Assembly (NCBI RefSeq): GCF_000317025.1
Contig: NC_019689.1
Span: 3,208,024 to 3,240,023 of the forward strand
Length of the DNA stretch: 32,000 nt
From: Pleurocapsa sp. PCC 7327
GTDB taxonomy: Bacteria; Cyanobacteriota; Cyanobacteriia; Cyanobacteriales; Microcystaceae
Reading direction: 5' to 3'
Shown here: positions 1 through 32,000 of the stretch, piece after piece
How the letters are laid out: every line of letters starts with the position of its first letter
Position numbering within the stretch: the stretch's first letter is position 1
The notes under the pieces: model-generated
Told to the model about the DNA's origin: nothing
The model's input: only the letters and a program-made list of their open reading frames with translations
The model's database searches: none
Translations under genes and position numbers: made by a program

Positions 1-141
1 CCGTTCAAAAGGACACTGAGCAGGAATGATTTTGCACAACAACCGAGCCAACTTGGGGTTATGAATCTCTACATTCTCTAGCCACAGACGCATTGGTTGT
101 AGCAGATCGATCCCAAAACTGGTTTGATTTAAGGTAGTCAT
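1..141 (-). CDS. 5' part of a CDS that runs out of the window; the N-terminus resembles cyanobacterial 'Mo-dependent nitrogenase C-terminal domain' family proteins
   Basis: Not in the ORF track because it is truncated. Minus-strand ATG at 141-139, with GGAG (complement of ctcc at 151-154) 9 nt upstream. Translation: MTTLNQTSFGIDLLQPMRLWLENVEIHNPKLARLLCKIIPAQCPFER... The LC..IPAQCPFER motif is what I recall from that family; this is recollection, not a search. Confidence 0.4.
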   Translation of the reverse strand, partial: MTTLNQTSFGIDLLQPMRLWLENVEIHNPKLARLLCKIIPAQCPFER

Positions 142-216
142 AGGTTAAATCTCCTCAAGTAACCTTCACTCAAACCTATGTCTGACCAAATTACTCTTAT
201 GCAGTCTAATGTCCTC

Positions 217-335
217 GCGCTGGGTGCGACTTCATGACTTGAAAAGCGCCACACATTCAAGAAACAGATCGTAAAACTCTTATCAGTCAATTCTGCGTAG
301 GTGCGATCGCGTGAGAGATATCTTTAAGCGAGTCT
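217..335. repeat. Intergenic repeat, copy A (two conserved blocks around a variable middle; contains a HIP1 site)
   Basis: Block 1 (gcgctgggtgcgacttcatgacttgaaaagcgcc, 217-250) and block 2 (aaactcttatcagtcaattctgcgtaggtgcgatcgcgtgagagatatctttaagcgagtc, about 274-334) recur at 3811-3957. Block 1 has 4 mismatches and block 2 has 2. Confidence 0.8.
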
Positions 336-413
336 AACTTATCAGGGTTGACTTAGCAGCAAGAAAACCATTGATGGGTTCCGAATGGGTTAATCCGGTT
401 AAGACTTAAAAAA

Positions 414-431
414 CTGCATAGGTGCGATCGC
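414..431. repeat. Partial third copy of the same repeat core (ctgcataggtgcgatcgc)
   Basis: An 18-nt match to the core of copy B (3915-3933), about 93 nt upstream of the ORF at 524. Confidence 0.5.
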
Positions 432-523
432 CTCAGATATACGTTAGCTCGAATCCAGGCTTCAGTTATAAAAACTGAGCCAACTGAAAAAATTGTCTAT
501 CTAATTACAAGGAGATAACTATC

Positions 524-802
524 ATGACTAATTTCCTATTAACAGGCGTAACTGTTGGATTCCTAACTGCTGCATCCCCCTTCTCAGAAGATGCATCCCC
601 ATTCCTGCAAACATCCCCAACTAACCCAACGCCACCCGCTGTTGAGTTAGGGATGGTCGATCGCGCGGTTGGTGAAGCATCCGAAAGCTTACTGTTAGCT
701 GGCTTCTATACTGATGACGGCTACTGCTGGACATCGACTGGCGAGGTTACTAACCCAAATGGAACTGTAATCTATCGAGGAACTCCAAACAGTTGTAGCT
801 AG
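524..802 (+). CDS. Small hypothetical protein (92 aa)
   Basis: The ORF has a strong SD (aaggagataactatcATG). I recognise no family. The middle is Pro/Thr-rich and the C-terminus has two Cys. Confidence 0.5.
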   Translation: MTNFLLTGVTVGFLTAASPFSEDASPFLQTSPTNPTPPAVELGMVDRAVGEASESLLLAGFYTDDGYCWTSTGEVTNPNGTVIYRGTPNSCS

Positions 803-983
803 ACAATCATCGGGCGTTGCTGGCAGGGAAGATAATCCGGCATACTACGAATTGCTTACAGATTGTTTGCAGGCTGCCAACCAGCAACGCTGCCTATTTT
901 AGGTTCAGATGCATTTCAGATGCATTAGCTTAAAGATTTCTATTTCCATAACAGAAATTAAATAATGGAGGTTCAGTGAAACT

Positions 984-1235
984 ATGCTGAATAAAAATGA
1001 TTCTTCACCAGTATTCCCAATCGTCTGTGCAGCGATGATAATCGGTACGCTAACCATCCCATTTACGCACAAATCCGCATCACAATCGCATTCTAACTCC
1101 GATCCATTCGCGGCATATGACAGGTTTGAAGAATGTATGTACGGTTCAAGTCGGAATCCCTTAAATACGCCTTCAAGCTTTGAACAAATTTTAGCGTGTA
1201 AATCTCAATTTAATTCTGAAATGAACGAAAGATAA
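984..1235 (+). CDS. Small hypothetical, probably exported protein (83 aa)
   Basis: GGAGG SD 9-13 nt upstream of the ATG. Hydrophobic N-terminal segment PVFPIVCAAMIIGTLTI. The N-terminal pattern is similar to that of the next ORF. Confidence 0.5.
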   Translation: MLNKNDSSPVFPIVCAAMIIGTLTIPFTHKSASQSHSNSDPFAAYDRFEECMYGSSRNPLNTPSSFEQILACKSQFNSEMNER

Positions 1236-1329
1236 ATATCTGATTCGAGACTGTATTGAATGCAGAAATACGATCGCTGGTACCAGTAAATTTGTAACAG
1301 ATTCCTAAATATGGAGTGCAACTGGAATT

Positions 1330-1620
1330 ATGTTCGCTAAAAGCAATTCACCAACAATCCTAGTTGCTTGTGCAACAGTATTAATGGGCGCATTAGTCAG
1401 TTGCGATCGAGCCGAACAATCACCTGTTTTTCCTCCAGAAAGAGGCGGGGAAAGGATATCTAATCCAGTGTCAAAAAAGGAGGAGATTTGTGAGGAAGAA
1501 GCAGCAATCCGCCAACGATATTACAACCAATGCGTGGAACAAAGAAATCAAATGGAGGGTGGTGTTGGTACGACTACGCCCTGTGAAGATTGGTTACGAA
1601 CCCCAGCCGCGTGTTTATGA
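1330..1620 (+). CDS. Small putative lipoprotein (96 aa)
   Basis: GGAG SD. The N-terminus MFAKSNSPTILVACATVLMGALVSC ends in a lipobox-like LVSC. The mature part is Cys-containing and acidic. Confidence 0.55.
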   Translation: MFAKSNSPTILVACATVLMGALVSCDRAEQSPVFPPERGGERISNPVSKKEEICEEEAAIRQRYYNQCVEQRNQMEGGVGTTTPCEDWLRTPAACL

Positions 1621-1695
1621 TGACGCTACCAACTATTGATTTGGCTACAAAACTGTCATTAAAGCATGTTCCAATCGCAGGGGAATTGATGATTT

Positions 1696-2709
1696 ATGTA
1701 TAGCGATCTTGAGGCGATTTGGCAAATAACACTTACTCGACCTCACGTCATTGAAATCAAAAACACAGGTGGCTTTTTTCAAGATAAATTCAGAGTCATT
1801 GTCGATGGAATTGAAATTTTAAATAAACTAATCTTTTTAGGTTATGGCTCGCACTCATTTATCTTGGATGATTCTCTTGTAGAAATCCGTTGGTTTGTCA
1901 ACTATTTTTCGGGGAAAATAGATTCCATTGTGCTGATGCAAGACAAGATAATCCTTGCTCAGTATGGCAGCGATCGCGCTGCCCGTAAAACTTTTATTTC
2001 TGCTTGCGATCGAGCATTTTTATCCAATCAAAATAATGAGGAAAAAATGGAGAAGAATGAAACAGGAATTATGATGCTAGCCTTATTAATTACTACTAGC
2101 ATTATTGGCGGCGGTATTTGGTGGCTTAGTCATAATTTTGACTTTTTTGAACGAGATAAAAATCCAACATCAATTTCTACACCTTTACCAACAACTAATC
2201 CAAATGAATCAACAGAAGAAGGAGCGGATGGGCTTCCTTCTCCCGAATCAGAGATATCCGAGCCATTTTCGACTGGAGATCGACCGACAGTTCAACCCAT
2301 TGAAACTCCTGTTCGGACTCAATCAGACGAGCTTCCAGCCTATGTTAATGGATACCTAGTATGGAGAGGGAAACAAATTCCCGTTGATTGGGGAGAAATG
2401 CCATACTATTTCCAAATCGAGAGGATCGATGTAGAAAAAAAAGAAATGCCAAACAGTGGCAAGCTAGTTACTGCCATTACTTTCATTGTTACAGCTAGAC
2501 GTGAGGTGTTTTATTCTGACAGTAGTTTTTATATTAAATACTATGACTCAGACGGAATTGAAGTTAGACCTTCTAATCTAGGGCTTCCACAGGTTGAGTA
2601 CAATCCCAGGATTAGGCGTAGTCGCAAGCGTAGTAGAGCATTCTTTCCCATTCCAGAAGGCGATGAACTTTCCCAGGTTAATGTAATTAAGCTCGAAGGA
2701 AGCCCCTAG
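1696..2709 (+). CDS. Hypothetical single-pass membrane protein (337 aa)
   Basis: Long ORF with a TM segment IMMLALLITTSIIGGGIWWL mid-protein, then a Pro/Thr/Ser/Glu-rich linker and a C-terminal globular part. I recognise no family. Confidence 0.6.
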   Translation: MYSDLEAIWQITLTRPHVIEIKNTGGFFQDKFRVIVDGIEILNKLIFLGYGSHSFILDDSLVEIRWFVNYFSGKIDSIVLMQDKIILAQYGSDRAARKTFISACDRAFLSNQNNEEKMEKNETGIMMLALLITTSIIGGGIWWLSHNFDFFERDKNPTSISTPLPTTNPNESTEEGADGLPSPESEISEPFSTGDRPTVQPIETPVRTQSDELPAYVNGYLVWRGKQIPVDWGEMPYYFQIERIDVEKKEMPNSGKLVTAITFIVTARREVFYSDSSFYIKYYDSDGIEVRPSNLGLPQVEYNPRIRRSRKRSRAFFPIPEGDELSQVNVIKLEGSP

Positions 2710-2955
2710 ATCGAGAATAATCCAATCCAATTTATCTGTCTTGAGTGCGTCGATCTATCCTAATAAAAGCATCTTTGAGGGAGAAAGAAATCGATCGACG
2801 AATACCTCTTAGGACTAGAACATCTCAAGTCGCTGCATTACTCGTGGCAAGAATGCCAGCAAATGGAGGACATCTATTTAGATCATCGGAACTACCGCAT
2901 CAGGTAAGAAAGCAGGACTGTTTACTAAAGCCGATGAGACAAGCGCGATCGCCAT

Positions 2956-3384
2956 CTATTCTCCTAGTTCATGCACGTAAGCGGGTCGGGGAGAGAGTCG
3001 ATCGAGTAAAACCCGATCGATTGTCCAAAATTGGGCAGATTCGCTTTCGGCAACTGCTAGAAAGGAAGCATCATAGAGGGTTGGGAGTTGATACTGCTGT
3101 GCAAGTTCCCAGGATCTCATTCTAACCGACTCCTCATTGATGTAGTCTATGGGGAAATTACAAAAGTCCTCATAACAGCCTTGCGCTTGCTCTGCCGTCA
3201 GCAAATCCATCCTGATTTTTTTTCGCAAGACAGACCCGATTTCTGCCCAAGCAAAGGCGGGAGCCACTAAACGGGCAGCCCCTGAAACGGCTTCTAATAC
3301 CAGAGTATCTGCCTGGGGTTCGTGTTCGTCTGGGACGAGGTAGGACACTAAAACGCTGGTATCTAGACAGAAAACTCTATTCAC
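2956..3384 (-). CDS. vapC: PIN-domain toxin (VapC-type ribonuclease)
   Basis: The N-terminal CLDTSVL motif, AEIGSV, LYDASFLA and TIDR supply the acidic PIN residues. 142 aa. The GTG start overlaps the upstream antitoxin stop (GTGAATAG). Confidence 0.85.
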   Translation of the reverse strand: MNRVFCLDTSVLVSYLVPDEHEPQADTLVLEAVSGAARLVAPAFAWAEIGSVLRKKIRMDLLTAEQAQGCYEDFCNFPIDYINEESVRMRSWELAQQYQLPTLYDASFLAVAESESAQFWTIDRVLLDRLSPRPAYVHELGE

Positions 3385-3631
3385 GCCGCCCTTCTCCTTT
3401 TCTAAGAGCGCGAATCAGTGCGGTAGCATCTGGCTGTACGCCAGTTTTCGCCTTAATTTCAGCCCGCCTAGCCACAATGCTCTCATGGGCTGAGAGTGCA
3501 CGCCTCCGTTTCACCTCTCGCTCTACTGCTTCTACCACTAGCTCATTGAAGGATTCCCCACCATATTTTAGCTGTTTGGCTTGACAGACTAACTTGGCAG
3601 GAAAGCGGATGGTAACGGCTTCACGTTCCAT
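3377..3631 (-). CDS. VapB-type antitoxin (probable ribbon-helix-helix / Arc-like DNA-binding N-terminus)
   Basis: 84 aa. It lies immediately upstream of the PIN gene and overlaps it by 8 nt. The N-terminal beta-strand-like TIRFPAKL followed by helices is typical of RHH antitoxins. Confidence 0.7.
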   Translation of the reverse strand: MEREAVTIRFPAKLVCQAKQLKYGGESFNELVVEAVEREVKRRRALSAHESIVARRAEIKAKTGVQPDATALIRALRKGEGRRE

Positions 3632-3810
3632 ATCGATCTATCTAGTAACTTAATTGTGATATCATTTATTGTAACCTTTTTGCGATAGCAATGGTTCGCT
3701 CCGCCTCTCTAATCGCGCTTGAATCTCGCCTGAGACGTTGGAGAGAAAATTGTATTCGGTACACTGTTCTATTGCGTTTCCAGATCCGTCAGTTCAGGGG
3801 CAAGGCGATC

Positions 3811-3957
3811 GCGCTGGGTGCGACTCCATAACTTGAGAAGCTCCGCCTCCGAGAGGTTGAAGTTTTTAAAGACTGTGCATTTAGGAAATAGTTGGCAAAC
3901 TCTTATCAGTCAATTCTGCATAGGTGCGATCGCGTGAGAGATATCTTTAAGCGAATC
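3811..3957. repeat. Intergenic repeat, copy B (same orientation as copy A)
   Basis: See copy A. The conserved blocks are at 3811-3843 and 3898-3957, around a longer variable middle. It ends 20 nt before the ATG at 3977. Confidence 0.8.
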
Positions 3958-3976
3958 AGACTACAGGAGTACTGAG

Positions 3977-4225
3977 ATGGATATAGTCAAAAAAGTAGCG
4001 GATAGAATCGCTAATGGAGCAAACTACCTAGCCGACGAGGCAGAAAAGCGGATGAACTACTCCAGAGGCTTTAAAGACGGATATAACGACCGACCTCGTA
4101 ATCGTTTTTTTGAGAATCTCAGCGATTATCAAGAAGGATACGAAGCAGGACGTAAACAAGCTCAAGCAGATACGAAATCTCCTTCCCTATTACCTCGTTC
4201 TTTCCAAAAGCCTAATGAGGATTAA
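3977..4225 (+). CDS. Small hypothetical protein (82 aa)
   Basis: AGGAG SD 8 nt upstream. Hydrophilic, with duplicated G(F/Y)xDGY / EGYEAG motifs. No family recognised. Confidence 0.5.
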   Translation: MDIVKKVADRIANGANYLADEAEKRMNYSRGFKDGYNDRPRNRFFENLSDYQEGYEAGRKQAQADTKSPSLLPRSFQKPNED

Positions 4226-4288
4226 CCTCTAAGAAACTTGAGAAATTCCTGGCTGAAAAGCCAGGAGTAGTTTATACAAGGAGTTGTC

Positions 4289-4744
4289 ATGAGTAATAGA
4301 TTCAAGCTTATATCTCGTCGAATTTTAGCTGAGAGGGGTTCTCCTTTGAGATTTGGGAATCATGTCGGTGTTTACGATGAAAGATACGAAGAGGTTTTAG
4401 ACCTTGGCTTCAATGAAGAAGACAATTCCATAATTATTAGAATTAGTTCGCTTGAAGAATTTAAACAAGGGGAACAAGTCAGATTTGAGTTAATAGAAGG
4501 AATGAGTTCTGAATCGGAAATTGAAAGTAGGTGGCACGCAATATCCTCAGCGTGGAAAAATAGCGAATTAAACCATCTTAAATTCAATCTTTATTCACTA
4601 AATTGTGAAACTCTGGCGTACTTCGTGCTGACAGGCAGAGAAAATACTCCACAAGGGGAAGAACTCAACGATTTAATCGGGGAGATGCTAGTTGGATCAT
4701 TAAGAGGACTGGCTAATATTCTGAGGAGCTGGTCTTCTGATTGA
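4289..4744 (+). CDS. LRAT / NlpC-P60 superfamily-like protein (papain-fold His/Cys)
   Basis: AAGGAG SD. NHVGVY (His about residue 25) and LNCETLAYFV (Cys about residue 106) resemble the H.G(I/V)Y and NCEHF motifs of LRAT/H-REV107-type enzymes, with similar spacing. This is a motif-level call only. Confidence 0.4.
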   Translation: MSNRFKLISRRILAERGSPLRFGNHVGVYDERYEEVLDLGFNEEDNSIIIRISSLEEFKQGEQVRFELIEGMSSESEIESRWHAISSAWKNSELNHLKFNLYSLNCETLAYFVLTGRENTPQGEELNDLIGEMLVGSLRGLANILRSWSSD

Positions 4745-4776
4745 TTAGTGATAAGCACATGGAGAGTTGAAATACT

Positions 4777-5625
4777 ATGTCTGAGCCGCTTCAAGAGAAT
4801 TTGCAGTCACACGTCAAGGAAATTGCGCGTCCACGAGATCCCTATCTTGCCAATGGTGGGCATTTTTACGTCCAAGAATATATTCGTCAAGAGTTAGCAC
4901 AATGGGGGGAAGTAGAGGTACATGAATTTCAAGTGCGGGGTAAAACCCACCAAAATTTCATCCTCGATTTACCCAATGATACCAATACTCAGAAACCACC
5001 GATTTTAATTGGTGCACACTATGATGCGGTTATTGGTTCTCCTGGTGCTGACGACAATGCTACAGGTGTAGCTGTATTGTTGGAATTGGCAAGAATCTTT
5101 GCTGCTGAACCAGGACATTATCCTTTGAGGTTGGTGGCATTCGATCTTGAGGAATACAATTTGCTAGGTAGTTTTTGCTATGCCAGCAAATTACGACGAC
5201 AAGAACAGCCCTTACGTTTAACCATTTCTTTAGAAATGTTAGGTTATTGCAACCATAATCCCGGTTCGCAACAATACCCTCCTGGCTTAAATTTTTTCTA
5301 TCCTAGCAAAGGTGATTTCATTGCCTTAATTGGCAATTTGCCTACCTTACTTGACCTAATTCATATTAGTTACCACATTAAAAACACAGGAATCCCTTGT
5401 GAATGGCTTCCAGTGGCGATAAGGGGTTTGCTGCTTCCTGATACTCGAAGAAGCGATCATGCTCCTTTTTGGGACAACGGCTATCCAGCCATTATGGTCA
5501 CTGACACAGCCAATTTACGAAATCCTCATTACCATCAGCCAAGTGACACCATCGATACTGTAGATTTTGAGTTTTTAACAGGCGTTTTGAAGGGTCTAGC
5601 TACTGGTATTAGAAACATAAGATGA
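4777..5625 (+). CDS. M28 family zinc peptidase (aminopeptidase-like), cytoplasmic
   Basis: GAHYDAV, GADDNATGVAVLLELAR, DLEEYNLLGS and SDHAPFW match the M28 metal-ligand and catalytic motifs. There is no signal peptide. Confidence 0.85.
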   Translation: MSEPLQENLQSHVKEIARPRDPYLANGGHFYVQEYIRQELAQWGEVEVHEFQVRGKTHQNFILDLPNDTNTQKPPILIGAHYDAVIGSPGADDNATGVAVLLELARIFAAEPGHYPLRLVAFDLEEYNLLGSFCYASKLRRQEQPLRLTISLEMLGYCNHNPGSQQYPPGLNFFYPSKGDFIALIGNLPTLLDLIHISYHIKNTGIPCEWLPVAIRGLLLPDTRRSDHAPFWDNGYPAIMVTDTANLRNPHYHQPSDTIDTVDFEFLTGVLKGLATGIRNIR

Positions 5626-5641
5626 AATTGAGAGAAAAAAC

Positions 5642-7540
5642 ATGGATGTCAAACATATTCACTTTATTGGTTTCGACTTAGGACACGGGCAAACCGCACT
5701 TGCATCTATCCCAACCCACGCTTCTGCTCGCTTGGAAATCCTTGAGATTAATAATAAAAAGGTTCAGACCACAGCATTTAAGCGCAGCGACGATGGAAAA
5801 ATTGCTACAGGCGATCGAGCTTTTAATAGCGTTGTTGAGCCTCCGAATCAACTCTGTATTGCTTTCAAAAAAAGAGCAACTTCAGAGCCTGAGTACAGAA
5901 AAAATATGCAAGAGTATTATTACTCAACCCTTCAGCATCTCCAGGAAACTAATCAAGTGCCTCAATGGCATGACAGAGTTATTATCATCGGTTGCCCCTC
6001 CGAGTGGAAGCAAAAAGAACGCGAATCTTATCAAGAGCTTTTCAGTAATCCCCAATTTCCAAAGCCTGAAGTTGTTTCTGAGTCCCGTGCTGCTCTTCTC
6101 CATGTCATGGAACAGCAGGGAAAAACTCTCACCAAGGCGGATCTTGATGACGGGGCTGTGCTGGTCATTGATTGTGGCTCTTCTACCACGGATTTTACGA
6201 TTATTCATGGTTGGAATTCAGAAGAGCCATTAAAAGATTTTGGGGAAGACCTTGGTGCTTCTTACTTTGATGAAGAAATTTTCAAATACTCAGTAGAACA
6301 AAATGAAGATGCAGCTAATCTCATTGCTTTGATTCAAGCAAATGCCAATCTAGTGCCCATAATGAAATACCTCTGCCGACAAGCGAAAGAGAAATATTTT
6401 GATGCTCCAGATGATTTCGCTGAAGACAATGTTTCGGTTGGCTATCGACGGATTGGGAATACAATTTTCGAGCCATTGGTTAATGGCGTGCTGATGAATC
6501 AACTAATTCACCAACCGCTTGCTAATTCTCAATATTCATGGATTCAAACTTTCCAAAATCTCCTTCAAAGAGCTAAAAATGAGATTACCACGCGGGGATA
6601 TTCTCTAAGAGCCATACTGCTTACAGGTGGAGCTTCTCGTATGGGTTTTATTAGAGAAAGCATTAAGCAAATATTTCTTCAAGAAAACCCAGAAATCAAG
6701 TTTCAACAAGATCCAGAGCCAGAATTTTCAGTTGCTAGTGGATTAGCTCGATGGGGAAGGCGACGATATCTAATCGAATCTTTCCGTGAGAATACCAAAC
6801 GTGTCTTTGATGAAGAAATGCCTGAGCTAATTGAAAAACACAGCAGTGAGTTTCTAGATATCCTTATACCTAAGCTCATGGATACAGTTATTCCTCTATT
6901 TGTTATTCCGGGTCTATTTGATTGGAAGCAAGGAAAATTCGAGACGACTGAAGTTCTTCAGAAACAAATTAAGCAACAAACTAATCAGTGGTTGCAAACA
7001 TCTGAAGGAATAGAACTTATAGCTTCAGTCGGTAACGAGTGGTGGCATAAGGGGGTTGGCAAGGAGTTTTTATTTTTTATAGATCCTCTGTGTAGAAAGC
7101 ATGATGTACCTACAGGTTCAATGGATCTTAAAATTCCTTTTCGTTCAGAAAGTTTTTTCGATCCAGAATTTCCTTTCCCTATTCCACTAGAGCCACTAGT
7201 CAGATTCATTGGTTACATTATTTTTTGGGTAATTGTGTGGGCATTACCTTTAGGTGGTCCGATAATCGCCGCTTTTATCACTTTCTTTGCCAAGGATGAG
7301 GTTGACAAATTTATTGACCTGAGCATCAAGAAAATTAATATGCCAAAGTTGCTAAGAACCACTGTTAATGATACGGAGATTGAGAGTCTCGATCTTAAAC
7401 GGCACGAAATTGCGAACAAAACACGAGAAATGATTAGTAGTGATGATAAAGCTATGAAAAATATCACCTCGCAAATTCTCAAACACCTACGTACAGAAGT
7501 CGAAAAAAAGGCTGATGAAGCTAGTCGTTTTATTCAGTAA
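5642..7540 (+). CDS. Hsp70-like (ASKHA fold) ATPase with a non-chaperone C-terminal region and a membrane anchor
   Basis: Phosphate-1 FDLGHGQT, phosphate-2 VIDCGSSTTDFT and adenosine motif LLTGGASRMGFIRESI are present. There is no DnaK-type substrate-binding domain. A hydrophobic stretch FIGYIIFWVIVWALPLGGPIIAAFITFFA is encoded at about 7201-7290. Confidence 0.75.
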   Translation: MDVKHIHFIGFDLGHGQTALASIPTHASARLEILEINNKKVQTTAFKRSDDGKIATGDRAFNSVVEPPNQLCIAFKKRATSEPEYRKNMQEYYYSTLQHLQETNQVPQWHDRVIIIGCPSEWKQKERESYQELFSNPQFPKPEVVSESRAALLHVMEQQGKTLTKADLDDGAVLVIDCGSSTTDFTIIHGWNSEEPLKDFGEDLGASYFDEEIFKYSVEQNEDAANLIALIQANANLVPIMKYLCRQAKEKYFDAPDDFAEDNVSVGYRRIGNTIFEPLVNGVLMNQLIHQPLANSQYSWIQTFQNLLQRAKNEITTRGYSLRAILLTGGASRMGFIRESIKQIFLQENPEIKFQQDPEPEFSVASGLARWGRRRYLIESFRENTKRVFDEEMPELIEKHSSEFLDILIPKLMDTVIPLFVIPGLFDWKQGKFETTEVLQKQIKQQTNQWLQTSEGIELIASVGNEWWHKGVGKEFLFFIDPLCRKHDVPTGSMDLKIPFRSESFFDPEFPFPIPLEPLVRFIGYIIFWVIVWALPLGGPIIAAFITFFAKDEVDKFIDLSIKKINMPKLLRTTVNDTEIESLDLKRHEIANKTREMISSDDKAMKNITSQILKHLRTEVEKKADEASRFIQ

Positions 7541-7583
7541 AAAAGCAAAAATTAAGAACAGTAAAAATAATTAGGAGTCAGCC

Positions 7584-8717
7584 ATGTTTTTTAATTGGTT
7601 CGGAAATAAATCCAACAAATACGAAGATTACTACGACAAAATAATTGCATCTCCGATACCAGCATTAGAAAGAGAGATAGATAAATGTCTAGAAGACTTT
7701 ACGAACGAAAGACGAGAACTCAAAAAATTTCGTCAAGATATTGATGAGCAAATAAAACAGATAGAAGAAACTCAGCAAAGGCAGCGATATCTTTTTAACA
7801 GTCTCGGAGAACTATTATCTCAAAACAATATTCCAGTTACTCCTCAAAATATTAAGTGGGTGATGCAACAAATCCAAGCTCAACCGAATGAATATTCTTT
7901 TGTTGAGCAACAAATGATTTATTGGCGCAAACATCATCTTGAGTTAGCTATTAGACAAATAATCCAGAAACTCCCTTATCCTCCACCTGTGGTAGAACAA
8001 ACAGTAGCTTGGATGGTACAACAGGTAAACGCTCAACAAAATGAAATCCTCTTTATTCAACAGCAAATGCTTTATGAACGCCAAGAATATCTAGCTCACA
8101 TAATTAGATATGGCTTACAAAATATTGGTCGTCCTATCCCAGTGAATTTACCCAATATTAACGGATTGATACAGTATATTAATACTCACTTTCAATGTCA
8201 ATGCCAACCAGATGAAGGTTCTTTTTTTGGCGAACAAATGCAACTTTATTGGTCAGGACAACCCCTACCAATCGACCGCAAAAGTTACCTTAAAAGTTGT
8301 ACGCTTGAATTCTTCTACAAAAGAGTTGCTCATTATCACAAGAGGTCGGGAAGAAGTAGAAATCTATCCTATCAACAAGATTTAGCTGCTATTGATAGAC
8401 AGAAAGAAGTAAATGCCTATCACAAATATCTGGATGAAAAACGCCTAGTTGAACACCTAGAAAATACTCAAAGGAATTGGGAAGGATTAGGAAGTAGCTT
8501 AAGCCGGGATTTGGCTAACGAACAATTAGAATTGCGTAAAAGATGGGAAGCTGCAATGCTGGCAGCAGATTCTAGCGAACAATTTAGTCAAAATGCCGCA
8601 AAATTCCAGAAGTTAGCAGAAGAAGAAGAAAGGAAATTAAAGTATTATGAACAGCTAAATATTGACGTTTTTACTGAAGGTTTAGTTGATTTTATTCTCA
8701 CAGAACCATTAGATTAA
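7584..8717 (+). CDS. Coiled-coil protein with three internal repeats of about 48 aa (hypothetical)
   Basis: AGGAG SD. The repeats IPVTPQNIKWVMQQIQAQPNEYSFVEQQMIYW..., PPVVEQTVAWMVQQVNAQQNEILFIQQQMLYE... and IPVNLPNINGLIQYIN...FFGEQMQLYW are encoded at about 7830-8261. The flanks are Glu/Lys/Gln-rich and helical. Confidence 0.65.
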   Translation: MFFNWFGNKSNKYEDYYDKIIASPIPALEREIDKCLEDFTNERRELKKFRQDIDEQIKQIEETQQRQRYLFNSLGELLSQNNIPVTPQNIKWVMQQIQAQPNEYSFVEQQMIYWRKHHLELAIRQIIQKLPYPPPVVEQTVAWMVQQVNAQQNEILFIQQQMLYERQEYLAHIIRYGLQNIGRPIPVNLPNINGLIQYINTHFQCQCQPDEGSFFGEQMQLYWSGQPLPIDRKSYLKSCTLEFFYKRVAHYHKRSGRSRNLSYQQDLAAIDRQKEVNAYHKYLDEKRLVEHLENTQRNWEGLGSSLSRDLANEQLELRKRWEAAMLAADSSEQFSQNAAKFQKLAEEEERKLKYYEQLNIDVFTEGLVDFILTEPLD

Positions 8718-8732
8718 ATTGGGAGAAAAAGT

Positions 8733-8837
8733 ATGTCTGAGAAATTACCGACAGACAATAAAAGATTAGTTAGCAAATTAGTTCGATCTGCTAGCGAACT
8801 AAAATCGAAAGTATCGGCAGTAATACAGTCATCTTAA
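8733..8837 (+). CDS. 34-aa ORF, possibly the N-terminal fragment of a gene split by an in-frame stop
   Basis: GGGAG SD 7 nt upstream of the ATG at 8733. Translation MSEKLPTDNKRLVSKLVRSASELKSKVSAVIQSS, then TAA at 8835-8837. It is in the same reading frame as the ORF at 8850-9059. Confidence 0.35.
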   Translation: MSEKLPTDNKRLVSKLVRSASELKSKVSAVIQSS

Positions 8838-8849
8838 CAGGCAGAAATC

Positions 8850-9059
8850 TTGATTAATTTCATTGAACAACGCATTCATCAATTAGGTGATTCTCTCCGT
8901 GACGAAATGCACCAGATTTCTGAAAAGTATCGCTCTGAAATGGAGCAAGTATACCTGCAAAAACAGCAACAATTACGCCGTGAAGCCATGTATCAGTGGT
9001 TCATTACTTTGGCTTTACTAATAGCAATGATGGCGAAAAATAGTATCTTAAATTTTTAA
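8850..9059 (+). CDS. Small protein with a C-terminal TM helix (69 aa from a TTG start); the start is uncertain
   Basis: The only start available is TTG at 8850. A helical Gln/Glu-rich part is followed by WFITLALLIAMMA. It is in frame with the ORF at 8733-8837. Confidence 0.4.
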   Translation: MINFIEQRIHQLGDSLRDEMHQISEKYRSEMEQVYLQKQQQLRREAMYQWFITLALLIAMMAKNSILNF

Positions 9060-9080
9060 AGAAAAGCTAATTTTGTAGTC

Positions 9081-9875
9081 ATGAGTCAGCAAATACAAAG
9101 TCAGATTGAACAAATCACCCTTCAAAGGTATCGAGAACTTATCCAAGGGGGTGCCATCGTAGTTCAGGATTGGTACGGTACAGTACATCTACAACAAATT
9201 CTCAATCAGTTTGCTTCTGCAACTGGAGCAAGGGCACGTTTCTTCATAGTAGATGCCCCACTTCAAATTCTTGCTCAAGCAGCAGACGGATGGAATGCAG
9301 AAAGTTTAGCTGATGGAACCTTTATTTTTAATTACGATTTGCTAAATGCCAGTTGGTCAATAGCAGAAGGATACGCCTGCTGGCGCGCAGATCCATCTTT
9401 TAATCTGAATTATCATTTTTGGCTGATAGCTCAGGCTTTAAGGAGCGACTTTGATATTATGCCCCCTACCGATATATTTGGGCAACTCCAGTATCAAACA
9501 AGCCAGATCTTTCGAGACATGATTGCTTTTGTTGCGGCACACGAACTTGCCCACTTTATCAAACATGATTTGGCAAGGAAATTAGTAGAAGCATCGTTGA
9601 CGGGAAGTACTCCAATTTCCGCCATGTTTTTCAGTCGGGGACTCGAAATTGAAGCTGACCTTCTTGGTTTGAGTCTCCTTGTACAGGCAGGATATGACCC
9701 GCGTGGGGCATTATTATCTCTTGCTTTTATGGACTATTTGGACAAGTTTACGGGCAGACAGCCTCATCCTTTAGATCCCCATCCACCAGCTAGCGATCGC
9801 TTCACGATCGTCCAGCAATGGCTGACTAATAATGGATTTCCACTTCCACAGATTTTTGAGCGGATTCATATATAG
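9081..9875 (+). CDS. M48-like HExxH zinc metallopeptidase, soluble
   Basis: AAHELAHFIKHD (HExxH) is followed by GLEIEADLLGLSLLVQAGYDPRGAL. This is the E..AD...G....AGYDP pattern of M48 family peptidases. No TM segments. Confidence 0.7.
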   Translation: MSQQIQSQIEQITLQRYRELIQGGAIVVQDWYGTVHLQQILNQFASATGARARFFIVDAPLQILAQAADGWNAESLADGTFIFNYDLLNASWSIAEGYACWRADPSFNLNYHFWLIAQALRSDFDIMPPTDIFGQLQYQTSQIFRDMIAFVAAHELAHFIKHDLARKLVEASLTGSTPISAMFFSRGLEIEADLLGLSLLVQAGYDPRGALLSLAFMDYLDKFTGRQPHPLDPHPPASDRFTIVQQWLTNNGFPLPQIFERIHI

Positions 9876-9947
9876 CTAAATCCCTAGATAAATCTTTAGA
9901 AGTTTTTGCAACACGACCCTAGAACTCAGGTTTTCCTCTAACTTGGC

Positions 9948-10766
9948 TCACTGACTAATCTCAATGTCGCTAGATTCGCATAGATAGCTCAAGACTTCTT
10001 GGGCATTGCGAGTCAGAGTAGGAGACGGATTTTTCACAGAGTAGATTTCCTGCAAAGCATCCGACCAAAGACCTAGTTGGGCAAAATAGTTAGCGCGTTG
10101 TAAGGCGATTTCCTCGACAGTGGCTCCTGCTGTTTTCAGTTGCGTTTCCAGTTCCGCCAGTTTAGAGGCGATATCATTGCGCTCTTGGGACTCCATCACT
10201 TGAAAAGTAAAGCGCTGCCGATGGGAAGACGGAACGACCAATTCCCAATCGTAGATTTTACCAGGCTGCAACGCCTCTCCGGTATACTTAACACTTTGAA
10301 ATTTTGCCGTTTGAGATTGTGCCGTGACAGTCTGACTCCACAACAGTTCCTGCTCGCGATCGGGATTAAAAGGACTGTAAAGGCGAATTTTGATACTTGG
10401 TGCCGTTCCTTGCCAGAGAAACAGAGGGCGATCGCTCCAGATGATATTTTTTTCTCCTAGCAAACCGGGGGTAATCTCGCAGACATTCCCTCGTGAGGTT
10501 AAGGCAGGCTCGTTCCGTTTCGATTTCAATAATTCCCAAAGAACTGCCCAGACTGAGTTCTGCTCGCTTCCTCTAGTTTCTGTTGAAGTGTTGGCATTGC
10601 GAACGCGATCTCTAGTTTCTACTGAGGACTCAGAATTCGGCTGAGCAAAGGCACTGAGAATCAATCCAGAGTAGAAACAGGCGGTAGCTGTGGCAGCCAG
10701 TAGCAATATAGACGCGATTTTCTGGCTGGGTTTTCGAGTTGAGGTCAACGACTTGATATTAACCAT
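9948..10766 (-). CDS. Secreted DUF928-family protein
   Basis: Signal peptide ILLLAATATACFYSGLILSAFA|QP. The size, the C-terminal TPR-like helices and the position next to a CHAT gene fit cyanobacterial DUF928 proteins as I recall them. The start overlaps the upstream gene by 8 nt. Confidence 0.6.
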   Translation of the reverse strand: MVNIKSLTSTRKPSQKIASILLLAATATACFYSGLILSAFAQPNSESSVETRDRVRNANTSTETRGSEQNSVWAVLWELLKSKRNEPALTSRGNVCEITPGLLGEKNIIWSDRPLFLWQGTAPSIKIRLYSPFNPDREQELLWSQTVTAQSQTAKFQSVKYTGEALQPGKIYDWELVVPSSHRQRFTFQVMESQERNDIASKLAELETQLKTAGATVEEIALQRANYFAQLGLWSDALQEIYSVKNPSPTLTRNAQEVLSYLCESSDIEISQ

Positions 10767-13218
10767 GAGATGTCCTCCTCAAAGTCGGCAAAACATAAAT
10801 CCAAAAGGCTACTGACGGCAGAAACCAAGGCAGCAATACCGCAGCAGAGATATAAACCTGTAGTCCAATGAGAATATAAGCGGCTGTAGCGCCAGCTAGC
10901 CCAATTGCCCACTGCCATCGATCTCTGTACTGTTTCCTCAGCACCAGTGTGGCTCTTTTGCCCAGCAAAACTGCTATGCCGATCGCCCAAAGATCGGGAA
11001 TGGGAACGACTAATCGCTGTGCCAGCAAATGATGAATCATGTAAGCAAGGGCTTCAGATCCCGCGAATTTGTCTGGGTTGGTTGCCGCAGAAACCCGCCG
11101 TTTTCGCCAGTAAGCAACGGCTAGAGGCGCTGGGAAATTATCTGCCCCAGGTATGATTCCTGCTTCGTCATATCCTCCTGGGGCAACGATCGCGATTTGC
11201 TGCTCGAACCGATCGCCTGCTAAAGTATCGACATTATCATCGAGTAACTGCCAAGCGGCAATGCGATCGTAAACCAAGTCTGGGGGAATCGAAAAGTCAT
11301 TGATAGGTCGCAACCAAAGTTGACCAAAGTTTTCGGCAAAGCTGCTTATCGGGTGAAGCCGTGTTTGGCGTAAGAAGGCAACAGTATCGTTGGGTTTATC
11401 TCCCTCGTTGAGATAATTAAATACTTGGGTACGAAAATCGCTTCGGTTATTTAATCGCGGTTTCGGCAAATCAGAGGCAAAAGGGTCTTGATTGAGTGCG
11501 TAAACTACTGCCAGCAGATAGGCAAAGGGACAAGTCTGGTAACAATCTGTTTTTGCAGGTAAAAGTCTGACATATTGGGGCAAGGCATTAGTATAACCTT
11601 CGAGACTCCAATAACGTTTCGCAATGCCAGTTTCAGGCGCTCCCCCCACTTCTTTTCCATTATCCAACTGAGCTGCAAATACAATCCAAATGCCTTTCCG
11701 ATCGACCGCAGTGCGGATAGATTGTGAGAGTAGGCGATCGTTCCCAGGTCTGTCTAGAAGATAATCGATTCCTACAACTTTGGCATCTAAGGCTGAGAGT
11801 TTGTCAATCAAACTAGCTAGATAGCTGCGATCGATTGGATTGGGATCGGAGATCCCCGCTTTCTGAATTGACCGCTCGTCGATCTGAACCAACAGGACGG
11901 GGGGTAATGCCGCAGGTGGAATTTGTCCCGTGACATCGCGGTAGATTGCCTGGATTAAGACTCGCCCTTCTAATAAAAAGTCCTGTACGGGGGGAAATAA
12001 GCTCAGTAGTACTAACGATCCCAGAGCGATCGCTTCTCGGCGCGTGGGCAACCACTGTTTGAGCCATTGCCTAAAGCCAAAAGGTTCAATTTGAAATAGA
12101 TCGGCATCGGGATGACAAAATAAGGAAGGAATGAGGTAAGCAGAGGGATAGGTAAGGTTCTGTTGCTGCTTGAGATATTGACAGGCTGCCAGCAGGGCAT
12201 CGCACACGTCTTTGTATTGGGTTAAGAGTTGCAGAAACCGCACCAGAAAGGCTTGCGCGACTCGATTGTGGATTGGCTCCCGCATCACTGCCACTTGGCT
12301 TAGTCCCAAGTCAATCAGCGAGGCAGCCATACTGAGTCCCCGACAGGAGTTAAAGAGAGCAAATTGAAGTCCTCGCTCTTTGGCTAGCTGTAATTGTGGC
12401 GCAATTTCACTGACGAACATTGACGCGCCAGGGGCGATCGCTAACTCTCCTCCAGTAATGGCAGTTTCATTGCTATGTCCGGCGAAAAATAAAATATCCC
12501 AACCCCGTTCGTCTGCGATCGCCTCACAAATCTGCGCCTTGAGTTCGGATATGGCTTTTCCGGGTTGCCAGCCAACAAATTGAATCTCTGCCACGGAGAC
12601 TAACGATCGCAAAGCTTGCCGATCCCCTTGAAAGTTCAGTCCCGTGTCATCGCCTAAAATAGCTAAGACGCGAGTTCGACCGCGACGAAATCTCTGACGC
12701 TGGGGAGTCGTTTCTGCCCGGATGTTAACTGGAGTGCGAGCAAAGCGAATGGCGACCGTCCCGGTAAATTCTGTTCCAATTTCCCAAGCTTCCCAAGGAA
12801 ATCGCTCTAGCTCAATTGGGTTACAAGTGAGGAAAACATCGACGCAGCCGCCACCGAGCTTTGACTGGACGGGCACTTGCTCTGCTAGGCGCTTAGCGGC
12901 ACGGGCAATCTCAGTGCGAATTTCAAAGAGTTCTTGACAGCGAAGCCAGCGATGAAACTCAGACAGCAGCATGGCTTCCGCCTGCACCAGTTGGGCATGG
13001 CGCTCGACGGTCGCTCCGCTGCCAGAAGCTTCCACTCGCGATCGCAACGCCGTTTTATAAAAGCCCAGATAAGCTCGCTGCCACTCCTGATACAGTTTCG
13101 TCAGTGCTTCTGGATAGGACAAGGTAGCGCAAAGCTGTTGTCCTCTACCCCAAGACAGCTCAAAAAGACAAGCTCGATCGATTTGTTGGACTTTGAGCCG
13201 AAAAATAGAGCGAAGCAT
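10759..13218 (-). CDS. CHAT (caspase-like protease) domain fused to a CHASE2 sensor domain; multi-pass membrane protein
   Basis: The N-terminal about 390 aa carry the His/Cys dyad context ILFFAGHSNE (His about 248) and ALFNSCRG (Cys about 292). A TM segment AIALGSLVLLSLFPPV follows, then about 320 aa of CHASE2-like region (VLLVQIDERS...GIDYLLDRP...), then three C-terminal TM helices. Confidence 0.8.
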   Translation of the reverse strand: MLRSIFRLKVQQIDRACLFELSWGRGQQLCATLSYPEALTKLYQEWQRAYLGFYKTALRSRVEASGSGATVERHAQLVQAEAMLLSEFHRWLRCQELFEIRTEIARAAKRLAEQVPVQSKLGGGCVDVFLTCNPIELERFPWEAWEIGTEFTGTVAIRFARTPVNIRAETTPQRQRFRRGRTRVLAILGDDTGLNFQGDRQALRSLVSVAEIQFVGWQPGKAISELKAQICEAIADERGWDILFFAGHSNETAITGGELAIAPGASMFVSEIAPQLQLAKERGLQFALFNSCRGLSMAASLIDLGLSQVAVMREPIHNRVAQAFLVRFLQLLTQYKDVCDALLAACQYLKQQQNLTYPSAYLIPSLFCHPDADLFQIEPFGFRQWLKQWLPTRREAIALGSLVLLSLFPPVQDFLLEGRVLIQAIYRDVTGQIPPAALPPVLLVQIDERSIQKAGISDPNPIDRSYLASLIDKLSALDAKVVGIDYLLDRPGNDRLLSQSIRTAVDRKGIWIVFAAQLDNGKEVGGAPETGIAKRYWSLEGYTNALPQYVRLLPAKTDCYQTCPFAYLLAVVYALNQDPFASDLPKPRLNNRSDFRTQVFNYLNEGDKPNDTVAFLRQTRLHPISSFAENFGQLWLRPINDFSIPPDLVYDRIAAWQLLDDNVDTLAGDRFEQQIAIVAPGGYDEAGIIPGADNFPAPLAVAYWRKRRVSAATNPDKFAGSEALAYMIHHLLAQRLVVPIPDLWAIGIAVLLGKRATLVLRKQYRDRWQWAIGLAGATAAYILIGLQVYISAAVLLPWFLPSVAFWIYVLPTLRRTSHG

Positions 13219-14570
13219 TATTGCGATTCTTCACGAATAAAGGCAAAGGACGGCAATGTAAGGGTTTCTCCATCCATCAAGACAAGGGTCACTAGAAATT
13301 GCTCGTTCAATGCGCCGACGACACGAGTATAGAGATAGGTATCCCCTGGGTTAGGCTCTACCTCGACTAAAACATTCGTTAGCTCGCTGACTCGTAATTT
13401 GAGTCCTTGGGGCAGCTCGTTCCCAGACCGCGTTCCTAAGATTAGCAGCAACGTCCACTCCGATTGAATGGGAATAGACCAGGTGACGGCGTACAATCGC
13501 AAGAGATTCTCAGCTAAAGTCAAGTCTCGGTAAGCGCCACGCGCCTGGGTAGGGATTTCCATGCCCCTACTTCTTAACTGGGCGATTATCGCCCCGAACT
13601 CTTCAGCAGGCGATTCAACGACAGTATCTCTCAGGGAACGTAGGGGTACTGTAGCCAAATCCGGGGGCGGAAGTACCATCCAAGATAGATTCTGGGCGAA
13701 CTCGTCTAGCTCGTCCTGTAACCACAGCCATACATTCACGACTTGTTGGGTTAGGTTTTGTAAGATTTGTGAAAGTTGACCGATCGGTTGTGCTTCTGTT
13801 TGCAGGCAGTATAGCCAATCTAGTAGCTCTGGACTGCTCAGCAGTGCCGCTCCCTGCTCCCAAGTCAATACCTTCCACAAGGGGCGATTTGGAGATTGTA
13901 GCTGTGGGATTAGAGGTTCTAGTTCAGCTTGTATCCCCGATAGAGACGCTAAGCGATTAGTTGGTATCGCAGGCAGAGGGATGGCAGTCGGTTCCAAACA
14001 GCGCAGGTAGAGCAACAAGCGATCGGGATCGCGATCGAACCATGCGTATGGCAGCTCGTAAGTCCAGTCTGGCTCGGCTTGTAAGTTAGCAGATTGCAGA
14101 CGGTCTACGAGTTGGTCGTGGCGGATGAAGCTCTTAATTGTGGCTTGTTCCTGCTCTTCTCGAACCTCTACCAGCACATAAAAATGGGCGGCATATTCTG
14201 GCAAGTCAATGGCTGCTCTTGGGAAAGCGATCGCTTCATCGATTAGGGTTCCGGTTGCCAGCAAGCAAAGTTTAAACTCGCCCACCTCTAGATTACAATC
14301 CGCAGCGATCGCGTTGGCATACTGCGGCTGCAATACAGTACAGTTTTCCGAGTTGACCCGAAGCTCTGCTGCTCGCTCGCTCAGCCACTGCTCGAAACCA
14401 AATAACGCTAAAGCATTGAGATAGATTTGCCATTGCCGGAATTCATTCACAATTTGGCTGCTGAGTTGTACGGCTCGGTCAATCTTGTCCGATTCGAGGA
14501 AAATTGTCTCTACGGGCAAGGATTCAAAGTCGAGCAGAAGGTCAGTCGGATCGTTAGGGAAGTTAGTCAT
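13218..14570 (-). CDS. DUF1822-family protein (acidic, soluble, function unknown)
   Basis: 450 aa. The N-terminal ...EFRQWQIYLNALALFGFEQWLSE... pattern is what I recall for cyanobacterial DUF1822. The start overlaps the upstream stop (ATGA), and its own stop overlaps the next start (TAATG). Confidence 0.6.
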   Translation of the reverse strand: MTNFPNDPTDLLLDFESLPVETIFLESDKIDRAVQLSSQIVNEFRQWQIYLNALALFGFEQWLSERAAELRVNSENCTVLQPQYANAIAADCNLEVGEFKLCLLATGTLIDEAIAFPRAAIDLPEYAAHFYVLVEVREEQEQATIKSFIRHDQLVDRLQSANLQAEPDWTYELPYAWFDRDPDRLLLYLRCLEPTAIPLPAIPTNRLASLSGIQAELEPLIPQLQSPNRPLWKVLTWEQGAALLSSPELLDWLYCLQTEAQPIGQLSQILQNLTQQVVNVWLWLQDELDEFAQNLSWMVLPPPDLATVPLRSLRDTVVESPAEEFGAIIAQLRSRGMEIPTQARGAYRDLTLAENLLRLYAVTWSIPIQSEWTLLLILGTRSGNELPQGLKLRVSELTNVLVEVEPNPGDTYLYTRVVGALNEQFLVTLVLMDGETLTLPSFAFIREESQ

Positions 14571-15985
14571 GGCGAGTTTCTCCTGGCTTCGAGGTGGCGA
14601 CAGAGACGCTGGGCAAAAAGGCTGCTGGAAGAGCGATTTTTAGCCATGCTGGCTTCTGTTTCTGCTTCTTCGATTGTGGCAGCAATCTGTTCGTCAAGAG
14701 CAGCCTCAACTTTTTGAAGTCGGTCTGGATGAGTATAGGTCATGGCTGTTTCTAAGGTGCGATCGCGCAAATCCTTTAACATTTGCTGCCGGATATCAGC
14801 CCGAAATTCCTTGAGCTTGAGCAGACGACTCACTTGATACTGTGCCTGCAAACCGACAACAGAAGCAATTTCACCCATAGACTGTCCCTGACAGTGAAAT
14901 AATTCGAGGGCAGTCAGAAATTGCCGCGCTATCTGAGATCCTTTGTCCTGTAAACAACTGAACCGAGCCTGAGTTACCTGCTCTATAGCCCGATCCAAGC
15001 AGCTTATGAATTGCTGGCGGTAAAATGTCAAAAATTCTGCTTGCTCGTTTTCTTCTTCTGAGTCACTGGTAGGGGCAGATGCCTGAAGGCGCTCGGCGAT
15101 TAACTGAATTTTAGGGCGATCGAGGGATTCTTGAGCAGTAGACCCTCCCCTGGCGTAAATGCGATACTGACGCAGGCGCTCTGCTAGGTCTTGCAAGCGA
15201 GACATAGTATTTTCTGGCAAAAGAGTAAGGTTGGCTGTTTGGCGATTCAGATGAGCGATTTGTTGTAGTTGCTCCCTTGAGGGGGGCTGGCATTTCCCCT
15301 TGACCCCAGAGGAGCGCTGCTTGAGGCGATCGCGCCGATAGATAGCGTGATAGCTCTCTAGCAGAAGGCAAGCATGCTGAATTTGAGCTGGCGCAAGATT
15401 GTGAAATCCCGCCAAAATTCGCTGTAATTGCTTGGGAGCCGTGTCATTGAGGATTGCCCAGTCGCTGACCAGATAAACGCCGCGTTCTAACAAGAAGGCA
15501 TTGAGTTCTCGATGATGTTTTACGAGTCTCGTCGTCCAAGTGGACAAGCTCGCGCGTTCCGGGTCAAAGGTTTGCAAAATCTCAATAGCCAGAGATTTGT
15601 ATGCTCTTGGAGAGCTTGACGATCTCAAATCATCCAAAATGTCATCAAGGACAAAAGGAAACAGATCGTGACGAGTAAAGCCATGTTCGCTGCCAAATTG
15701 AACTTCAAGCTGAATGCAAACTTGCTCGATCTGACCGGAGATAAAGCAGCGCAAACAACGCTCAGCATTGAGAGGATTGGTGTCTTCCCCCAAGGGAGCT
15801 TTGGCAGCATCGCGGCGTAAAGCCAGCAGTTGGCGTTGAATGATTGAATCCGCCACGTCTACTTGAGTTGCCAATTCGGGAAATTGCTGCTGGAAAAACG
15901 CTTTAGCTGAGGCAATTTCTTCAACTTTGCGCCTTCCGGTAGCATCAAGTCTCGCGAGTCTCCAGTATCTCGATGCAGCACCCAC
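14567..15985 (-). CDS. Atypical extended sigma-70-family-like protein (region 2-like and region 4 HTH-like segments)
   Basis: 472 aa with a GTG start; there is no in-frame ATG for more than 250 codons. LSTWTTRLVKHHRELNAFLL resembles sigma region 2, and GQSMGEIASVVGLQAQYQVSRLLKLKEFRADIRQQM resembles a region 4 HTH. About 170 aa lie between the two segments. Motif-level call. Confidence 0.5.
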   Translation of the reverse strand: MGAASRYWRLARLDATGRRKVEEIASAKAFFQQQFPELATQVDVADSIIQRQLLALRRDAAKAPLGEDTNPLNAERCLRCFISGQIEQVCIQLEVQFGSEHGFTRHDLFPFVLDDILDDLRSSSSPRAYKSLAIEILQTFDPERASLSTWTTRLVKHHRELNAFLLERGVYLVSDWAILNDTAPKQLQRILAGFHNLAPAQIQHACLLLESYHAIYRRDRLKQRSSGVKGKCQPPSREQLQQIAHLNRQTANLTLLPENTMSRLQDLAERLRQYRIYARGGSTAQESLDRPKIQLIAERLQASAPTSDSEEENEQAEFLTFYRQQFISCLDRAIEQVTQARFSCLQDKGSQIARQFLTALELFHCQGQSMGEIASVVGLQAQYQVSRLLKLKEFRADIRQQMLKDLRDRTLETAMTYTHPDRLQKVEAALDEQIAATIEEAETEASMAKNRSSSSLFAQRLCRHLEARRNSP

Positions 15986-16320
15986 AGTTATTAGACCTAG
16001 CTCGGACTAATTACATAATGAAACCTCCTGCGGCTAAGCGATCTAAGCTCTTAACTTTTGTTTGTAGTCGTTTTCTTGACCGAGGTCTTTTCTGTCAGCC
16101 TTACCTATCTCTAAACGCGCCGAGCTTATGCAGCTATTAATCTGCATAGAGCAACAGAGCAAGTAAGATGGCATCGCATTTATGCTTATCCTCTCTGAAT
16201 TGACAGTTCTACAGCAAGCGCATAGAGCTTTTTTGCATATCCTTTACTCGTTTGGAGAGAAAGTCAAATAGCCGCTAACCAAATAGGACCTATTTTGCCA
16301 CAGCCGCCAATCTAGGACTA

Positions 16321-16341
16321 ATTGTGAATTGTGAATTGCGA
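16321..16341. repeat. Short heptamer tandem repeat (attgtga attgtga attgcga)
   Basis: Three tandem 7-mers in the intergenic region between dcm and the sigma-like operon. Confidence 0.6.
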
Positions 16342-16386
16342 ACCGACGCGGACTCTCACGAACTGGAGGAGCATCGGCGAATGGTA

Positions 16387-17643
16387 TCAGTAGTATCGTG
16401 TCGCTTGCGATAGTTTGAGCTGAAGTAGTCTTTCATCGCCCAACTTTTGCCGCAGAGTTGGCTTAAAGGGTGACGCATTAAGGGTGCGAATAATCTCTGC
16501 CGCCACAGCTTTGGCTAATAGTGGCGGTACGGAATTGCCAACCTGTCGAAATCCATGCCATTTGGTCGCATGAAATCTAAACCAGTCGGGATAGGAATGC
16601 AGCCGTGCTGCTTCTCTGACCGTAATACATCTTGGCGTAAATGGATGAATTGGTCTGGCAGAGGTAAAAGCCCCATTATACTTATTGGTTCCGGCTCTTA
16701 GCGTGTTACAAATCCCATCGGGATGCAGCTTGTGGAAACGACTGATCTTTTCGGTTTCGCCGTGACGAGTTTCTTGAAAGCGTTTAATCGTTTCAGCAGT
16801 GTGTCTGGTTCGTATGCTTGAGGAGAGAATTTGCAAATTATATTCGCGATCGTATGAATAATCATCTTCCAACTGTTTGATGCCGCGAAGGATGAGAGCA
16901 TAATGACTAGAACCCTTGCATTCAGCGATAACCCAGTCTTTTCTTAGTAATTCTGGATAATGTTCTACTTCAGGCAAATCTCCGATGGCATCCCACACTG
17001 TCGGGGCAGTGGGTAGATTGGATAATTTTTTATATTTGAAGTTATTTAACCGAACTGGTTGAGTGATTGGCTGAGGGTATTTGGGTAATTCAAAATCCTC
17101 TCTTGCTCCCAGGAGAAATAATCTTTCGCGAGCTTGTGGAACTCCGTAACAAGCGGCATTGAGAACTTGATAATTTTTTTGTACTTGGTAACCTTGAAGC
17201 TGAAATTCTTGTATCAAAGTTTCGAGGATTTTTTGTTGTTTTCCAACAGCCAATCCCCGTACATTTTCCATGACGAAAAATTTGGGTTTTAACTCCAAAA
17301 CTACTCTCAGAAACTGAAAGACAAGGGAGTTGCGCGGATCGTCAACTACTCGTTTGCCAATTAGTGAAAATCCTTGACAGGGAGGTCCTCCAAAAACTAC
17401 ATCGATATCGCGATCGCCAATTGCCGATTGATTTCTAATTTCTGCTCCCGTTATTTTAGTTATATCTCGACATAAAACAGTCCAGAAAGGAAAATTATAT
17501 TCATGAGTCGCGCAGTGAATCGGATCGATTTCTACAGCAGCAAGCACGTCAAATCCTGCCTGTTCAAAACCGAGAGTCATTCCCCCCGCACCTGCGAATA
17601 AGTCTACTGCAATAGGTCGCTCGCGATCGCTTTTCTTGACCAT
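16387..17643 (-). CDS. dcm: DNA (cytosine-5)-methyltransferase
   Basis: Motif I DLFAGAGGMTLGF, motif IV GGPPCQGFS, motif VI VMENVRGL, motif VIII QARERLFLLG, motif IX ITVREAARLHSYPDWF and motif X QVGNSVPP are all present. Confidence 0.92.
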   Translation of the reverse strand: MVKKSDRERPIAVDLFAGAGGMTLGFEQAGFDVLAAVEIDPIHCATHEYNFPFWTVLCRDITKITGAEIRNQSAIGDRDIDVVFGGPPCQGFSLIGKRVVDDPRNSLVFQFLRVVLELKPKFFVMENVRGLAVGKQQKILETLIQEFQLQGYQVQKNYQVLNAACYGVPQARERLFLLGAREDFELPKYPQPITQPVRLNNFKYKKLSNLPTAPTVWDAIGDLPEVEHYPELLRKDWVIAECKGSSHYALILRGIKQLEDDYSYDREYNLQILSSSIRTRHTAETIKRFQETRHGETEKISRFHKLHPDGICNTLRAGTNKYNGAFTSARPIHPFTPRCITVREAARLHSYPDWFRFHATKWHGFRQVGNSVPPLLAKAVAAEIIRTLNASPFKPTLRQKLGDERLLQLKLSQATRYY

Positions 17644-17664
17644 CCCGATTACTTAAGCACGCTC

Positions 17665-18459
17665 TTAAAATTCAACGATAACGGGAGCGTGATCGCTAGG
17701 CTGAGGAAGCTTTCTCGGTTCTACGTCAATCCTACAGCTAATCGCTCTTTCATAGAGTTGGGGGGTTAAATAATGATGGTCGATTCGCCATCCTCGGTTG
17801 CGTTGAAATCCTCCTTGGCGATAGTCCCACCAACTAAAATGTCCGCCTTCGGCAGTAAATTTGCGAAAAGCATCCTTTAAACCGATTGCTAGGACTTTCT
17901 GTAGCGCTTGGCGTTCGCGGGGAGAAGCCATGATATGATTTTCTTTTCCTTTTGGATCGTAAATATCTCTATCTTCTAAAGCAATATTGAAGTCTCCACA
18001 GACGCAAAGTTCCTCCGAGCTTTTTTCGCGCAGCGTTTTTAAATAGTCTTTTAGCACTTTAAGCCAACGCAGTTTATAGTCATATTTCTCGCTATCGACA
18101 GCGGCACCATTTGGCACGTATAAATTAACAATCCGAATCTCACCAATAACGCCAGTAATCACTCGCTTTTGCGAGTCAAAATCCAAATCTTCAGCTAGCA
18201 AATCGCCTAAAACAGGAGCAAAACCCGTACTTATTTGCGTTAATGGCTGTAGGCTAAAAATCGCTACCCCATTGTAAGATTTTTGCCCGGAGATATAGAG
18301 ATGATATCCAAGTTTTTCAAAACAATCTCTAGGAAAATCTGCATCAGTTACCTTTGTTTCTTGTAAACAAAGAACATCGACAGGATTGTTTTGTAGCCAA
18401 TCTACTACGTGCTGCTGGCGAGTGCGAATTGAATTAACATTCCAAGTGGCAATTTTCAT
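17665..18459 (-). CDS. xth: Exodeoxyribonuclease III (AP endonuclease)
   Basis: MKIATWNVNSIRTR...LCLQETK, NLYVPNG, CGDFNIA, WRIDH and SDHAPV are canonical ExoIII/EEP motifs. 264 aa. Confidence 0.92.
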   Translation of the reverse strand: MKIATWNVNSIRTRQQHVVDWLQNNPVDVLCLQETKVTDADFPRDCFEKLGYHLYISGQKSYNGVAIFSLQPLTQISTGFAPVLGDLLAEDLDFDSQKRVITGVIGEIRIVNLYVPNGAAVDSEKYDYKLRWLKVLKDYLKTLREKSSEELCVCGDFNIALEDRDIYDPKGKENHIMASPRERQALQKVLAIGLKDAFRKFTAEGGHFSWWDYRQGGFQRNRGWRIDHHYLTPQLYERAISCRIDVEPRKLPQPSDHAPVIVEF

Positions 18460-18598
18460 GGGTTATGGCTGCTAATTCGAGTAGAAATAGAAATCTTAGC
18501 ATTTTGATGCCTAAATTGAGCAAAATGAGGAGATTTATTTTAACAATTTAAGTATCCTACAAATTAAGAATAAAATCGTTCAAATCTATCGCTTAAAA

Positions 18599-19870
18599 TT
18601 GGAAGAAAGAACAAGCGAAACTTTCTTGACTAATCCTCTTAACATTATTGTCATCGGCGGCGGGGCTGCCGGATTTTTCGGGGCAATTACTTGTGCCGCT
18701 ACCCATCCCCATACCCAAGTAACGTTACTAGAAGCAGGGCACACTCCTTTAGCGAAGGTGCGAATTTCTGGTGGGGGAAGGTGTAATGTCACCCACCACT
18801 GTTTCGATCCCGCTCAATTAGTACGATTCTATCCTAGAGGAGAGAAAGAACTGCGAGGCGCTTTTAGTCGTTTTCAACCCAAAGATACCATCGCTTGGTT
18901 TGAGTCTCGCGGCGTTCGCTTAAAAACCGAGGCGGATGGCAGGATGTTTCCCGTGACAGATAATTCGGAAACAATTGTCAATTGCCTGATGGAAACGGCA
19001 AGACAAACGGGAGTCAAATTGCGCACCAAGGCAATGGTCAAATCTGTGAAGAAAAAATCGGATTCTCCCGCACAAAAAGGATTTGAGGTGGAGTTAAAAA
19101 CGGGAGAAATTTTAAAGTGCGATCGCTTGTTAATTGCAACGGGAAACAATCCGTTGGGCTATCGTTTTGCCAAAGAGTTAGGACACGCGATCGAACCTCC
19201 AGTTCCTTCTCTTTTTACATTCAATATTGACGATCCTCGCCTGCAAAATTTAGCTGGAGTTAGCGTTGAGAATGCTTGCGTGTATCTCGCGAATACCGGG
19301 AAAAATCGACTCGAACAAACGGGAGCATTATTAATTACCCATTGGGGACTTAGCGGTCCTGCGATTTTAAAATTATCTGCTTGGGGAGCGAGAGTTTTAT
19401 ACGAACATCGCTATCAAATGTCTTTGATAATTAATTGGGTTCCTACCCATAACCTAGAAACTTTACGAAAATACTTATTAGAACTTAAATCGAACAATCC
19501 CAAGCGTAAAATTTCCAGTTATTCTCCTTTACCGATTCCAAAACGCCTTTGGCAGAGATTCCTGACCTTTGTTGGCACCGATAGGCAAATGACTTGGGCA
19601 GAATTATCTAAGGAAGCTTTGAATAAATTAGTTCGAGAACTGGCACAAGGACAATATCAAATTCAAGGGAAAGGCGTTTTTAAAGAAGAATTCGTTACCT
19701 GCGGCGGCGTAAAGTTAAAGGAGGTCGATTTTAAAACGATGGAAAGCAAAATTTGTCCCGGACTTTATTTTGCAGGGGAGGTTCTCGACATCGATGGAAT
19801 TACGGGCGGATTTAATTTTCAAAGTGCTTGGACGACTGCTTGGCTAGCAGGTAATGCGATGGGGAAATAA
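18599..19870 (+). CDS. HI0933/BaiN-type NAD(P)/FAD-dependent oxidoreductase
   Basis: IIVIGGGAAGFFGAI dinucleotide-binding motif, GGGRCNVTH, WGLSGPAILKLS and FAGEVLDIDGITGGFNFQSAW are typical of this family. The start is TTG (18599 or 18626); no ATG is available. Confidence 0.85.
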   Translation: MEERTSETFLTNPLNIIVIGGGAAGFFGAITCAATHPHTQVTLLEAGHTPLAKVRISGGGRCNVTHHCFDPAQLVRFYPRGEKELRGAFSRFQPKDTIAWFESRGVRLKTEADGRMFPVTDNSETIVNCLMETARQTGVKLRTKAMVKSVKKKSDSPAQKGFEVELKTGEILKCDRLLIATGNNPLGYRFAKELGHAIEPPVPSLFTFNIDDPRLQNLAGVSVENACVYLANTGKNRLEQTGALLITHWGLSGPAILKLSAWGARVLYEHRYQMSLIINWVPTHNLETLRKYLLELKSNNPKRKISSYSPLPIPKRLWQRFLTFVGTDRQMTWAELSKEALNKLVRELAQGQYQIQGKGVFKEEFVTCGGVKLKEVDFKTMESKICPGLYFAGEVLDIDGITGGFNFQSAWTTAWLAGNAMGK

Positions 19871-19964
19871 TCTAGCGATCGCAGCATAAAATTGTTACTT
19901 ATCGCTCACAGTTGGGAATGCTTAGAACAAAGGTAATTATTTTCTTAGCTTCTCAGTAACAATA

Positions 19965-21224
19965 ATGATTCAGCTCAACTTTCTGAAGCCCGCCAAACAA
20001 AACAATACTGATGCAATAGAATCCTCATTCAAGAGTCAGTTAGAATCTGAAGATGTTTCTAATGATGCCTCCAATTCTATTGTTAAAACAGAAGTAAATA
20101 ACTTAACAAAGCCTCAGACTCAGCAATCGTCTTGGCTTACTTCACTTGAAGTAGTTGGCAGCGTTGCAATGCAAGCTGGCGGTGCGATTACTGGTGCTGC
20201 TGTCAGTGTTGGTGGGGCAGTTGGAAATACTGCTGTACAAGCTGGCGGTGCGATTACTGGTGCTGCTGTCAGTGTTAGCGGAAATATTGGAAATGCTGCT
20301 ATATCAGCTATAAATGGAATTGGATACTTGTTTGATATTGCAAGCAATAGTCCTCAAATTCGAGAGATTGCAAAAGTTTTTCAAGTTGATTGGTTAATTA
20401 ATGTTATAGAGAAAGTAGATATAGTCAAAGCCGAAACTGAAGTCAAAAAACTACAGCAAAAATATCCCGATGAAAAACCAAATGAGATTGCTCATCGCCT
20501 CATTGTAGACAAGGCAATGTATGCGGGAGGAATGGTAATAGCAAGCAGTTTACTACCTGGAGTTGCTGCTGCTATGTTTGCAGTCGATTTGGCTGCGACA
20601 ACTCTACTGCAAGCAGAAATGATTTATCAAATTGCCTGTGCTTATGGATTAGATTTAAAAGATCCAGCTAGAAAAGGTGAAGTTCTGACAATTTTTGGTC
20701 TGTCTCTTGGTGGCGGTCAGCTATTAAAAGCAGGGTTGGGTATATTGACAAATATTCCTGCTGCTGGTGCAGTTATTGGTTTGAGTACCAATGCCTTAAT
20801 GCTTTATGCTTTGGGATATGGTGCTTGTAGATTTTATGAAGCAAAGATAAATCCTTTAACTATAGAAGCTAACTTAATAGATATTCAAGCTAAGAGCGAA
20901 GAGTATCTCAAGAAAGCTATCTCGCAAGAAATTATTATAGATCAAATTTTGGTTCATATTCTTATAGCTGGAAATCCAGACAAAACGTGGGAAAGTATTT
21001 TTCCAGAACTAAAATCTTTCAATCTTAGTCCTATTTCATTAGAAACGATATCAAATAATATTAACTTACTTCCTTCTTTAGATACTTTACTCGATCGCCT
21101 CGATGAAGACTTTGCGGTTGTTCTACTATCAAAATGCCAAAACATTGCTCGGTTAGATGGTGTAATTACAGCAGAAGAAGCACAGATAATAGAGACAGTT
21201 AGAAAGAAATTTGAGATTAATTGA
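19965..21224 (+). CDS. Membrane protein with a Gly/Ala-rich duplicated segment, a DUF697/EcsC-like core and a TerB-like C-terminus
   Basis: The core IAHRLIVDKAMYAGGMVIASSLLPGVAAAMFAVDLAATTLLQAEMIYQIACAYGLDL...IPAAGAVIGLSTNALMLYALGYGACRFY fits the DUF697/EcsC pattern as recalled. The C-terminal IARLDGVITAEEAQIIETV is TerB-like. Confidence 0.5.
   Translation: MIQLNFLKPAKQNNTDAIESSFKSQLESEDVSNDASNSIVKTEVNNLTKPQTQQSSWLTSLEVVGSVAMQAGGAITGAAVSVGGAVGNTAVQAGGAITGAAVSVSGNIGNAAISAINGIGYLFDIASNSPQIREIAKVFQVDWLINVIEKVDIVKAETEVKKLQQKYPDEKPNEIAHRLIVDKAMYAGGMVIASSLLPGVAAAMFAVDLAATTLLQAEMIYQIACAYGLDLKDPARKGEVLTIFGLSLGGGQLLKAGLGILTNIPAAGAVIGLSTNALMLYALGYGACRFYEAKINPLTIEANLIDIQAKSEEYLKKAISQEIIIDQILVHILIAGNPDKTWESIFPELKSFNLSPISLETISNNINLLPSLDTLLDRLDEDFAVVLLSKCQNIARLDGVITAEEAQIIETVRKKFEIN
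20172..20276 (+). repeat. 66-bp tandem duplication inside the CDS (a 39-bp identical core at 20172-20210 and 20238-20276)
   Basis: caagctggcggtgcgattactggtgctgctgtcagtgtt occurs twice exactly, 66 bp apart. It encodes QAGGAITGAAVSV(G/S)G.(V/I)GN(T/A)A(V/I). Confidence 0.9.
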
Positions 21225-21252
21225 GCATACTTGCCAACGCTCAAAAAAGTTT

Positions 21253-21292
21253 TCCCCCGTGCAATTTCCGAAATTGGAAAACTGACGGGGGA
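21253..21292 (-). terminator. Probable intrinsic terminator of the HLIP gene, lying between convergent genes
   Basis: An 8-bp GC-rich stem tcccccgt/acggggga encloses an inner tttcc/ggaaa hairpin. On the minus strand it is followed by AAACTTTTTTGA. Confidence 0.5.
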
Positions 21293-21341
21293 TTGTGTAT
21301 ATCTCAAATCGATTCGGCTCGACTTAGCAAACTCAATTGGA

Positions 21342-21485
21342 TTACATTAAGCCCAATTGAGAGAGGATTCCTTGGCCAGTCAGCAGTTCGGTAAGCACGC
21401 CAATGGTGAAGCCCAGCATAGCTAGACGACCGTTCCAGCTTTCAGCAAAAGCGGTGAAACCAAATTTAGCCTCTTTGTTTTCCAT
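21342..21485 (-). CDS. hli: High-light-inducible protein (HLIP / small CAB-like protein), 47 aa
   Basis: Below the ORF-track size cut-off. Translation MENKEAKFGFTAFAESWNGRLAMLGFTIGVLTELLTGQGILSQLGLM carries the canonical HLIP chlorophyll-binding helix (AE.WNGR.AM.GF....E..TG). Confidence 0.9.
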   Translation of the reverse strand: MENKEAKFGFTAFAESWNGRLAMLGFTIGVLTELLTGQGILSQLGLM

Positions 21486-21532
21486 AAGTCGTAACCCCTA
21501 TAGATTAAGTGCAGTTGAAGTTCAGTCAAGTA

Positions 21533-21550
21533 TCTGTAATTAAATTTAAC
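21533..21550 (-). promoter_or_regulatory. HLR1-like direct repeat (candidate RpaB site) upstream of hli
   Basis: The minus strand reads GTTAAATT-TA-ATTACAGA, against the HLR1 consensus (G/T)TTACA(T/A)(T/A)-NN-(G/T)TTACA(T/A)(T/A). It has 3 mismatches and lies 48-65 nt upstream of the hli ATG. Confidence 0.3.
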
Positions 21551-21765
21551 TTATAATTTCTAACTTTGCAACATTTCTTTATGTTCTGGCAAGGCGATCG
21601 CGAAAGCCATTATCCTGTAAGTTTTGCTACAAATTACTACCGCAACTCTATTACCTCTCTGTCAAGACTCTAAAATAAAAGTGAACAGCGACCAGCGCTC
21701 GAACAGCTAATAACTGGTAACTGTTTTATGACCCCCATTCGAGGGAAATGCATTGAGGGGTAAAA

Positions 21766-24700
21766 ATGAACAATCGCGCTTGCGCTTCCCCGGTGACGAA
21801 GCATCCGATGGTTTTGGCGCTGCATACCGCCGTCCAGGGGAGAGCTAGATTTAAAGTTAGAGGACTTTATCGCTCAGACGAACTCAAAAAATATTTAGAG
21901 TCGCGCTTGTCAAGTAAAAAAGGGATTAATTTTGTATCGGCTCGTCCGGCAACGGGTCATATTATTGTCCGCTTCGATCCGGAATGTAGTTATAAAGCGA
22001 TCGCACAAGCGATTGAAAAGTTGGTATTAGACTACAGAAATCAGAAGGCAGAAGTCGGAAATCGGAATTCGGAATTCGGAATTCGGAAGCCGGAAGTTAA
22101 TATCCTCCTCCCAGTCTCCCCATCTCCTCGCCTTCCTGCCGAACCATGGCATCTCAAAGACGCAGGAGCGATCGTAGCTGAATTGGAAACCTCGGCGGAA
22201 GTGGGATTAGCGAGCCGAGCAGCTAGAGAAAAACTGCAACGATACGGAGCCAACGTCCTATCAGAAACGCCCCCTCGCTCCGGGCTAAGCATTTTGCTCG
22301 ACTACTTCAAATCCGTACCCGTTGCCTTGCTTGCGGCTGCGGCGGGGCTTTCCCTGGTTACAGGGGGCGTAGCAGACGCAGTCGTCATCATGGGGGTAGT
22401 AGCCCTAAATGCTGCTCTCGGTTACGCCACAGAAAGCCAATCGGAACGAATTATCCATTCTCTCAAGCACCTGGTCAAACCTTCTGCCTTTGTTATCAGA
22501 GATGGCAATTTAGTCGAAATTAGCGCCCAAGAAATCGTTCCAGGAGATATTTTGGTTCTCAAACCGGGCAGCTACGTACCAGCAGACGCAAGGCTGATCG
22601 AAGCCGACCGTCTCAGCGTTGATGAGTCTGCCTTAACGGGCGAGAGCATCCCCGTAACGAAAACACCTGAAACCCTCGCCCGTCCGGACGCTCCCCTCGC
22701 CGAACGCACCAATATGGTCTATATGGGGACGATCGTTACGGGAGGGCAAGGGCTAGCCGTAGTCGTTGCCACGGGACAAAATACAGAGATGGGAACGATT
22801 CAAACCCTGGTAGGCGAGACCATCGTCCCGCAAACCCCCATGGAAAAACAACTCGATCGCGCGGGAAGTCAACTCGTCCTGGCATCGAGCGCAGTTTGCG
22901 GCATCGTTTTTGGGATCGGTTTATTGCGCGGCTACGGCACTCTCCAGATGCTCAAGACATCCATCTCTCTGGCAGTAGCTGCGGTTCCCGAAGGATTGCC
23001 AACGGTTGCCACGACAACTTTAGCGCTCGGCATCAACAATATGAGGAAGCATCACGTCCTCATCCGCCGCCTCGATGCAGTAGAAGCCCTGGGTTCCATT
23101 CAGACCATCTGCCTGGATAAGACGGGGACGATCACGACCAATCAAATGTCAGTCGTAGAACTGTACGTGGATGGACAATCCATTCAGCGCTCCGATGGAA
23201 AATTCCTGGTGGGAGAAGAAGAGATCGACCCCTACACTAGCGACAACCTGACAAAACTGATGCTGGTTTCAGTTCTGTGCAACGATAGCGAGGCGAACTC
23301 GGATGAGAATGGATTTTACGTTCTCAATGGCTCGTCAACTGAAAACGCCCTGCTCCAGATGGCAATTGATGCCGGGACGAACGCGATCTCGCTCAGGGAA
23401 AAATATCCGCGTCTGGAAACCAGCCACCGCTCCGAAAACCACAATTTCATGACCACCGTTCACCTCAACGAACATCATAAATTTATTGCCGTCAAGGGAA
23501 ATCCGACAGAAGTCATCGATCTGTGTAGCTGGCAGATTAAGAATGGGAAAAAAGTTCCTCTAAGCGAAGCAGACAAGTTGTCGATCGAGGCAGAAAACGA
23601 GCGCATGGCGGGCAAGGCGCTCAGAGTGTTGGCAGCCGCTTACATGGAAACCGATCTAGAAGATAACAACGGCAATCTTCCAGAAGATCTAATTTGGTTG
23701 GGACTGATCGGCATGGCAGATCCGATCCGGCATGGCGTCAAAGACTTGATGGGCAACTTCCATCAGGCAGGCATCGATACGATCATGATCACTGGCGATC
23801 AAAGTCCCACTGCCTACGCCATCGGCAAAGAATTGAATCTGAGTCGGGGCGAGCAACTACAAATCCTAGATTCAACCCACCTCATTGAAATCGATCCCGA
23901 AGTCACGAAGGGACTGTGCCAGCGAGTCCACGTCTTTGCCCGGATCAGTCCTTCTCATAAACTGCAAGTCGTTCAGGCATTGCAACAAGCTGGAAGAGTC
24001 GTTGCCATGACGGGAGATGGAATCAATGACGCTCCGGCGCTCAAGGCAGCCGAAGTCGGAATTGCCATGGGGCATACGGGAACTGATGTCGCCCGCGAAG
24101 TAGCCGATGTGGTGATAGAGGATGACAACCTCGAAACCATGATTATTGCCGTCAGTCAGGGACGGACTATCTACAACAACATCAGAAAATCGGTTCACTT
24201 CCTGCTCTCCACCAACACCAGCGAGATTCTGGTCATGCTTTTTGCCACGGTAGGGGGTCTGGGTCAGCCTCTCAATGCCATGCAACTTCTTTGGCTCAAC
24301 CTAGTGACCGATATTTTCCCCGGTCTCGGTCTTGCCCTGGAGCAGCCAGAACCCGACGTACTCAGCCAGCCTCCTCGTCCCCCCGAAGAACCAATCCTCA
24401 AGCAATCTGACTTTAAGCGCATTACCGCAGAGTCAGTTACTTTATCAGCTAGCGTTTTGGGTTCCTATATATACGGCATCCTACGCTATGGCATCGGATC
24501 CCAGGCAAGCACGATCGCGTTTATGAGCATGGTTGCAGCGCAACTCATGCACGCCCTGAGCTGCCGTTCTGAAAAACACCGTGTTTGGAGCAAAACCAAA
24601 CTGCCGCCGAATCGATATTTAGGTGCCGCTCTAGGAGGGTCGTTCGCGCTACAGAGCCTGTGCTTTATAATTCCGGGTTTGAGGAGTCTGTTGAAGCTTG

Positions 24701-24960
24701 CGCCTATTAATGCTTTGGATGGCGTTGTCATCGGCAGTAGTGCTTTCCTACCCTTTGTGGTGAATGAAACAACTAAGAAAGAACAACAAGAGAATAGAGC
24801 AACACTAAAGCAGGAAAGCTCGGAAGCGAGAGGAGATATTGTGGGGAGTGTGGGAAGAACTGGGAGTGTGGGAGGACTCCCAGATAAGGAAGAGACAAAA
24901 AAGGCAAAAAAGACAAAAAAGACAAAAAGACAAAAAAAGAAAAAAGACAAGGGAGACTAG
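21766..24960 (+). CDS. P2-type (SERCA/PacL-like) cation-transporting P-type ATPase with an HMA-like N-terminal extension and a Lys-rich tail
   Basis: TGES, PEGLP (AVAAVPEGLPTV), DKTGTITTN, MITGD, TGDGINDAPALK and LLWLNLVTD are present. About 130 extra N-terminal residues (RARFKVRGLYRSDELKKYLESRL...GHIIVRFDPE) have no CxxC. The C-terminus is KEETKKAKKTKKTKRQKKKKDKGD. Confidence 0.9.
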   Translation: MNNRACASPVTKHPMVLALHTAVQGRARFKVRGLYRSDELKKYLESRLSSKKGINFVSARPATGHIIVRFDPECSYKAIAQAIEKLVLDYRNQKAEVGNRNSEFGIRKPEVNILLPVSPSPRLPAEPWHLKDAGAIVAELETSAEVGLASRAAREKLQRYGANVLSETPPRSGLSILLDYFKSVPVALLAAAAGLSLVTGGVADAVVIMGVVALNAALGYATESQSERIIHSLKHLVKPSAFVIRDGNLVEISAQEIVPGDILVLKPGSYVPADARLIEADRLSVDESALTGESIPVTKTPETLARPDAPLAERTNMVYMGTIVTGGQGLAVVVATGQNTEMGTIQTLVGETIVPQTPMEKQLDRAGSQLVLASSAVCGIVFGIGLLRGYGTLQMLKTSISLAVAAVPEGLPTVATTTLALGINNMRKHHVLIRRLDAVEALGSIQTICLDKTGTITTNQMSVVELYVDGQSIQRSDGKFLVGEEEIDPYTSDNLTKLMLVSVLCNDSEANSDENGFYVLNGSSTENALLQMAIDAGTNAISLREKYPRLETSHRSENHNFMTTVHLNEHHKFIAVKGNPTEVIDLCSWQIKNGKKVPLSEADKLSIEAENERMAGKALRVLAAAYMETDLEDNNGNLPEDLIWLGLIGMADPIRHGVKDLMGNFHQAGIDTIMITGDQSPTAYAIGKELNLSRGEQLQILDSTHLIEIDPEVTKGLCQRVHVFARISPSHKLQVVQALQQAGRVVAMTGDGINDAPALKAAEVGIAMGHTGTDVAREVADVVIEDDNLETMIIAVSQGRTIYNNIRKSVHFLLSTNTSEILVMLFATVGGLGQPLNAMQLLWLNLVTDIFPGLGLALEQPEPDVLSQPPRPPEEPILKQSDFKRITAESVTLSASVLGSYIYGILRYGIGSQASTIAFMSMVAAQLMHALSCRSEKHRVWSKTKLPPNRYLGAALGGSFALQSLCFIIPGLRSLLKLAPINALDGVVIGSSAFLPFVVNETTKKEQQENRATLKQESSEARGDIVGSVGRTGSVGGLPDKEETKKAKKTKKTKRQKKKKDKGD
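22055..22096 (+). repeat. Six tandem heptamers (tcggaaa tcggaat tcggaat tcggaat tcggaag ccggaag) inside the ATPase CDS
   Basis: Read directly from the sequence. 42 bp equals 14 codons, encoding (E)VGNRNSEFGIRKPE(V) between the N-terminal extension and the Cation_ATPase_N region. Confidence 0.9.
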
Positions 24961-25066
24961 GAGACAAAGGGACAGGGAAACTAGGAGACGGGAGTGCGGG
25001 GGGAGTGTGGGAGATGTGAGGAGAAACGGGAGCTTCTGGAGGCAGGGGAGAAGAGAAACAAGACCA
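24776..25066 (+). repeat. Polypurine (A/G-rich) low-complexity tract with internal short repeats
   Basis: The plus strand is overwhelmingly purine by eye. gggagtgtggga occurs 3 times, agacaaaaaag-type units about 4 times and ctaggagac twice. ORFs are open in several frames on both strands (track entries 24486-25081). Confidence 0.8.
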
Positions 25067-25095
25067 ACCACTAACTACTAACTACTATCCACTAA

Positions 25096-25238
25096 TATCA
25101 AATCCGGATGAATGACCACAATAACCAGTAGTGCGAAAGATCCTTCGCTATCCCCTTCGCTATCGCTGGGGGCTTCTCATCTTGGTCGCGAGCGGGACAC
25201 TCGCACTACACATTATGACTAATTAAACGGATTTGATA
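25096..25238 (+). mobile_element. MITE-like element, copy 1 (143 bp; perfect 11-bp TIR tatcaaatccg; flanked by TAA on both sides)
   Basis: The left end tatcaaatccg (25096-25106) is the exact reverse complement of the right end cggatttgata (25228-25238). TAA lies at 25093-25095 and 25239-25241. It is homologous to 26598-26718. Confidence 0.7.
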
Positions 25239-25273
25239 TAACAATCCAAAATCCTTTCATCCAATGAAGAACT

Positions 25274-26497
25274 ATGAAACAAGACTTTATGTTCACCTCC
25301 GAATCGGTAACCGAGGGACACCCGGATAAACTGTGCGATCGCATTAGCGACGCGATCGTTGATAATTTTCTGCGCAAAGATCCCTATTCGCGGGTAGTTA
25401 CGGAGTGCGCGGTCGCTACCTCGATCATTTTTATTGCGGCTCGGTTTGATTCCGATGCGATCGTAGACTTTACTAAAATTGCTAGAAAGGTCATCAAACA
25501 AGTCGGTTACGATCAGCCTGATTTCAGCGCGAAAACCTGTAGCATCCTAACTAGCCTCAAAGAGTTACCGCCGAGTCAATACCGCTATTTCGACGAAAAA
25601 AAACTCTCGGATGAGGAGATCGATCGCATTACAGTCAAAAATCAGGCAACCGTTTTCGGGTTTGCTTGCAATCAAACGTCTGCCTTGATGCCGCTTCCGA
25701 TTTGGCTGGCACACAAATTGGCAAAGCGATTGACCGCCGTCAGATGCCAAAATATCCTTCCCTATCTCACGCCGGATGGAAAAACTCAGGTAGGGATTGA
25801 ATACCGCGATCGCAAACCACATCGCATCCACAGCATCACTGTCATTGCCAGTCAGAACCAACCCTTTAACTCCCAAGGGCCCGATCTCAAAACCCTGCAA
25901 GACGATATTCGAGCAGCCGTCATCGACCCAGTTTTTGAGAACGAAGAAATTCAGCCAGACGACCAAACCAAAATCTTTATCAACCCCGACGGATCGCTAA
26001 TTATCGGGGGTCCTGCTGCTCATTCCGGGCTAACGGGTAGAAAAAATGCGATCGATACCTACGGCGAATATTCGCGGCACAGTGGCGCAGCCCTCAGCGG
26101 CAAAGATCCGACGCGCATCGATCGCATCGGCGCTTATGCCGCTCGTTATGCTGCCAAAAATGTCGTAGCAGCAGGACTGGCTGACGAATGCGAAGTGCAG
26201 CTTAGCTATTCGATCGGGCTTGCCCATCCCGTCAGCGTCCAAGTAGAAACTTTTGGAACGGGAAAAATTTCCGATCGAGAAATTACGATGCTGCTAGAGA
26301 AGTGTTTCGATTTCCGACTGGCTGGCATTATCAAACGGTTTAATCTCAGGACGTTGCCCGCAGCGATCGAAGGCGGATTCTATCGACAGCTAGCCGCTTA
26401 CGGTCACGTCGGTAGAATCGATCTGGGGTTTATTCCCTGGGAGGAAACCGATAAGGTTCCAGTTTTACAGGAGTCGATCTCAAGTCCGGTTGGGTGA
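25274..26497 (+). CDS. metK: S-adenosylmethionine synthetase homologue (MetK-like, divergent in conserved motifs)
   Basis: FTSESVTEGHPDK, GLTGRK..IDTYG, SGKDPT.IDR.GAYAARY.AKN.VAAGLA and AAYGH.GR are conserved. The GAGDQG motif reads VKNQAT, G.GD.G reads AAHSG and HGGGAFSGKD reads HSGAALSGKD. Confidence 0.8.
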   Translation: MKQDFMFTSESVTEGHPDKLCDRISDAIVDNFLRKDPYSRVVTECAVATSIIFIAARFDSDAIVDFTKIARKVIKQVGYDQPDFSAKTCSILTSLKELPPSQYRYFDEKKLSDEEIDRITVKNQATVFGFACNQTSALMPLPIWLAHKLAKRLTAVRCQNILPYLTPDGKTQVGIEYRDRKPHRIHSITVIASQNQPFNSQGPDLKTLQDDIRAAVIDPVFENEEIQPDDQTKIFINPDGSLIIGGPAAHSGLTGRKNAIDTYGEYSRHSGAALSGKDPTRIDRIGAYAARYAAKNVVAAGLADECEVQLSYSIGLAHPVSVQVETFGTGKISDREITMLLEKCFDFRLAGIIKRFNLRTLPAAIEGGFYRQLAAYGHVGRIDLGFIPWEETDKVPVLQESISSPVG

Positions 26498-26597
26498 CTA
26501 AAACAATTCGCAATTCTCAAATCTTGCACCTATGCTTCACCCGACAAGGGAATTCATTCTCTTGCTCGATCGCGAAAGTCCTCGCCTATGGGGCTAA

Positions 26598-26718
26598 TAT
26601 CAAATCCGGTTGAACAAACACAATAACAAGTAGTACGAGCCTCTTGCTCGCGAGCGAGACGTATGCGCTTACGCGCACGCTATACATAAATATTAAGGTC
26701 AATTAAACAGATTTAAAA
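26598..26718 (+). mobile_element. MITE-like element, copy 2 (121 bp, degenerate right TIR, same orientation, flanked by TAA)
   Basis: The first about 45 nt match copy 1 at about 38 positions. The internal tcttgctcgcgagcgagac and terminal caattaaacagatttaaaa also align to copy 1. TAA lies at 26595-26597 and 26719-26721. Confidence 0.65.
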
Positions 26719-26774
26719 TAAATGATTATTAGATAAGACTTTCAGTCCATTTTAATGATGGACTTATGCTGTTA

Positions 26775-26796
26775 GCCAAGAAATTGATTTCTTGGC
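26775..26796. repeat. Perfect 10-bp-stem hairpin gccaagaaat-tg-atttcttggc
   Basis: Read directly. It is related to the hairpin at 31587-31608 by two compensatory base-pair changes. Confidence 0.8.
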
Positions 26797-26898
26797 GAGA
26801 TTTTAATGTTTACTAGTTATGATGCAAGATATAAGAATTTGCAATTAAAGAGAGTCCTCGCCACTGATTGTAATTGCGAATTAGTGCGATCGGAAAAC

Positions 26899-27990
26899 CT
26901 AAAAGTTTAAAGGCAAGCGCACGGTAAAAATACTTCCTCGATCCAATTCGGATTGAACTTCAATTGTACCGTGATGTCCTTGGACGATCTGCTGGCACAA
27001 ATGCAATCCCAATCCGTGACCGAAACGCTTGTGAGTTCCCTGACGAAACCGCTCGAAAATTGTCTGTCGATCGTCGGGAGCAATTCCGATACCCGTATCC
27101 CGAACTTCGATCGCCACCCAATCGGATGTTTTTCCGTCCGCTTGAGATGATAGGTTCGAACGAACTTCCACAAACCCGGTATCGGTGAATTTGATCGCAT
27201 TGCCGATCAAGTTAGTCAGTACTCGCCGTAACTCCAGGCGATCGCCTCTTATCTCTCGTGCGTCTACTGCCAAGTTCATTCGTAATTCCAGTCCTTTTGC
27301 CTCTGCCAAAGGAGTTAATTGTGCTACAACTTCTTCAATTAATTCCGCTAAATTGAAATTGATAAAGCTGAGCGTCTTCTCCCCAACTTCATAGTGATGG
27401 ACTTCTAGCAGGGTATTTAACATCTCTAGCAAGTTTTGATTATTGCTGATGATATTCTCAAGTGCTTTTTTAAGTTCTGGCGAAGCTTCTCCAAAGACTC
27501 CTCGCAAAATTAAGTGCAGCATTCGATCGGCGGCGACTAAAGGCGTTCGCAGATCGTGGGTGAGACAGCGAACGAAGTTCTCTCGCTGGTCGATGGAATA
27601 TTTGAGGCGCAAAAGCGATCGCACCCTCGCTTGCAGTTCGTCGATTTGAAAGGGTTTGCGGATAAACTCATCTGCTCCTGAGTCTAAACCCTGCACTACA
27701 CTCGATTGCTCGTGCGCTGTAATCAACAAAATCGGGATATAGGGTAAATTAGAATTCGCTCGGATGCGTCGCGTTACTTCATAGCCATCCATTTTTGGCA
27801 TCATTACGTCGAGCAACACGAGATCGGGAGGCGATTTTTCAATTTGTTCTAGAGCCATAGAACCATCGCCAACCAATACGACATTGTATCCTTCCTGTTC
27901 TAGTGCCAATTTAATCAGGAATAGATTGTCGGGAATGTCATCGACAGCGAGGATATAGTTAGTAGTTTTTGGAATGGGAACGACGGACAT
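26899..27990 (-). CDS. Hybrid REC-HisKA-HATPase histidine kinase (no sensor or TM domain)
   Basis: REC (ILAVDDIPDN...LLDVMMPKMDG...K), H-box LTHDLRTPL, N-box LIGNAIKFT, DTGIGI and GHGLGLHL are present. I prefer the ATG at 27990 (MSVVPIPK...) to the TTG at 28008 given in the track. Confidence 0.88.
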   Translation of the reverse strand: MSVVPIPKTTNYILAVDDIPDNLFLIKLALEQEGYNVVLVGDGSMALEQIEKSPPDLVLLDVMMPKMDGYEVTRRIRANSNLPYIPILLITAHEQSSVVQGLDSGADEFIRKPFQIDELQARVRSLLRLKYSIDQRENFVRCLTHDLRTPLVAADRMLHLILRGVFGEASPELKKALENIISNNQNLLEMLNTLLEVHHYEVGEKTLSFINFNLAELIEEVVAQLTPLAEAKGLELRMNLAVDAREIRGDRLELRRVLTNLIGNAIKFTDTGFVEVRSNLSSQADGKTSDWVAIEVRDTGIGIAPDDRQTIFERFRQGTHKRFGHGLGLHLCQQIVQGHHGTIEVQSELDRGSIFTVRLPLNF

Positions 27991-28022
27991 ACAAAAATAA
28001 AAATTCAAAAAATTTCTTTTAA

Positions 28023-29228
28023 TTACGTTTCGACCTGACGCGGAAATTCTACTTGGAATGCCGACCCTTTACCAACCTGGCTTTCAACGGCAATCGTTCC
28101 TTGCATCATCTTAACCAAAGAATTGGTAATTGCCAGCCCCAAGCCGCTGCCCCCGTGTTGGCGAGCCAGGCTGCCATCGACTTGTCGGAAAGCTTCAAAG
28201 ATTGCTTCTAAGTACTCGCTCGCAATTCCTATGCCCGTATCTCTCACTGCGATCGCAACTCGGTCGGGATTTAATTCCCAGACTTTCACCCAAATGCTAC
28301 CGGAGTCGGTAAACTTGATGGCATTGGAGAGAAGGTTGATCAAGATTCGCCGCAGACTATTTTGGTCGTTGACGACGAGAGGATTTTTTAAGTCTAGATC
28401 GACTTGTAGGCTGAGTTGTTTTTGCATGGCGAGGGAACGAAGTTCTTCCACAGTAATCTGCACTAATATAGCCAGGTTAAATTCTTCTGGATTGAGCGTT
28501 AATTGACCGGATTCAAGTTTAGAAAAATCGAGAACTTCATTGAGCAGAATGAGTAGGTTTTGACTGTTGTTAATGATGCGCTGTACGATTTCAGTTTGCT
28601 GTGGCGTAAGCGGATCTGGGTACTGGCGCAACAAAATTTGCGAGAATCCCATTATGGCATTGAGGGGGGTACGTAATTCGTGGGACATGGTTGCCAAAAA
28701 TTGGGATTTGAGGCGATAGGCTTCTTGCAGTTGCAAGTTCTGTAACTGAATTTGTTGCCGTTGCTTTTCCAATTCTTGATTCTGATGCTGGAGAAGTGCA
28801 TTACTTTCTTTGAGCTGTTGGTTTGCTAGTTCTGCTGCTTTTTGCGCGCGATCGACGCGAATAGCATTGCGGAGAGTCTGAGCGAGCGTTTCTGGGGATA
28901 CTCTGGTTTTGGAGAGATAATCAGAAGCCCCTGCTTTCATCATCTCAACGGCAATTTGCTCGTCTCCCTGACCCGTCAGGACGATGGTGGGAACTTTCAC
29001 CCCTATTGAGTATAATTCCTTAATTAACCCCAGTCCATCGCGATCGGGTAAAAGATAGTCTAGGAATATACAATCAAAGTGGGTATTTTGGAGTAGAGCG
29101 ATCGCGTCCCGGGCATCGCCAGCTTCGGATAATTCCATTCTTATGCCTGCTTTTTGGAGCGAGCGGCGTAGTGCTAAGCGATCTACTCGATCGTCATCTA
29201 CAATTAAGATTTTGAGTGTATCCTTCAT
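28023..29228 (-). CDS. Hybrid REC-coiled coil-HisKA-HATPase histidine kinase (no sensor or TM domain)
   Basis: REC (ILIVDDDRVD...FLDYLLPDRDG...K), a Gln-rich coiled coil, H-box MSHELRTPLNAI, LLSNAIKFT, DTGIGI and GGSGLGLAI are present. Confidence 0.9.
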   Translation of the reverse strand: MKDTLKILIVDDDRVDRLALRRSLQKAGIRMELSEAGDARDAIALLQNTHFDCIFLDYLLPDRDGLGLIKELYSIGVKVPTIVLTGQGDEQIAVEMMKAGASDYLSKTRVSPETLAQTLRNAIRVDRAQKAAELANQQLKESNALLQHQNQELEKQRQQIQLQNLQLQEAYRLKSQFLATMSHELRTPLNAIMGFSQILLRQYPDPLTPQQTEIVQRIINNSQNLLILLNEVLDFSKLESGQLTLNPEEFNLAILVQITVEELRSLAMQKQLSLQVDLDLKNPLVVNDQNSLRRILINLLSNAIKFTDSGSIWVKVWELNPDRVAIAVRDTGIGIASEYLEAIFEAFRQVDGSLARQHGGSGLGLAITNSLVKMMQGTIAVESQVGKGSAFQVEFPRQVET

Positions 29229-29234
29229 TCCTGC

Positions 29235-29666
29235 TCACGGCATTTCACACAGCATCCAATACTTATTTAGAGCCGATACGACCTCTATAAATTTAGAAAA
29301 CGTAACGGGTTTGAGAATATAGCCTGCCACACTCAAGTTGTAGGCTTCTAACTTATCTCTGTCTTCATCAGAGGTTGTCAAAACAATTACTGGTATCGCC
29401 TTCAGTTGAGGGTCAGCTCGCAGCTCATGGAGGAATTCCAACCCATTCATTTGAGGCATATTGAGATCTAGCAGAATGAGACGGCGTTTTGGAGGAACCA
29501 CCGGAGGTTCTCCATCTTGGGAGCGCAACATTGCCAAAGCCTTTAATCCGTTCTCGGCTATGTAAAGGGGATTGGCGATCTGGTTTTTTTTAAATGCTCG
29601 CCGGACGTTCATCACGTCAACTTCGTCGTCTTCTACTAGCAAAATGTTAATCGTTCTATCCTCCAT
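29235..29666 (-). CDS. Single-domain response regulator, Rcp1/CheY-like
   Basis: ILLVEDDEVDV, LILLDLNMPQMNGLEFL, IPVIVLTTS and YILKP are present. The overall pattern matches phytochrome-associated Rcp1-type receivers. It lies 6 nt upstream of the next gene. Confidence 0.9.
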   Translation of the reverse strand: MEDRTINILLVEDDEVDVMNVRRAFKKNQIANPLYIAENGLKALAMLRSQDGEPPVVPPKRRLILLDLNMPQMNGLEFLHELRADPQLKAIPVIVLTTSDEDRDKLEAYNLSVAGYILKPVTFSKFIEVVSALNKYWMLCEMP

Positions 29667-30234
29667 TCATTTGCCGCCATTGCGTTACCGTTTGTTTTTA
29701 TTTAACCACGGTAACAGTTACGGCATAATCGTCAATAATGCTAAAGCATTCTTTACTTAAATGTCTTCAGCTATTGGTACAAATTACTACAACTAGCTAT
29801 CTATGTCTTAAGTTAGAAATTGACGCTTTTAGTCATGGTCTATCATCTCGTTTGAATCCTTATCATTAAAGTTAGTTTTGGGAAATTAGAAGGGAAAGCG
29901 CGATCGCTCCAAGTCTATTTGAAAACCGATAGTTACGCTGCCACAGCGTCAGCCGGTCGGAGCAGTCGGTTCTTGTCTCGAACTAAATATTGCGAGATAT
30001 TATTCTGCTAGTTTTTTTTGGCTTAGCTCTGCCTTACAATAGATAGGCGTTACATGATTTTTCATTTTTTCTGAAACATCAAAACAAACGCATCTGCCAA
30101 AAGAATTTCTTAAGGCTCAGCCCGTCTCTTACTTTTGATAGATGAAATTAACCAAATCGATCTTTCACGATGATAAAAGCATTGTCTGTCGGAAGTAATA
30201 ACACTTTGATTTTTAGCAGCTAATAAGTTTAGTA

Positions 30235-30969
30235 ATGAGTGAAATTCGCGTTGTTATCATCGAAGACCACGATCTAAGCCGGATCGGTTTAAGTGCTGCT
30301 TTGCAGCAAGTTGAAGATATTAAAGTTGTTGGCGAGGCAGCCAATGGTCGTCAAGGGCTACAAATTCTAGCAACAACCAAGCCGGATGTCGCGGTAGTCG
30401 ATATCGGGTTGCCGGATATCGATGGGATCGCAGTGACGCAGCGGCTCAAGCAGTCTCAGGACAATGCTGACGCAGCGCGAACCAAAGTTCTCATCTTGAC
30501 AATGCACAAAAGCGAGAACTCTGTCATGGCGGCTTTTGCAGCTGGCGCCGACTCATACAGTCTCAAGGATGTGAGTTTGGAGAATCTGGTACGAGCGATT
30601 CGGACGACAAATGAAGGGAATGCCTGGATCGATCCAACGATTGCCCGTATCGTTCTCAAGCAAACTCGACAGCCCATTCCTAACGAGCCTCCCAAAACCG
30701 TCGAGGAGCGATCGCTGGCAAATACAAGAACGATTAGCTCTCTAGATACAGAAGCTCAGCAGATGATCGAAACTTATCCCTTGACCGATCGAGAACTGGA
30801 AGTTTTAGAGCTAATTGTTGCTGGTTGTAATAACCTGCAAATCGCCGAAAAGCTGTACATTACCGTCGGCACGGTTAAGACTCACGTCCGCAACATTCTT
30901 AACAAGCTATGTGCTGACGATCGCACCCAAGCAGCAGTCCGCGCCCTGCGCTCTGGTTTAGTAGAATAA
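30235..30969 (+). CDS. NarL/FixJ-family response regulator (REC plus LuxR-type HTH) with a long linker
   Basis: REC (VVIIEDHDL...VVDIGLPDIDG...K) and a C-terminal LTDRELEVLELIVAGCNNLQIAEKLYITVGTVKTHVRNILNKL. The linker is about 50 aa. Confidence 0.9.
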   Translation: MSEIRVVIIEDHDLSRIGLSAALQQVEDIKVVGEAANGRQGLQILATTKPDVAVVDIGLPDIDGIAVTQRLKQSQDNADAARTKVLILTMHKSENSVMAAFAAGADSYSLKDVSLENLVRAIRTTNEGNAWIDPTIARIVLKQTRQPIPNEPPKTVEERSLANTRTISSLDTEAQQMIETYPLTDRELEVLELIVAGCNNLQIAEKLYITVGTVKTHVRNILNKLCADDRTQAAVRALRSGLVE

Positions 30970-31025
30970 ATAATTAACGTTGTTAGATTTATTTTTCTTT
31001 CCTAAAAAACATTTCACAGATGAAA

Positions 31026-31058
31026 GCCGCTCTTAATTTTTACGAATCTATGAGCGGC
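31026..31058 (+). terminator. Candidate intrinsic terminator between the convergent NarL-type regulator and csbD genes
   Basis: A 7-bp stem gccgctc/gagcggc with a 19-nt loop, followed by gttttgctt. The loop is long, so support is modest. Confidence 0.35.
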
Positions 31059-31101
31059 GTTTTGCTTCTATTCAGTTCCTCGATCGAAAATTTAAAAGGC
31101 T

Positions 31102-31284
31102 TTAGTCAAGCGATTTTTTAACTTCGTCTTTAATGTTTTCTACGGAGTGCCTAGCTGCTGCTTCGGCTTGCTTAGCTTTTCCCTCAGCTTTATCTTTAGG
31201 ATCGCCCGTAACTTCTCCTACCGTTTCTTGAACTTTCCCTTCAACATTTTTAAGAGTTGCTTCAACTCTATTTTCGGTACTCAT
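31102..31284 (-). CDS. csbD: CsbD-family stress protein
   Basis: 60 aa. ...LKNVEGKVQETVGEVTGDPKDKAEGKAKQAEAAARHSVENIKDEVKK is the CsbD pattern. AAGGAG SD. A TATAAT (complement of 31329-31334) lies about 45 nt upstream. Confidence 0.85.
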   Translation of the reverse strand: MSTENRVEATLKNVEGKVQETVGEVTGDPKDKAEGKAKQAEAAARHSVENIKDEVKKSLD

Positions 31285-31473
31285 GTGAATAACTCCTTTT
31301 TTTTATTAGTTATTTTTTGTTTTTGACAATTATAAAAATAAATGGTAATGCGAAAGTAAATCTTCCAACTAAAGGAATAAGATTAATAAAATAAGAATCT
31401 TTCTAAAGAGATAAAGTTACAGAAGTTGCTATACTGAGACCCGCACCCTGGTTGAGTGACAGAACTCAAATCG

Positions 31474-31570
31474 CCCTCACCCCAACCCCTCTCCCACTCT
31501 AGGAGAGGGGCTTTCAACCTAAGACTTTTGCCTGAAGTCCCTTCACCCCTTATGGGAGAAGGGATTTAGG
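31474..31570. repeat. Cyanobacterial dispersed-repeat-type sequence with two C/G-rich hairpins
   Basis: cccctctcc-cactcta-ggagagggg (31486-31510) is a perfect 9-bp stem. cccttcaccc-cttat-gggagaaggg (31539-31563) is a 10-bp stem with one mismatch. CCCTCACCCCAACCCCTCTCC-type sequences are a familiar repeat class in cyanobacterial genomes. Confidence 0.6.
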
Positions 31571-31586
31571 GATAAAGGGACGGTAA

Positions 31587-31608
31587 GTCAGGAAATTCAT
31601 TTCCTGAC
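31587..31608. repeat. Perfect 10-bp-stem hairpin gtcaggaaat-tc-atttcctgac
   Basis: Read directly. It belongs to the same family as the hairpin at 26775-26796. Confidence 0.8.
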
Positions 31609-32000
31609 AGCTACATCAGTGTTAAGGTTAGAAATCTTCCGCCTCTTCTAACTTTATAGAACCGTTTCCATAGATATGCAAGTTAGATCTTGAAAATTTA
31701 GTTGGAGGAAGATATGATTCTTCCTCATTCAGAATGATTGGCGATAAGCTTTAATTGAAAAAAATCTATTTTCATCAGAAAAAGCGATCGCTCTCGAAAA
31801 TCTTTTTTCTGGATGCGAGTTAGAGATACTCCGTCGTTTCGCGGTAGAGCCTCGACGGACGACTTGAGTAGGCGAACTTCTTTGCCCACCGCGTTCTCCT
31901 CTAACTTCGTGAGAATCGCTCTCGCTTTCTGGCTTGTATCTATCTAAGGAGAGGTGGATTGGTTAGAGTCATCTTGCTCGTTGTGGCTGCGGTTGTAGGC

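Follow-up and report, generated by a model that had tools for sequence, protein, structure and literature searches.

Positions 3772 to 9887 of the 32,000-nucleotide stretch of DNA analyzed here (the window) are a horizontally acquired accessory cassette of Pleurocapsa sp. PCC 7327, which lies where the genome is prone to recombination and varies among strains, and which is a strain-specific mosaic of exchangeable genes. The cassette is real and foreign. The Hsp70-like ATPase that it encodes derives from a widespread two-gene family, in which it is sister to a Chloroflexi-type clade, and lacks the family's partner protein.

In line with the island proposed in the preliminary description, the segment is inherited as a discrete block. 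In blastn comparisons, the block is near-identical (∼97%) across assemblies that differ in their flanks, of which three arrangements were seen; it combines the deviant composition, discrete boundaries, and variable flanks of a genomic island. On its left lies a remnant of a DUF928 gene (Table 1), and a longer fragment of this gene (amino acids ∼190 to 272) is retained at the same side in L011, L013, and L014. DUF928 is 60 to 67% identical to the left flanks of the relatives by tblastn, and the relatives' island is flanked by direct repeats of the DUF928 3' fragment. The repeat element that precedes the first gene has a second copy at 215 to 455; it is a probable recombination substrate and possibly a promoter region. 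No integrase or transposase domain was found in positions 1 to 10000 of the window. The island is adjoined by VapBC in PCC 7327 and, in sister strains, by a cassette of dynamin, M48, Lipase_3, and dynamin genes with matches to LeoA/LeoBC.

The composition of the segment also marks it as foreign. The window has 31 HIP1 sites (GCGATCGC), where shuffled sequences would give 0.55, and our motif count agreed with the earlier one done by eye: none lies between the sites at 3926 to 3933 and 9793 to 9800 (the latter within the M48-like gene), nine lie in 9948 to 15985, and six lie in 1 to 3933, for which several had been claimed. When 31 sites were placed uniformly in simulations, 5.7% of the runs had a site-free gap of 5860 bp or more, so the gap alone is weak evidence; at the density outside it (1.19 per kb), 6.9 sites are expected within, with a probability of ∼0.001 of seeing none. 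Depletion of the core motif is the stronger foreign signal. CGATCG is found once in the 5859 bp from 3934 to 9792 (0.17 per kb), versus 3.3 and 3.0 per kb in the left and right flanks, densities at which ∼18 would be expected in the island (P ∼3e-7, a Poisson estimate from flank densities); GATC occurs at 2.6 per kb versus 6.4 to 6.6 per kb in the flanks. The single CGATCG is about what base composition predicts, and therefore the island lacks any host HIP1 enrichment. The impression of an AT-rich, foreign-looking segment is likewise upheld by the computed GC content, which is 0.394 in the island, with a GC3 of 0.27 to 0.36; the remainder of the window is at 0.458, and the right flank reaches 0.48 to 0.52. 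Low GC is not confined to the island, as 19.5 to 21.5 kb and 1 to 2.5 kb are also at ∼0.39 to 0.41.

Table 1. Features of the island and its left boundary (window coordinates)
Feature	Position	Strand	Remarks
Conserved island block	3772..9887	+	blastn breakpoints; ∼95-98% nucleotide identity to L011, L012, L013, L014, L132
DUF928-gene 3' fragment (remnant)	3767..3815	-	76% match to 10135-10183 within the intact DUF928 gene
Repeat element with two HIP1 sites	3809..3957	+	directly 5' of the first gene
o82, small hydrophilic protein, 82 aa	3977..4225	+	no family match; intact in all copies
LRAT/NlpC-P60-like (weak) protein, 151 aa, Ple7327_3003	4289..4744	+	Pfam LRAT E 0.006, below cutoff
M28 metallo-aminopeptidase, 282 aa	4777..5625	+	Pfam PF04389 E 1.3e-30
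Hsp70-NBD ATPase, 632 aa	5642..7540	+	AlphaFold model pLDDT 84
cc377, 377 aa, coiled-coil ends and three ∼50-aa repeats	7584..8717	+	repeats ∼84-125, 131-180, 186-235
o108, 108-codon coiled-coil protein, C-terminal TM helix (tail-anchored)	8733..9059	+	broken by TAA 8835-8837
M48-like zinc metallopeptidase, 264 aa	9081..9875	+	Pfam PF01435 33 bits versus cutoff 20.3

The island holds seven co-oriented genes on one strand, spaced by 15 to 63 nt. Eight same-strand open reading frames (ORFs) had been described; the strand and the tight spacing stood, and the count drops to seven because the "one or two tiny ORFs" are one gene, o108, split by an in-frame TAA that is present in this genome only (GAA in four relatives). 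It is the spacing that points to a single transcription unit; promoter and terminator scans were uninformative. dN/dS is 0.05 to 0.48 in every island gene across the near-identical copies, so that all seven are under purifying selection, as real genes would be. dS differs several-fold between neighboring genes and therefore indicates internal recombination.

The earlier domain calls were essentially right for the M28, M48-like, and Hsp70-like proteins, while the LRAT assignment is weak only. The M28 protein scores 107 bits against a Pfam cutoff of 21.3 and carries the motifs HYD81, DDNATG92, LEEYN124, LEMLG152, and SDHAPF226, in which H81, D93, E125/E126, E153, and H228 are presumably the metal ligands and catalytic residues; neither a signal peptide nor a transmembrane (TM) segment is predicted. 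The M48-like protein has HELAH at 154 and EIEAD at 189, with HELAH154 and E189 aligned to BepA, and matches BepA and M48 structures at an E value of 0.003; its C-terminal ∼110 residues alone align, the N-terminal ∼140 aa falling outside the match. It has no predicted TM segments and would be cytoplasmic. Ple7327_3003 reaches 17.3 bits in Pfam LRAT (cutoff, 24.3) and has no sequence match in the PDB, profile search included; its structure model (pLDDT 40) is too poor to use. It is a near-orphan, with only three clusters of homologs in 5.8e9 proteins, across which His25 (NHVGVY) and Cys106 (NCE) are invariant, and it is the fastest-diverging island gene (dN/dS 0.3 to 0.46). The coiled-coil protein cc377 is a near-orphan as well (one homologous cluster by word search and eight matches in 1.8e9 representatives). 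The three repeats previously noted in it are visible, the repeat recurs in a handful of other proteins, and its nearest outside relative does not adjoin an Hsp70-like ATPase.

The N-terminal ∼370 residues of the ATPase have the Hsp70 nucleotide-binding fold. The top 50 Foldseek matches of its model in the PDB are all Hsp70 nucleotide-binding domains (NBDs; DnaK, mortalin, and BiP; E 4e-13), with a TM-score of ∼0.65 normalized to the target; by profile, it scores 19.9 bits in Pfam PF00012, just under the cutoff of 20.6, and 22.9 in NCBIfam DnaK, against a cutoff of 648. The phosphate-1, phosphate-2, and adenosine motifs are intact (GFDLGHG10, SESRAA146, DCGSSTTD177, and LTGGASRM327), with equivalents of the catalytic Asp, Lys, Glu, Asp, and Thr and the GGxxR adenosine motif of canonical Hsp70 kept; 58 columns are invariant in the family, D12, K76, E147, D177, and G329 being among its invariants. 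The sequence and the model together indicate that the NBD is catalytically intact. Unlike canonical Hsp70/DnaK, the protein has no β-sandwich substrate-binding domain (SBD) or lid and has instead an all-helical domain (363 to 500), a hydrophobic hairpin (514 to 550, around LPLGGP), and C-terminal helices; no DnaJ or GrpE gene lies near the island. The model agrees with the earlier call of an Hsp70-like ATPase that has a membrane anchor in place of the SBD.

The protein aligns end to end with an uncharacterized family (31 to 44% identity, 99 to 100% coverage, E values of 1e-76 to 1e-169) found in cyanobacteria, Chloroflexi, Phycisphaerae, and rumen and soil metagenomes, sharing its hairpin and every invariant residue, and it is nearer to the Chloroflexi proteins (44% identity) than to the other cyanobacterial ones (31%). 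In the sources, the members are named only "Hsp70 family protein" or "hypothetical." Of 80 genome loci, 77 encode a two-TM partner of ∼300 to 340 aa immediately upstream of the ATPase, as do 27 of the 33 loci from metagenomes; we found no literature on this pair. No ORF in positions 1 to 16000 of the window matched the partner HMM, and hhalign of the island proteins against the partner profile gave probabilities of <1% each. The subfamily of ATPases at 68 to 77% identity likewise lacks the partner.

The neighbors of these closest non-identical relatives are YjcZ-like and patatin genes or plasmid-like genes; in the closest independent relatives, a patatin phospholipase that matches the phospholipase-effector models of PADLOC is encoded directly upstream of the ATPase. 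Elsewhere in the family, a D5-type primase is encoded on the contig of one relative, a Calothrix plasmid copy of the ATPase-partner pair has integrases on its flanks, a Phycisphaerae copy adjoins a type I-C CRISPR-Cas locus and PRTRC-type genes, and a Peptidase_M90 gene lies downstream in ∼11 Nostoc loci. Overall, the nearest neighbors of the wider family are heterogeneous, with no clear defense enrichment in a comparison made without a control set.

The preliminary description saw an operon built around the ATPase, a picture that does not hold. The ATPase lacks its partner, homologs of o82, the LRAT-like protein, the M28 protein, cc377, o108, and the M48-like protein are absent from all 113 loci of ATPase relatives, and the ATPase is replaced in a sister strain. 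The absent co-occurrence and this replacement leave a conserved machine around the ATPase unsupported. The preliminary description had itself named a lack of co-occurrence in other genomes as refuting, and the gene combination was not found outside the ∼95 to 98% identical copies. In L132, L133, and L134, window positions 5759 to 7542 are replaced by 1.45 kb, with all other island genes intact. The incoming gene encodes a 416-aa protein with a Walker A motif (GSQGSGKTS), a DIGGG ∼40 aa later, and weak, sub-threshold matches to Arf and to small GTPases in the PDB; it appears to be another NTPase rather than a random gene. Of the island genes, L008 and L010 have only that of the ATPase (75 to 78% nucleotide identity, sharp junctions), and the 3' junction of this gene at 7542 to 7544 is common to the L008, L010, and L132 comparisons; the gene behaves as a unit.

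These observations suit a fortuitous mosaic, in which unrelated accessory genes piled up in a recombination hotspot, co-oriented and perhaps co-transcribed but without joint function; the Hsp70-like gene would have inserted between the peptidase genes as a cassette of its own, selfish or stand-alone. Besides the missing co-occurrence and the mobility and replaceability of the ATPase gene, it would account for the internal recombination and for the fact that the wider ATPase family normally needs no gene but that of its partner. The inactivated gene varies with the strain (a nonsense codon in o108 of PCC 7327, a 228-bp deletion in M28 of L013, and the ATPase replacement in L132); such lesions fit a cluster that is decaying or dispensable no less than they fit an NTPase slot. 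Against a fortuitous origin stand the very tight spacing on one strand, the co-inheritance of the block in three flank contexts, the purifying selection on all genes, the apparent exchange of one NTPase for another, and the recurrence of an NTPase with a lipid hydrolase and M48 in adjacent and related loci. We regard the mosaic as a serious possibility, short of an even chance and no less likely than the proposal that follows.

Our best guess, itself held tentatively and short of an even chance, is an acquired module at the membrane face in which an NTPase gates hydrolases, of a conflict or stress type. The genes would form one transcription unit whose products act at the cytoplasmic face of the membrane, where the hairpin would tether the NTPase as a switch. 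ATP binding and hydrolysis would alter its conformation or oligomeric state, and the altered NTPase would recruit or license the co-encoded cytoplasmic hydrolases: the Cys/His LRAT-like acyltransferase or phospholipase would act on lipid, whereas protein would be the substrate of the two metallopeptidases, M28 and M48-like. Tail-anchored o108 and the repeat protein cc377 could provide a scaffold at the membrane or confer specificity. The position of the NTPase would be a slot that is occupied in PCC 7327 by the Hsp70-like ATPase and in the sister strain by a P-loop Arf-like protein. Rather than housekeeping, the likeliest role would be a response to conflict or membrane stress, either abortive-infection-like or as control of membrane damage.

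The preliminary description suggested a proteolytic or remodeling machine, which could serve the quality control or remodeling of membrane proteins. The M48-like endopeptidase (compare HtpX, Oma1, and BepA) would then receive misfolded membrane proteins that the tethered ATPase extracts or presents, and its products would be trimmed by the M28 aminopeptidase. The match to BepA-type proteases, M48 membership, the predicted intact NBD at the membrane, and the M90 genes in Nostoc speak for it. However, the ATPase has no SBD, the M48-like protein has no TM segments, and a housekeeping role is not expected of genes that are strain-specific, foreign in composition, swappable, and partly pseudogenized, so we consider it quite unlikely. 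That the island genes are accessories of a neighboring lasso-peptide-type cluster, with the peptidases and ATPase processing or exporting the peptide or giving immunity to it, is highly improbable: lasso-type genes (a 67-aa ORF, a PqqD/transglutaminase B protein, and an Asn-synthase-like C protein) do lie just upstream in L011, L013, and L132, but PCC 7327 has the island and a different 3.3-kb cassette in their place, so that the window itself largely refutes this reading, the DUF928 pseudogene fragment and the repeat element intervene, and the lasso genes bear several HIP1 sites whereas the island has none.

For the gated-hydrolase proposal, a defense or conflict context is suggested by the adjoining VapBC, the LeoA/LeoBC-like dynamins of sister strains, the rapid cassette turnover, and the mobile-element contexts of relatives. 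In PADLOC-DB 2.0, six island proteins had no match, and the M48-like protein gave a weak, HExxH-level match to capP (E 0.0016); no NCBIfam, PHROG, or PADLOC model supported a defense role for the island. NTPase-centered conflict systems whose effectors vary have been described, and some of them, based on GTPases, have HSP70 components (Kaur, Burroughs, Iyer, and Aravind 2020; PMC7159879). The likeness lies in a regulatory NTPase, peptidases, variable effector-like enzymes, component displacement, and enrichment in multicellular/colonial bacteria. In contrast to those systems, the window lacks the defining pair of DO-GTPase and GAP1 or MoxR and vWA, and their HSP70 comes with GrpE/DnaJ or tubulin, none of which was seen at the island. 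With Pfam and NCBIfam models, none of those used being dedicated to GAP1, the island ORFs had no match to a GTPase, AAA+, or vWA domain. CnuD of the CoCoNuT systems (PMC11090510) is also an Hsp70-like protein that occurs with coiled-coil proteins in a predicted defense locus; it has an NBD and an SBD, degenerate ATPase motifs, and McrB/McrC homologs tied to it, whereas the island ATPase has intact motifs and neither SBD nor McrBC.

Bacterial dynamin-like proteins of defense and membrane repair (LeoA/LeoBC "Eleos" and Bacillus subtilis DynA; 10.1101/2022.05.11.491447, 10.1101/2022.12.12.520048, PMC12998192) resemble the ATPase in having a large NTPase joined to helical bundles and to a hairpin that inserts into the membrane. 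Some ATPase relatives are two-headed tandem-NBD fusions, much as DynA is two-headed among dynamins; LeoA/LeoBC-like dynamins with M48 and a lipase stand directly beside the island in sister strains. According to PMC6510439, Escherichia coli YjcZ is the partner of a dynamin-like GTPase, and a YjcZ-like protein is encoded upstream of the ATPase in L010. The likeness is architectural and contextual only, as the ATPase has the ASKHA fold, not that of a dynamin GTPase, and the window encodes no dynamin.

We count in favor of our proposal a lipid-hydrolase theme, seen in the patatin upstream of the closest independent relatives and in Lipase_3 beside the island in sister strains. A bolder reading, which we think unlikely, is that hairpin Hsp70-NBD proteins are a new class of membrane-acting ATPases, functional analogs of bacterial dynamin-like proteins, and that the Pleurocapsa island is an unrecognized module of defense or membrane damage, whose lipid and protein hydrolases are licensed by an NTPase that can be exchanged (an ASKHA ATPase or a small GTPase). 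If this is true, the class would include two-headed fusions in some lineages and, in most, ATPases paired with a two-TM partner of their own; in the subfamily of the island, they would stand partner-less beside phospholipases.

HIP1 (GCGATCGC) occurs 31 times in the 32-kb window, against 0.55 sites expected, and not once between positions 3933 and 9793, within an island of seven co-oriented genes (3772 to 9887). The preliminary description had noted this gap, nine sites in 9948 to 15985, and an AT-richer composition by eye; counting gives exactly these results, with a further six sites in 1 to 3933. Taken alone, the gap is only marginally unusual under uniform placement, since 31 random points produce such a gap in 5.7% of simulations; at the site density of the remaining window, 6.9 sites would be expected inside it (P of about 0.001). 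CGATCG, the hexamer core of HIP1, gives a much stronger signal, with a single copy in the island versus 3.0 to 3.3 per kb in both flanks. Flank densities predict about 18 copies (estimated P of about 3e-7), and thus the HIP1 signature of the host is missing from the island. GATC is also less frequent (2.6 versus about 6.5 per kb), and GC content is 0.394 versus 0.458 across the remaining window (island GC3, 0.27 to 0.36). The right flank is clearly above the island (GC, 0.48 to 0.52), and a few other low-GC genes of the window resemble the island. The foreign origin suspected earlier is therefore supported.

Other parts of the window also lack HIP1. The second-largest gap (22004 to 25335; 3.3 kb) falls within a GC-rich P-type ATPase gene (21766 to 24960), so that a scarcity of HIP1 does not always go with low GC. 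A 419-aa ORF at 19965 to 21224 (GC3, 0.236; no HIP1 within a 1.7-kb gap; a weak EcsC match only) is probably another recent acquisition. A C-5 cytosine DNA methyltransferase gene is located 6.5 kb off the island (16387 to 17643, minus strand).

The block at 3772 to 9887 recurs at about 95 to 98% identity at loci L011 to L014 and L132 to L135 of other assemblies, with different flanks. In sister strains, the left flank contains LeoA/LeoBC-like dynamins, an M48 peptidase, Lipase_3, lasso-type B and C genes, and a 67-aa ORF (L132, 886 to 9513); its counterpart in PCC 7327 is a 3.3-kb segment (510 to 3772) that comprises small ORFs along with a TM protein and VapBC. Three of these ORFs are small and secreted-looking, and the TM protein has 337 aa. 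In PCC 7327 and a sister strain, the variable segment is bracketed by a repeat of ∼130 to 240 bp containing two HIP1 sites 121 bp apart; in the window, the right-hand copy immediately precedes the first island gene, and L014 has one composite copy. This repeat probably serves as a substrate when cassettes are deleted or exchanged. In relatives, a diverged 3′ fragment of a DUF928 gene (last ∼80 codons; 60 to 67% amino acid identity) is found left of the island and the intact gene right of it; in the window, only a 50-bp remnant of the fragment is left. The direct-repeat arrangement is reminiscent of integration at a gene 3′ end; no integrase is present. The neighboring HIP1-rich operon (9948 to 15985, minus strand), which encodes DUF928, a CHAT-CHASE2 protein, DUF1822, and a 472-aa protein without a family match, also adjoins the island in L013 and L132.

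Exchange extends into the block itself. In L132 (11352 to 12955), L133, and L134, only the first 39 codons of the ATPase gene remain, and a 1.45-kb sequence coding for a 416-aa protein takes the place of the rest. This protein matches Arf and small GTPases weakly; it contains a Walker A motif (GSQGSGKTS) and, some 40 residues after it, DIGGG. Upstream of its gene is a chimeric ORF of 98 aa, composed of the first 39 ATPase codons and an apparent GTPase C-terminal fragment. The right replacement junction (7542) is also the point at which nucleotide homology to L008 and L010, two loci of independent ATPase relatives, stops. Thus, the ATPase gene is an exchangeable cassette. Among near-identical copies, dN/dS is 0.05 to 0.48 for all island genes, which marks them as real, and the several-fold differences in dS between neighboring genes indicate recombination within the island. 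Lesions vary by strain: codon 35 of o108 is TAA in PCC 7327 and GAA in four relatives, and in L013 (Hydrococcus sp. C42_A2020_068; 9333 to 10000) 228 bp are missing from within the M28 gene, corresponding to window 4865 to 5093, and what is left is not among the called genes. These findings establish that the island is an accessory cassette, acquired and mosaic, which occupies a hotspot. A Nostoc plasmid carries a 25%-identical homologue of the 416-aa protein, with integrase genes on both sides.

The seven island genes share one orientation and are separated by 15 to 63 nt; the minus strand holds short ORFs only. An Rfam scan of the window yielded no match, and promoter and terminator scans gave counts at or below shuffle expectation. 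The LRAT-like protein is identical (100%) to Ple7327_3003 of Pleurocapsa sp. PCC 7327; its AlphaFold model, from a 3-sequence alignment, is unusable (pLDDT, 40), and a profile search of the PDB returned no match. The M48-like protein was considered as a paralogue of the M48 peptidase in the neighboring dynamin cassette and rejected, as only the HExxH region matches.

Features of the island and its flanks (window coordinates unless a locus is named)
Feature	Position	Strand	Remarks
Repeat copies	215-455, 3772-3957; L132 560-900, 9490-9700		Bracket the left variable segment
VapC	2956-3384	minus	Left-flank segment of PCC 7327
YlcI/YnfO-type antitoxin	3377-3631	minus	Paired with VapC
DUF928 fragment/gene	3767-3815, 9919-10207; L013 8222-8443; L014 145-393		
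o82	3977-4225	plus	Small, hydrophilic; no family match
LRAT-like protein	4289-4744	plus	151 aa; LRAT match below threshold (E, 0.006); conserved His25 and Cys106 (NCE motif)
M28 aminopeptidase	4777-5625	plus	E, 1e-30; metal-ligand motifs complete; no signal peptide
Hsp70-like ATPase	5642-7540	plus	Hsp70-type NBD, helical part, hydrophobic hairpin
cc377	7584-8717	plus	Coiled-coil ends enclosing three ∼50-aa repeats
o108	8733-9059	plus	108 codons; tail-anchored
M48-like metallopeptidase	9081-9875	plus	33 bits (cut-off, 20.3); HELAH at 154, E189; no TM segment

The ATPase, which shares 98 to 99% identity with proteins encoded by Hydrococcus and Pleurocapsa MAGs, was modeled from a 25-sequence alignment (pLDDT, 84; pTM, 0.77). 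Residues 1 to ∼370 superpose on the NBDs of DnaK, mortalin, and BiP, and all of the top 50 PDB structure matches are Hsp70 proteins (E, 4e-13); a sequence search against the PDB found no match. Residues 363 to 632 are all-helical in the model and include a 35-residue hydrophobic hairpin (514 to 550, with an LPLGGP turn); a substrate-binding domain (SBD) is absent. The early reading of an Hsp70-like ATPase with a membrane anchor in place of an SBD was therefore correct. Equivalents of the Hsp70 catalytic residues (D12, K76, E147, D177, the SSTTD threonine, and GGASR) do not vary within the family, and the protein is therefore expected to be enzymatically active. The island holds an Hsp70-NBD ATPase, predicted to be competent and membrane tethered, whose usual partner has been lost.

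Relatives of this ATPase number >1500 matching proteins and are encoded in 406 GTDB species genomes, mostly of filamentous cyanobacteria but also of Chloroflexi and Phycisphaerae. The gene directly upstream of that for the ATPase codes for a ∼300- to 340-aa partner with two TM helices at 77 of 80 genome loci and 27 of 33 metagenome loci, and the family is a strict two-gene module. Its other neighbors are highly variable (176 nearest neighbors form 126 clusters at 60% identity). Neither a curated model nor a publication on the pair was found. The window ATPase and its 68 to 77%-identical relatives form a clade sister to a Chloroflexi-type clade (44% identity) and distant from the main cyanobacterial clades (31% identity). 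The partner is missing from the window ATPase clade, and hhalign profile comparison excluded cc377, o108, and the other island proteins as a diverged or relocated version. Metagenome and viral collections scanned with the single ATPase sequence gave no match, and an alignment-based metagenome scan recovered only distant, partner-bearing relatives. By tblastn, there was no match among phages and, among plasmids, one from Calothrix matched. When 120 nearest neighbors of the wider family were scanned with PADLOC and Pfam, without a control set, the matches were heterogeneous (Uma2/PD-DExK, one MTase, a PD-T4-6-like kinase, TnpB/Cas12f-like, and Csx1).

Within the family, P0011 and P0012 are ∼1090-aa fusions with two complete tandem Hsp70-type NBDs before a single helical and hairpin domain, an architecture which suggests that the NBDs function as dimers. 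A Peptidase_M90 gene (MtfA-like, HExxH) lies just downstream of the pair at about 11 Nostoc loci, among them L051 (10325 to 11149); this may reflect lineage synteny or a recurring metallopeptidase link.

The preliminary description envisaged an operon built around the ATPase and proposed a co-occurrence search. Homologues of the other six island proteins are absent near ATPase relatives at all 113 family loci examined. A word search found one homologous cluster for cc377, and eight matches came from 1.8 billion representatives, the best outside match (34% identity) not adjoining an ATPase; the LRAT-like protein has three clusters among 5.8 billion proteins. At the closest independent relatives, a YjcZ-like gene and a patatin gene lie upstream (L010, L129, and L130) or the contig carries a D5-type primase (L008). 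The island gene set is not a conserved system, and, with the ATPase exchangeable, a system built around it is unsupported as stated.

Unlike canonical Hsp70, the ATPase has no SBD and scores under family cut-offs. Unlike CoCoNuT CnuD, which is tied to McrBC, it has intact ATPase motifs and no McrBC beside it; the core pairs of DO-GTPase/GAP1 and MoxR-vWA systems are missing from the island. The CnuD and DO-GTPase/HSP70 identities, taken from the literature, were rejected as their defining partners are absent. Bacterial dynamin-like proteins are closest in architecture (NTPase, helical bundle, membrane hairpin, two-headed variants), but their NTPase fold differs.

Two readings of the cluster, which is lineage-specific and partly decayed, have equal weight, each at less than even odds. 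The gene products may act jointly at the inner face of the membrane, where the NTPase would be a replaceable switch licensing a lipid-directed Cys/His enzyme and two metallopeptidases, and the gated hydrolases would serve in conflict or membrane stress. The replacement of one NTPase by another in sister strains argues for this proposal, as do contexts that are mobile or defense-adjacent and a theme of NTPase, lipid hydrolase, and M48 peptidase that recurs three times (the island, the dynamin/M48/Lipase_3 cassette, and YjcZ/patatin/ATPase). Just as probably, the genes are a fortuitous assemblage: their combination is unconserved, lesions differ between strains, and no defense model fits, PADLOC matching the island to no system. 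A quality-control machine is unlikely, falling behind both. An accessory role in lasso-peptide production, the least probable by far, was rejected because lasso genes are absent from the window.

Dynamins, STAND, MoxR, and McrB proteins are NTPases used as membrane-proximal switches in bacterial conflict and stress systems. If the module is functional, an Hsp70-fold ATPase would join this short list; if the cluster is fortuitous, it is an ordinary accessory island. Whatever its function, the locus cleanly illustrates how the HIP1/CGATCG signature flags recent acquisitions in cyanobacteria and how a hotspot flanked by short repeats swaps whole cassettes, and single genes within one, between closely related strains. 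It also points to a large, wholly uncharacterized gene pair in >400 species representatives, mostly filamentous cyanobacteria.

Follow-up and report, generated by a model that had tools for sequence, protein, structure and literature searches.

A widely conserved cyanobacterial operon of two separable modules: a remotely sigma-70-like protein with DUF1822, and a CHAT-CHASE2 receptor-protease with DUF928

A real four-gene cyanobacterial operon, conserved widely, was identified on the (-) strand of a 32,000-nucleotide window of Pleurocapsa sp. PCC 7327 (NC_019689.1, positions 3,208,024 to 3,240,023; positions below are those of the window). The operon is a cassette of two separable modules, each also found alone: sigma-like gene 1 with gene 2 (DUF1822), and gene 3 (CHAT-CHASE2) with gene 4 (DUF928). 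Gene 1 (14567-15985) encodes 472 aa from a GTG start, which is backed by homologues starting MGAASRYW or MSAASKYW. Genes 2 (13218-14570, 450 aa), 3 (10759-13218, 819 aa) and 4 (9948-10766, 272 aa) belong by Pfam to the families that a first-pass annotation, made from the sequence alone, had named for them. The gene set has been known computationally since 2021. New here are the tight coupling of DUF928 to CHASE2, a bipartite motif CTGCATAAG-N11-YAGAnnTA upstream of gene 1, and a predicted non-TPR fold of DUF1822 with an invariant hydrophobic-Arg-Ser in a predicted disordered loop. In the literature, we found no experimental work on any of the four proteins.

The nucleotide sequence itself shows the three junctions to be ATGA at 14567-14570 (genes 1 and 2), TAATG at 13216-13220 (genes 2 and 3) and ATGGTTAA at 10759-10766, an 8-nt overlap of genes 3 and 4, exactly as first annotated. 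Conservation of this layout was assessed on a sample of 80 related loci taken from 359 species-level matches. DUF1822 adjoins the sigma-like gene in 74/80 loci, CHAT-CHASE2 comes next in order in 46/80, and DUF928 follows CHAT-CHASE2 in 37 of the 39 loci with room for it, confirming an association of the four families well above what chance would give. Overlaps likewise exceed chance: genes 3 and 4 overlap at 33/37 junctions (20 in the 8-nt form) and genes 1 and 2 at 34/71 (23 as ATGA), the least tight coupling being that of genes 2 and 3, with just 12/45. The cassette is not the obligate four-gene unit at first supposed. Around 20 of the 80 loci carry the sigma-like gene and DUF1822 without CHAT-CHASE2, and one locus (L088) carries CHAT-CHASE2 and DUF928 without the sigma-like pair. 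The sigma pair is therefore not strictly dependent on this protease.

The sigma region 2 and region 4 segments first ascribed to gene 1 were not recovered by family profiles, and show up only in profile-profile and fold comparisons. Neither Pfam nor NCBIfam gave a family for gene 1 at E<=0.1, so that the Sigma70_r2 and Sigma70_r4/r4_2 profiles were unmatched, and a PDB sequence profile search returned no sigma factor at E<=10. Using hhalign, gene 1 scored 35.6 against an ECF profile (E=2.7e-4; reversed or shuffled control maximum 19.9) and 29.2 against all sigmas (control maximum 14.5), whereas against group 1-3 sigmas alone its score of 22.6 was scarcely above the control maximum of 21.1. The confident part placed aa 355-397 of gene 1 on RpoE 142-183, which is sigma region 4.2, marking a region 4.2-like HTH at nt 14795-14923 (-). 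The FDPERASLSTWTTRLVKH of gene 1 fell on region 2.2-2.3, colinear with the region 4.2 match; a region 2-like segment spans aa 83-165 (nt 15491-15739, (-)). When the AF2 model (pLDDT 79) was compared with the PDB by Foldseek, the best nine matches were SigA chains of RNA polymerase holoenzymes (E=0.06-1.4), in alignments ∼400 columns long, with no match at E<1e-3. These comparisons suggest that gene 1 is a remote, highly divergent sigma-70-like protein and not a recognisable ECF sigma.

The gene 1 family is closed, since an exhaustive HMM search among 1.84 billion representatives returned only 678 clusters, and its members, as far as named or fetched, are all cyanobacterial apart from probable mis-bins. 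Natural fusions join gene 1 to DUF1822 (P0210, P0200), to CHAT and TRADD-N (P0258) and to AAA_35 and TRADD-N (P0183); the latter two tie the family to caspase signalling. Gene 1 could alternatively be a helical HTH regulator or scaffold, forming with DUF1822 an independent unit that merely often lies beside CHAT-CHASE2 and DUF928. The silence of the standard sigma profiles, the confident alignment of the HTH region alone and the occurrence of the two modules apart would fit such a protein. Against it stand the length of the SigA alignments, the identity of the nine best matches, all sigma factors, and the colinear region 2.2-2.3 signature. In addition, CHAT-CHASE2 is present downstream in 45 of the 65 loci whose sequence extends far enough on that side, often across overlapping or short junctions, and P0258 unites CHAT, TRADD-N and gene 1 in one polypeptide. 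We regard a non-sigma gene 1 as unlikely, and retain the reading of gene 1 as a remote sigma-70-like protein.

Upstream of gene 1, at 16106..16133 (-) and 148 nt from its GTG, lies the bipartite promoter-like motif CTGCATAAG-N11-TAGAGATA, with GGTA directly after it. Searching for CTGCATAAG (<=1 mismatch)-N11-[CT]AGA-NN-TA, we found 53 copies in 1.25 Mb comprising the related loci and the window, against 0-1 per shuffle in 20 shuffles (∼0.25 expected). Thirty-seven of the 53 share the strand of a gene 1 homologue in the 80 loci and precede it by no more than 500 nt, and on an N. punctiforme plasmid the motif precedes the annotated gene 1 homologue by 35 nt. In a metagenome scan, 0 of ∼18 cyanobacterial intergenic copies had gene 1 within 3.5 kb, so that the link of motif to gene 1 is one of enrichment, not exclusivity. 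The motif region had no match in Rfam. In the leader, k-mer enrichment, alignment and spacing pointed to an SD-like GGAGGTTTCATT and, after it, the start-stop mini-ORF ATG-TAA (16011..16028, (-)); this feature corresponds to a conserved GGAGGTGAAAC block situated ∼74-77 nt past the motif in other loci, a consistent spacing. The motif at 16106..16133 is a candidate cognate autoregulatory promoter of the operon, which gene 1 may read.

Two further copies were found by motif scan in the same window. The second, CTGCATAGG-N11-CAGATATA at 414..441 (+), lies upstream of four candidate members of the regulon, small ORFs for secreted or membrane proteins (524-802, 984-1235, 1330-1620 and 1696-2709); in Hydrococcus rivularis, which lacks the 6-kb insertion, ∼1.6 kb separate this region from the operon end. 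The third, CTGCATAAG-N11-CAGACATA at 177..204 (-), is divergent from the second and stands upstream of an ORF beginning at 141 and cut off by the window edge. Other copies of the motif precede signal-peptide-bearing TPR proteins and S8 subtilases.

Gene 2, which is 100% identical to a Pleurocapsa sp. PCC 7327 DUF1822 protein, matched DUF1822 (PF08852) with E=1.7e-56 and 192.3 bits (gathering threshold 25). As annotated from the start, the protein is acidic (pI 4.3) and soluble, with no hydrophobic segment. Its AF2 model (pLDDT 76) predicts an alpha/beta domain at the N-terminus, then a helical middle region and, at the C-terminus, an Ig-like beta-sandwich. A predicted disordered loop (pLDDT<50) spans aa 276-319 (nt 13614-13745, (-)) and contains the hydrophobic-Arg-Ser sequence PLRS (nt 13635-13643, (-)), part of an [LMFI]-R-S motif kept in 32/32 aligned homologues. 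We rejected the idea that DUF1822 is a TPR protein, as the model holds alpha/beta and beta-sandwich folds and no TPR; TPR proteins occur as separate genes neighbouring sigma-like/DUF1822 loci. The sequence found no PDB relative at E<=10, and Foldseek returned generic beta-sandwich matches only (E ∼0.02).

The earlier suggestion that DUF1822 acts as an anti-sigma factor found no backing in homology. Gene 2 is not a member of a classical anti-sigma family, having no TM segment, no Pfam domain but DUF1822 and no anti-sigma match by Foldseek, and neither fold nor sequence linked it to known anti-sigma factors or to Csx30, the inhibitor discussed below. This failure lowers the claim of anti-sigma family membership, not that of inhibitor action. 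We propose that DUF1822 partners or inhibits gene 1, and consider it a candidate substrate of the protease.

Gene 3 carries a CHASE2 domain (PF05226; E=1.1e-15, 58.3 bits, cut-off 26.3) and a marginal match to CHAT (PF12770; E=1.3e-5, 25.3 bits, cut-off 24), and its orthologues carry the CHAT annotation in precomputed Pfam. A constant EACC2-like N-domain defined by HMM (aa 1-180, nt 12679-13218, (-)) occurs together with CHAT in all 46 orthologues. The CHAT/caspase domain follows (aa 186-353, nt 12160-12663, (-)) and is the best-conserved portion of the protein. Its dyad, found intact as first described, consists of His248 in GHSNE (nt 12475-12477, (-)) and Cys292 in NSCRG (nt 12343-12345, (-)); neither the dyad nor its GHS.E/FNSC.G context varies in 46/46 orthologues, and the gene 3 protease is therefore under selection to be active. 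Hydropathy confirmed the topology of one segment, TM1 (aa 397-415, nt 11974-12030, (-)), and three more TM helices near the C-terminus (aa ∼733-812, nt 10783-11022, (-)). These segments bracket the predicted periplasmic CHASE2 domain (aa 430-751, nt 10966-11931, (-)), with the basic residues RREA and RRTSHG on the predicted cytoplasmic sides. To our knowledge, CHASE2 has no known ligand.

Gene 4 matched DUF928 (PF06051; E=3.7e-7, 30.5 bits against a gathering threshold of 26). Its N-terminus (aa 1-41, nt 10644-10766, (-)) is a predicted signal peptide or anchor, in which a hydrophobic segment at 19-37 precedes AFA|QP, in agreement with the signal peptide first noted. Given its translational coupling to gene 3, we propose DUF928 as a putative periplasmic partner of CHASE2, possibly a ligand or co-receptor. 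In known CHASE2 receptors (Zhulin et al. 2003, as cited), as in gene 3, a periplasmic CHASE2 lies between TM helices and is joined to an output domain in the cytoplasm. As cited, those receptors have a kinase, cyclase or GGDEF output C-terminal to the sensor, whereas the protease output of gene 3 is N-terminal to it. The published descriptions of CHASE2 that we found in the literature mention no tightly coupled DUF928 partner.

The arrangement had first been taken for an uncharacterised one, but the neighbourhood already appears in the in silico survey of Kaur, Iyer, Burroughs & Aravind (eLife 2021, PMC8195603). There, proteins joining EACC2 and caspase domains to a variable C-terminus, e.g., CHASE2, are described beside an 'ECF sigma factor' and DUF1822, and the authors propose that a stimulus activates the protease, with sigma-dependent transcription as the outcome. 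The operon shares this gene set and proposed logic, and gene 3 with its neighbourhood fits the EACC2-caspase description, the comparison being with the published wording. The differences are several. DUF928, tightly coupled here, is not mentioned in the searchable main text of that paper. Where its passages call DUF1822 a TPR protein, the model here predicts alpha/beta and beta-sandwich folds; where they name an 'ECF sigma', gene 1 is a protein of 472 aa that fails sigma HMMs and aligns along the whole of SigA/RpoS. The promoter-like motif and candidate cleavage sites described here are not reported in those passages.

From gene content, order and coupling, domain architecture, dyad conservation, the remote sigma likeness and motif enrichment, we infer an outside-in cassette in which the sensor/protease module switches the sigma-like output module, a mechanism to which we give about an even chance. 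Gene 3 would be an inner-membrane receptor whose periplasmic CHASE2 acts with the co-translated periplasmic DUF928, and whose cytoplasmic N-terminus presents an EACC2-like constant adaptor domain and an active CHAT cysteine protease. In the resting state, acidic soluble DUF1822 would keep the sigma-like protein inactive. A periplasmic signal would then turn the protease on, and loop cleavage would free gene 1, the cut most likely falling at the invariant hydrophobic-Arg|Ser in the disordered loop of DUF1822. Gene 1 itself offers another candidate cleavage site, a conserved S-[LIM]-[DE] just before its disordered acidic linker (aa 284-311, nt 15053-15136, (-)); it is part of the E-S-[LIM]-D-x-P motif conserved among homologues (aa 286-291, (-)), and the protease might alternatively cut at this E-S-L-D beside the linker. 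Freed gene 1 would direct RNA polymerase to CTGCATAAG-N11-YAGAnnTA promoters, including that of its own operon and those of neighbouring genes that encode secreted TPR proteins, subtilases and small proteins for export.

In the classical RpoE-RseA-DegS-RseP system, an envelope signal leads through proteolysis to sigma release and an autoregulated extracytoplasmic regulon. The proposed logic is alike in each of these respects, taking the E. coli rpoE-rseABC region for comparison. RseA is a single-pass membrane anti-sigma cut by serine and zinc site-1/site-2 proteases, whereas here the membrane protein is the caspase-fold protease and the candidate inhibitor is soluble. Protease-gated sigma release, as first put forward for this operon, is reasonable in its logic; it is not without precedent, since CHAT-protease release of a sigma factor is experimentally established for the type III-E Craspase (Strecker et al. 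2022, PMC10028731). In Craspase, Cas7-11 acts with Csx29 (TPR-CHAT), which cleaves Csx30, the inhibitor of CASP-sigma, so that a CHAT-family cysteine protease lifts inhibition of a sigma factor of the same locus; Csx30 is soluble, has several domains and is cut where it is exposed. The Craspase trigger, however, is a cytoplasmic target RNA sensed via a CRISPR effector, where the operon has a membrane-spanning CHASE2 receptor and its putative periplasmic partner, and CASP-sigma, unlike gene 1, is an obvious ECF sigma (HHpred 100%). In a type III-B system, a SAVED-CHAT to PCaspase cascade with PCc-sigma places signal-activated proteases on sigma/anti-sigma encoded alongside (bioRxiv 10.1101/2023.06.23.546230), and CalpL-CalpT-CalpS is a further experimental precedent of a protease-released sigma, as cited in that preprint. 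Two of the precedents for protease-released sigma use CHAT proteases. SAVED-CHAT/PCaspase and CalpL-CalpT-CalpS share with the operon the use of caspase-fold enzymes for bacterial signalling; they differ in being activated by cyclic oligoadenylates, cytoplasmic and immune-linked, with other partners (PCi, PCk, CalpT).

A different use of the protease is the published in silico proposal for this class of proteins, in the passages of Kaur et al. (PMC8195603): a CHASE2 signal would cause gene 3, as the main substrate, to cleave itself, and the N-terminal EACC2 fragment freed into the cytoplasm, with or without the caspase, would act on the sigma/DUF1822 pair or on others, DUF1822 being an adaptor and not a substrate. 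The constant fusion of the N-domain to the caspase is consistent with this, as are the invariant residues Y357, P358, S359, H369, P370 and P391 in the stretch that links the caspase domain to TM1 (aa 354-396). Gene 3 showed no specific conserved motif of a cleavage type, however, and both the invariant Arg-Ser of DUF1822 and the gene 1-DUF1822 fusions point to the output pair as the regulated place. We consider the autoproteolysis model improbable. The two cleavage models can both hold.

The operon could also serve in conflict or abortive infection, with gene 3 as a caspase-like death effector or its activator, set off by envelope damage or phage, and the sigma-like protein running a defence programme. 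Kaur et al. place EACC2-caspase and TRADD-N in a conflict and apoptosis network in the passages concerned (PMC8195603), and every CHAT-sigma system studied by experiment belongs to CRISPR-linked immunity. Fusion of gene 1 to TRADD-N, CHAT and the STAND-like AAA_35 points the same way, as do the several genomes holding more than one copy and the copies on 19 large cyanobacterial plasmids, some conjugative. The setting of the operon argues otherwise. Its neighbours are housekeeping genes (xth, metK, a P-type ATPase), with a methyltransferase, peptidases and others also among the flanking genes, and the operon with its upstream flank keeps its gene order, at ∼95% identity, in Hydrococcus rivularis, where a 6-kb insertion of this locus is missing. 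Nine HIP1 sites (GCGATCGC) were found within the operon, at a density of 1.49/kb against 0.97/kb over the whole window, bearing out the count of at least nine and the native status first assigned to it. All four proteins matched 0 families of PADLOC-DB 2.0 at E<=0.1, no homologue was present in 50,697 phage records, and the operon contains no toxin-like effector. A defence role, for which we see only a small chance, also fits poorly with the predicted regulon, made up of proteases, TPR proteins for export and small secreted proteins, and with a sensor on the periplasmic and not the cytoplasmic side. A Craspase-type CRISPR module was rejected, as no cas genes were found among the flanking genes and DUF1822, in the place of a Csx30/Csx31-like inhibitor, has no PDB relative by sequence at E<=10 and folds that match only generic beta-sandwiches.

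The outside-in cassette remains our preferred reading. In its boldest form, which we consider doubtful but worth stating, it would be a death-receptor-like pathway: a transmembrane caspase-fold protease with a DUF928 co-receptor would cut DUF1822 at Arg|Ser and so release a new class of sigma with its own promoter type and a secretome regulon. If true, this would be the first instance, outside CRISPR immunity, of a bacterial caspase-type receptor that signals to transcription.

The four minus-strand ORFs described by the first-pass annotation were present exactly where it placed them: gene 1 (14567-15985, 472 aa, GTG start), gene 2 (13218-14570, 450 aa), gene 3 (10759-13218, 819 aa) and gene 4 (9948-10766, 272 aa). 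Their junctions overlap as claimed, by ATGA, TAATG and ATGGTTAA (8-nt overlap). Of the expected families, Pfam searches recovered DUF1822 in gene 2 (E=1.7e-56), CHASE2 (E=1.1e-15) and CHAT (E=1.3e-5, barely over the gathering score) in gene 3, and DUF928 in gene 4 (E=3.7e-7), but returned no match for gene 1. NCBIfam and PADLOC searches gave no match for any of the four proteins. The gene 2 product is 100% identical to an annotated Pleurocapsa sp. PCC 7327 DUF1822 protein. Between 9700 and 16500, a scan for generic sigma-70 promoters and terminators predicted no more of them than shuffled sequence did, and thus did not provide the operon boundaries.

The operon looks native, as had been proposed. 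Nine GCGATCGC (HIP1) sites were counted within it, in line with the claim of at least nine, at a density of 1.49/kb versus 0.97/kb for the window. Positions 9938-26491, running from the operon through a C5 DNA methyltransferase and Xth and beyond them, are collinear with Hydrococcus rivularis NIES-593 at ∼95% nucleotide identity. The higher GC content of the operon (0.50 vs 0.43) was rejected as a sign of foreign origin, since values of 0.51-0.54 occur among other housekeeping genes of the window and the locus shows synteny with this sister species. The C5 cytosine DNA methyltransferase (16387-17643, minus strand) lies immediately 5′ of the operon and may be an orphan methylase, since no restriction enzyme was recognised beside it; the exonuclease III (Xth) homologue follows (17665-18459, minus strand). 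Further along, a 419-aa ORF (19965-21224, plus strand) gave a weak EcsC-family match; the collinear H. rivularis locus lacks a segment here (∼20045-21191).

Synteny with H. rivularis stops exactly at the end of gene 4. Abutting the gene 4 stop is a ∼6 kb segment of low GC (0.36-0.42; ∼3957-9938), perhaps an accessory island, that H. rivularis lacks. Its genes are those for an M28 peptidase (4777-5625), a weakly Hsp70/MreB-like protein of 632 aa (5642-7540), a protein of 377 aa without a Pfam match (7584-8717) and an M48-like peptidase with an HExxH motif (9081-9875), plus an ORF of 69 aa. Two overlapping small minus-strand ORFs, one encoding a 142-aa product that begins MNRVFCLDTSVL (2956-3384) and the other its 84-aa upstream partner (3377-3631), are probably a VapBC-type toxin-antitoxin pair, the 142-aa translation reading as PIN/VapC-like.

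A scan of one genome per species identified 359 loci with a relative; 80 were fetched and their genes counted with iterated HMMs built from the window proteins. In 74/80 loci the gene after gene 1 was DUF1822; most of the exceptions were contig ends. A protein combining the N-domain, CHAT and CHASE2 came next in 46 loci, and DUF928 then followed in 37 of the 39 with room for it. Junctions between genes 3 and 4 overlapped in 33/37 loci (by 8 nt in 20) and those between genes 1 and 2 in 34/71 (ATGA in 23). Genes 2 and 3 overlapped in only 12/45, with 1.8-6.5 kb of other genes intervening in four loci. CHAT-CHASE2 was missing from ∼20 loci with ample downstream DNA, where genes for TPR proteins or pentapeptide-repeat proteins, or unrelated genes, came after gene 1 and DUF1822. 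At another locus (L088), CHAT-CHASE2 and DUF928 stand alone, adjoining a hybrid histidine kinase. The cassette therefore consists of two modules that are usually, not always, joined. In a neighbour-joining tree, the window falls in a subfamily with the tight four-gene operon, separate from a paralogous one.

Several genomes carry 2-3 copies, and 19 large plasmids of cyanobacteria also bear homologues, among them the conjugative Nostoc punctiforme plasmid pNPUN01 (NPUN_RS34160-34185; RefSeq order hypothetical / DUF1822 / CHAT / IS4 / CHASE2 / DUF928). Phage records yielded no homologue. On pNPUN01 (100004-117404; locus L193) the cassette adjoins an NHLP bacteriocin export system, and an IS4 transposase and an extra CHAT-domain gene lie between DUF1822 and the CHASE2 gene.

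Judged from sequence, the gene 1 family is large and strongly conserved, with >1000 word-index matches at 50-70% identity over full length in cyanobacterial genomes and metagenomes. The GTG start is supported by homologues that start at the same MGAASRYW N-terminus. Searched exhaustively with a profile, 1.84 billion representatives yielded only 678 clusters, showing that the family is closed and does not merge at HMM level with ordinary sigma factors. No sigma factor emerged from a profile search of the PDB, and PDB sequence matches were dismissed as chance, e.g., a GH5 'DWHILND' coincidence.

Structure and profile-profile comparison pointed to a remote relationship. The AlphaFold model is of good confidence (pLDDT 79) and nearly all-helical, with an acidic disordered linker at 284-311. 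Its best nine Foldseek matches in the PDB were primary sigma factors in RNAP holoenzymes, with WhiG at rank 12; E-values were weak (0.06-1.5) and global TM-scores low, the latter being expected for multi-domain proteins with a flexible domain arrangement. Since 1.2 Mb of related loci contained a single canonical ECF sigma (in L029), sigma profiles were built from this protein and E. coli RpoE, FecI, FliA, RpoH, RpoS and RpoD, a small set of limited power. With hhalign, residues 355-397 (QGQSMGEIASVVGLQAQYQVSRLL...) matched the region 4.2 HTH, and a colinear alignment with RpoS placed IEQVCIQLEVQFGSEHGFTRHDL on region 2.1 and ILQTFDPERASLSTWTTRLVKH on regions 2.2-2.3. Scores were 35.6 against the ECF profile (reversed or column-shuffled control maximum 19.9) and 29.2 against all sigmas (maximum 14.5), and marginal against groups 1-3 alone. 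Gene 1 is not recognisable as an ECF sigma, but quite probably encodes a deeply divergent sigma-70-like protein; the original sigma-like call survives as remote fold and profile similarity, and not at the level of Pfam, NCBIfam or PDB profile searches, none of which found a sigma factor. Those negative searches and the separable modules would suit a non-sigma regulator, the two modules then being loosely linked; given the Foldseek ranking and the colinear region 2 alignment, we consider this reading unlikely.

The L029 ECF sigma gene (699-1259, plus strand; an RpoE relative) lies ∼1.9 kb 5′ of a gene 1 homologue in a member of the Coleofasciculaceae. Cysteines C77, C80, C90, C232, C365 and C462 of gene 1 are invariant in 30 homologues and include a CxxC-x9-C cluster where the region 2-like helix begins; this pattern may mark a metal- or redox-sensing site inside the sigma-like protein.

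The caspase domain is the most conserved section of gene 3. The CHAT dyad, reported as intact, proved invariant: His248 and Cys292, in GHS.E and FNSC.G contexts, were retained in 46/46 orthologues. Hydropathy and charge distribution agreed with the proposed topology, predicting a cytoplasmic N-terminus, TM1 (397-415), a periplasmic CHASE2 domain and three C-terminal TM helices. A PDB sequence search with gene 3 found no match. Gene 4 has the signal-peptide-like N-terminus ascribed to it, ending AFA|QP. In a search for DUF928 beside non-CHAT CHASE2 receptors, even the most distant retrievable DUF928 matches adjoined CHAT-CHASE2.

In the DUF1822 model (pLDDT 76), an alpha/beta N-domain is followed by a helical middle, and a disordered loop (276-319) precedes the Ig-like beta-sandwich at the C-terminus. 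The model contains no TPR solenoid, and TPR proteins are separate adjoining genes; the literature description of DUF1822 as a TPR protein was therefore rejected. Foldseek returned only generic beta-sandwiches and a PDB sequence search no relative, leaving kinship with Csx30 or an anti-sigma domain unsupported. Within the otherwise variable disordered loop, a hydrophobic-Arg-Ser motif is invariant in 32/32 sequences (Arg311-Ser312 in the window). Gene 1 proteins carry a conserved exposed motif, E-S-[LIM]-[DE]-x-P, directly N-terminal to their disordered linker. We infer that Arg311-Ser312 of DUF1822 and E-S-L-D289 of the gene 1 protein are candidate cleavage sites. Gene 1-DUF1822 fusions also occur naturally (P0210 and P0200), some of them possibly gene-calling artefacts. 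Self-cleavage of gene 3, as proposed in the literature, is a rival reading that we regard as unlikely.

A bipartite promoter-like motif, CTGCATAAG-N11-(C/T)AGAnnTA(nnTA), was found 5′ of gene 1 (16106-16133, minus strand, in the window) and of its homologues in both subfamilies, including one on an N. punctiforme plasmid. Allowing ≤1 mismatch in the first block, 53 copies were present in 1.25 Mb versus 0-1 per shuffle, and 37 of them were same-strand copies ≤500 nt 5′ of gene 1. Other copies precede DUF1822 where an intergenic gap is present, signal-peptide-bearing TPR proteins adjoining the operon, and S8 subtilases encoded immediately 5′ of gene 1. A divergent pair in the window (177-204, minus; 414-441, plus) precedes a series of ORFs (524-802, 984-1235, 1330-1620 and 1696-2709): small secreted or membrane proteins, their N-termini hydrophobic or lipoprotein-like, and a 337-aa TM protein with no Pfam match. 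In H. rivularis the divergent-motif region lies ∼1.6 kb from the operon end.

An exact-match metagenome scan gave 62 distinct matches, 31 of them within long ORFs and attributable to chance. Another ∼18 were intergenic on HIP1-bearing contigs; none had gene 1 within 3.5 kb, and the genes following them encoded secreted TPR proteins, Ser/Thr kinases, an ABC ATPase, RTX- or protease-like proteins and small secreted proteins. Exclusivity to gene 1 operons was rejected, since these ∼18 copies and 16 in the gene 1-centred loci precede other genes. By its distribution, the motif is a genuine cyanobacterial intergenic signal of a largely extracytoplasmic gene set. Alternative sigma factors commonly autoregulate; by this analogy and its enrichment, the motif is a candidate, not a proven, cognate promoter of gene 1. 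An SD-like GGAGGTGAAAC block lies ∼74-77 nt beyond the start of the first motif block. It was rejected as the SD of a conserved leader peptide, since downstream frames are unconserved and several loci lack a start codon. In the window, the leader (16011-16028, minus strand) carries a strong SD-like GGAGGT followed by an ATG-TAA start-stop mini-ORF; other loci have a conserved GGAGGTGAAAC(AATTGA) block at the equivalent position with no conserved reading frame. An Rfam search of the leader found no match.

Taken together, the best-supported reading, to which we give about an even chance, is a protease-to-sigma pathway. Periplasmic sensing by CHASE2 with DUF928 would activate the cytoplasmic caspase-fold protease, which would cleave DUF1822 (or the sigma-like protein), and the released sigma-like protein would transcribe motif-bearing promoters. 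The literature search turned up no experimental study of DUF1822, DUF928, gene 1 or CHAT-CHASE2 proteins, but the class and its logic have precedents. Kaur, Iyer, Burroughs & Aravind (eLife 2021, PMC8195603) described proteins joining a constant N-terminal alpha+beta domain (EACC2) to a caspase domain, encoded near an 'ECF sigma factor' and DUF1822, and proposed stimulus-induced protease activation with a sigma factor as last step; the window operon is a member of this in silico class. On the experimental side, Csx30, which inhibits the ECF-like CASP-sigma, is cleaved by the TPR-CHAT protease Csx29 (PMC10028731); PCaspase, once activated by SAVED-CHAT, cleaves a predicted sigma factor, and the Lon-type CalpL cleaves the anti-sigma-like CalpT (bioRxiv 10.1101/2023.06.23.546230 and work cited therein). 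The two CHAT systems use CHAT-to-sigma logic in CRISPR-associated immunity, whereas the window operon is proposed for transmembrane signalling. With the neighbourhood (2021) and the protease-sigma logic (2022) already published, the operon is less surprising than first thought, though still interesting.

Gene 1-family domains also occur C-terminal to CHAT+TRADD-N (P0258), AAA_35+TRADD-N (P0183) and AAA_35 (P0121), fusions that tie the family to the TRADD-N/STAND network, although some may be gene-calling artefacts. Such ties, with the CRISPR-associated precedents and plasmid carriage, would fit a conflict or abortive-infection role; given the native locus, the empty PADLOC search and the extracytoplasmic motif-bearing genes, we consider that role unlikely.

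Cyanobacterial caspase-fold proteases are abundant and, to our knowledge, almost none has a known substrate or trigger. The cassette is real, conserved and interesting, although an in silico description of its class already existed and experiments have set precedents for its logic. It offers a compact, defined case, with a periplasm-facing sensor, an invariant-dyad protease, two candidate substrates and a candidate read-out promoter. New here are the quantified neighbourhood and two-module structure, the DUF928-CHASE2 coupling, a model-based correction of the DUF1822 fold, the candidate cleavage sites, and a promoter-like motif with a candidate regulon. If the protease-to-sigma pathway is true, CHAT-to-sigma logic, whose known examples all belong to CRISPR-associated immunity, would be extended to ordinary transmembrane signalling; functions would be assigned to three DUF families and an unnamed one; and cyanobacteria would possess a new, highly divergent sigma branch with its own promoter type.
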